Shown: positions 1-64,000 of the stretch, in pieces
Layout: each line of letters begins with the position of its first letter
Position numbering within the stretch: position 1 is the first letter of the stretch
Source: Cyanophora paradoxa CCMP329
Taxonomy: Eukaryota; Plantae; Glaucophyta
DNA length: 64,000 nt
Assembly (NCBI GenBank): GCA_004431415.1
Contig: QPMI01000106.1
Location: forward strand, 124,001 to 188,000
Reading direction: 5' to 3'
Made by a program: the position numbers and the translations under genes
The notes under the pieces: model-generated
Databases searched by the model: none
The model's input: the letters and a program-made list of their open reading frames with translations, nothing else
Told to the model about the DNA's origin: nothing

Positions 1-275
1 GTGTCGCCGCGGCGCTGCCAGGCTGCCCCTCGAGCTCGCTTTTGCGCACGGTCGCCGCGGTGCTTACCCCCGCTGGGCACGGTGGCGCACGCTGCTAGCG
101 CTGCGCTCGCTCCGCCCGGACAGAGCGTCACGGGAACGCACCTGCAGCTGGCCGGCCCGGCGGCGCCATATGCATGCTGGCGCAGCAGAGGGGGGCGAGC
201 TGCGCCAGGGTACGCGTTCGGCAAGGCAAGCGAGGCAGCCGCGTAGGTCGAACTTGAGCTTCCGGATCGGCAAGG

Positions 276-3744
<3,469 letters not shown>

Positions 3745-4303
3745 GCCCCGGGCCCGGCCCCTCTAGGCCGTCGATCGCGACGGGACCTCATTTTTGGCGC
3801 GTGTGCTCGTACGAGCGTATCCGAATGTGAATCGGCTTCCAAAAACAATGCCTAGGCTGGGCAAAGCACGCCGCGCGCGGCCGCGGGGACGCGAGGAGGT
3901 ACCCCGCTGCAGCTGCAGCCTGCAGGCCTAGGACAGGAAATTACAAGCAGCGATCGAGGATTCACTGAGGGCACAACTGCCACTGAATCTAGTGGTACGT
4001 AATCTACGAGCTAAAAAGAGGTTCACTATCAATCTTGAAATCAGATCACATGAAAACCCGAGCTAGAAAAGATGGGAACTGGTACTCTGGACTGAGAACG
4101 CCCAAAAGAGGCCGCGCGGCTGGGCTGGCCTCCCAGAAACAAAGGGCAGGTCCGGATCCATCCTAGGGCTGAAAGGCGCAGACGGGGGGCTGAGAGGGGA
4201 CCCGCGGCGCGGCGTTCGCCCACGCCGCAGAGCCCGCCGCCGAAGCCGACCCGCGCCGGCCGACCGGCCGCGGCCGCCGAGACGCGGCGCATCGGCCGGG
4301 TCC

Positions 4304-4903
4304 TCACGAGACGCCCATCGCCTCCATTAGCGCCGCCGTCGCCGCCTCGGCCGCCGCCCGCGCCTGCTTGCAGGCGGCCTTGTGCGTCGGCCAGTGCGCC
4401 CGCTGGCACTCCACCGCGCAGTACGAGACGGTTCTGCAGCCCGTGCACGCTTTGAGGGCGGCCGGCGCGGCCGGCGCCGGCTTCGCGCCCTCCGCTGCTG
4501 CCGCCGCCGCTGCCGCGCGCGTCGCGCAGGTCGGGTTGTCGCAGAGCGCCTGCGCCGGCCCCGCCGCTGGCGCCGCGGCCGAGGACCGCTCCGCGTGCTT
4601 CTCCTCCAGCGCAGCCTTCAGAAGGAGCCGCCGCGCCTCGCCGTCGCGCCCCGAGCCGATGAGCCCCGCCTTGGATGAGAAGTCGGGCCGCTCCTGAAAG
4701 TCCTCCTCCAACTTCCGCAGCGGCGCCACAGCGATCTTGGACATGAGCTTGTTCGCTTTGTTGTTGCTCGCGTCCATGCGCTTGCCCTCCTTGGCCTTCT
4801 TGTTCTTCCCCCGCTGCGCGCGCCACGCGATCAGGACGAATCGCGGGGAGTCCCTAGCGCGAGTAATCGCGGAAACAGGCTTAGCGGCGCGCCGTGGGTT
4901 CAT
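4304..4903 (-). CDS. MYND-type zinc finger protein
   Basis: Motif CDNPTC-(Ala-rich insert)[26 protein letters not shown] matches the MYND consensus. Start is uncertain (ATG at 4903 or 4777). Confidence 0.8.
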
Positions 4904-5604
4904 CGGGCGGCGCGCGGGATGCCGCCCGAGAGGCCGGGAATCCCGGCGCTCTGGGCCTCGGGCCTGGGGCAAGCGCGGGCGCGCGCACCTTCGACGTGTA
5001 CATCCCCGGGTCCCCCATCGCTCCTGCTGGTGCGCTGCGGTCGCGTTGCTTTCTAGATTGCTGCTTGCGGAGAGAGGTCGGAGGGCTGCGCGCAAACCGA
5101 CCGCTAGCTACAGCGCTGCGATTCAGCCACCACCGGCGCTAGGAAGCGAAAGCCTCTGCAGACTTGCCTCGCCGAGCACGTACCCTGGCACAGCTCGCCC
5201 CCCGCTCCTCGACCTCGCTTCCGGCTGTGTAGCGATCAGAGGCTTCAGAGCGCTCGGGTGACGCGCGGGTGCGTGTGTGTAAGCGAATGGCCTCTTCGGA
5301 GCTCGAGCGGCTGACGGACATTCTCCCCCGCGCAGCTTCGAAACGTAAACGCGGAGCGTGCCGTACGCGTGGAGGGCACGCGAAGGGCGCCTCACTGAGT
5401 CAAGCGCCTTCAAGTGCGTTCGCGCACCTCGGGGCCTCTGAGTTAGCGATCGAGCGCGGGCGGCCATGGCCAGCTGCGATCGAAAGCGCGGCTCGCTGCT
5501 GCAAGCTTAAGAGCGCAGCTGAGGGGCACGTCTAGCTGATATTATCAAGAGAGCGTGGTTCGCAAAAGCGCACGCGACGCTGACGATATTTTCGGCAGCT
5601 GCGC

Positions 5605-8600
5605 ATGCAGAAGCTTAAGAACTCGCACGGCCGCGGCCGCGGCCGCGACTCGCCTGAGTCGCCTCCCGCGGAACCGGGACGATGCATGAATGCATGGCGT
5701 TGTGTAGCTTCGTCCATTACAGCTCGTGCTCCCCCTTTCGCTGCGGCCGCGGCGGAACTCGCGGCGGCGCGCGATCGTGATTCAGATCCGTCCCGCGCTG
5801 TTCCCGCCCCTTCGCCAGAACCGACGCCAGAGCGGGCGCCCGCCATGGATAATGCAGCTGCTTCTCCGTCATCATCTCGGGTGAAGAAGAAACAGAAGGT
5901 GCGCACTCATTAAATTTCAGCCTTAGAAGCTTAAAGCTTAAGCTTGGCCGCCATCTTTCTCTCATTCGAATAAATATTCTTCTACAGGTTCATATCGGCA
6001 CGCTCGCGAGCCCACTGCCCGAAGTAAGCTGATTTCCGCTGCGGGCGCGCCTGCGAGCGGCGCCCTAGGCCTCATGCATATGATCGCTCCGCGCGCATAT
6101 GCATCAGGACGCAGCAAGTCCGGCACGCGCCTTGAGCTTTTTCGACGATGACGTGACGGGCGCGTGCGACGTGGCGCCGGCGCCGGCGGATCCCGACCCT
6201 TTGCCTCCCTCGCTCGAAGCTGACGGCGGTTCGAGCTTCAAAGTCGGGGCAGCGGTCCGGGCCCGTCCTTATATATTTAATTATGCAGGGGCCACGGGTC
6301 CCGGATCTTCAGATCGATGTGTGACTTCGAGCTCGCAGAGCGAATTCGAAGCATCCAAAGCCGCGGAGCCTTCGAATTTGGCGGCGATCGACATATCTCC
6401 GGTGACTGATCAGCCCTTCCCACCATCGGTCTGCATGCACTCGCACGCGGGGAAATCGCAATTGGCGCCGCGGAGTGCGCGCCTCTGATCGTGCCGCGCA
6501 GGGCGAGGCGTCCGGAGATCTAGATCTCGAGAGCTGGCGGGAGGCGGTCGCGCGGGACGCGTACGCGGATCCGGAGGAGGGGGGGCGGCCGCGGGTCGGC
6601 TCGGCCCTGCCGGCGGTCTCAACCTCTTCTTCGAGCAAGGGGGAGCTCGGGCTCGGGCTGGAGGAGGCTTCGGGGGACTTCGAATCGAAAGCAGAGGCCA
6701 CCTCGAGCTCGGGCATGGCCATGGTACCGGTTGTGAGCGACCCTTTGAATTCGGATCTTGAAATGAATTGCTCGAGGCCGTCCGAGCTGCTGCGTGCGTT
6801 TCGCTTTTTAAATTTCATGATCGTTTGCTCTAGATCTAGATCTTTTCTCTGCTGGCTCCGGGCCCAGGCCGCTCGCGCAGGGCTCCTCGGGACGCGCTGG
6901 AAGGACCTCGTGACGCCCCGGGTCCGAGCAAACCCGCCTATTATTATTACGGTTTCCGATTACGTATACGGTTCTATACGGTCTTACGTAATTCGAACCC
7001 TCTACGTATTATTTTACGATTTCCTCGCCGCGCCCGTTTACAAGCCCCGCGTCTCTTCAGGTTGACCCCGAGCTCTTCGAGAGGGTGTGGGCGGCAGTAA
7101 TGAACCTAAAGGCGCGTTCTACTCCACTCCTTTCCAATTGTAACCTTATTTGGTTTTTAATATGCGCTTTGTGATCATTTTCGTACCCAAACAGTGGGTG
7201 GCACCGCACGTCCACTGCATCGTTCGGGACTGCGATGCCGAGGTCGGTCCTCGTCAGGATCCGTATTTAACGGCCTTCACTTTGGCGGAAGAAAAGGTGA
7301 GCCTGTTGACGTTTATATTAAATTTACTCCAACCTCCAAATCAAAAGATTTTGATCACGACACATGTACTCTTGGGGTCTCCAGGTCATCTCACCCCTTC
7401 TCCCCTCGGTCAAGGATGCCCAGCGCTTTCGAGACCGCTGCAGAATCGCATGGTGCTGTGCTTTAATTTCTCTGTAAAATTACACATCATGATCAATGAA
7501 TTCGTTCTCATGCGAGACGACACTCATGCGTGCTCTAGGTTCGGACCGCAGGGGCCCCTGGAACGCGGCGAAACGCTTCCTCCCACCCTACTGCGGGGTA
7601 CAGCGTTTTCTGCTCTAGATCTCCACATGGATCTCTATTTTTCATCAAGCCCGACATGACCTCAAAAAATTGCGCATTGCCAGGCTACAAGGGCGAGTCT
7701 TTCTACAAGAAACTGTTCGAAACTCGGGACAAAGAGCGTCCCCAAATCGGCTACAACGACTCGAGGTGCTCCCTGGCGCTATCCTGTACCCCCACTAAAA
7801 CTTGCAAGCCCCGATGAGTCGGCGATGACGGTGCCGCAGGTGGCGGGAGGACGCGGCGGGGGCCGTGGCGCGGACCGTCGCGTTCGTCGCCGAGGAGACG
7901 GGGGCACTGGAGGTGCTCGAATTCGAAAATTCTTCGTCTCTGAACGTTTCAATCGGCATTGTTTTCTGAGGAGATGCAGGCGTGGTCTGCGTCGCTGGTG
8001 CCGAGCGAGTCTTTCTGCGGTCGAACACGAGACGAAGAAGATCTAGAAGGAAACAGAGCAGTGCACGTGGCAGCGGCTGTGGAGCAGGAGGAGTTCGAAT
8101 TCCGAGCTTCGAACTCGAGCTCTGCCTTAGTTCTGCTGCTGCCGTCTTCATCGGCGACTGTTCAGGCGCTATCGACGTCGGAGGCGCCGCAGGCACCTCT
8201 CCCCAGGCGTAACCCGCCTCGCCGCGCCCCCCACGTCTACCTCGCCTTCCCCCGCCCGCGGTCCTCTCGTCGGTCTACCGTCCATGGCCAAGTCGCGAGA
8301 CGCACCACAGCCGCCCTTCCGCTCTCATCCGTCCCAGCTCCAACTCCAGCAGACGGCGCGGTCATTCGCCCCAGCCCTCGGGATTCGCACGTGCAGTCTG
8401 GGCCGCCTTCCTTCCAGCACGCAGAGCCGCCCTCATCCATCTCAGCTCCGGATCCAGCAGACGGCGTGGTCATTCACCCCAGCCTGGGGGTCGCCGGTCG
8501 CTGCCCTGGGGCTTCGAATTCGCACGCGCAGCCTGGGCCGCCTCCCTTCGAGCACGCGGAGCAACTGCAGCACCCGCGTTCCGTCGCCCGCTTGACAATT

Positions 8601-11600
8601 GCAGGTCCGCCTTTATTCTGTTATATATCTTTCACGGTGGTCCCGTCCTTGCCGCTAGCTATATAGCGCTGCGCCAACGCTTGCAGCGGCAGGGGCACAG
8701 GTGAAGCCGGCTGATCACGATGATCATCGTCGCTCGCCATCGGCCATGGACACTTGTTCCTCAACTTCTGCGGCGCCGGCAGATGCTTCGGATCCTGCAG
8801 ACGATTGCAATGACATTTCGGTCTGTGTCTCTCACAAAACGGTCCGCTCCCGTCCCGATCCTCGAGCCCGGGTCGCTGCAACGCTGATGAGCACACGCGT
8901 ACGGCCAGACGGCGCCAAATGCAGAGCGATCGGCTGGGGAGGAGGCGCCTGGACTTGCAATTGAAGGGGGAAGATTAACGGAGGGGGGCGTGCATTTGAA
9001 CGCAGCAGTCTCGCTGCCTTCGTCGCTGCCTTCGGAAGAAAAAAGAGCCATGAGCCATGAGCAACGCGTACCAGAGCACAGCTGCAGCGCCAGCAACGAC
9101 GCCGACGGAAGGGGCGCCAGCGCCTCAAGTTCGAATTTTGGCGAGGAGTCCGCATTTCCGGCGGCAGCTGTTTTTGCGGAGGCCGCGTCGCCAGCTGCAG
9201 CTGCGGCGGCGGCGGCGGCGGGGAGCGAGCTCGAGCTCCAGGACGGCGTTTCGAACTCCGCGGGCGATCGCGAGGGGCCGCGGGCGTGGGATGTACACGA
9301 CTGCGTCCACTGCCGCCTCGACCGCAGCGGCCGGTTCTACGTCGAGTTTCCGTGGCGCGGGCATCGGTTCAGCGCGTACGGCTTCCAGTTCCGTCAGGTG
9401 CGATATCGATGCACAAATGCGAGCGATCGAAGTATAAAACGCGCATGCGCAGGAGGCGGCGCGGTATCGGGACCGCTGCATTCTGGCGGCGCAGTGGCTC
9501 GACCGGCGGGACGGGCGCGACGACGTGGGTGGGCCCTCCGACGCCGATCTCAGCTGCGACCGGCGCGAGTACGACGGCGATCCTCTCTTCAAGAGGCTGG
9601 AGGCGGCCGCGGAGGCCCTGGACGGAATCGACGGCAAGAATATCCTCGCGCTTTTTGAAGCCGTTAGAGCTCTGGTCCCGGTGGAGTACTACGACGGGCC
9701 AGTTGAAGTGCGTCCCTTTCTATAGCCTATAAGAATATTTAGGCCTTGCAATCGGGCTTGCAATATTTTTAATCGGCCGTGCCGTGCCATCCTAGGCCTG
9801 TTCTGATGGCGTGCAGGTACAGGCCGTCCATGATCATGCCCTCTCGTCTGCAGCTACCGTGCGTCGCGTCCTCCGCGCGCAGCTCCGTTTTCACTCTGCA
9901 GCAGGACGGTGGCGAAGTTGAGCCGGGGGTCGCGGATCCGGGGGCGAGCTCTGCGTGCGCCGCGCCTTCGGACCCTGCAGCTGGGCCTTCGGAGGCGGCG
10001 GCAGCTGCAGTGTGTACGGCACCTGCCGACTTTGCGGCGGATATCGCATGCCATTCGAAGGTACACATTCGCCTTACGTATGGCTTGCAATCGCGAGCGC
10101 TAGCGCTGATCATAACGGTCAATGCGGCCGGCCGGATCGCCCGAGAAGAGCCGAGAAGAGGCGATTGTGGGAGAGCTCGAGGCTGGCAATGCAGAAGCTT
10201 GTGGCGATCGTGAGAATGTCGACGAAACGATGGAAACGGAAAGGGAGATGGTGGGGGTAACGATGGATTCGCGCTTCGCAAAGGCGAAATTCCGCAGCCA
10301 TTTGAGGTGGCGGGGCTACCCTTGCTGGACTGGGTTCTTCCACTCCCGCGAGGCGAGCTCTCCCTTTTATTTACATCTTTAATTTACATCTCTTTTGACG
10401 GGGAAAGGGCAGGAGGCGGCGCGCTTCCGCGACCGGTGCATCCTCGTCTGCCACGAGCTCGACCGGCGCGATGGGCTCCACGGAGCTGCGAGGGCCCCCG
10501 CCAAGCTCAACTACGACGCGAGCGGTGCGATTTATACTTATAATTAATGCTAGAACACGATAGGGTCCCGAGATCTTTAGCTAGAGATTTGTTTCGAGGT
10601 TCATTTTCGATTCGCAGAGTACGCCGGAGAGCCGCTGTTCGAGGAAGTGCGGATGGGCCCGGGCGCCCTGGGGAGCTCGGCGTCCTTCACTGACTTCAAG
10701 GCCGTGCGGGATCTCGTGAGGAAGCACACGCGCGCGGCCGCGGGCGCCGGTGGCGCTCCGGATGATCCAGACGAGGCAGCAACGGGGGCAGCCGACGTCG
10801 ACGTGCTCCCGATTAGTTTCTCTTTTAATTTCGTCTTCACAGGACTTATAAATACGTGTACATTTTCAGGCTGCTTTAGATCTGCGTGCGCAGGCCACTC
10901 CCACAGATGCCGGTACAGCAGCGGCCCCTACGGTGTCTGATATCGGGAACGACGGCCACGGGAGCGGAGGAGGCCTAGGCGATCGGGAGCTCGAGCTTTC
11001 TCTTTCGCAAGCCAGCTGCAGGCCGACCCAGCTCCTTCGTGCGCGCACTTTCAGCTGTATCCGCCCCGTGCACGTGCATGCAACTAACAACGTCGACGAA
11101 CACAGGGTTCCTGAGCACTCACTGGCGGGTCTTGGTGACTCCTCCGGTGAGAAACAAATCCTTCGATTCCTGGCTAATTATGTATATATTCGCGGCCATC
11201 ACGGCCATGCACTGCGACGCTCATCTCGATCACACTCGCTATTCAGGTGGATCCAACAATTATCGAGAAGGTCTGGACACTCGTCACGAGCTCGAATGTA
11301 TGCGCCGCGCCCCGCCGCCCGCTCGTATTCCCTTACCATTTGGCCGCCTCAGGAAGAAACTCGTTACGTCTACCGCATTCCTGGACAAGGAGGCCACGTC
11401 GACGACGTCGTTGAAGCCATCTATGTGGCCGCATTCACTCTCGAGAACGAGAAGGTGCCATGATGCACGCAATTAATTTTATAAGATGAACGCGGTCCGT
11501 TACAATTGACTTCTAATCCTTGTTTCTCTTGAAGGTCGTCTCGCCACCGCTGCCGTCGTTCGAGGCGGCCCTCCGCTTCCGCGACCGCTGCCGCATCGCC

Positions 11601-14600
11601 TGGTCCGTCTCGCCTCGCCCGGCCCCGTCGGTTTCAAAGATATGCATCTAATCAATACGTTGATTTTTAAGATAAGCATCCTATCAATATATATAGAATT
11701 CCTAGTGCGGCCGTGTACACGTCCATTCTATCATTATAAACATTTCTTTCTCTAGTGCGCATGCATATGCGCAGCCGGCCGCAGAGCGCCAGTACCGCAG
11801 CCAGTTGTCGACGTCGCGCTGAGAGTGCGGCAGGTTCGGCTCGGATGGGCCTGGTGGGCCGAGGTACGAGCAGTTCGGCGACAGTCTCACGTTCCCGCTG
11901 CAAGGTACGCATACCTCTCTAAATTAAATCTCAAATCCTGAAGAGAATGTCTGAAGTTTCTTCTTGCAGAATACAAAGGCGATTCGTTCTACAAAAAGCT
12001 CTTTAGAGGACACGTCGCCCGGCGCGTCCGCGTCGGCGACAACGACCCGGCGTGCGTTTTGAATTCGAGCTTCTGCTCGAGCTCCGGATCCTTGCCGGCG
12101 GTCCAGAGTTTTGACAAAGCGGACGTAGGTGGCGGGAGGACGTGGCAGCGGCCGTGGCGCGGACCGTCGCGTTCGTCGCCGGGGAGACGGGAGCTACGGA
12201 TCCGGAGGTGCCCTTTCTTTTAAGATCTTATAAGATCAATAGAAGTGCTTAAAAGATTCTATAAGATCTTATAGAAGTGCTTGAATCTGCCACCGGGGAG
12301 ACGGGGGCCCTGGAGGCGCTGCAGGTGCCCTTTCTTTTAAGATCTTATAAGATCAATAGAAGTGCTTAAAAGATTCTATAAGATCTTATAGAAGTGCTTG
12401 AATCTGCCGCCGGGGAGACGGGGGCCCTGGAGGCGCTGCAGGTGCTCTCTCCGGACATTCTATAATAAGCTTTGCCTGGTTTATTGGCTTAATTTATAAG
12501 CTCTTATAGTCTCTTGTAGACTTTAATTAGAGGTGCCGCAGGTGCTCTGGATTTCTTCTGACATTGTTCTGCATTGTCATTCGGCTCCTTACGATCGCAA
12601 TTTCGCCTTGCACGGCAGACGCGAACTGGATCGCAACTGCTGCGAAAATGCGGCGTCCCACAAGATGCAAATGGTCAATCGCACATTGGCGAGAATTCGA
12701 ACTTCGAAGTCGTGATCAAGCAGGAAATCGAAGAAGAACACGAGAAGGAGGCTGCGTCCGCGGCACCGCTGGTTCCAGATGCAGCACCGCCAAACTCGCG
12801 ATCGGACCCGCAGCTGCAACAGCGGCTCCAACCACCGGCAGCTGATCCGACGGCGGCGCGGTCATCCCGCGCCCTTCGGTCGAAGGCGGCCGCTCAACAA
12901 AAGGTGACCGTGGAAGAGACGAAAGCGGCTTTCACTGAGCGAGAGGACCTGCGGGTGCGTACGCATACGCAATTAGACATGTACATGTGAACGTCCCTTT
13001 GTCTCCATCTGATTGCATTGGGCCGCGGCCGGCGACGGATCCGGATCCAGGGGGTCTCGGCATCTGTGGACATGCAAGGGCGCTTCAAGTGCAATTTGTC
13101 CTGGAGGCGGGCCGTGCGGTGGTTCACCGCGCCCGGTTCCCGCGAGGCAAGACTTCCTGCAGCTGCTTACTTTCTAGCTTTTTTTAGCTTCGCCGCCACT
13201 GCCTCGCTTTTGACGAGGGGAGGGCAGGAGGCGGCGCGCTTCCGCGACCGGTGCGTCCTCGTGTGCCACGAGCTCGACCGGCTGGAGGGTGCACAATTGG
13301 GCCCGAGGGAGGGATCCAAGCTCAACTACGACGCGAGCGGTGATTGCTTTGATTTGATTCGAATCCATGGCCAGCTAGCTCGTCTTAAATCGGCGGTTCT
13401 GCAGAGTACGACGGGGAGGCGCTGTTCGAGGAGGTGCGGCAGGGCGCCCTGGGCAACACGCGATCCCGCTCCGCACACGTGGTCTTCGAGGACGTGAAGA
13501 AGCTGGTGGCGAAGCACGGCGGCGGCGCCGCCCGCGCCGTCGCCGCCGCCGCCGGCCACGAGGGTGCACATGCTCAGGTGAGCGATGACGATATCGATCG
13601 CGGCCGCGCGCGAGCTCGAGCTTGCTATCGATGCGGCGCTCTGGCAGCAGCTGCTGACGTGCCTTTGACGTGACTGAGCCCTGCGCAGTCGACGTCGGTC
13701 CGCGCGCTGCTCGAGGCGGGCAGCCAGGGGGAGGCCCCCGCGGAGGCACCCGAGGCGGGCGCGGATGCGGAGCTGCCTGCGGCTGCGGATATCGATCGCG
13801 GCTGCGAGCTCACAATCGCGATCGAGGCGGCGGATCCGAACGAGGCGGCCGCAAGGCCACCGGTACTGGCAGAGGAGATGGATTCGAAGACCATCGAGCT
13901 CGAGGTGCGCCGATCGCGCTTTTTCCAGATGTGAAAGCTTAGAATTAGACATTACACGTTATTAAATTAGTCAGATCATGCATTCGGTCATGGAGTATGA
14001 TTAGCGATTGGCTCTGCATGTGAATGGACTTCTATTATTTAAATATAAATGGATTGATCATGAGCGGTATGCGCAGGAAACTGTGCAAAGAGCAATGCCA
14101 GCAGGCCGAACTGCGCGCCAACGGCGGAGCAACTCATCAGCAACCGACGAAGGAGATCAAGAACGACCCGCGCGGGCCGCAGCAAAGAAAATGGTGGTCC
14201 GTATGAGTACCCGCAATCGTCGTATCGTCATTTTCTAAGACGGCGGCCTGTACATGTCCAGGGAATTACTGCGTCTGAAGACAAGTGGGGGGATTTCGAG
14301 TGTTTCTTCGGCTGGCGGCGAGTCCAGTGGTGGGTCCACGGCTTTCACTCCCGCGAGGCGAGTCCTTTACTTTCATATACCAGCGCTAGCTATAGCGCTC
14401 TAGAAATCCCTCGCATAACGCTGGCGGGCTCGGGTGCCGGGGCACATGTACAGGAGGCAGCGCGCTTTCGGGACCGCTGCATCCTCTCCTGCCGGGAGCT
14501 CGACATGATGGAGGGGCGGGAGCCCGAAGGAAGGGGCGGGTCTCAGCTGAACTACGACGCGAGCGGTAAGGGGCTTACGACGTTGAATTTATAAGATGTG

Positions 14601-17584
14601 AACGTCGCAGCCCCCTCTTAGCGCCCTGCAGAGTACGCCGGGGAGGCGCTGTTCGAGGAAGTGCGGGGGGGCGCCTTGGGGAACACGCGCTCCCGCTCCG
14701 CGCAGGCGGTCTTTGAGGAAATGCGAGAGCTCGTTAGGAAACACAGCGGCAGCGTCGGGAGCTCCCCTGCAAAGAAGCCGAGGACCGCGCGCGCCAAGGT
14801 GCTCATTTCCTTCCAATTGCAAGTATTTTGTTGTCGCGGCTCTTTGTTTGTTCTTTCACGGCTTGCAGGCGGCACGGCCACGTCCGCGGCAGGAGGCTCC
14901 GGTGGACGCGTACGTTCAGGCGTGCTTCAAATTCGAGCACGGTCACGGCCACTGCGCCGCCTCCAACGCAGCGGCGCGGGGCGACAAGCCGCCGCGCCCT
15001 CGGAACGCGTTCCTTCTCTTTGCGGACGAGCGGCGCCAGGCGATTCGCGAGGAGCACCCCGGCCTCCCCTCCGTTAAGCACCAGAAGATGATGGCCAGCG
15101 AGTGGAACGCGATGACGGGCGAGCAGCGGCGGCCGTGGGCCGACCTCGCTACCCGCCTCCGCGAGGAATTCTTCAAGGCGTACCCGGAGTACAAGTACAC
15201 ATGCAAGCGCAAGCGGCCGCGGGAGTCGGGCGCGTCCGCCGCGGGCCCCTCCGCCCGTCCCCGCCGCTCCTCGGCCTCCAGTTCGGGATCGGAGCTCGAT
15301 CTCGAGCTCGCTGCCGAGCTCGAGGCGGCCGACGCTGCTGCCTCCTCGAGCTCGCCGCCTCCTGCCCCTTCTCGACCTCGCCGCGCCATCGCTGCGGCGT
15401 CCTTTGGCTTCGCACACTTCGACGAATTCGAAGACGACGACGTCGACGTAGACGAAGTCGACGGGGAGGAGGAGGGGGAGGGGGAGGGGGACCCCGAGTG
15501 GCGCCCGACCCCAGCCCCCTGGCCCGCGCGGCTCCCGTCCAGAGCCACGGCCGCGGCCGCGGCTGCCAGTCCGTGTCCGCCCCGCGGCCGCGCGCCGGCG
15601 CCGTCGGCTCCGGCTCCGGGCCCTGCAGCTGCCTCTGCTGCCTCTCTGGGGCGGGGGCCCTGCCCGTCCGGCGCCCCGCGGGCGGGGGCCGCGGCTGCCC
15701 GCCCGCCGGCGCCATCGGCTCCGGCTCCGGGCCCTGCCTCTGCCTCTGCTGCCTCTTTCGGGCGGGGGCCTGCCCTCGCCCTCGGCATTCCTGAGGAGGA
15801 CCAGCCGACGCCGCCAGCCAAGCAGCCCGCAGCTTTTCTACCGCCAGATCTAGATGAGCGATTCACATTCCAAGTCCAGCCCCCGGCATTCGAGCAGACG
15901 GCGGTGGAGCCGCGTCGTGCGTCGCCGCCAGTTGCGCGTGCGGTAGGAGCCATGGACACCTGGCACTTCGACGTCGGCGTCGACCAGCAGCAGCTGCAGG
16001 ATGCGACGGATCCGGAGCAGCCGTCGTTCGAGCAGCTAGCTATGGAAGAGGAAGCGGGCCCTGCAGCTGCAGCAGCTGATCACGAGGGCCCGAGCCGGCT
16101 GCCGCCGCTGTTTTTTGAGGATCAGCCTCCGCCTCCGCCGTTCGCCAGTGCCTTCGTCTCCGGCTTCGCTGCCCTTCCGCCGCCAACGCTGACGCCGCCG
16201 GCACCGGCGCCGTCGCCCGGTGCGACGCCAGCCGCGAGGATTCGGCATCGATCGCAAGGATTAGGCATCGCTTGTATCGCTGACCTGCCCCGCCCCGCCC
16301 GTCCGTCCCCTGCAGAGGCCCCAGGCCTAGGCCCCGCGGGTTTGCGCCCTCGTTCTTTGGTTTTGGATCTGCTGCCCACGTGCACGGCTCACCCGTCCCC
16401 TGCAGTGGCGCCGGGCCCCGCGGCGCCGGGCGGCGCGGCGGCGCCGGCGCCGTGGCCGGAGCCCGGGGCGGTGCTGGGCTGGCCGCCCCCCGCCGCCCTC
16501 GCCTGGCTCCACCAGAAGTGCCTCCTCTCCGACCCCGACGCCCAGCGCGAGTGCGCCCGCCGCCGCCGCCGCCGCCGCCTTCAGACTTCATCTGTGTCAG
16601 CTTTCTTTAGAGGCTCTTTGATCAAAGCTTTTATTAGAAGCTTCTCTGCCTGGTACTGCGTGAAATGTCGCGCCCGCAGGCTGCAGTGCCTGCGGCGGCT
16701 GGCGCTGAACGGGCGGGCGCTGCTGATGCACCCGGCCGAGGCGCTGCGGGGCCGGCTGCTGGCGAAGCAGCGGGCGCTGTACCCGGGCGCCGGCAGCGAC
16801 CTGAGCGACCAGCTCGAGGCGGTCCTCTTCTCGCTCGACCACGAGGTCCGCGATTTAAATTTACATGTGCCTTGTTTGGTTTAAATCATAATGAGATCGA
16901 GAGGCGCGCAAGAAAACGTTTTGAGAATATTGAATAACACCTTCGAAATTCTATGTTAAGATGTGAAAGATGCGCATGCGTGAATTCGTTAATTCTATGT
17001 CAAAGATGGGCTGCGCACGCGTGAATTCGAATCCTTGATATAAAAATAAACTCCGACGCGGAGGCCTACCGCTAGTTGCTGTGCGCCCCGGGCCCGGGCC
17101 CCGCTCTCAATTCTTTGTTAAATTATATAAAGATGGGCTGCTTGAATCCTTAATATCAAACCAAAGCTTGATGAGGACGCCTAGCGGTAGTTGCTGCATC
17201 TGTGCGCCCCGGGCCCGGGCCCCGCCCTCAATTCGCCTCCGCAGGTGGCGCTGCTTGTCGACGACGCCACGCGGCGGTACGTATACGGACAGCGCCCCTA
17301 TTTCCTGTATTGAAAATAAAATAAAAGCCTCTATATATCTGAAATATATATCGGGCCCCTCTATATATCTAACTCTTCTCCTTTCTCCATCACTCTTTAG
17401 CTTCCGCCTACTTTAGCTAGGTCCCTCTATCTAGAGCTTCCGCCTTTAAAACTCTAAAATCAGAGCGCGCGCCCTCCTCACGATCACTCTTGTTTTCAGG
17501 TGCGGGGACGCCGCGGTCGCCGCCGAGATCCAGCGGCTCTTCGAGGCCTCGATCCGCTGCGGCCGCCCCCGTCTGAACCCGTAG
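5605..17584 (+). CDS. Large multi-exon putative transcription factor with six AP2-like repeats and an HMG box (one gene or a tandem pair)
   Basis: Spliced repeats read e.g. VGVTMDSRFAKAKFRSHLRWRGYPCWTGFFHSRE|EAARFRDRCILVCHELD..G..AKLNYDAS|EY, resembling AP2 GV..GKW.A.I....WLGTF.T.EEAARAYD.AA....G..AKLNF. HMG box at about 14985-15219. Last exon ends ..FEASIRCGRPRLNP* at 17584. The exon chain was not traced end to end. Confidence 0.7.
7190..7915 (+). other. Divergent AP2-like repeat, type B copy 1
   Basis: Exons read YLTAFTLAEEK|..LPSVKDAQRFRDRCRIAW|..|YKGESFYKKLF..|WREDAAGAVARTVAFVAEETG. Homologous to 11350-12210 and shares the RFRDRC core with the type A repeats. Confidence 0.55.
9290..9708 (+). 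other. AP2-like repeat, type A copy 1
   Basis: GRFYVEFPWRGHRFSAYGFQFRQ|EAARYRDRCILAAQWLDRRDG...DLSCDRREYDGDPLF. Confidence 0.65.
10248..10730 (+). other. AP2-like repeat, type A copy 2
   Basis: MVGVTMDSRFAKAKFRSHLRWRGYPCWTGFFHSRE|EAARFRDRCILVCHELDRRDG..AKLNYDAS|EYAGEPLFEEV; GC donor at 10353. Confidence 0.75.
11350..12210 (+). other. Divergent AP2-like repeat, type B copy 2
   Basis: IYVAAFTLENEK|..LPSFEAALRFRDRCRIAW|..|EYKGDSFYKKLF..|WREDVAAAVARTVAFVAGETG. Confidence 0.55.
12206..12445. repeat. ~117 bp tandem duplication of an exon end plus AT-rich intron
   Basis: aggtgccctttcttttaagatcttataagatcaatagaagtgc...ggggagacgggggccctggaggcgctgc occurs twice, almost identically. Confidence 0.85.
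13050..13520 (+). other. AP2-like repeat, type A copy 3
   Basis: GVSASVDMQGRFKCNLSWRRAVRWFTAPGSRE|EAARFRDRCVLVCHELD..SKLNYDAS|EYDGEALFEEV; GC donor at 13147. Confidence 0.75.
14260..14745 (+). other. AP2-like repeat, type A copy 4
   Basis: GITASEDKWGDFECFFGWRRVQWWVHGFHSRE|EAARFRDRCILSCRELD..SQLNYDAS|EYAGEALFEEV; GC donor at 14358. Confidence 0.75.
14985..15219 (+). other. HMG-box domain, sequence-specific (SOX/MATA-like) class
   Basis: KPPRPRNAFLLFADERRQAIREEHPGL..KMMASEWNAMTGEQRRPWADLATRLREEFFKAYPEYKYTCKRKR carries the RP.NAF and YP.YKY-basic signatures. Confidence 0.92.
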
Positions 17585-17853
17585 GCCTAGTTATAGGCCC
17601 GAGCTCTGCGTGCGTCCGATTTCTGCCCGTCCGCTTTGACACGCGCTCATGTTCGGCTTTGAATATTGAACGGCATGCGCAGCATGCACAGCGATGACCC
17701 GCGCCCCCCGATCAGACTCAATTTGGCCCCTCTTCCATCTCCTTCTTCCCCCTCCAGCTCAAAAGCCCAATCCTCATTGCAATTGAATGCAATTCAATAA
17801 AACCACACCTATGCAACTTCTATTCGCAACGCAAGATGTTTTTAGCCTGGGAT

Positions 17854-20800
17854 TTAACTGAAAGTGACGTGGACATTCGTAGGCTGGGCTGTCGAAGTCG
17901 TAGGCTGGGCTGCTGCAGTTGGCGCCGCCCCATGGCCATGCCCTTCGAACCGAACGCTTGTAGCTTGAGGTTTGCCCTGGTTTGCTGTGATTGGTACCGG
18001 CCCCGGTCGCGCCGAGGCCGCAGCTGGCCACGGCAGGGTGTGGTTCGGACTGCGCTCCGGCAAGCGAGAGATGTCGACGCTCTGGAGGTAGTGCTTCGAA
18101 TTCGCGGCCAGCGATCCGATCGCAATCTGGGTCGCCGGCGGCGGCGCCTCCTTCGCACTTGAGCTCGCGTTATTCAGCCGCGGCGGCTCGCGATCGCTGG
18201 CGCCTGCGCGCGCATACGTATACGCCGGTCTCCCGCTTTGCTCCCGAGGAGTCGTCCCGCGTATACGCGCTGCAGCTGCAGCTGCAGCTGGCTTGACGGT
18301 CTGTTGTTCGCCCCAGGAATTGCGATCGCCGTCTTCGTCCCCGTAGGCGTCGGGCCGGCGGTCATTTGCCGCAGTCGACGTCGATGGAGTCGACCGCTGG
18401 TTCGAGTTACAAACCCGATTTAAAACGAAAACAAGCTTTAGAAAGCAAAAAGCCTCGAAAGGGCTTACGTTGAGCACGAGGCGGTTGAACGTCAGATAGG
18501 CCGCGATGAAAAGTCCGACGACCTGAATGGCGCCCTGTGCATAACGTCCATATCAGACCAAGCAGACATTGAAGAGAAGTCAAGTTTGCCGCAGTGCAAA
18601 ACGCATGCGCACCTGTGCAAGAGAAATGGCGTCCGCAATTGCGTCGAGTACCGTTGTGCGCGTGATGCGATCCACTAACAAATAAACCTGCGCATTTTCT
18701 AGATTTAGAATCGAGCACTCGAAGAAAGCTTAATTCTGCTTGCGCGCCTGGCTTGGCTTGAATTTGGCGCGGAGCATTACTCTCGCCTCGGCACAGGTAT
18801 CCACGGCGCGCCCGGGCGGACACACGACCTGTTAGAGACGCATCGCGATTTGCAAGTTCGGCGCTAGCGTAAACGCAATCCCGCCGCGCAGACGGGGTAG
18901 GGCGCACGAAGCTGGAGGCGTCGCGCTCAGCCTTCTCCGTCTCAGAGGACGTAACGGCCGCGAAGTAGCGCGGGCGGCCATCCGCGGGGTCCGTAAAATG
19001 CATGGCTGCACAGGAAGCGCACTTTGAATTTAGCGCATCTCGAGAACGGGGCCGAGCGGAAGCACGCATGCGCACGGGTGAGATCGATTGACACATCGAC
19101 GGCGTCACGGCCGCGGAAGACGGAATTCTCCGATGACGTCGTTATCATTCCCTGCACGTCGATGTACTCTGGGATCTGCGTTCGAGTCCAGCGCAAAATA
19201 AGCTCGTAGAGGTGGCGAAGAATAAAACGATTGACGCGCTTGGATGGAGTACGGGATCGAGACGGCTAATGCGCGCGACGCTTTCAACTGCAGCGACACA
19301 TATGTCCCGTCGGTTGCTGCAATCCTGCACAGGCCTTTCAGAGAGAAGGAAACCTCGCAAAGAAACGCTTTAAGAAAGAAAGCAGAGAAGATCTAGAAGT
19401 CTACCTGCACTGAGAGCATGTCCATGTGACTCTACACGAGCGGGCGCCGTCGACGCGCTCGAAACCCACGCTGTCGGGCCCGACGAAGCCCGATCGCTCG
19501 TGCACGATGCCGACCGTGTCACAAGGGCCATCGTATCCTCGGAACGTGGCGCTAACGACGAAAACACCCGAGATCGAGCTTGCAGACGGACTCGCTCCAG
19601 GATTCTGCGCTCACGGTTATATATATAACCTCTTCGCAACTCTGCATATATATGCGCATCTTGAACGTATACGAACCAGCGACTGAACGATCTGCAATAT
19701 TCAATGCAATTCCAATTCGAAAAAACGTACAGTTCCGTTTAGCAACCTGAACTTGCATAACAGAGTGATCATGCGAATGTGAGTCACGCACGGTGTAGTT
19801 TGCCATGATATACTGAACGATTACAAATAGAACTGCAAGCTCGAATGAATCTTGCCCTTACCAGCTTGCGAAAACGAACGATATATAGGACACTCACTCG
19901 CTACAATGGCACCCGCGATGGCGACCACCGTGAAGAACGAACCGCGCACGGACCGCTTCGAATTCTCCTCCGAGTCGGCGTCAGGCGCGACTTCGAAGTT
20001 TTCTTTTGTTGCGCCTTTCGCCTCGAGCTCGCCATCGCAACTTGAATCGTGGACGAGTTCCTCTGCAGCGATGTTATAATATTAAAGCGCATAAAGATTA
20101 CAGCTGCATGCGCATGCGCCTGTGTATATCCGGTGAAGCCACCGAAGGCGTTGCAGGCGCTCTTGCTTTGTAGCCGGGGTAGAGGGAATGACGCGCAGGT
20201 ACACGACGAAGCATGTACCGACCAGCAGCACAGCGATCCCCGCGGCGACACCGATCCACATGAACACCTGAAAATGCAGTATTTATGCGTGAACGACGTC
20301 GCTGAGTCGGCATGCTAATTATAAAATGCATCGCAGCAACGGCGCACGCGGAATGCACTGTCGACACTTGCTTGCTCCGTCTTGATGACAGCCTGGGAGA
20401 TTGTTCCCGTGTTCTGGGGGTATCGATACTCTTCGCTCTTCTTCTCGATCTCGCTCGAGCTCTCTTGATCGACTCCGCTCCCCGTCTGCAGGATCCGGCG
20501 CGCCCACAGCCAAAGCAGGCGCCGTTTCGAGGACGATGTGATCGCAGGTGCGGCGCGCTCGAGGCGGAGGCCCATATCAATCGGCTCCGACGTGGCTGCA
20601 CGCATGAAAGGGCGTTTTTGATTAGAGAACGGCGCGGGTTCAAGAGCAGAAGAACTTCGGAAGCATGGGCAGAGCCGACCGACTGGACAGAGCATGCCGG
20701 CGGGGCAAGGCAGGCAGGTCGTTCCTCCCGTGCCGCGGAAGTACGTCCCAAAAGGACTGACGAAGCGCAGCAACGCGCACAGTCAGGACACGGCACGGCA

Positions 20801-23800
20801 GCGCATCGCTTATTTAATGAAGAGTAATTGAGCTAGAGATCACCATGGCATGCACTCCAGCAACGTCGCGTCGCGGTACGTACCGCTCTCGCATGGGCGG
20901 CACTCCAAGCCGTCCTCTGATACCGTTCCCAAGCTGCACGCGGTGCACGCGGCGGACTCCGCAGTCGAGATTTGGTTGATGGGGCATCTAAGACAGCGAC
21001 CACTACCGGCCGGAGAATACTGCCCCGCAGCGCAGGCGATCTGCAATCCGCGATCCAAAGAACAAAAACGCATCCAGTAAATATTTAATGTTGGCTGTAC
21101 ACAAAAAGCATCACGCACGCATTCAGTCCGCTCATCATTAGCGATAGTACCAGCAGGACACAGCTACAAATACGCAACGTCAGAGTTCCTTTCAAGCACC
21201 GAACGCAAAGCCTTTGCGCTTGCCTTGCATGCAGCCATCCCGACTTGAGGCGCCGTAGAATTGGAGTGGCACAGCTGGCACGTCAATTTCGACTCATCGG
21301 GCACTTTTCCAGCAGGACAGGCTGCGATCGATGCGGGATATTATTTCAATGCAATGCGATGAAGGGCGCAATGAAAGGAAACCGCTGACATATGCATGCG
21401 ATCCTGTCTTCCCGGGAAATCGCTCCAGACGCGCTGCGCATGCGCATTTTGCAAAATTAGTAGCCGCAATTTTCACAACAATAAGCAACGAGAGCGCGTG
21501 CACCATGCCGTGCAGTTTGCGCTGCCATATTTATCAACGAATGTGCCGGGCTCGCAGAGTTGGCACGTGTGCATAGTTGAGTTGCGGAACAAGCCCTGCA
21601 GCAGCAGCGTTCAGCACTACGTATACGACTGCCCACTGGGCCAACAGACGGATGACTAGTACTGTGGAGGCGCACGGGGCTGCAGGGATCACAGGCGGAG
21701 AAGTCTGCGCGAGAGTACATGCCGGCGCTGCACGGAATGCACGCTTCGCCACGCCCTAGCTCCTCGGAATACGTATTCGGAGGGCACTGCGACAACGTTG
21801 CGTATTCAAAGCCGTGCACGTGTGCACGTCCATGGCCACCCACGCTGTACCTGCTCGCAAGACTTGCCGTTGCGGGGCATAAACGTGCCGCGCTCACAGG
21901 GGATGCATTTCGAGCTGGATGCGGAAACTCACTCATGATCCCGACCACAAAAGGACAAAAATTGCTTTATCGCAAAATCGCACCCGTCGGAGGCGGCGTA
22001 CTGGCCGAGGGGGCACGAGGGGCACTCCTTAAATGTCTTCGGCGGAGAAACAAAGCCCTGTCGATCACGGTTGGCGTGCAGTTGGAAAGGATTCTCGTGC
22101 ACGCTATATAAGAGTTTAGTACCGGCTGGCACGGAAAGCAGTTGTTTTGGCCATCGGGCTGGTAGGTGCCAGCTGCGAGAATTCAGTCCCACGCGACCTG
22201 GACAGCTATCGCTGCGTAGGCGTAGCGAGTACCCGGGCAGTCGACACAGCGGGTCTGGTCGGCGTTGGTGATCTGCCCCTTCTCGCACTCTTGGCACTCG
22301 ACCATGCCGAGAGAAGCGCTGACTTGTCCCTGCGCATGTACGTAGACGTTTGCAAAAAAAAAAAGCTTCCGGCAAGCGTCTAAGAGCGTCCCGCAAGCTT
22401 AATTAATTACAAGCTAGAAGTAAATAGTACTTGAGAAGGCTCATGTGATCAGCGGCCTCAGCAACGCACGTTTGGACAAGGCCAACAAGTCCCGTTGCGC
22501 TCGAACGAGCCCGAAAGACAAGGCCTGTACGTGTGAACTGCTCAGCGCACTGTGACACGTGCGAAATCGCGATTACTGCTGGTCTAGCAACAAACCTGCA
22601 CTCGGTGCGGTCGTCACTGCTTGCGCTCCCGCGTTCACTGGGAGGGCGCGTTACTGTAGCGGATGCGCAATGTAACAGCGCGAAAATATTGTTTTACCAG
22701 CGCAAGCATGAGTCGGCCCCGGCAGCGGGCGTGTAGTATCCGAATGGGCACTGCAAAAGACGTTTTATGAAGACTTCGCGAGCCTTCACTAGGTATAGGT
22801 GGCAATCTTACCAAGCCGCAGGTCTGATTAAATTGAGAGCGGTACGTTCCTTGCGGACATGGCTGTTTGAAAGAGAGTTTTGCGATCCGTTAGAGGCCGC
22901 TCGCAATGAAATACGAAGCCATTCGAAATGGGAATCGAACCGCGCAGTTCTGTCGATCCATAGAAGCGATTGTGCCGGCGGGGCATGCGACGCACTCTAT
23001 TGCGCCGGCTTCGGGGGTGACCGTGTTCATAGGGCACTCCACGCAAGTGCCGTCCTTGGCGTAGAATCCCGCTCGGCACGGCTCGCAGGACTGCAGATCC
23101 AACTAAATAAACGCCAACTTGCGGAATGAACGCGTGGTTTCTAACTTATATTTAATTACGCACTGTTCTTTCAACAGTGGATATGGTCCCGGTGCGACAA
23201 GGCGTGCAAGCGGCTGCTCCACCGCCGCTGCTGTACGATCCAAACGGACAAACGGCACATTCGCTCATGTTCTTGGCTCGGAACTTTCCTGCTAAGCAGC
23301 TGCGAAATGTAAAGGCTCTCACCATGGTCCAGCATAGCAGACAATACTGCGCAGCAAATAGAAGCGCACGGGAAGCAGTTTTGTTTGTCTTCGCTGGCGA
23401 CAAATCCCTCGCCACTGAATTTTACCACAACGTTATAATAACGAACTCGTGGAAATTCAAATCAGGATCATGATCAGGGCGAAGCGCACCATTCGACGCA
23501 AACTTGAGCGCGCTCGTAGGGGTTGTACGTGTTTCCGGTGCACGGCTTGCAGGTTCCATTCCGCTCGTAGTTGCCTTTCCCGCACGCCACGCAGGCAGAA
23601 AGGTCCACGCTCTGGACAGAGCCCGCTCCGCAAAACTCGTACGAATCGCTGCCCTCGCGAGCAATCGCCCCAGCGGGTACGTTGGCGCAAAGCAACATGC
23701 TCGAATTGCGGTACGTCCCTACGAGCCTGGTTTAAACGTAGAATGGAACAACCTATAGCTAGCTCATGCAATTGAATCTCACCAGATCTGCAAGGGATGC

Positions 23801-26800
23801 AGGTCTGCAAATCTGCACTTGCCGTATATCCGGGAGAGCACGCAGTGCACGATTCCATTCCCTCATCGGACGCGACGGAATTCAGCGGACAACTGCATTA
23901 TAATTAATATTAGCGCGTCGCGCGAATCGGGTCAGTGCCGACGCCTCCACGAATCGACAACACGATTGCACTGACCGCTCGCAGGCGATGCCATTTGGGG
24001 CTAGAAAGGTTCCTTTCGGGCTGTAGAGTTTTGTTTCAGTCTTGCTGAAGCGAGCAATTGCTCTAAAATGCAAAGAAAACAAAGGATGACCATTTCGTGC
24101 AGGCAACAGCAGCTCCTGCAGACACTCTGCCCGGCCCGCATGCTTTGCATTCCTCAGTTCCGAGCGCGCCTGCATTGAAAATGATTGCACTTCTTAGTAA
24201 TCCATTACAGCTTCGCGCACCGGCGACCGAATACGTCATTGGAGGGCACGGGGAGCATGTCAATGCTCCAGGATATGGCAAGAAGTATCCCGCAGCACAG
24301 GCTGCGCGCGCGGCGAGGGCGAGTGCGATCAATCCAAACTACCGATAAATCCGTACATGAGAGATCGACGTCAGGGTCACGAACGCTTGCAGTCCGAGCT
24401 CCATCCTGGGGACTCCGTGTACGTGTTATTCGGGCAGACCGTGCACGGCTGAGTCGGAGACTTCGAGAACGTCCCTTGTTCGCATACTGATCGACGTCGC
24501 GAGTTCAGATTATGATGCATAAATCCATACTGGAGAAAATGATGATATCGCAATATGCGCACAAAAACACGAGTCCGATCCAGGTTTGCTGTAGCTGCCT
24601 TTCTCACACCATGTGCCTGTTCAGTTAACCATAAGCGTAAGCTTGTTCTTGGACGCAGGGCTTAAATCAAAGCTCGCGCACAGTTGAGGCTCCCGGGCTT
24701 GGAAAATGTCCCTCCGGGGCACAATTCCGCCTCGCTTTCATGCAGGAGGCCCCGCTTGGAACTCGCTCGACCTGAGATTACGTATGCAGACAACGCGTGA
24801 ATAGAAAACGTTGCCAACGGTCTATATCAGGATTTAATAAAACTTCGTTCCGCAACCTGCAGGAAGTAGCAAGCAGTCCTCCCCATCGCCTCCGCCATTC
24901 AAAGAAGGGTAGTTATAGTGCTACGAGCGATCAAATCAGATGCAGATGGGCAGAGACCATTAAACGACATAAAGCTTGCCTGGCCAGCAGGGCATTCCAC
25001 ATATAGTTTAATTATGCGAGCTCTGCTTGATGCATGATCGGTGATCAAATGATCATATGCATGCATGATCAATCGCTGCAGTTCTAAAAGCGCGCACGGC
25101 GTTTGAGTGTAAAAGACGATGTATGATGTCTCCGGGAGCGGGTTGTCGATCACGAATTCCATTTTCATAGATTGTTCAATTCGACTGAAGATCCTGGCGC
25201 CGGCAACAAAAGCATTTAACTCGCGCCCGCGACAATTTCGTTACCCGAACTGCATTTTAGCATATACGTTGGGGTAACGATTACCAATTCGAATTTATTA
25301 TGGGCGTTCCTCCTCTGTTGCGCATAGACTTTGCATGAGGTTGAAGAAGAATGAATAAATAGTTTATCCTCATGCTCACGCGATCATTGACGGAAAGTTC
25401 GACTCTGAGAGCGCAATCACGACTTTCTTTTCGCTGAAACCTGCCTCATCGTCGACATTCTCAATCTGCAAACATGTCATTACACATGTACACGAGACAT
25501 CAATATTAAGAATACACTTTTAAAAGAACAGTCGTTCTTTCGCGGGACCTGTAGATATTCTTTCGAAGTCGTGATCTCATGTCGCTCTTAAAGTTCTTCA
25601 CAACGGCCTGGAACATGGTAATCGTATCTTCCCATGAATGCCTGTGCGCAATTTTACTTCATTAAGAGCATGTGCTGACAACCTGAATATCGAGTTACCC
25701 TTCCCGCACAATATACAAAGTTCCTGTCGGAATGCATATGTACTCATGAGTTCGAGGAGTGGAATGCATTATGTCTGAAGGCAAAAAATACCGGATCTGT
25801 ACACCGCCGCAGGGATGCTGTACCACTCGAAATCCGAAATATTGAAAACACTGGAAACTTTTCCCACAATGTATGATCCGTCTTCGGTTTCGGTACTATA
25901 ATTTGGATCCCAGCCGTATTTATCCGAGACTGGAAGCCGCAAGTGATCGGTTGGGCGAGGCGCAGCCCCTCCCATGCCGCTTTGAAACTGTGAAGGACGA
26001 CTGGGCGATAGTTCAACATATCATGATTGACTGGCAATGTTTGATGATTAAATCTTTCGAATTCGTACCGCATTCGTATGACCTGCGCGAATTTAAATCG
26101 AACCGTGCCCGGATTTTGCGGGGGATCGGACCTCATCGCCGAGAATAAAGAACGCAAACTTGCGACCCTCCACCCATTTTCCTTCAAGCGCCTGGAGTAC
26201 AAGTTACAAGACCAAACAAATACCAGCTACAGTACTAGTGCTTCCTCATGACCCAGATCTAGACCGCACCCCTATGCCGGATCCGGCCTCTCCAGTGAAC
26301 CCATTTTGAAGAATGTGAGAGTCCCAAGCTCGTATGGTGCGTTCAGTTATCTTGATTGGAGCACGGGCCGGGGCGACAACGGATGATCCAGGAGCTACGT
26401 CCCAGGTCCATACGAATATCGCGTGCTTGTACACAGCACTGGGGCCATCCGGTGGGTCTTCTGGAAAGAATGGAAGTCTGACATGAAAATATTCTGTAAG
26501 CACTCTTATGGAATAGTGATATCCTATAGTTAACGTTATCACGAAGGAAGCTTTAGGACCTCACGACGGCGTGATATGTAGTAGTCCGAAAATTGTCGGT
26601 CGTGCTTCCATCAGCCGCCATCGCGAGAACCGCAGCGCCTGGAGGGAGATCTAATGCCCTCACCCCGGCCTTCGAATTCGGATCTGATCTGCGCAAGCAA
26701 CCGTAAATCGGAGCTCAGTAAGATAATTATATAATTAGGTGGCTACTAGGCTAGATATAGTCGCGAACGAACCCCCAAACCTGTTCTTTAAAAAACCCGG

Positions 26801-29080
26801 CCGGCGCCAGATTGTAGGCATCGATGTAGGTGTATATATCCAACTCGAAGGCAGTACTCATCAGAGATCGGTCGCTGAGACGGCAGAGCCGCAGTCTTGG
26901 AATCACACGGGTCTTTGTGTCGTATAAACCCAGGTAAGAACCAAAGTATGCCACTCCTCTGCCGAAAGCGAGCGTATACGTATACCGCGAGTGTACCAAA
27001 AGTGTTATGAATTCGAAATCGTAGCTTATATTTACCGCTGCCAGAAAGTAAAATGCCTTAAATCCATGAGGTATGCCGTTCCCGAGTTCAGCAGGCCCGA
27101 AAAGGAACTCAGCGGTTCGGATTCGTCGGCCCCTGATGTCGGAGGAAGTCGTCACGAGTTGTTAAGTAGCTATAGTTATGTATATGCGCAGGCAGGCGCT
27201 TTGCACGGCAGACACACATATCGGGCAGTTCAATGTGGAGCTCGTGTTGAATGGTACGCCAAGTCGACGCTTCAGATCTGCGTCCACCGCTTCTATCTCA
27301 GGAAATGATAGGCCTGACGTCTCGGCTCTTCGCCTCACAGCTCCGAACACGTTCGCCTGCAAAACGACGGTGATGCATATGAGGAACAATATATATAAAC
27401 AAATTAATTACAAAAAAGACAGCAAATTCGGACATGGAACAAAAACGCTCGCGATTCAGTGGGACGGGTGTCGATTGCGAATAGATGGTCAATTATCCAT
27501 CGCCATTTCAACCTGCGTGGCCATGGAAACGTGTCATTTGCATGCGTGCAAGCTAGTTCAAGCTTTGATGAACAATATTTAATCACCTTGAGAAGTCTGC
27601 TTTCGAATTGCTGAAGCCAACTGTCTCGAGCTCTTTCCAGTCATCCCTCTTTACGGCAAGCCAATGGCCGACTCGAGACGTTTGCAGATACGTGTTTAGA
27701 GCGAACATAGGCTCCGTCCACCTACCGATCCTTATGGTTAGAGAATATCCGATGCTCCTCGGTGCGAGTACATTGAAATTGGAATTAGTGCACACCTGGC
27801 ATCTGTCTTATTGTTCGACACGAACTGGTACGGATCTTGCGAACAAGTAGTACAACCAGAGCCACACATGTCAGCACATTTGCAATCTGAGAACGCACTC
27901 GAATTAGAATACGCGGACAGTATTCTTTGCCAAGTTGAATCCAATGAAATGCCACTGCTCACTGAAAGCGAGGTGTGGCCACATCAGTGCGTTCCAGTGT
28001 CTGCAGTCGACTGGAGGGTCGAGAGCACTTGAATCGAAAAGCGGCACAAACGAGCAGAGGTTTTCGCATCCGGATCCATCGATATCGAACGAGTCAGCAG
28101 CATACAGCTTGAATCCAGGTACCGAGCCCGCGGTGCCTGTTCCTCCCGAGTACGTATACGCCCCGGCTCCAGCGAACCCTTGGAGATGAATGGACACCGC
28201 TTGAGGGGCCCCGGTGGCGTCCTTTAGGGCCCAGTTGGTGGCCATGGATGTAGAGCGGCTTTCGAAGTCCTCGTACGCGTAGGCGTTTCGATCATCGAAG
28301 TCCTGCAGCAGGCCACGGGGCAATTATATATAATTAGACTGGCCTCATTGCTCTTGATCAGCGCAACACATGATTCACCCGGCCAGGGAACGGCGTGAAC
28401 GAAGTGAACGAGAAGTCGGTCGGCGAAAACGTTCCGTCGCGAATCTGCGCATGAACGCGATGAGACATGTTCAGGCGCACTTTGTCGCGCATATATATAT
28501 TGATGCGGGACGTACTCCATCGAGGTCCGAGAGAACGACCGTATTAAGGCACATGCCCGTGTCGAGCTCCCACTCGCACAGGGCCAACTTGCCCGATCCG
28601 GAGCGGCCAAGGACCGCGAGGCGGGGCGACATGCCGACGATGCTCTCCGACCCCAGCAGCGAGAGCGGGGCCACGAACACGATCTCCCGGAACGCTTCTT
28701 GCAGCTCGACGCTGGCGGATCGGGCGCCATTGGAATTGGCAGCCGCTGCGCGCGCACTCGTGACCATAAGCTTCATGTACACGTCCACATGTACATGTAC
28801 ATGCATATGCCGCAGTGCATGCATATGCATATATATGCATGGCGCCCGCAATTGCAAGTGCGTGTACACATGCATATGCATATGCATGGATATGCATCGC
28901 GCGCGCGCGTGCGCGTCAACGTACTTGACGAATCCAGCTGGCAGGCTGACGAGTCCCAAGTAGAATAGTAGAAGCTGCACGAGTGCCGATACCTATCGGT
29001 CTGCGCCGCGGCCGCCGCTGCAGCTGGCAGCTGATAGAGGATGGCGACCAGGCTGATCGTAACGCCGAAACATACGTACA
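17854..29080 (-). CDS. Very large multi-exon Cys-rich repeat (GCC2/GCC3, ephrin-receptor-like) membrane protein with three predicted TM helices
   Basis: Many exons with C..C..G(T/Y/F)....C..C repeats across 20.4-25.0 kb (e.g. CEPCRAGFYAKDGTCVECPMNT, CAVCPFGSYSSGGGAAACTPCRTGT). TM-like segments at about 20200-20265 (VFMWIGVAAGIAVLLVGTCFVVYL), 19900-19960 (GSFFTVVAIAGAIVA) and 18470-18535 (GAIQVVGLFIAAYLTF). 5' boundary is uncertain. Confidence 0.75.
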
Positions 29081-29205
29081 CACACGCATGCATATGCGCG
29101 CGTGTATGCATCCTGTTGGATATACACCTATAACTACTGGAATACCCAGAGTTGCAGCTGCAGAGCTTCTGATCAGCGGCTGCCTGCACATGCATGCATA
29201 TGCGC
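28760..29205. repeat. Low-complexity alternating purine/pyrimidine tracts (TGCA/TACA/TATA mix), probably intronic
   Basis: e.g. catgtacatgtacatgcatatgc, tgcatatgcatatgcatgg, cacacgcatgcatatgcgcgcgtgtatgca. Confidence 0.7.
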
Positions 29206-29858
29206 AGCTACCGGCGCGGGTCGAGGGCGTCCGAATCTTGAAGGCACGGCAGGCTCCGGAGTCCGGACCTGGCCTCGACTAGCTCCGGTCCGCAGCCTGG
29301 CAGCCTTCAAGTTGGCCGCAGGCCCCGGGTCCGCAGCCACAGGCCAGGCCTAGGCTGGAGGGGCTTTGCGCGATTGCTGCAATTGCGCAACCGTTAAACT
29401 TGCAACTGCCGCGCGCACTGCAGCTGTGGCAGTGTCTGCAAGGCTGCAACCGCAATTGCCTGCGGTCGCAGGGGCCCGGGGCCCGGCCCGCCCGGGTGGC
29501 CTTTGCCGCAGCTGCCGCAGTGCAGTCACTGCAGTGGCGGACTCCCGGAGTCCGGAATCCACTGATTGTCAGTGATTGATCATGACTCATGAGTCATGAC
29601 TCATGAGTCCGATGGTCCACGTCCAGCCTGCAGCTGGTCCGACGGTCCAGGGCCCCAGGCCCCCAGCCGCTGAGCCTCCCGGCCCCCACGGGCCAGGCCC
29701 CCTCCAGGCTCCAGGCTCCACCGTGCCAGCCTCCAGGCCCTGAGGGTGGCAGGCTGGCAGCACTGGGCCGTGCCAGTGGCAGGGCCGCACAGTGCCGGCG
29801 CCCGCACTCAGTGACTACCGTAGTACTACACTGTACAGTACGGTCCGTACTACGTATA

Positions 29859-30169
29859 CTGTAAACGTAGAAATTTTCGTCGAGACTTAATTTCGACGAA
29901 ACCAAATCGTGACGAAAATATGGTTCGATACCGGTAGCATCATATATTCGTCAGCCCCAGGACTTCGCCATGGCCATACTAGCTATAGGCGGCCATAGAC
30001 GGGTCAGCCGTTAGTACCCCTCTCCATACAAATTTTCAGTTCAAGAGTTTCATAGATTCAAAGTACGAAATATTCGTCAAAGAAGTTGAAAGAACTGGTG
30101 CGCGGCGGGTCTGACGAATTTTGACGAAATAAAGAAGCTGTCATGTCGAAGCTTAAGATTCCTACGTTT
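29859..30169. mobile_element. MITE family A, copy 1 (right TIR degenerate)
   Basis: TA|CTGTAAACGTAGAAATTTTCG...GATTCCTACGTTT; reverse-complement homolog of 41960-42198. Confidence 0.8.
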
Positions 30170-30178
30170 TGACCACTA

Positions 30179-30447
30179 CCGTATAACACAATATTAATGC
30201 GCTCAATATTAATGCGTTTTTGGACCCAGACCCCTAGCTATAGTACGGCTAATAATGCGCCCCCAAATTAATGCGTTTTTACGCTTCGTCGGCTGCATTA
30301 GGGGGGTACTGAGGTCTACTGACACCAGTTTCTTATATTAGCAATCTGTTATTAATGCGCCCCCAAATTAATGCGTTTTGACGGCAGAAAACGCATTAAA
30401 TTGGGGGCGCATTAATATTATGCGCGCACTAATATTCTGTTATACGG
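30179..30447. mobile_element. MITE family B (TA target duplication, Tc1/mariner/pogo-like)
   Basis: TA|CCGTATAACACAATATTA...TAATATTCTGTTATACGG|TA, with internal repeats of taatgcgcccccaaattaatgcgtttt. Confidence 0.85.
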
Positions 30448-30852
30448 TAGTACTACGGTACTAGTAGTAGTAGGCTAGTAGTAGCCTAGGCGCCGCCGCG
30501 CCGGCCGCGCCCATGCAGCGCCGGGCTGAGCCGGCGACCCGGGACGGGTACGCTGTACTGTCTGTACATGGCCGATTCGCAGAGTCCCATCGGCCGATTG
30601 AAGCTTGAAGACTGTTGAAGTTTAATTGAAGCCGATTGATCACATGATCATACCACCAATCAAATTCTCGATTCATGATTTTACCGCGCGGGTCCGCGCG
30701 CGGCTCGGAGGAATTATAAATTAATATATTAATCCGCCAGATCGATTTAGTCAGAAGACTAAAAAGAGTCACGTATACAAGATGAATCAATCAATCATGA
30801 AAAACAGAAAATGCTTATTACTAAAAGTTAATATGTTAATTTCTCCCAGGCA

Positions 30853-30935
30853 TTTTTTGTTTTTGGTGAATTACCGGCCACAGTCTCTAGACACCAGCAC
30901 TGCGGGGGCTGCCCAGGGGGCATAAAGACAAAAAC
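30853..30935 (-). mobile_element. 5'-truncated non-LTR/SINE-like family 2 insertion
   Basis: Poly(T) on the plus strand; 14 bp TSD atttctcccaggca at 30839-30852 and 30936-30949; homologous to 43234-43315. Confidence 0.85.
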
Positions 30936-32044
30936 ATTTCTCCCAGGCAGTCCCATGACTCCCATCCGATGATCATCAGAGTCGTGATGATCAGACTCCC
31001 ATGCAGGTGTTGCAGTAGGCATATACCTTCCCAAGTCCCTGTAGCCCTGTACCCATATAGTCAGTCCACCTGTACCCCTAATACACCACCTTGCCAGCTA
31101 TCCAGCCTGGCAATACCCTCGCCGAGACTGTGCGTGAGCTCCGTGCTTGGCTTGCACACCAGTTGTGCCTGCTGGGCCGAGCCCGCACGAGTCCGGAGGT
31201 CTACGCGGTGATGCAACCGTGCGCGGCTCATCCAACCAGCTGGAGACTTCGAGGGGACCACAAGCATCAGCTCGCGACTCTGGAAGCGGCCCCGCACGCG
31301 GCCGTTTCGGTGGACGAAGGGCAACTTGGCTCTCGGGACCATCATCAGCCCGGCAAAAATTTTCGAGGCCAGCGAGCGAGCAATCAGCTCTCTAGCTATA
31401 GGGGACACTGCCCGGGCAGTGGGAGCCCGCGGGTCGCGCACCGCATCGCGGCCGCGATCTTCGTAAGCTCCAGGCAGCTACGTTTGGAAGAGGCTTGCGG
31501 GGGCGTTTCGGCCACCCCGTAGGTCCGCCTTTCGTCGTAGTAAAGAGACGTCGTCAGGGGTCGTTTCGGCTGCCCCGCGCGCACGCTCTCGAGCCTTCCG
31601 GCGGCCCAGCTTCCAGCCGGCGGTCGCCAGCCCAGCTCGACACCAGGCGTGCGCGCGCGTGTGGGACGACGCCCACGGGCCGTACGCAGTGCTCGGAGGA
31701 CTGGGGCGAGTGCGGAGCTCGACGGGCGGAGTGACGGCGGCGACTCTCGGAGGCGCGCTCACGACCTCGGCCAAGACCGCCACGACGCCCGCCTCAGCGC
31801 CGCGCATTCCACGGCCTTTCGAAGGGGGAGACTCTGCCAAAATTTTCGGCTCAGCTCGTCGCCAGCTCGCCAGCGATCAGCCAGCAGCCGCCCCGTACCA
31901 GCCCGCGGACAGCTGGCAGCGCCCGGCGGCCGCGAGCCCCGGCCTCATCCCCTCTCATCCCTTCTTTCTTTCCTTCATCTACTACCTCTCTACGATGTCG
32001 CGACACGGGCGGCCACCCCCGGTGACGACCGTCGGACGGCGGGC

Positions 32045-33719
32045 ATGTCTTCCATCGCGGCCATCACCCATCGACAGGCAGCTGAGCAGCAGACCTACAA
32101 CCAGCGGCTCCAGTACACGGAGGCACCCGTGCAGATGTCGGTCGGCAAGGGAACTATCGTCTGGTCGTGCGGCACGCCTCTGACGACGTCAAATGTCAAG
32201 CGGACGGTCAAGGAGTTCACGCGCGCCGCCCACACCAAGCCTTTCTTCCCCGGCGTCCCCTCGACTGCGGAGGAGCGGCGCCAGGCCAACTACACCCTCA
32301 TGGAGTTCTCTCAGCTGCTCGCGGAGAGAGATCGGGCGGACTTCGCGCAACACCTGTACCGGCAGGAGCAGCATGATGCGGCGACGGCGCCACTCGTGGA
32401 GGCCGTCAACGTGCAGGACCTGGTGCTGGCAGGCATCCCGCAGGCGGACATGCTACGGCGGACGCAGGAGCAGAACCGACTCGACGAACTGCGGCGGACG
32501 CTGGCGGCGGCGCAGCAGCGAGCACCCCAGCCTCCGCTACGTCACGTCGGAGACCTCACTCGTTGGCTCCACGCTCGCATCGACCCCGTCGACAAGGCCC
32601 GCATCACCAAGTACACGCGCGAGATGCACATGGGCATGCGCCCCGACCAACACTTCGAGCTGACGGTGGAGGCCATCGAGCTCAGTGGCAAGACCCCGAC
32701 CCCGGCAGTCGTCATGGCGTCGCTGGAGGAGGATCCTCCTCCGCCAGCAGCAGCACGCCGACGCCTGGGAGATGTTCGGCGCCGAGGCCCACCACCGGCG
32801 GAAGAACTTCGCGACGCTGGTCGACAAGGCCATGCCGCAGCTTCGGGATCTCTGCCGGCAGCTCGAAGCCGACATACCGGGCAACCTCGAGCTTCAAACC
32901 TCCTCCTTCCTTGCGAGCGCCCCGGTGATCTTCCAGCAGCCTCAGATCCTCAGCAGCAGCTGGGACGTCAACCTGGAGGAGGATGCAGCGCCGTCGGCAC
33001 CTGCAAAGGGCGTCCGCTTGACGTACGTCGAGGAGACGGCCGCGGGTGGCAGCACCGGCGATACGTCCGAGGCAACACCGCCAAAGCGACCCCGCCAGGA
33101 GCTGGCAGCAGTGCTCGGCGCAGCAGATATTAGCACCCAGCCTACGGCTGCCCCGACGCTCAACTTCATCGCGCAGATTGTGCAGGCCACGGTCACATGC
33201 CTCCACAACAGGCTCGTGCAGGACGCAGCAGCGTACGCCACCTCCATGCAGCCGCAGGGTGCCCCCGTCAACACCTCCGGGCCAATGAACGCCGCCGGCG
33301 CCGTTGACCTGTACTCCGACACCGAGAGCGACATCTACCAGCCCAACAGTGCCACCGCCCAGCAGAGCTCAAGCTCGAGTCTCCCGCTGGCCCTCTACCC
33401 CCCGCCCCCTCAGTCTCTTCCATACCCGCTGCCAGTCGGCCCCCCTCAGCCCCCGTTCGAATTCGCGCTGCCGTCGCCGTACACCTCGATGCCGGCCGGC
33501 CTCCCCCAGCCCCCAGCGCCACCGGCTGCAGCTGCAGCATGGCCGGCCCCGCCCCTCTGCTGGCGCTGTCAGGCCCTCTTCCAGCTGCAGTGGCCTTACA
33601 TGCATCGCGAGGATGACTACACTCAGTGTGCGGCGGCCTGCGCCTTGGCGGGCCTCCCGTTGCCTCTTGGAGCGCCGGCGCTCCCGCCCAACTGGCGGGC
33701 GCGGCTCGGCCTCTTCTGA
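32045..33719 (+). CDS. Intronless gag-like protein with a C-terminal CCHC-like knuckle; one frameshift near 32730
   Basis: MSSIAAITHRQ...MASLEE continues in a shifted frame as RILLRQQQHADAWEMF... through a Pro-rich linker to CWRC-x11-H-x7-C. It has no introns, unlike the host genes. Gag identity is inferred from architecture only. Confidence 0.55.
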
Positions 33720-35811
33720 GCATGTCCTTCGGCCCAGTGGCCTCGGGGGCGCCGGCCGGGAGGCGGCGCCCATGCCCCCCAGGGGCTCCCTTTCCCTACC
33801 CATCCCCAATTTCTCTCCCCTCACCTGCCTCCTACCCCCTACCCTTCCTCACTCTCCCTACCCGTACCCTGGCGCGGGGCTCACCTGAGCGCCCCAATCC
33901 GACTGCCCTGATCACGTACCCCCCTCCGCTTGACTGCCTGCTACCCCTTTTTCTCGCTTTCCCTACCCCGGCTCCCACCCACTCCCCGCGTACCCCTCTG
34001 GATCCCCCCCCCCCCTGCTGCCGGTGGCCGTGGCCCACCCCGTACCCCAACGACGGGCTCATCTGAGCACCCTGATCCCCTTCCCCGCGTACCCCCCTCT
34101 GGATCCTCTCCCGGGGACCGCCCCTCGCCACTCCTCTACCCCCCCACCCACCCCCCCCGCCGGCGCCCCCTCGGTGGCGGCAGCGGCGGACTGCCACGGC
34201 CGACTGCGACGCTGCGCATGCGGCTGGGAGAGGGAGAGGACACGTCAACAAGATCCCAATCGCTGGGAAGCATATTTACTGGCTCCCCACGTTGCCCTAT
34301 TCTCGGCTGACCGGTTTTTGTCGGCGAGATGTCGACGTCGATGATCACCCCCGTTGATGCTGGCGGCACGACGCCCGGGCGGTGGCCCCCGATCGCAAGC
34401 CCGACGAGCCTCTGGGGGGCCGGCGGCAGACGCGCCCGAGGCTGGCTCCGGATCCGCCCCCCGAGGCATGCGGCAGCACTCCGTCGAGATGATTTCGAAT
34501 GAGGTGAGCCACGGCAGGCCCACCCGGCTCGTGCGCTTAAGAACGGCCACCGTGGCCATGCAAGCCATAGCGGCACCAAAAGCCATCGCGGCACGCAAGC
34601 CATGGCGGCAAAGTCACAGCGACTTGAGAGCCATAGCGGCTGAAAGCCATCGCGGCTTAAATTTTCCTGGCGAGGCCACCCGCCCCAGACGACCTTTCCG
34701 GCGAGGCATAGCGCCCCGGTGGATCCCAGGGTTGTTTTCGCAACGCAACGCTCGCGGGGGCAGTTTTCGCGCGCGACGCCTTGCCATGCCGCCCCGCCAC
34801 GCTAGCGCTGCGCCGCCACGCTGCGCCGCCGCGCTGCGCCGTCCCGCTGCGCCGCCCCACCCGCTGGCCCGCTCCGCTCTGCGCTGGTTCTACCCTCATT
34901 TTACAAGAACTCTTCCCCCCTTTTCGAGTTTCTTAAAAACGCTAATTAATTATATTATAAGCTCCTAGGGCCCAGCCCACCTCTTTTTCACATGCCATCC
35001 CGTGACAGCTTTTCTCAGCTGCTGTTTCACGGTTTGCCTCGTCACGGGCGGCATGTGAGAGGGGTGCTGGCTGGCCTCGGGGTACTGGCTGGCCTTGGGG
35101 CCTGGCCGGTCGCCCTCCATCTGGGCTTGCTGCCCCCCCCCCCCCCCCCCCCACCTCATCTTCCCCACGGCCCCAGCTCCCCCGGCGGCGATGCCGGCCC
35201 TCCCCCGGACCTCCTCCCCCTCGGTGGCGGCAACATGTACACCGCCGACGTTCCATTGTCTCGCTTGCGACGGCACGGCGGGGTTTTTGCCCGGTTTTTT
35301 CCCCTGACCGTTACCGACCCTCGAGGGCATTCATCTGGCCCCGGGCGGCTTCTTCTTGCTCGCCCTCGATGGCAGTCCGTACGCTTCTTCTCGGACCTCT
35401 TTTTGGCTTCCGGCTTTACTTTCGATCTAGTGTGCGAGGACGCGCACTCGTGAAATAGTAACATGTTGCAGCTCGCAGCTAGATATATATGGCCACGCGT
35501 CCTTTGTATTCTCCAGCTCCTATACTTATAGTCAGACCCCTTCTCGATCCATAGCACGTCGGATGCTCGTACGCCCACATTTATATATGTACTCCCGCAT
35601 TCATGTTGTACGCCCGCATACACGTTGGACCCATAGGATTGATATATTACACGTTGGATCTTGCCTGTAGTAGTCTAGTTGGTATCATATCTTTCGAGTT
35701 TCGTTTTCGAGGCCGCCCGGTCGGTGAGCGCGTAGGCTAAATAGGCGCTCTGGCTTGAGGTTGGGACCTCAGTTCTTCTTCATCGTACACCGCTCTTAGC
35801 TTAGCACACCG

Positions 35812-35936
35812 CGAGCCTCTCGTCTCGTGAAATAGTAACATCCCCTCGGCCAGCCACGAGCCTCCCGTCTCGTGAAATAGTAACATCCCCTCGGCCAGCC
35901 ACGAGCCTCCCGTCTCGTGAAATAGTAACATCCCCT
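35812..35936. repeat. 45 bp tandem repeat, about 2.8 copies
   Basis: Unit cgagcctcccgtctcgtgaaatagtaacatcccctcggccagcca; contains the same CTCGTGAAATAGTAACAT core as repeat B. Confidence 0.9.
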
Positions 35937-36171
35937 GTACGCCCTTTGACTTCTCTCAGAGTTTCTCAGTCTCTTTCGCAATTCCTCAGCTTTTTGATTC
36001 CTTTAATTTCATATATTTATCCTAGTTCAGTGCGCGAGGACGCGCACTCGTGAAATAGTAACATATTGCAGTAGGCATATACCTTCCAAGTCCCTGTAGC
36101 CCTGTACCCCTGTACCTCAGTCCACCTGTACCCCTAATACACCACCTTGCCAGCTATCTAGCCTGGCAATA

Positions 36172-36861
36172 CGAGGCCGCAGCTGGCCACGGCAGGGTGT
36201 GGTTCGGACTGCGCTCCGGCAAGCGAGAGATGTCGACGCTCTGGAGGTAGTGCTTCGAATTCGCGGCCAGCGATCCGATCGCAATCTGGGTCGCCGGCGG
36301 CGGCGCCTCCTTCGCACTTGAGCTCGCGTTATTCAGCCGCGGCGGCTCGCGATCGCTGGCGCTTGCGCGCGCGTACGCCGGCCTCCCGCTTTGCTCCCGA
36401 GGAGTCGTCCCGCGTATACGCGCTGCAGCTGCAGCTGGCTTGATGGTATGTTCTTCGCCCCAGGAATTGCGATCGCCGTCTTCGTCCCCATAGGCATCGG
36501 GCCGCCGGTCATTTGCCGCATGCGCAGTCGATGCATGCAGTCGACCGCTGGTTCGAGTTATAAGCCCGATTTTAAATGAAAAGAAGCTTTTTCAAATTTA
36601 GGGCTTACGTTGAGCACGAGGCGGTGGAACGTCGACGTCAGATAGGCCGCGATGAAAAGCCCGACGACCTGAATGGCGCCCTGTGCATGATCATAAAGTC
36701 CATATCAGATGTCGACCAAGCGAACATGTGCATAGCAGAGAAAGCAAGTCTGCAAAATTAACGCGCATGCGCACCTGAGCAAGAGAAATGGCGTCCGCGA
36801 TTGCGTCGAGTACCGTTGTGCGCGTGATGCGATCCACCAGCAAATACACCTGCGCATTTTC
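36172..36861 (-). pseudogene. Genomic duplicate of the 3' exons and introns of the Cys-rich membrane protein gene (source 18013-18699)
   Basis: Near-identical from cgaggccgcagctggccacggcaggg to cacctgcgcattttc, introns included. Confidence 0.9.
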
Positions 36862-38199
36862 CCCGGAGCTTGCGCCGTCGGGCTCCGGCGCGGTACCCTC
36901 CGCTGCGGCGGGACGGGCGAGGTCGGACCGGCGGCGCGGCTAGCTAGCGCACCGGAAACCAAAGCTAGCGCACCGGGAAGGGAGGAAGAGCTAGCCTGCG
37001 ACGCGCCGTTCGCCGCCTGTAAGGAAGAAGAGGCGCCGCTCCCTTGTGCTGCGTACGCGGCGGGAGTCACAATTTGATGGTGACTTGGAAGCACGGCGGG
37101 AACGAACGGGGGTCTTCGGTAGCTAAAGACGCATCCATGCGTTCATTTGGAGGCTCGTCTGATGGAGCGTTAACATTGCAGGTGTGTGGCGGGAAGGTGA
37201 GAGTCTTTGAGCTATGGGATAGCCAGGGCGGCCTACTACTAGGCTAGACACGCACTAGTACAATGTAGCGGATCGTCAGATGGGATCGCACCGTCTATTG
37301 AAGCAGCCGCTCCTGCGCCTTCGCTGGTCCCAGGTGCGGATGCATCTCCTGCTGGCGGCGCGCGGCGCGCTTCCATCAAGCGCGTCCCTATTTGAGCATT
37401 TTGAGCACGAAAGCTCACCACTAGTCGGTGCGACATCAGTCGAAGGTGCCGCCAAGTCAGGCGAAGACGATGACTTCGAATTCCGGTATGCGCACTTCGC
37501 CTTGCCTAGCTTGCGCTTTTGCCATAGATATCGCTGCCTAGCGTTCGTTGGAGGTGTTTCGCTGTCGCTCATCGACCTACGGGCTCCGCCGGCCCAGTGC
37601 GCTCCCTTCGCGTTCGAACTCGTAGGCCGTACCCTGGGGCAAGCCGACCTAGCCAGCTCCAAGCCAACTCCAAGTCGCCGGTTTCAAGTTGCCGGCAACT
37701 TGAAGATTTGGTTGAGATCCTCAAAAGATCCTAGGGCCCCGTCTGAAATAATAATATTGGCCATCGGTCGGACCCCTGGTTTTCCCGCGGGCTGTGCGGC
37801 ACGGCCCGGCGCGGCAGGCGGCGGCAGCGGCGGCAGGTCTTGTCCTTATAATTCAATGATTATGTACGTATACTAGTGGCCCGGCCGCGTTTTGGCGCGC
37901 CGGGGGTGCAAGGGGGGAATCGGGATGTAATGAAAGAGTAGTAGTGGCACGAACATGCACGGGGCAGATGTAGATCGACCCCGGCCCAGCGCGCGCGGCA
38001 GGTTGAAGTAGTAAAGATAGACACAGATTATATATGATTGAAAAGAGTAGAAAAGGGCTGATATGCAGACGCTAGCGCTGCGATCTAACCGAATAAAGAA
38101 AAGCCTGAATGAAAGGCCAGATTCAGCGCACTGTATATGAAAGACTGGTCTGGAGCGGAAAAACGCTGCGCATCATTTGTGTTCGCGCGGCCTACCCCT

Positions 38200-39830
38200 A
38201 ACCCTGAACAGCTGGCTAAAAGATGATGGTGTTGTCTGCAGAGGGCTCGCCGTAAACATAGGCGATCCAGGCCTTCTGGAGCGGGTCGAGGCGGAAGTCG
38301 CCCATGGGGGTGAGCGGCAGCCAGCGGCGGCGGTCCTGAAGAGAGCCGTCTTGCGAGAGCATGGTGAGGCGGCCCGCCGCTGCGAGCGCCCGCAGAGCCA
38401 CGCGGCTGGCGCGCTGCTCGCTCCCGCTGCGCATCTGGTAGACAAGGTCTTGAATTTCGATATCCGCGAGGCCGGCGTCACGGAGGCGGTTGAGGACTCC
38501 CATGTGGAGGTCCTCGATCGCAGGCCTGCCGTGGCAATTATGAACAGAGGTGAGCTATGGGCGGTCCACTTCAATGAATCTTCACGCACCCGACAAAGCG
38601 AACGACGAAGCGATCCTGCCGCGCAGCCGCGAGTGCTTCGACGGTCGCTAAAGCGAAGGCGACGGCTTCCTCGCGGATGGGGGGGAAGCCAGGCCGGTCG
38701 GGGAGCTCGCGGACGATGATGAGCAGCGGCCTCTCAGCTGCTCCGAGCACGGACACGAGACCGGCGACGTGGGGGGCCGCTCCGGACGGCCAGGTGGACG
38801 CGGCGTGCCGGTATCCGTCCGGCGGGAGCACCAACGCGACGGCGCCCGCAGAAAGCCGGCCGCGCGCTTGAATCAGCGTGATTCTGGTCATTTTCGTCCG
38901 AAGACGATACACGATCATGATCAGCTGATCTCCCGTTCCAGCGCACGCGTTTCGAGAAGGGTTCCTGCACAGCATTTCAGCAATTTGAATAAGTCTCTTG
39001 AGTTTCATCACGCACTGCGATCGACGATGGTGGCAAAGCCTGGAGCAACAAGTCATTCACATTATTCTGGATGCATATATGAGTCTATCGCAAACCTGAG
39101 TGATTGGACGGGCCGGCGCTACTCCAATGTTCGTCTCAGGTAGTTGAAACGCTCCAGGCTCAGCGTGCGGCAGTTGAAACGCTCCAGGCTAAGCGTACAC
39201 GCGTACGTCAATGCGGGCGGGAGATGCATGTCAAGTAACGAGAGGGTACCGCCAGAGGAAGAGGCGACGATAAGCCTGTGCGAGGACTTCTCTGGTCTTC
39301 AGCTGCAGCGACCTGTGTATGCAATATAATTATAACCTCAGAAACCTAAACGCCAACTGAAGACTGTGCACGCACTGCTCCAGGGTTCGCAGCGATGCCG
39401 AACGGCGGTTGGGATGTAATCTGGGGAGGACCCTAATCGCGTGCTGATATCAGTATGTTTTACTGGATTCCAGAGCCGGCAGTAGTGCACCTGAGAGTAG
39501 AACCGAGAGCTAGGAATTCCGCCTGCGGAGACGTTTGCTTCAAGTTGAGGACGACCCTGCAAGCCGCTTTATGAGAAACATTGTGTAAACACAGCGTGCA
39601 TGCATGCAACCGACGTTGCTTGGGACGCCGCACCCGTAATTTGCTTTCATGACTGCGGACGTGCCGGTAGAGATGTTTGCGCCTACAGAAATGATTGCGC
39701 GCCGCGGCTGGGCAAAGAAGGCAAAGCCCGCCGTTGCAAGCCCCAGTGCTGCAAAGCTCTAACTGTATGCTCTCGCCTTCAACGATGCCTTCAGGCAGCT
39801 CTGCAGCAACTTTGCGCCCTCGTCGCATGT
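38200..39830 (-). pseudogene. Uncharacterised, probably degenerate coding region with a C2H2-like motif
   Basis: CLLC-x16-H-x3-H (CLLCPAAARNHFCRRKHLYRHVRSH) near 39650-39725 and a protein-like stretch MGVLNRLRDAGLADIEIQDL... at 38216-38503; no continuous model could be built. Confidence 0.3.
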
Positions 39831-40242
39831 TAACTTTCTCTTGTTGGCTGCTGAGGCGCTTTCTCTTGCTTAAGCTCAGTGCCGAAGCTCAGTTCACGCC
39901 CGGATTCTCGTGCACGCAATGATCTCGCTTACTCACTGTTCACGCGCTGCAGCTGCACACGCGCCGCTCTTTGTTATTCGCAACTCGAACGCTCGCGATC
40001 GGTTTGCCGCTGATGCGCTCGCGATCGCAAGAGCTGGTCAGCTCGCAAGACCGCCCGGCGCGAAGGGACAGCGGCCGGGGCGCCAACGAGGTCGGCGCAG
40101 GGATGCGGCTGCGAGCAGAGGCTGGATCGCGAGGAAAAGCTACGCGGTATGGGCCAATCCGGCCCACGGGCTGCGCGTGCTTCGGTGCACGTGCTGCGGT
40201 GCAAGCTTGATGCAGTCAAAAGTAGATCAGGCGGCACGGGTA

Positions 40243-40670
40243 CCGTGCGGCGTACGCGGCGCACTGCGAGGAAGTGGAAATCCAGAGGAGATCGAGCAAG
40301 ACAGCTAGGGAGAATTTTAAGAAATTCCGTGCGGCGTACGCGGCGCAGTATTCTAGTGCGAGGAAGTGGAAATCTAGAGGAGATCGAGCAAGACAGCTAG
40401 GGAGAAGTGGTTCCATGCAGAACCGCGCAACGAAGAGCAAGGCGTACGCGACGCACTGCGAGGAAGCCGAAATCTACAGGAGACAGCTAGCTATAGGGAG
40501 AACTGGTTCCATGCAGAACCGCGGAAGGAATTCGAAGACCGGAATGAGAGAGAAGTTGGTTTCCAGGCTTCAAGTCGAGGAAAACTGGTCTTCGCTAGAA
40601 CCGCGGAAGGAATTCGAAGACCGGAATGAGAGAGAAGTTGGTTTCCAGGCTTCAAGTCAAGGAAAACTGG
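40243..40670. repeat. Patchwork of 60-85 bp direct repeats
   Basis: ccgtgcggcgtacgcggcgca..gaggaagtggaaatc(c/t)agaggagatcgagcaagacagctagggagaa occurs twice plus a partial copy; agaaccgcggaaggaattcgaagaccggaatgagagagaagttggtttccaggcttcaagtc occurs twice. Confidence 0.85.
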
Positions 40671-41310
40671 TCTTCGCCCTCGAAAACCTTTTTTTGCATG
40701 GACGGCCGCAGCGACAAACACGTGTCGCTGCAACCGAATTTCGGCCCATTTTTTTCCCGCGTTGCAAACTGGACCTCGAAAACGGCCTCATAGAAGAAAT
40801 TTTGGCTGAAGCGAGGGAACGGGAAGCAAGGGGGGAAGACCTTCGGTCTTCTTTCCCCCCTTGCAACATGTAAATTACCGGTAACTAGTACTAACTACTA
40901 GGCTACTAGGCTACCTGGCAAAGGCTGGCATGCATGTACTTAATGGACATTAAATAATGTCATTAATTAAAAAACGTACATTATAATGACAGCACTGCGG
41001 CCCTGCGGGCCGGGCGTTCCAATAATAATAAGAAAGAAATAGGTTCCAATCGGGCCGGGCGCCGGCCGGCACATGAAAAATGCCCGGATTGTTTTTCGCA
41101 ACATGAAAAATGTTTCGAGCCCCCGCGATTCAGGGCCGCGAAACGCCTTTAAATTTTTAAGAGGTACTCCCGGGATCCGGAGCCGCCGCCGCCCGCCGGG
41201 CGCGCAAGCTCAGGAGCCTCATGATCAGGCCGCGGAGTCGACATCGATATCAGGCCCGGCGGCCTAGGCGGCCGGAGTGACGGCGGAGTCAGGACTCTCA
41301 GGACCGGCTA

Positions 41311-41872
41311 CCGTGTGGCACTATAATACCGCGCCCACTTAATTTTTTTTTTTTGAGAGACTACGGTGGGGCGAACCCCCCGTAGGTAGTGATATTAAAG
41401 ACAACAAAGCAATCACAAATCAAAGATACAGTAAACTAGCACAAAATATATACAGAATCAAGAGGGATCACGAGAAGGGACACGATCAGAAGAACGCAAA
41501 AGATAAGGAGAACGAGCACGAGGAGAAGGAGTAGAAGAGCTCAAGGGCGTCGATGCAGAAGTACTAGTCACACTAGAACGACGAGGAGCACGGGGACGCA
41601 GCAAATAAGGAGAACGAGCGCGGTACCAAAGCGCCCACTTAATTACCGCGGTACCAAATTACCGCGTCGAGAATTTGGTAAAACGCGGTAATTTGGTACC
41701 GCGGTAATTCGCTGCTGAGAAGTCCCCCCATACAGTACCCCCCCGAATAACCGCCCCATACAAGCCTCAAGTTTTTTAAAACGCGGTAATTTGGTACCGC
41801 GGTATTTTGGCCACCCTCGGGCCGGAGTTTCTAACGCGGTAATTTATGCCGCGGTAATTTAGTGCCACACGG
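41311..41872. mobile_element. MITE family C, interrupted by a SINE-like insertion
   Basis: TA|CCGTGTGGCACTATAATACCGCG...CGCGGTAATTTAGTGCCACACGG|TA, with internal cgcggtaatttggtaccgcgg repeats. Confidence 0.85.
41343..41619 (-). mobile_element. SINE-like family 1, copy 1
   Basis: Poly(T)-gagagactacggtggggcgaaccccccgtag...; nearly identical to 59038-59306; gcgcccacttaatt is duplicated at 41331 and 41631. Confidence 0.88.
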
Positions 41873-41959
41873 TAGCGCTGCCGGCGGCCCGGCGCCGGTC
41901 CAAGTTGCCAACTTGGCAAGTTGGGATTCTACAGCCAACTTGGCAAGTTGTACATTATA

Positions 41960-42198
41960 CTGTAAACGTAGGAATCTTCGACAGCGTCTTTATTTCGTCT
42001 ATATTCGTCAGACCTGCTCTTTGACGAATATTTGATGCTCTTGGACTGAAATTTTGTATGGAGAGGGGTACTAACGGCTGATTAGTCTATGGCGGAGTTG
42101 TGAGGCTGACGAAAATATGATGCTGTCGAACAATATTTTCGTCACGATTTTCGGGTTTTGTCGAAATTAAGTCTCGACGAAAATTTCTACGTTTACAG
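41960..42198. mobile_element. MITE family A, copy 2 (complete)
   Basis: TA|CTGTAAACGTAGGAATCTTCG...CGAAAATTTCTACGTTTACAG|TA; the matching empty site gtacattaTAatgacagcac is present at 40976-40995. Confidence 0.92.
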
Positions 42199-42439
42199 TA
42201 ATGACAGCACCGGTAACTACTAGGCTACTAGACTACCTAGTATGCATATATATATATATATGTCATGATGGTTCTAGTAGCTACGTATATATATATACCT
42301 GGTACGCTCTTAGTAACTGCCGCGGGGCGCCGGGCGCCGCCGGCTTTGCACAGCTCACTCCGAGGCTCCAAGGCTCGTCGGATAAAAAGCCGCTCAGCTT
42401 TTAAGTTTCACAACTTCGAGGCCAAGGCTTCGCACAGCC

Positions 42440-43132
42440 TGACGGCGAACGGCCTCCATCCTCCAAGGTTCGTCGGCGTGTTGATCGTCGGATTGCAGCT
42501 GCACTGCTGCTGCAGCTGCCACTGCCCGTCAGCATCGATTGCGAGTGCCGTACGCGCGCGTACTCACCTTGCGATCGTCAGGTTTCTTCAGCGACCCGAA
42601 ACTCGCAATGGATATGCGAACTCGCATAAACAAATCCACACGTGGAAGTGCTTCAACGATGTGAACAAGTTTTGCCGTCTCAAAAATTATATCGGCACAG
42701 GGGAGCCAACCACCAGACTTGAAGCGAGAAACGCATGCAAACGCATGGGGGGCAATTGCTACCAACTCGACGGCACACAGTCCTGCCACCATATTCCCGA
42801 TGGACTTCGGCTTCCCATCCTCGATGAGGATGCCCAGGTCCGCGCGCGAGCCGCTGCATTAATACGCGCATCTAGCTCAAGACCGCGCGCAAGGTTTCGT
42901 GGATCGCTTATATGTACACAATTCCTCGCGAAAATCGCGCAGATGGAGGCCGAGATGGACTTCGCTGAGCTTGAGGCCGTCATGGAGGCCGAGAATGCGG
43001 TGCGCATTACTAGTGCCCGCATGTCTTGTCTTATCTCTCGCGATGCAGAGTGAATATTAATCACGCTAGCGACGCTCGCAGATGTTGCAGGGCGCCTATC
43101 TCGAGCTCGAGGGCTGCGACGCCTCCGCCTGA
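42440..43132 (+). CDS. Small multi-exon Cys-containing protein with an acidic tail (start not found; possibly a pseudogene)
   Basis: Exon-like FLQRPETRNGY..KCFNDVNKFC..NACKRMGGNCYQLDGTQSCHH..DEDAQ|MEAEMDFAELEAVMEAENA|MLQGAYLELEGCDASA* with GT-AG borders. Confidence 0.4.
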
Positions 43133-43233
43133 GCTATAGCTAGGCGTAATTCGCTTGCTCAGTTGATTGATATTGGGCTGTGAATCGTGTGATTTTCACC
43201 GTGATCATGAATTAAACAAGAAAGTGATCATGA

Positions 43234-43987
43234 TTTGTTTTTGGTGAATAACCGGCCACAGTCTCTAGACACCAGCACGGCGGGGGCTGCCCAGGGGGCA
43301 CGGGGACAAAAAGTAAAGGAACAATGACAAGAGGACGAAGAAGACAAGACAAAGAGCCAAATCGACAATAAACAAGGAAAGCCATAGAGCTCGAGACAGA
43401 TGGAGAAGAGACGAGAACTAAACCAGACCGAGCAGATCTAAAGCTAGAGACAGAAGATGACAGACACGAAAAAGAGCCGCTGAGCTAGAGCGAGAAATAC
43501 CATTAAAATCGGAGGGAACCACATCGATATCACTAACAAGCGGAGGACAAATTTGAGAAAGATAAATAACAGGAAGCAGACAGGTAGGAGGAACAACAAG
43601 ACGACGTGGAGGCGGAGGCGAAGCAGGACAATGCGGAAAGGCAGAGCTACGGCACGAGTTCGAAGAGGACACAGAAGGCGGAGCAGGCGGATCAAGAGCA
43701 GGCAAAAGGACAGTCAAAGGAATCACTAAAGCCGGCCGGGGTCGAGGCGGGCAGTCGAACAGCAAACGACAGCGAACGACAGGGCGAGCACGAGGACTAC
43801 AGCGCTATAGCTAGCTAGTACAGAAACTAGCTCTAGCATCAACACTACGATCAGAATCCGAACCAGACCGAACTAAACTACAAGACGGAGAACGCCGGCG
43901 CCGGCGGGAGACGACCAGCGGAGCAGAAGACGAAGGCAGAGGCGGCGGTCCTGGACTCCCGGGACCAACTTTGGCAACTTTTTTGGC
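43234..43987 (-). mobile_element. Non-LTR/SINE-like family 2, long (~750 bp) non-coding copy
   Basis: Same 3' end as 30853-30935; strongly purine-skewed on the plus strand; TSD aagtgatcat at 43222 and 43988. Confidence 0.8.
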
Positions 43988-44657
43988 AAGTGATCATAAA
44001 TTGCCACGCCGGAGATCTGCAGCTGGCATATATAGATCTAGCTATAGAGCTGGCGGTAGGGCATACGTAGATTCAATGTCTTCCGTTTTCCACACAGATA
44101 ATTATAACTAAGTAACAGGGTTCAACGTCGCTCATATGTATACGCTTAAGCTTGAGAATTGAAGGGTAGCCCCTAGATTCAGGAAGCCCCTAGATTCAGG
44201 ACTCCGGGAGGTATTAAGCTTGATAATTGAAGGGGGCTAATTCTGGAGTCTACGTACAGCTACAGATACAGATAAAATCTGGCTCATCATCTGCGACATG
44301 TATGGCCAGCCGCGCAACAAGCTAAAGGCTTCGAGGGAAAAGGACGTGACGTGCAGAAAATGGGACAGGGAAATACTAGGTGCCGGGGCCCCCGGAATCA
44401 AGAGATATATAGTTTCTACGCGGGGCGTCGGGCGGGCTCCAAGCTCCACGCTCACGCTCGTGATCGTGATGTAATCTGTAAATATTCAACTCAATTCATG
44501 ATTGATCAGGCCCCCTGCAAAATCAAATTAAAGCAAAGACCCTCAATTGCAAGCTTTCGCCTCCCTCAGATTAAAGCCAATATTAATCAAGGCCCGGATC
44601 TTAATTTAAAACAGATCGAAGCGAATTAAATTGAACCTAATTAACTAAGACCCGAAG

Positions 44658-47558
44658 CTAGAGGAATATATTCCCAAAGTTCTGGACGTCCTCCAGGCTG
44701 TCCCCCGAGACCAGCTCGCCCCCGGCCTCGACCCGCAGCTCCTGTCCCGTGTCCCGTCCTCGATCAGAGAAGGGAGAAAGGGAGGGCAAATTAAAGGGCC
44801 GGAGGGGGGGGGGGGGGGGGGGGGCGGGTACCTGGTCGTCGAAGGCGTCGGGGTCGGGGGCGGTCCCGGGGGCTCGCCGGGGCCGCCCCCGGCGGCCTGG
44901 AAGCGGCGCCAGAGCCAGTGGGCCGGGGTGCGCGTCGCGGGGTCCCGGTTGGCGAGGCGCCGCTGCTCGGCGGCCCGCCGCAGGCGCGAGGGCCGCTGCA
45001 CCGCCGCCTCGCCCCGCCCCTCCGCCTCGAACCACTCCTGCCGCACACGACAACAAAGTCAAACGAACGAACAAAGATGGGATGTTGAGTCTGTCTTGGG
45101 CACCTTGAAGAGGGCGTGCTGGGCGAGCTGGGCGCGGGAGGGCGCCGCGGCGGCGCGCCGGCGGAACTCGGCGGCGATGGCGGCGCGGGCGTCGGCCTCG
45201 GGGACGGCGCGGGGCCCGTGGCCGGTGAGGAGGAGGACGCCGGAGCCCCAGAGGCGGCGGAGGAGCAGCGAGAAGGTCTCCCGCTCCGCCCGCAGCAGGT
45301 TCGCGAAGAGCAGCGCCGGCAGCACGACTGCTCCGGATGGCTCAGATCAGGTCAGATCAGGTCAGGTCAGAGCGGGAGAGGGGAAGGGAGGGTCATATGA
45401 GCTCACCCTCGACGGGGCCCATCTTGACGCGGCGGAGTCGTTCCTGGAGGGGGAGATTACGGGGGGGGGGGGGGGTACGTGGGGCACGGGCAGCTAGCCG
45501 GGGACAGCGTACCCTGACTTGGGGCCAGAGGTTGTCGGGGCAGTACAGGCGCGAGAGGGCCGAGCACTTCTGGCCTGGCGGGGTATACCGCGCAGGGAGG
45601 AAGGCGGCGGAGGTCGAGGGGGCCGGGCAGCGTACCCTGGTACTCGAATTCGGAGCGGAGGGAATGGAGGGCGACCTGCGCGGGGTCCGCGCTCCTGTGC
45701 ACCTGCGGCCCGGGGTACAGGATTCAGGGGAGGGTACGTGTGTCCGTTTGGAAGGGAAGGGGGAGGGGCGCGCCATGTGGAAGTTTTTGCCGCCCGTCTC
45801 GCCCACTGCAGCGAAAGAGAGTCAGGGGTACATCTGGGGGGGGGGGAGAGGCATGCGCAGGAGGGGCGAGGGGTACCGATGCGGGGGAAGGTCTTGTAGT
45901 TCTCGAGGTTGTCAGCGACCTGCCAGGGTACCAGGCGTTCACTCCGGGGTACCGACTGTAGGTAGGAGGGGGGGGGGTACGCGCCATCTTGTACAGCTTC
46001 ATGAAGGTCGCCGTGCTACCCGTGAAGTGCAGGCCAGCGAGGTGGGGGGACGAGACGCAGACCTGAGGGTACGCGATTTTGAGCGGGCTTGGGAGGGGCG
46101 GGACGGAGGGGGGTACGGCGCACGTCGCCGAAGAGGGGGCCGGGGGCGGGGACGAACTGGATGACGCCGTCGGGCAGCCCCGCCTCGCGGAGGATCTGGG
46201 GAGGGGGCAGGGGTACAGCCGCGAAGAGGGGGGGGGCGAGGAGGCCTAGGGGGGTACCTGGTAGATGACCCAGTTGGAGAGGGTGGCGGTCGAAGACGGC
46301 TTCCAGAGGCAGACGTTGCCTTGGGGGGAGGGGGGGAGGAATGAGGCGGGGGTAGTGGGGAGGGGCGCGGGACTGGTGGGATGAGGCGTACCCATGATGG
46401 CGGGGGAGGAGGTGAGGTTGGCGCCGATTGCCGTAAAGTTGAAGGGCGAAACCGCCGCCACGAAACCCTCCTGCGGGGTACGGCTCGATCTTGGGGAGGA
46501 GGAGGGGGGCCAAGAGGTACGGGGCCGCACGAGGGGGCGGTACTCCATCCGGTTCCATACCCCGGGAGAGTTCTCCGGCGGCTGCTGCTGGTAGATCTCT
46601 GCGGCCGGACCGTCAGGGGGTACAGTACAGTACGGTCAGGGGGGTACGCGCGCTCGGCGAACTTGGCGGAGAAGCGCCAGAAGTCGATGGTCTCGACGGG
46701 CGCGTCGATCTCCGCCTGCCACAGGTTCTTGCCCTGCGCAGCCGCCGCGGAGTTAGCGCCGTGGCTGGGGCGCGGGGCAGCCGAACGCGTCCGTTGCCTT
46801 GAGAGGGGAGGGGGAAAGGAATGAGGCGGGGGTAGTGGGGCCCCGGGGAGGGGCGCGGGGCTGGTGGGATGAGGTGCACCCATGATGAGGGGCTGGTGGC
46901 CCAGTGGTGGGATGAGGCTTCGCCTGCAGCGCCCTCTCGAGCGCCTGTGCGCGCCCGCCCCGCGTCAGCGAAGCGCCGCCGGCGCTCTCCGGCGGGCTCG
47001 GGGCGGGCGCGGGCGCGCGCCTCCTTCAGCAGCTTCTCGTTCGCCTGCAGCTGGCGCCCGGCTGAAGTGGGCGAGGATCCGGGACGTGCCTGTGGTTCGA
47101 CGGCATCACCTGCTGCTGCACGTCGTCCGTGTGGATCTGCGCCCCCGCAGCGCGCTCAGAAGCGCGGAAGCAGGCGCCGCGGAGGCGCGCAGCGACCCGC
47201 TCGCCTCCTTCCCGTTGGATGAGGACGGGGATCTTGCACGGGCTCGCCGCCTTCATCTGGTCCAGCGCCTCGCGCAGCGCCTTCCGCTCCGCACTGCCGG
47301 GAGCATAGTGAAGCTGCGAGGGCGCGCCCGCGGCGCGCAGTTCGTCAGCGCGGTCGGCCAGGCGCCGGTCCATACGCGCGCGGGGCGGCAGGCGGCCGGA
47401 GACGCACGAACGGCTCGTTCTTGATCTGCGGCAGCGACGTACGCGAGAATGGCGCCGTAGTGGAGAGCTGTGCGCCGCCCACGCCGCCGAATGCGCGGGA
47501 GCGAATGGGCGCTGAGGCGAGCACGAGCGCTCGAACCATCAGAGCTCGCGCTGGCCAT
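44658..47558 (-). pseudogene. Chimera: P5CDH exons 1-16 (damaged) joined to the last three exons of the TRP-like gene
   Basis: 45370-47650 is an inverted copy of about 190-2537; 44235-45340 is an inverted copy of about 57655-58695. P5CDH exons 2-3 carry +1, +7 and +13 insertions. Most of exon 4 and all of exon 5 are replaced by a copy of the intron-8 region. Confidence 0.88.
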
Positions 47559-47787
47559 CCTAGCTGATCCGGAAGCTCTCATGATCAGGTTCGACATGCC
47601 CCGCGCGCCGCACTCAGGCTCCCCGAACGCGTACCCCGGCACAGCTCGCCCCGGGAGTCGCCCAGTCCGCCCCAAGTGGCCCAGGAGTCGCCCAGGAGTT
47701 GACCCGCTCAATAGCTAGCTTGCAGCGACGCAAAGCAAGCTCGTACGTGCCCAGGGAATCTCATCGGTCGGCCGCGAGCTGGACCCG

Positions 47788-49438
47788 ATGAACCCAGAGC
47801 AGTCGCTCGCCGACGGGCGCCCAGCCGCATCGAGCGGAATGTCGGCAAGCAGTACTCCACCGCCGCCAAGGGGCACGCCCGTGGGCGGACGGGACCCCGA
47901 GGTATCCGCGCTCGATTCCCGCCCCGTATTGCGGGCGCCCAGCGCCAGCGCCGGCAGACCGATGCTAGGCGTACGTAGAGCTTTCTAGCATGCACCGGAG
48001 CCACGCGGCTCGCCGCACCGCAGGCGCCGCGCGGCGGTCTCACACGCGCGAGCGCAGGGGAGCGCCCAGAACGACGTGTCTCTCGTCATCGACGACAAGG
48101 AGCCGTACGTGTACCTCGGCAACTGCGCGTGCGCGGCGGACCTCGAGCGCCTGAGGAAACTGCTCACGAACCCGTTGACCGGCCAGTCCGGCGCCATTGT
48201 GAACACGTGAGCGGCAGCCGCGCCGCGCCGCCGCCCGCCCCGCGCTCAGGGGCCGCTTGCGCGCAGGGCCGGGAACTTCCCCTGCCTCTACACCGACGAG
48301 TTCACGTACAAACAGTGCGCCGCGGCGCCCGCCTGCCCCCCACCCCCGCGCCCGCGCGCGCGCCCTCTGCCCGCACCTTACCTGAGCGGGCGACGCCGCG
48401 CAGCTTCGTGCTCGTGGACGATTGCGAGCAGGAGGTGCGCCGTCGGGCGGGGACCGGGTCGGGGCGGGGCGGGGCGGGGCGGGGCGGCCGGCGGGCGCTC
48501 CGGCTGCCCCGCGCAGCCGGCCCGCTCACTGGCCCCTGACACTGGGGCCCGGCGGGGCGGCAGGTCGTGGGATGGTTTGATGAGGCGGCCCGCTTCATCG
48601 ACGAGCAGCGCCGCGCGGGGAAGCGCGTCCTCGTCCACTGTGCGCCGCGCCGTACCCCCCCCGCCCTCCCCCCCCGCCCTTTGCCGAGCCGTACCCCGGG
48701 CAGGCATGCAGGGCTTCTCGCGCTCGGCGACGATGCTGCTGGCGTACCTCGTCGCGGTGCAGCGCATGCCGCTCGCGAAGGCCTTCGAGCTCTGCTGCTC
48801 CAGGCGCACCATCCGCCCCAACAGGCGCGCGCGCTCCATACATACAGAGGCCCTTCGAAGCCCGTACCCGTCCGAGACGCGTACCCCCCTCCCCCGCAGG
48901 TTCTTTCTGGAGCAGCTGCTGGAGTTCGAGAGGCGGCACCTCGGCTCCGCCAGCATCGACCTGCGCGAGCTCTTCGCGACGGGGTACAGCGTCCAGGGTC
49001 CGCTTCGCCCCGTACCCCCCCTCTTCCCCCCCACCCGCCCCTGACGCCTCCCCCGAAGGGGACGAGGCCTACGTGGAGAGGACGACGGGCGAGCGGGTGC
49101 TGCACGGCCTCCACAGGGGCCTCAACAAGCTCAACTCCGTCCGCGTGTTCGCCCGCGTCATCGCCGGCTCCGTGCGCGCCCTCGCTGGAACCACGTACCC
49201 ACCTCCACCTTGAATCGGGGTCGGGGTACAGGATCTGAGGACGAGCGGGACGGTGATCAGCACGCTCCTGTCCTACGCCTTCTCCCGCCGCTCCAAGCCC
49301 GGTGCCGGCGCCGGCGCCGACCTGCCCGCTCCAGGGGAAGAAGGACCCCCGCCCGCGGATTCGGCCGCGGCCGCCCCGCGGGTGCGCAGCGCGGGGCCGG
49401 GCGCCCCTCCGCCCTCAGACTCCGATCCGATGTCGTGA
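47788..49438 (+). CDS. Dual-specificity protein phosphatase (DSPc), multi-exon
   Basis: YVYLGN, WFDEAARFIDE.RRAGKRVLVH, spliced HC|MQGFSRSAT (HCx5R across intron 48640-48703), LAYL, IRPN.FFLEQLLEFE. Start is uncertain. Confidence 0.92.
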
Positions 49439-50433
49439 TCGATGCCGGGCTGCCGGCCCTCGCGCCCTCGTCGCGATCGGTCGCGGGCATTCCGTTGTAC
49501 AGCTTTTTTGATGAAGGTACTATATCGCGCCCCAGCTGAACGAACCGTATAAGTAGCGCATGCGCATGCTGCTTCGAGCTTAAGCTATAAGCTTGAGCTT
49601 TGAGTTTGCCACGCACTCGGCGCCGGCCCCCGCATACGTATACTGGGTATATATGCCGTGTACATGTACATGTGACATGCCATGGCCAGCTGCATGCGCA
49701 GCAGTGCGCATGCCGCGCGCGCGGCGGGTGGGGCGCGGCCGACGCCTAACTTAGTAAGCCTGGTCATGACCGCAGCCGGGCGCGCGCCTTGAGTTTGCCG
49801 CCGTACGCGAACGACCGCGGGACATGGCCCGGCGCGCGCGCCGTGCCGGTGCCGCCGCGGTCGCGCGCGCCGCGCGCGCGCCGGCGCTGGCGCTGGCGCC
49901 CGGCACGCTGCAGCTGATCATGGATCATGAGTGCCGCTCCGCGGGCCGTCGGCCTCAGTTGCCTTCGAGACCTGTATACGTAGCTATAGACGCGCCGATA
50001 TATAGTACGTGATACTATAGCTATGATAGCCGCGCAGCGGGCTCAGCGTCAGCGAGCCGCTTACATATCGTACCCCCCTCCCCTTCTCCCCCCCAAAGAA
50101 GCTCCACGCTGTGACGAAGCAACGTCCCGCCAGCATCAGCGGCGCACAAGACACTCGCCGCGGCCGAGTCGCGGACAAGCACCAGCATCCTCGCTTCTGC
50201 TAGAACTCGCCTGCAGCTGGCTTGGCGTGCAGGGGTTGGGTTAGCTAGCTTTCGAAGCGAAGAGCAACTGCAGCCGGTGACGCGGGCTCGTCAGGCGGTC
50301 TGCGGATGCGGAGATGTGGTTATACGAAGAATCGCCCCTCTGCGCCCGCTCCGGGGCGCCCAGTAGCGCCGGCAGCGCTGTCGGCAACGTGCGACGGACG
50401 CGTCACGGCCGCTCCGGCGCCGCGGCCCGCAGG

Positions 50434-53400
50434 ATGGCTGCAGGCGGTATGTCGAGGGCCGCTCTTCTTCTCTTGGCTTCAGGTGCGCTGATCGGCCGGC
50501 CGCCGCAACGAGCGGCTGCAGCTCTGGCCGCTGCAGATCTAGATCTAGATCTACAGCTCAGCCTGGGACAGTGGTCCTTTCGTTCTAAGGCTGCCGGCCC
50601 AGCCGCTCTCGCGTGCTGAAGATCTCCAGCAGCGGCGCTCCTTTCGGCCGCGCAGGCCGTCCTCCCGGGTCCGCCCAGCGACCGCTCGTGAATCTTAGAG
50701 ACATGTACACACACGCGCCCTGATCGCTTCCGGGCCCCGCCCGCGCCGCGCGGCCCGGCCGCAGTCGACCTCGTGAAGACGGTACTCCTCGACGAGGCGA
50801 CGGTGCCCCAGCAGGAACTGCCCTCCGACCGACCCTACGCCCCTGCAAACTTCGGCCCCAACTCGGCGAACTACCCGTACCCGACCCAGGTCCGGCCAGC
50901 TTGGTGACCGCTCCCGGTCGTGCCGGAAGCTCACTTACGCGCGCCGCGGCGCCGCCTCCGCAGGGCGCGAACAAGGCGCAGGTCTTCACCATCTCGCAGG
51001 GCTACGGTGCGCTCCCCCCCCCCCCCCCCTCCGCCCCTCTCCCCCCCCGCCCCTCCCCCTCCCGCCCTGACGCGGGACCCGCTCGGCTCTCCAGGCTACT
51101 TCGTCGACCGGGGGGCCGTGCGCGCCCGCGCCCGCGCCCGCCGCCGAGCGCGCGCCGCGGCGGCCCTGCGGCGCGCCGGACTGACCGTACCGTACCGTAC
51201 AGGCGTACAATCAGCGGCTCCTGCGGCGGTTCAAGATGCCGACGGCGCGGGAGGCGTCCGCGCTGGTCGAGGCGGCGTACGGCTACGACCTACTCGCCGG
51301 CGCCACGCCCGACGAGGCGGTCCAGTTCATCGAGACCGTCCCCGCCTCCTGCGGCTCCTTCGGGTGCGCGCCCGCCCGCGGCCGGCCCGCCCGTCGGACT
51401 CGGCTTAGCGGCTAAGCGGCGCGCTTGCAGGAATTTCATCGTCGTGGGGTACTACGACACGAACACGGGCGCCAACGGCGGCCTCCGCGTCTTCCCGAAC
51501 GTGCCGAACATCGCCCCCGTGCCGATCACGCTCGGCGGGCGCTCGACGGTCGCGTTCGGCGAGGCGGACAAGTCGCAGGCGCAGACGGGCTTCCCCAGCG
51601 CGGGGAACCTGCAGCCGGGCAGCCCCTCGTACTACTTCAACCACCCCGACGGCTCCTGCAAGGCCATCGTCACCACCCGGAACGCCCGCATCTTTGGCGC
51701 GGGCGGCGGCACCTCGCCAGTCCCCGAAGGCGCGCGCGCGCGCTCGTCAGGCCCGGCTCGAGCGAGCGAGCCGCCCGGCCCTGACACAACGCTAGACTAA
51801 CTAATCTTAAAGATTAAAACCACCAACTTCATTACATATGAGAGATTAAAAGTAGCGAGCCCCGACACAATTTCCGCCCGGCCCGCAGCGGTGAAGGCGT
51901 CGCTGCAGGCGGGGTCCACGTCGGCGACGACGGTGGACGCCGTCGTGGAAATTGATCTGGCAACCCTCTCCATCACCAAGATCGCCCACCCGTGCCTTCG
52001 CCCTTCTTCTAATTGGCCCTTTAACTTCGCCGCGGCTGATCATGACCGCGGCCGGGCATGCAGGTGGGACGTCTACCTGAGCGTGATCCCCGCGAACGTG
52101 CTGACGCAGGCGGAGTTCGACGCCTACCTGACCGCAAACTTCATGCAGGTGCCGTCCGGGTGCCGCCAGCCGCCCGCTAGAGCTGATAAAGAACACCGAG
52201 TGCAAACATGGCACGCGTGCCGGGCCGGGCAGCTGCAGAGCCTAGCCTCAACTCTAGCGCCGCACCTAAGCCGCCTTAGGCTGTATATTCCAACTTCTCT
52301 AACGCCAACTTCACTTCGTGCAGATGCCGTCCAGGACCCTCTCGCCCGTCGCCGCCCGCAGCGAGGACGGCGCCACGCTCTACATGGCCACGCAGGTCGA
52401 CGCCGCACCCCGCCCGGCCCACCGATCGCGAATTCGAACTCCGACGTTTTAGACAGCATCATTTCACAGCATATAATATACATTTGAACTCATATTAACT
52501 CGCCGCGCAGGTCATCGCCGCCGGCGCCTTCACCTCCGCCACCTACTCCGTGCGCCCGTGAACGGACCTAGGCCTCGCCTCTGACGTCGACGCGGCTCGA
52601 TGATATGAGCTGAGCGGCGCCGCGCCGGGCCGGGGTCGCAGATCCAGCGGCCGAACCCTTCGGGCGGCAACAGCCTCTTCAGCGTCAACAACGCCGCGGC
52701 GCCGGCGACGTCCTTCCTCCTCAAGTTCGACGTCGCGACCTTCAGCTTCGCGCTGATGGCCAAGATCTCGACGACGGACGCCGCCGCCCCCTTCGCCTCC
52801 AACACGGTCCCCTACATCGCCGAGGCCGCGAACAGTGCGCGCGTGCCCCGTTCCGTTCCGATCTTAAGCTTTGTTGTTCATCCGATCAATATCCGACTCG
52901 TGCTTGCTTGCAGTCTACATCGCGTCGACGGGGTCGAGCGTCTACGTGTGGTACCCCCTCGCCCTGACCTTCGACAACACGCGCCGCGCCGGCGTCACGA
53001 TCGCTTCGTCCATGCTGAAGCTGGACGCGGCAAGCCTCGCGCTCCTCAAGCGCAACGCCGCGACGCCCTCGCTCGACTCGGCGAACACCTTCACGTCCTC
53101 TTTCTACCCCTACGTCGGCTTCTTCGCGTTCCCGGGTACAAACTTCACCGCCTACGCGTACCGCAAGACGACCAACGCGATCGGCTCCACGGCCGTTGCG
53201 AGCGCCAAGAACGGGATCGGGTTCCTGGACAGCGGCGGGGTGGGTCTTATGGGCAACACGGAGGTGGCCCGGCTCTTCACCAGCACGGACGCCGCCGTTG
53301 GTGACGTTTTGAACGTCAACCTAGACACGCTGACGAACATGCCGAACCTTCCTCTGACGGCCAACCTCGACTCGGACGCCTTCGACGCCGAGTTTACCTT

Positions 53401-56400
53401 CGCGTTCGCCTCGTCCACGAGCAAGGACGCCGTGCGATCTCCCGCTTTCTTTCTTTCTGTAACCCCCCCCCCGCCCCTTCGTTCTCACGGCGGGGCAGGT
53501 GGGGGCCTACCTCACGGCGTTCTTCCTCACGGCGGACGGGTCGCCCTCGGCCCCCGGCGGCGCCGGCAGCACGGGGCCAACCCGCCTTCTCTCCTTCAAG
53601 TACACAACGACCACGTACCCCACGCCCTCCCCCTCCCCCTCCCCCTCCCCTCCCCTCCCCTCCCCTCCCCTTCCCCTTCGCCCTCGGCGTCCCCCTCCCC
53701 CTCCCCTCCCCCTCCGCGAGCGCCCTCGCGACTCCGTCCCCCTGGCGACGCCCTCGCCGAGCCCGACTGTACCCCCCGGGGCCACGAACGGGACGGGCTC
53801 TATCGGGTTTATTCGGGTCAACGCAACGGTCTCGGGCGCCGCGGGGGCCGGCGTGAACGGCACCGCCGGCGGCAACGGCACCACCGGCAGCTGTCCTTCT
53901 TACGGCTGTGCGCCTCCACCCCCGCCACCCGCGCGCCGCGATCCCGCACGCCGACCCCCCCCCCCCTCCCCCCCCTCCCCCCCCCCCCCGCAGACCTGAC
54001 CGGAGCCTGCACCGCGTACACCGCCAGCAAGGAGACCTGGTACATCCCGAGGTGCGCTGTACCCCTCCATCCCCCCTCCCCCCCATCCTTCTTCTCCTTT
54101 CCGACGCGCCGCAGCGTCTACGGCCCCCTGGTCCGGCGGACGCTGCAGGGAGACGAGGAGGAGGAGGAGGAGGAAGGGGCCGCGCAGGCGCGGCCGGAGC
54201 AGCAGCCGAGGAGAAGAGGCCTCCTTGCGGCGACCTGCGCGACTGGGACGCCCCTCTACGCCGTCAACGACAACGCGCGCCGGCTCTCCCGCCCCGCCGC
54301 CGAGGCCCCCGCCGACCGCCGTGCCTTCCTTCGTTCACAGGTGGCGTACAAGTACGCCGTGCGGCCGGCGCAGTGCGCGTACAGCACCGCTGGCGGCGCC
54401 TGGTACCGGGTGCGGCCGTGCCCCGCCGCCTCTAACGCCTCCCAATCCTTTCTGACGCCGGCGGCCCTCGCCGTCCGCCGCCCGCGCGCCCAGCGCGAGT
54501 GCGACGCGGCGCAGGGTGGCCTCGTCGTGAGCGCCTTCACCGCCGCCGGCTGCCCCGCCGCCTCCCTCGCCTCCTCCTACCGGTGCGGTACCCCCCTCCC
54601 CTCCTTCTTAACCCCCCCCCCCCTTCTCAAGGCGCGGCAGCATCGCGGCGGGCTGCTCGAGCGTGGCGGCCCTCCCGAAGGACATCGCGCTGTACGCCCT
54701 CGAGGGCGTGCCCCTCGAGTGCGCCCCGCACGCGTACCCTGCACCGCCTCCGCTCGCTCACCTTCTGGTGGCAGCGGCGGCGTGACGTCGCAGCGGCTGC
54801 GGGCGGCGGCGGGCGCGCAGATCGTCGTGTCGTGCTCAGTGCCCCCCGCGCCCTTCACCACCACCAACGCCGAGTCTGCGGTCCGCCCCGGCCGACCGAC
54901 CGCCCCAATTTGCGATCGGATCCCGAGCTGACCCGTCCCGCCCCGCCCCGCCCGGCCCCGCAGCAAATCGCTAAGTCCCACACTGCCTTCGTCGGCGCCG
55001 GCGTGTGCGCCCCGCCCCGCCCCGCCCCGCCCCGCCCCGCTCCTTGTTCGTTCTGCCTGACTCGCTCACTCGCGCCCCGACGCAGTGCCGCGGGCGTCGC
55101 TGCGTGCGCCCGTACCCCCCCCCCCCTTTCCCCGTGCTGCCCTCTCCGGAGCCCTCGCCGACCGGCTGCCCGGCGCAGGGGCACCGCCGGCGGCCTCGTC
55201 GCGAGCTTCGCCTCCGCCACGGGCCCCGCCCTCACGGGGTACCCCCCGCCCTCCCGTCCCCCGCCCCCCTCCGCCCCGCCTCGCCTCACCTGGCCTCACC
55301 GAAGGACGCTGACGGGGGTGGCGCCCGGGCAAGCGGTGGTGGCGGCGGCGGTGCCGGCGGCGCCGAGCGGGGCGGGGGCGCTCATCGTGCGGAGCCCCTC
55401 GAACGTGATGGGTATCGTGAACTACGGCCAGTTCATGGCCCGCCAGGTCAGTTCGCCAACCCCCCCCTTCCCCCCCCCCTGCTCTTAATTTCGAATTCCG
55501 CAGAAATTCCTCGGCGTCTCCCGTCGCATGCCCCCTGAGTACGGAAGTGCGCTCCCGCCCGCCTGATCATGAGCGCGCCTGAGCTCGTCTGAGCGCGTCT
55601 CGCCCCCCCTCCTCCAGGCTCGAAGGGGGGTATCGAGTGGATGTACGGGTTCTTCCCCCTCCCCTGGGGCGGCGGCCTCGGCGACGAGGCCGGCTGCGGC
55701 GGCTCCTACCTGCAGGTGCCCCCCCGGGGATCCCTGTACCCCCCTCCCCTTCTCATCCATCTGACCCGCCTGTACCCCCCCCCAGGCGAGCCTCTTCTAC
55801 TCGGCGGTCTTCCTGATCGGCGTCACGCTCGTCCAGCTCCTCGCCCGCGCCTTCTGTCGCTCCGTTCTCAAGCTCAGCCACGTCCCCACCGCCTTCTGGT
55901 ACCCCCCCCCCGCACCTCTCCCCCCCCTCTCTCGGGTTTCCGAGGGCTGGGCCGACCGCAGGTTCTTCAAGCCTCAGTTCGCGGTCGTCCTCTACTTCTA
56001 CGAGGGCGCGCTTGCTCCCGTACCCCCGTCCTTCGAGGTCGCGTAACCCCGTCCGACTCAATCCCCGCCAGGCTTCTGCCTGGCGGCGGCGCTGGCGACG
56101 CGGGACGGGTGTACCCAGCACTGGCGCATCGCGGGGGGCGCCCTGCTCGCCGTCATCGGCGGCGGTATCCCCCTCGCCTCGGGGTACCTCCTCTGGCGCC
56201 GCATCGTCAAGCTGCGCGAGGCGCGCCTTACCCCCCTGTACCCCTGTACCCCCCTCTCAGCGCCGGCGCCGTAACCGATGCTTCGTTCGTAGATCCAGTA
56301 CCTCTACTTCATGGAGGACGAGGACGACGACGAGGAGGAGCAGGAGGGGGCGAACGGGACGGGGCAGCCGCCGCTGGGGCGCTACGCGGCCCCCGGGGCG

Positions 56401-58325
56401 CCCCCTACCCCCCGGCGGCGCCGCCCCTGGTACCGCTCCTTCGTTCGCTTCATCCGCGACCTCGAGTTCCAGGGTACCCCCCGCCCCGCCCCCCCCCCTT
56501 TATTCTCTTTCGGACGCTGACTCGTACCCCGCCGCCCGACAGACGGGACTTACCGCCTCAACGCGCGCGTGCGCCCCTTCCGCACCTCTCCGCTCCCCTC
56601 CACTCCGAGCGGGGGCCGACGCTGGGGGGGGTACAGGCCCAGGCCCTCGAGAGGGAGCGCCCCGTCGTGTGGAGCATCGCCAACTTCGGGCAGACCTTCT
56701 CCCCCCTGTCCGCCCCGTACCCCCCTACCATCCCCACCTCCCGCCCCCTACCCCCTAATTAATTAACCCCCCCCCCAGGTACGCGGGGTTCTCGGGGCAC
56801 GGGTACGGCACCTTTTTCGGGACCTGGATCCTCGTCAAGAAGCTCCTGGTGCGCGAAACGCTGAATCGCGCCAACCGATCGTATCGACTCGGGTCGGAGC
56901 TCCGTTCTAAGACCCCCGCCGCTCCGGTCTAAGGCGTCCTGGGCTTCCCTGTGCTTTTGGGTGCTTCTGGCCCCGGCCCCCTTCTATTACTACCTGTCTT
57001 GCCTTGCTCGAATCTCCCTTGTCCTGCTGCTGCTTCTGGGCGGCTCCCCTATATATGCTTCTGGGCGCTTCTGGGCTTGGTCCGCCGCTCTAGATCTGAC
57101 GGGGCCCCGGCCCCGCGGCAGGCCGGCCTGGCGGTGGGCCTCCTGATCGACGACCTGGACGGGGTGATCAAGGCGCAGCTCGCGGTCCTCCTCGCCCTCG
57201 AGGCACTCGAGATCCTCCTCCTCCTCCTCCTCCTGCCCCACATCGAGCGCCTCGAGAACTACGTCCAGGCCCGCACGTACCCCCCCTCCTCTCTCCCCCC
57301 CTCTCTCGAGCCGTCTGGTTCAGGTGGTGGCCTGCGGGGCGCGGGTGGCGATCACCGCCCTCGAGATCGCCATCTCCTACGACTACGACCAGGTACACCC
57401 CCGCCCCCAAATATTACAAGCCCGGCTCCGATCCCGCCGACCGCGTCTGACTGACGGCGCTCGCAGCCCGAGGGCCCCCGCCTGGCGCGCGCCTGCTCCA
57501 TCATCGACAGTGCGCGCACACTCGGCGGGGCGGGGCGGGGCGGGGCGGGGCGGGGCGGGCGGGGCGGGGCGGGGCGGGCGGGCGGGCGGGGCCCCTCTAA
57601 GGCTCCTGCCCTCGATCGCGCGAGCGAGCGAGCGCCGGCGGCGCGCGCCTCTGACCGATACCGGAACAGTCGTGCTGCCGGCGCTGCTCTTCGCGAACCT
57701 GCTGCGGGCGGAGCGGGAGACCTTCTCGCTGCTCCTCCGCCGCCTCTGGGGCTCCGGCGTCCTCCTCCTCACCGGCCACGGGCCCCGCGCCGTCCCGAGG
57801 CCGACGCCCGCGCCGCCATCGCCGCCGAGTTCCGCCGGCGCGCGGCGGCCGCCGCGGCGCCCTCCCGCGCCCAGTTCGTCCAGCAGGCCCTCTTCAAGGT
57901 GCCCAAGACAGACTCAACATCCCATCGTTTGTTCGTTCGTTTGACTTTGTTGTCGTGTGCGGCAGGAGTGGTTTGAGGCGGAGGGGCGGGGCGAGGCGGC
58001 GGTGCAGCGGCCGTCGCGCCTGCGGCGGGCCGCCGAGCAGCGGCGCCTCGCCAACCGGGACCCCGCGACGCGCACCCCGGCCCACTGGCTCTGGCGCCGC
58101 TTCCAGGCCGCGGGGGGCGGCCCTCGGCGGGCCCCCGGGGCCGCCCCCGACCCCGACGCCTTCGACGACCAGGTACCCCCCCCCCCGGCCCTTTAATTTG
58201 CCCTCCCTTTCTCCCTCCTCCTCTGATCGAGGACGGGGCAGGAGCTGCGGATCGAGGCCGGGGGCGAGCTGGTCTCCGGGGACAGCCTGGAGGACGTCCA
58301 GAACTTTGGGAAGATATTCCTCTAG
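50434..58325 (+). CDS. Large multipass membrane protein with a signal peptide, a long ectodomain and a TRP/Flc(PKD2)-like TM region
   Basis: N-terminal MAAGGMSRAALLLLAS; many short exons; C-terminal TM pattern IVNYGQFMA, IEWMYGFFPLPW, LFYSAVFLIGVTLVQLL, FSPL.YAGF...FFGTWILVKKLL, AQLAVLLALEALEILLLLLLLPHIERLEN. Ends ..QNFGKIFL*. Apparent 1 bp deletion near 57795. Family call is by pattern only. Confidence 0.65.
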
Positions 58326-59037
58326 GCCCGGGCCTTAGTTAATTGTCTTTAGTTAGCTTCAATCATTTAAGATCCGGCCTTGATATCAATTGGCTTTTGA
58401 TTTGAAGGAGGCTTAAGCTTGAGAGCTTCCTCTTGCCTTTAGGCCAGGGCCTTCGCTTTGATTTGCAGGGCGCCGGCGCCGCGATCAATTTGCAGGGCGC
58501 CCGATCAAACTATCTCCTGATTCCGGGGTCCGGCACCTAACATTTCCCTTTCCGACGGTCCCTCTTTCTGCGCGTCACGTCTTTTCCCCCCCGAGCCCTC
58601 TTGCGCGGCTGGCCATGCATGGCACGTGGGTCGCAGATGATGATGCAGATTTTATCTGAATCTATAAGTGTACGTAGACTCTGAGAGTTAGGGGTTTTTC
58701 GGCTGTTTTGAATGCCATGGCGCTGCCACGCGGGGCCGGGGCCGCGGCGGGGGCCGCGGGGCATGCGCAGGCCCCACGTGCACTGCCGCCCCAGTGCCAG
58801 CCTACACATGTACACTGCCAGGGCCAGTGGGGGGTCGGATCGATTAAGGCTACAAGGAGGCTTGAAGGAGCTCGTACGGGCCGGCAAATCGGCGGCAGTA
58901 TTATAATCGACAGAAATGACTCGTCCGCGGATGGAATTCGAACGTCATAATAAGCCGGGGTCCGGGAGTGGGCCCGGGCCCGCCCGGCCCGGCCCCCGAG
59001 TCAAAAAGCGCATTAATTTCTGGCGCATTTACTTAAG

Positions 59038-59306
59038 TTTTTTTTTGAGAGACTACGGTGGGGCGAACCCCCCGTAGGTAGTGATATTAAAGACAACAAA
59101 GCAATCACAAATCAAAGATACAGTAAACTAGCACAAAATATATACAGAATCAAGAGGGATCACGAGAAAGGACACGATCAGAAGAACGCAAAAGATAAGG
59201 AGAACGAGCACGAGGAGAAGGAGTAGAAGAGCTCAAGGGCGTCGATGCAGAAGTACTAGTCACACTAGAACGACGAGGAGCACGGGGACGCAGCAAATAA
59301 GGAGAA
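59038..59306 (-). mobile_element. SINE-like family 1, copy 2
   Basis: Poly(T) tail; TSD cgcatttacttaag(t) at 59024 and 59307. Confidence 0.92.
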
Positions 59307-59462
59307 CGCATTTACTTAAGTGAATTAATGTGAATTACTTAAGTTGCTCCGGAACTTCATGTTCAGGGCCGGAAGTTGCCCGGTGTTGCCGGAACTTGCG
59401 CCCGGCCTTTGTTCAATGATTTTTTTTTCGCCTGCGCGGAGGCCGCCGCCGAGGCGCTGGCC

Positions 59463-62400
59463 ATGGGTTGCGTGGCTGCGGAGAGCTCGCGATCGGGCCC
59501 CGGCAGCGACGTCGACTGCCACGTGCACGGGGCGCTGGCGGGGCGCCTCGCGACAGCCATGTCGGACGCCCGGCTGCTCGGTACGCCCCTCTTCACGACG
59601 ATACCCGGTCGCCATCGCTTCCGCTCCATGCTGGCGGCGCTGAGGGCGGCCGGCCGGCCCCGCCTCGCTTCGGGCGTGCTCCGGGCGCTGGTGGCGGCCC
59701 TGCAGCAGCCGCCTCTATGGGAATGGACCGCCGACGAAGCCGAAGCGATGGTCGACCACGCCACCGCCCTCCTCCTGGTTCGAATTCGCGCTTCAGCTGG
59801 CCTGGCTTTGCTCTCTAGTATTCGATTCAAATTGAAGATCTAGACAACTTCGCGTGTCTTTAATGTGCATTTTGCTTGCGAGCGCAGTGCGGGACGGCGG
59901 AGGCGTCGGGAGCGCCCCCGGATCTGTTCGCGCTCTCGCTGGAGCAGGCCCAGAAGCTCATGGATCGCGTCCAGCTGCTGGGGGACGAGTTCCCGGGGGT
60001 TCGGGCCCAGGCCCTCGTCTTTCTCGCGATGGTCCTCGACCGGGTGCGTGCGGACTTTTATATTTCTAGATTCTAGATAGAACTATATCTAGCCCTTTCA
60101 TGTTTATATCTAGCTATAAGCTATAGCTATAGCTCTAGATCTAGATCTGATTGATCGATGGATCGAATGTAACGTTTCAGTCCGACGTGTACGAGGACGG
60201 TCGATTGATATCGCAGCATTAAATTTTCTCAAAGCACGATCTTATATATATTGTTCTAAATCTACAACGACGAAGCCACGCTTTGAATATGTTAAGATAA
60301 TACAACGGGAGTTTGCGATCGGCGCTGCAGCTGTCGCCGACTTGATAATTAATTATAACCGCCGCCCACTCTCGGAGGGCTCATGTGCATCGATATCACC
60401 GCAGTACGGAAAGAAGGAGGAGGCCACTGGCTTTTACTTCGAGGTTCGCGATCGAATACCACCTGTTCTCGAACTTCAAGCCAATAATAATCACAAAATC
60501 GAGTCGAGCTCGAGCCGATGCGCATGCGCGCGCATGCCCGAACCCGATTTAGGCGTGGGCGGAGCTGGTGAAGCGGCAGATGACGCCAAGCCCGCTGGAG
60601 GCCGCCCTCATCCACGACCTCGCCATCCTGCACTGTGCGATCTTTCGGCTTATATATATATATATATGTGATTACACACGATTGCTGGATAAAATCGATG
60701 ACGACCCCGACCGGTCCGGCAGTCATGCTGGGGCATTGGACTATGGGGCTCCACATCGTGGAAAAGGCTTACCACCTGGAGGGGGACTGCCCCCAGGCCC
60801 TCTACTCCCAGTTCCTGTTTATCCACCTCCAAAGTGACCACGGAATTTGAAGTCCTTGAAAATTAAAGCCTGAGTTCGAATTCCAGTAACATGTTTCGCA
60901 CGCTGACCATGATTGTCTTGTTGGCGTCATGCGCAGTGGTTGCATGCCGGTGGCAGAAAGACTTCGAAGGGGCACTTGCGGCCTCCGAGCGGGCTCTGGA
61001 GGTGCTCGAGCGGCTTGGAGGGATCAACGGATACGCGTGCGCTCGCATTTGGTCGCTGCTGCCGATCAGATCTATAGAAATCCTGCGCATGCGGTCGCTC
61101 AAAGTCGTGCATGGCCCTGCGGCCGGGCGCGCGCAGGATCCCACTGTGCCGTATGCTGCGGCTACACGCAATGAACTGCATGGCTGCGGGCCGCTTCCGC
61201 GGGCGCCCGGCACTCAAGGCGATAACGCGGGCCATACAGATCCTGCAGGACCTGCAAGACCCTTCTTCCTGCGAGCACGGTGCGCACTCATAGAATAATC
61301 ATACGCTTCCCATGGCCATGGTCGATCCATATGCAAATTAAAGTAGACTCGATCATGAACACATGCGCGGAACAGTCAACGCGTACGCCGGCGCCTGCGA
61401 TTTTAATTTTCAACGAGGAGTGTACATGTTAAAACTTCTATAGAGATGTTCCCATATCCATTACGGCAAGCACATCGCGGCCGGCTAAACGAATGCATTT
61501 ATTGCAATTGATCGCGAACGGACTTGCAGACTTTCTGCCAGACCACGAAACAGAAGCGGTGCGACGCAGCCTCAAGCTAGGACAGCGCGTGGTGACCCGC
61601 ACTCGAATCGTCGCTGTCCTCGCCCGAATTGTCACGGTCCGGCCCCCGTCACGCCCATAAGCTCGACTTCGACATAGATATCGATCTAGAGCTTCCGTGC
61701 ACGTGCCGACTGCTACCGCTGCGCATGCTGGATGCACATATATATTGTCATCGACGGATATCAATTATGTTCAGCCAACTTGTAGCTCGAATATTATTGA
61801 GGCCTGACGGGTCGGGACTAGAACTGTCGATGTACGCGTCGGAACTCGAAGATATGCTTGTTTACCCGCCCTAGGCCTTATAATTACGCTTAACCCTGCG
61901 CCGGCTCCGACGGTCCCGCCGACTCATACGCAGCACGCCGACAAGCGGAGGGCGACGCCCGGCGGCCAATCCTCGGACACCTTCATTTCCGCTCCGCCGA
62001 GTATTACCATGATTTGGGTGCGCGTGCGAGCACAGCCTGGCAGCCTAGACCTATCGGTCGTCATGGAAATTAAATGGCTGCCTACTCGACAACATTAGTC
62101 ATAATCACGACGTCGACGTCGACGCTCTTCATCCCTAGAATTCTTACATATTTAATTTCCCAGTGATTCCCACGGTGCTCGCCATATATATATGCATGAG
62201 CGCTCCTCACCCTGCCGCGTGCGCGGGCCCCGGGGCCGGCGCCGCAGGGGACGCAAAGCGGGCGCGGGAGCACTACACGGCGGCCCTGCGGGTCTACCGC
62301 GAGCACTTTCCGGACCACTTCGCTGAGGGAAGCCTCCGCGTCGTCGCCATCCGACAGGCCCTCGCCGAGCTCGCCGCGCCCAAGTCTGCAGCTGCGGCCG

Positions 62401-62696
62401 CGGCCGCAGCTACAGCTACAGCGCCTCCAAAGGCCAGCGTCAGCGCCGGCGGCGCCGTTCTTCGGGATCGAAGAAAGAATTTCGGGATCGAAGAAGCGGC
62501 CATGGCCAAGAATCCGGCGGATCCGGAGCCGCCGCCGGCGCCAGCACCACCTCCACCGCGCGGCATCGCCTCCGGGATCCTCGACCGCCTGCTCAAGCGC
62601 TCGGCGGCCCGGGCCCGCATCGCGCCGGAGACGTCGCTGGCGCCGCCGCCGCCGCCGTCGCCGGCGCCGTCGCCCGCGCGCCGAACTCCGTTTTGA
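59463..62696 (+). CDS. Multi-exon helical-repeat (TPR-like) protein
   Basis: Helical exons LSLEQAQKLMDRV..RAQALVFLAMVL, AALIHDLAILH, DFEGALAASERALEVLERL, GDAKRAREHYTAALRVYREHF; Pro-rich tail to the stop at 62696. Internal exon chain is incomplete. Confidence 0.55.
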
Positions 62697-62741
62697 ATTG
62701 ATTTCTGATCGCAATTTATTTTGCATGCAAGCTAGCGCTTA

Positions 62742-62815
62742 TTTTTGTTTTTGAGAGACTACGGTGGGGCGAACCCCCCGTAGGTAGTGATATTAAGTAT
62801 AACAAAGTAATCACA
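62742..62815 (-). mobile_element. SINE-like family 1, short diverged copy 3
   Basis: tttttgtttttgagagactacggtggggcgaaccccccgtaggtagtgatattaa...aatcacaa. Confidence 0.85.
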
Positions 62816-63902
62816 AGCTTAAGACCAGTGTTCCGCGTTGATTTCAGCTAGCTTACGTGATCGATGTCATGATCTAACGTAATCACGACATGCTCTTTCC
62901 TGGTAGAAATGTTGATATAGTTATATATAATTACCATACACATGCATATATATGATATATATGTATCTACGTACATTTACAGCTGCAGTATTACCTCCCC
63001 GCGGCCCCCCCGGCGCCTCCCCGCCTCCTTTCGAAATTTATGATCCTCGCCGAGCTTCTGAATTCGAAGTCTTCATGATCATGTGCATGTGCCTGCATCG
63101 AGTATATATGTATAATCCACTTAAGCGTTAAATTGACACTTAAGCTTTGACAAGTTGCTCAGCTCTTAGAATTGCGCCGCTACGTATCCGTATATACGTA
63201 TACCCCATTCGCGCATGCATGTGCTGCTGGGCAGCCGGCCGCGGGGGCGGGTGCGACCGCGATTGCAATTTTGGAGCGAGGGACAGGATGCCAAGGGAAG
63301 GCGGTTCGGAAAATCGGACCGCCCGAGGTGCACGTGGTCGAAATGGCCGGTGGTTGAAATCGCCGGATCCGGAGTACCAAAGAGTGGCGGCGACGCAGTC
63401 ACCCTCCCCCTTCGCCTCCGTCGGGCCCGAAGGCGTCGACGTCGCCGGCGCCTCTCTTCGGGATCGAAGAAAGAATTTCGGGATCGAAGAAAGAATTTCG
63501 CGGTCAGCGGCCCCGGCAGATCTCGGGCCCGAACGCGTCGACGTCGCCGGCGCCGTTCTTCGCCACGTCTGTGGCCGGTATCTCCAATCCAGGGCCAGCC
63601 GCCTCTTCTCCACCCCGCAGCAGCTCCGGATCCAGCTCCGGATCCGGTATCTTCGGACATGTACAGGCCTGCAAAGCTTATATAAGGGGCTTATAAAACC
63701 ATAAAACCAACGCAACCAAAGCTTATATTGGGGGCTCGGCTCTAGCTATAATGCTCTAGCTATATGACATGTACAGGCCTGCATGCGCGTGCGGCCGGCG
63801 CCGCGGTGCGAACAGCGGTCAGCGGCCGCGGCAGATCTAGAGTTAAAGAGCCAGAAAAACGAAAGCTTAGGGCTCAAGGGTGTCATGGAGAAGAAAGGGC
63901 AC

Positions 63903-63975
63903 CTCCGTAGCCCCCGTCTCCTCGGCGACGAACGCGACGGTCCGCGCCACTGCGCCTGCCACGTCCTCCCGCCGC
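63903..63975 (-). CDS. Exon of a paralog of the AP2-repeat gene, extending beyond the window
   Basis: Reverse complement reads cag|(R)REDVAGAVARTVAFVAEETGATE|gt, matching the type B exons at about 7840-7915 and 12129-12208. Confidence 0.8.
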
Positions 63976-64000
63976 CTGCAGGAAAGTCGATATCGAGCCC

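Follow-up and report, generated by a model that had tools for sequence, protein, structure and literature searches.

A candidate Cyanophora paradoxa gene combining six diverged AP2-like modules, an HMG box and a probable SAM-type tail

The ApiAP2 factors are large proteins of low complexity that contain several diverged AP2 domains, and the ETS proteins TEL and Yan are transcription factors that bear a SAM domain. The helix of a canonical AP2 domain carries the motif E-x-A-A-x-x-Y-D followed by L-N-F. This motif can also be drawn from work on WRINKLED1 (WRI1), whose first AP2 domain is clamped by two linker helices through D115-Y135 (PMC9401623). LEAFY consists of a DNA-binding domain and a SAM-type oligomerisation domain, and its SAM oligomerisation was shown to raise avidity at weak or clustered sites (PMC4844672); SAMD1 is likewise reported to combine a DNA-binding domain with a SAM-type domain (PMC11969672). 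Gene regulation in glaucophytes is almost undescribed, and the terms 'AP2', 'HMG' and 'transcription factor' do not occur in the C. paradoxa genome paper. Here we describe a locus on C. paradoxa tig00000430, in a window of 64 kb (the whole stretch of DNA that was analysed), whose predicted gene combines an AP2-type fold (major groove) with an HMG box (minor groove) and a probable SAM domain. A preliminary description of this DNA had not recognised the combination of AP2 and HMG; neither this pair nor the three domains together were found in the proteins or literature that we searched, the latter covering few subscription journals.

Gene model, transcription and surroundings of the locus

A gene model was built by walking GT/GC-AG splice sites by coordinate, giving a product of about 2,550 aa; splicing of a further in-frame intron, 16220-16405, which the public model g613 implies, would shorten it to 2,488 aa. 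The model uses 36 GT and 4 GC donors, and all of its acceptors are AG (Table 1). Database queries consisted of individual exons, uninterrupted in-frame segments, aligned homologous exons or public protein entries, and the spliced model served for the frame check, the repeat alignments, the tree, a self-comparison and a window scan. Cores of the A.R(F/Y)RDRC type were located at 7424 (B1), 9462 (A1), 10422 (A2), 11574 (B2), 13237 (A3) and 14463 (A4), placing the six repeats where the preliminary description had seen them. The repeats and the HMG box fit one open frame. A six-frame profile scan revealed no seventh core elsewhere within the 64-kb window. The module order reads as B-A'-A-B-A-A, and the basic stretch that closes exon 1 is a possible nuclear signal.

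Table 1. Features of the gene model, in positions of the 64-kb window
Feature	Position	Strand	Remarks
Whole gene model	5605..17584	+	41 exons, ATG 5605 to TAG 17584; 2,550 aa in a single open frame
N-terminal low-complexity region, exons 1-4	5605..6793	+	Predicted; least certain part of the model
Module B1	6769..7912	+	8 exons; sheet acidic (net -3); AP2-like core plus N-terminal extension and helical tail
Module A1 (subtype A')	9302..9689	+	Basic sheet (+3); public model g612
Module A2	10254..10730	+	Basic sheet (+5); GC-AG intron 10353-10412 RNA-confirmed
Module B2	11014..12207	+	Acidic sheet (-4); RNA contigs confirm four internal introns and the 411-nt intron after the module
Module A3	13051..13517	+	One 96-nt exon of phase 0-0 (13051-13146) encodes the sheet, which is basic (+4)
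Module A4	14262..14744	+	One 96-nt exon of phase 0-0 (14262-14357) encodes the sheet (net -1); GC-AG intron RNA-confirmed
Intron joining the repeats in frame to the HMG box	14799..14868	+	70 nt; donor 9.3 bits, acceptor 7.5 bits; used by g613
HMG box	about 14983..15210	+	Intact, intronless; leans SOX/TCF/MATA; basic tail after it
Acidic, Pro/Ala-rich linker	15211..16461	+	About 417 aa; same open frame as HMG box and tail
C-terminal helical domain	16462..17581	+	Family-conserved; first half SAM-like; introns 16551-16679, 16846-17244, 17277-17499

Ten introns of the model were seen as joints in RNA-labelled contigs from four runs, compared over 9300-15290 (the RNA label of these runs is a guess). 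They include the introns with the three GC donors of A2-A4 and the 411-nt intron 12208-12618; exon 21 was joined into B2, and B2 to A3 by way of overlapping contigs from different runs. Contig depth over the gene was low (about 2-5) and patchy. The gene is weakly transcribed and spliced, with splicing observed in its middle part, and the joins from B1 to A1, from A3 to A4 and from the last repeat to the HMG exon are predictions of the gene model. At 11553-11604 and 12131-12200, contigs of depth 10-42 matched B2 with 1-5 mismatches and a different middle; these are B-type paralogs, expressed more strongly and with a nearly identical last-helix exon.

The public annotation divides the locus into g612, which is A1 alone, and g613, which starts at A2. 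On this basis two or three adjacent family genes might be present, for example B1 and A1 as separate genes and A2-B2-A3-A4-HMG-tail as one, in which case the array would be partly an artefact of joining. The weak acceptor scores of introns 12, 13 and 17 (1.0, 0.4 and -0.7), the 384-aa linker between B1 and A1 and the dense gene packing in the C. paradoxa genome (PMC6704402) would agree with such a split. However, g613 is itself wrong on B2 and A4, omitting half of the former and most of the latter, whose introns are RNA-confirmed, and the genome paper states that its own gene models need curation; the public models are unreliable at this locus. In addition, one RNA contig begins at 10145, upstream of the g613 start, with 10 unaligned letters, as a splice from 10060 to 10149 would give, and the paralog model g623 has B, linker and A' within one gene. 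We consider separate genes fairly unlikely, and the combination of AP2-like, HMG and SAM-like parts would hold even then.

Other features were observed around and within the gene. A minus-strand ORF with a MYND zinc finger (4304-5095; Pfam E = 8e-11) lies head-to-head with the repeat gene, with about 500 bp between them. An aldehyde/P5C-dehydrogenase-like gene, read from ORFs, occupies 1-3500 on the plus strand and has an inverted partial copy at about 45300-47700 on the minus strand, and at about 17800-25200, also on the minus strand, lies a gene rich in introns that encodes numerous Cys-rich repeats (C-x-x-C-P-x-G type). Inside the 411-nt intron after B2 are two near-identical 117-bp tandem copies (12206-12439), each ending in an exon-end-like stretch and a donor resembling the end of B1; the RNA contigs skip both. 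Short tandem duplications occur in the low-complexity coding linkers at 8319-8562 (spacing of about 108-135 bp) and 15588-15775 (111 bp).

Structure, history and selection of the repeat modules

The A modules are about 107 aa long, with pairwise identities of 35-64%. The B modules, which have an extra N-terminal segment, are about 170 aa; B1 and B2 are 51% identical over 167 aa and share 7 intron positions. The likeness among the A repeats and between the two B repeats is beyond chance. Two introns are common to A2-A4. One, of phase 0 with GC-AG sites, precedes the helix (10353-10412, 13147-13227 and 14358-14453; all three RNA joints), and the other, of phase 1, precedes the E-Y motif (10525-10617, 13340-13404 and 14566-14631; the second RNA-confirmed). 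A1 has an intron at the first position (9398-9452), with a GT instead of a GC donor, and none before the E-Y motif. B1 and B2, too, have a phase-1 intron just before the conserved extension Tyr, and the sharing of this intron with A2-A4 points to descent of A and B from one genomic ancestor. The shared intron positions bear out the proposal that duplication of modules at the genomic level produced the repeats.

In a tree of 34 modules, A2-A4 formed a gene-specific clade (99/94), A1 clustered with paralog modules (96/91) and the B modules formed one clade across paralogs (100/100). The more specific proposal that a B-A-A triplet was duplicated is rejected, since the A1+A3 clade that it requires fails (p-AU = 2.4e-7). 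A masked self-comparison revealed no mutual homology among the linkers. Synonymous divergence between A2 and A3 was 3/19.8 sites in the helix and extension compared with 14.5/21.8 in the strands (Fisher P = 0.001), and between B1 and B2 it was 1/16.7 in the last-helix exon compared with 54/80 elsewhere. This patchiness may reflect gene conversion of scaffold exons. The helix conservation reported earlier is strong, but part of it is patchy homogenisation, because the synonymous sites there are homogenised too.

The A3 module of g613 was folded by AlphaFold with an alignment of 31 natural modules, yielding a model with a pLDDT of 87.4 and a pTM of 0.82. In this model a short first strand and two long strands form a three-stranded antiparallel sheet packed on a 21-residue helix, which is followed by a short and a long helix. 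The top 7 Foldseek rows were AP2 domains of TEM1 and WRI1 (E 0.16-0.87). A wide VIA search gave WRI1 a Z of 6.6 (rmsd 3.3, 83 aligned, residues 62-158) and TEM1 a Z of 5.6, with the next row at 4.1; PfSIP2 was absent from the top 50 of the VIA search. The top Atlas match was a chlorophyte AP2 cluster (TM 0.61, 97 residues aligned). AP2 domains ranked first in three of the four structure libraries (pdb, pdb_via_wide and atlas), and the viral library returned weak rows only. Each of these scores is modest, with no Foldseek E below 0.16 and no Z reaching 8, and all derive from the single A3 model; the agreement across libraries supports an AP2-derived fold, in line with the AP2-like nature proposed in the preliminary description. 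The low confidence of a two-sequence read-through fold (pLDDT 53) led us to set it and its fold search aside, and an Atlas feature search with the A3 read-through gave nothing informative.

Pfam AP2 (PF00847) did not match any exon, read-through, public model or any of the 31 family modules at E values up to 10. PDB sequence searches with the repeats or profiles returned nothing relevant, and the profile did not match the AP2-like stretch of phage T5 hegJ, a weak test on one sequence. The evidence supports modules that are AP2-like in fold yet fail the profile test for AP2 membership. Of the canonical helix signature, E, A, D and L-N-F/Y are kept and Tyr is replaced by Arg throughout the family. 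The six modules lack a basic first strand of the Y-R-G-V type, having 0-2 K/R in the first 9 sheet residues; in the paralogs this stretch has up to 5 K/R, and several modules keep a G-V/I plus basic motif.

The sole invariant residue in the 31-module alignment is the helix Asp, and the extension Tyr is near-invariant. Both appear to sit where D115 and Y135 are in WRI1. From this conservation and from the WRI1 match over 62-158, which spans the linker helices, we infer that the extension corresponds to that clamp. The likeness of the modules to AP2 plus the WRI1/TEM1 clamp suggests that the clamp could predate green plants. Double-AP2 proteins of the euAP2/ANT/WRI1 kind have a short, conserved two-helix linker; the modules described here have a clamp-like extension but stand 64-384 aa apart.

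Linkers between successive modules are of low complexity and measure 384, 108, 64, 112 and 131 aa. Three of the six sheets are net acidic (A4, B1 and B2; Table 1); the basic sheets of A1-A3 resemble most paralog A modules, and the sheets of paralog B modules carry net charges between -2 and +2. The dN/dS of the strand exons was 0.63, 0.74 and 0.30 in three pairs (32 codons each, with low power and near saturation), and that of helix plus extension was 0.26-0.29. Inward strand positions are conserved (entropy 0.8-2.7 bits) and outward positions variable (3.3-3.9 bits), most of all in strand 2 (Y/E/P in A1, R/H/R in A2, K/N/S in A3 and E/F/G in A4).

The preliminary description had likened the repeats to a zinc-finger array. 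In its full form this would be a programmable array of B-A-A triplet origin in which each repeat reads successive bases and the strands are under diversifying selection. The outward strand 2 differences, the symmetrical 96-nt exon that carries the whole sheet in A3 and A4 and the homogenisation of helix exons but not strand exons are all in its favour. Against this, the triplet duplication is rejected, the linkers are long and variable (64-384 aa), half of the sheets are acidic and strand dN/dS is below 1 in all three pairs (0.30-0.74), which also weighs against a diversification of the strands by selection; we judge such an array to be most improbable. The data appear to fit independent binding of short sites by some modules rather than a contiguous zinc-finger-like code.

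It is also conceivable that the repeats are no longer DNA readers, being relaxed or protein-binding, with the HMG box as the sole working DNA-binding domain. Their weak first-strand basic motif compared with the paralogs, the net acidity of A4, B1 and B2, the family-wide change of helix Tyr to Arg and a strand dN/dS of 0.3-0.7, compatible with relaxed constraint, would all suit this. Yet the sheets of A1-A3 remain at +3 to +5 like most paralog modules, the inward strand positions are conserved while the outward ones vary, and the paralog models have no other detectable DNA-binding domain, which makes a general loss of DNA reading unlikely.

The HMG box, the tail and the paralog family

Pfam HMG_box matched the box after the repeats over positions 1-69 of 69 (E = 1.1e-14; 55.1 bits against a cutoff of 25.4), confirming it as complete. 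The best single-box PDB matches were SOX17 (E = 2e-12, 50.4 bits) and SOX2, reaching through the Y-K-Y tail and basic residues; HMGB1 scored within 3 bits of SOX17 (E = 1.6e-11, 47.6 bits). The box is likely of the SOX/MATA type, as first assigned: SOX17 ranks on top and the Y-K-Y and basic tail are present, but HMGB1 is nearly level. A word-based homolog search with the HMG region, limited to 0.55-1.75 times its length, returned only itself. Pfam scans of 7 paralog models detected neither an HMG box nor any other DNA-binding domain. An intronless box in a gene with a median exon of 112 nt, absent from the 7 paralog models scanned, suggests an insertion from another gene.

A single open frame runs through the HMG box and into the beginning of the tail. 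No ATG precedes the box within it, so both need an exon upstream, the nearest of which is that of A4. Intron 14799-14868 would make this join, and g613 likewise connects the repeats to the HMG box through it. Its sites score above the 95th percentile of exonic GT/AG and are among the strongest of the gene, and it is AT-rich like the neighbouring introns. The sole listed RNA contig over it (X24, 14680-14892, depth 2.5) is unspliced, and no RNA contig covered 14900-15099. Retention of the intron leads to a stop at 15075; if it were usual, the main product would be a repeats-only protein of 1,988 aa, and the HMG box and SAM-like tail would belong to a minor or regulated isoform. The unspliced contig and the stop agree with this possibility, but a single contig of depth 2.5 may be pre-mRNA or DNA, the splice sites are strong, and the HMG box and tail downstream are intact. 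We therefore regard usual retention as highly improbable.

Five paralogs have a C-terminus that matched the last 120 aa of the product (E = 3e-29 to 1e-9). Because this tail here follows the HMG box in one frame, the box sits inside a family gene, and its enclosure by family-specific parts is the strongest argument that it belongs to the repeat gene. Pfam SAM did not match the tail, and the PDB matches were sub-threshold (aveugle E = 0.49, STIM1 E = 1.2), with W-x-x-x-x-V-L-x-W and T-G-R-x-L-L aligned; the Atlas feature score was 0.88, and 9 of 10 matches were in the SAM clan. The tail is probably a SAM-type self-association domain. A duplicated stretch of about 90 bp (17029-17234; 78% identical) was also observed inside the 399-nt tail intron.

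A profile of the four helix exons was searched against 1.84 billion cluster representatives. This analysis revealed 14 proteins, two of which are the public models of the same locus, g612 and g613. The other 12 comprise seven that were looked up and are C. paradoxa models, four more with the same module, and one (P0005) that was rejected as a spurious repetitive match. No relatives were found in viral contigs, metagenome contigs or by phage tblastn. Word-based homolog searches gave no match to the A3 read-through and, with the repeats, only self and g623; such blanks carry little weight because only 0.55-1.75-fold lengths were seen. Within the collections searched, the family looks confined to C. 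paradoxa; being invisible to Pfam, it is missed by transcription-factor counts. The same tail closes five of the 11 paralog models, and subtype A' is common to A1 and the paralogs g623, g3628 and g16974. Of these, g623 (P0007) also lies on tig00000430, outside the window and ten gene numbers away, and has the order B-B-A'-B, with its second B module grouping weakly with B1 (86/85).

Proposed function and comparison with known systems

Our preferred reading, to which we give a probability of roughly 0.55, is that one gene encodes a nuclear, multivalent DNA or chromatin binder of about 2,500 aa, from a Cyanophora-specific family, with six AP2-like modules, an HMG box and a SAM-like tail. The family plan would be a diverged AP2 domain with a V-shaped helical clamp, repeated n times, plus the SAM-like tail. 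The HMG-bearing member would have gained its intronless box within the linker that precedes the tail, and triplication of one module in it would have given A2-A4. The HMG box may serve as a sequence-preferring minor-groove anchor that bends DNA, and the basic modules A1-A3, tethered by long, flexible linkers, could each recognise short sites in the major groove independently of one another, like separate ApiAP2 domains; the acidic B modules, and perhaps A4, may be structural or protein-binding. Oligomerisation of copies through the SAM-like tail could add avidity at weak or clustered sites, as in LEAFY. The most likely output would be transcriptional regulation, possibly repression.

A broader and distinctly doubtful reading is that of a Cyanophora kit, in which AP2-derived readers stand on a SAM-polymerising scaffold, sheet cassettes diversify, scaffold exons are gene-converted and members add domains, the HMG box in this case. 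If it were true, such proteins could direct the silencing of repeats or endogenous viruses, as KRAB zinc-finger proteins do in mammals.

The gene is a variant of the multi-AP2 regulators within an undescribed alga-specific family. Repeat 1 of WRI1 with its linker (PDB 7WQ5) and the TEM1/RAV AP2 domain (PDB 7ET4, 7ET5) resemble the A3 model in having an antiparallel sheet of three strands, a helix packed on it and further helices after that. In contrast to these, the Cyanophora modules (13-24% identical) lack a Pfam AP2 match, have Arg for the helix Tyr and a longer loop after the helix, and each has its own putative clamp; six of them are strung on linkers of 64-384 aa instead of two being packed together, with HMG and SAM-like domains attached. 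Apicomplexan ApiAP2 proteins are likewise large, low-complexity and multi-domain, and the Cyanophora gene differs from them in sequence family, HMG box, SAM-like tail and its six modules. SOX17, SOX2 and Capicua are single-HMG-box regulators, whereas the box described here has Leu where SOX17 has Met and lies within an AP2-like protein of 2,500 aa. The plan of LEAFY, SAMD1 and TEL/Yan, a DNA-binding domain with a SAM domain, is alike, although the DNA-binding folds are unrelated and the Cyanophora SAM domain is putative. The paralogs g16974, g20792, g2412, g4332, g623, g3628 and g1808 likewise have A, A' and B modules, and the HMG-bearing gene is set apart from them by A2-A4 and by its HMG box, found in 0/7 of the paralog models scanned.
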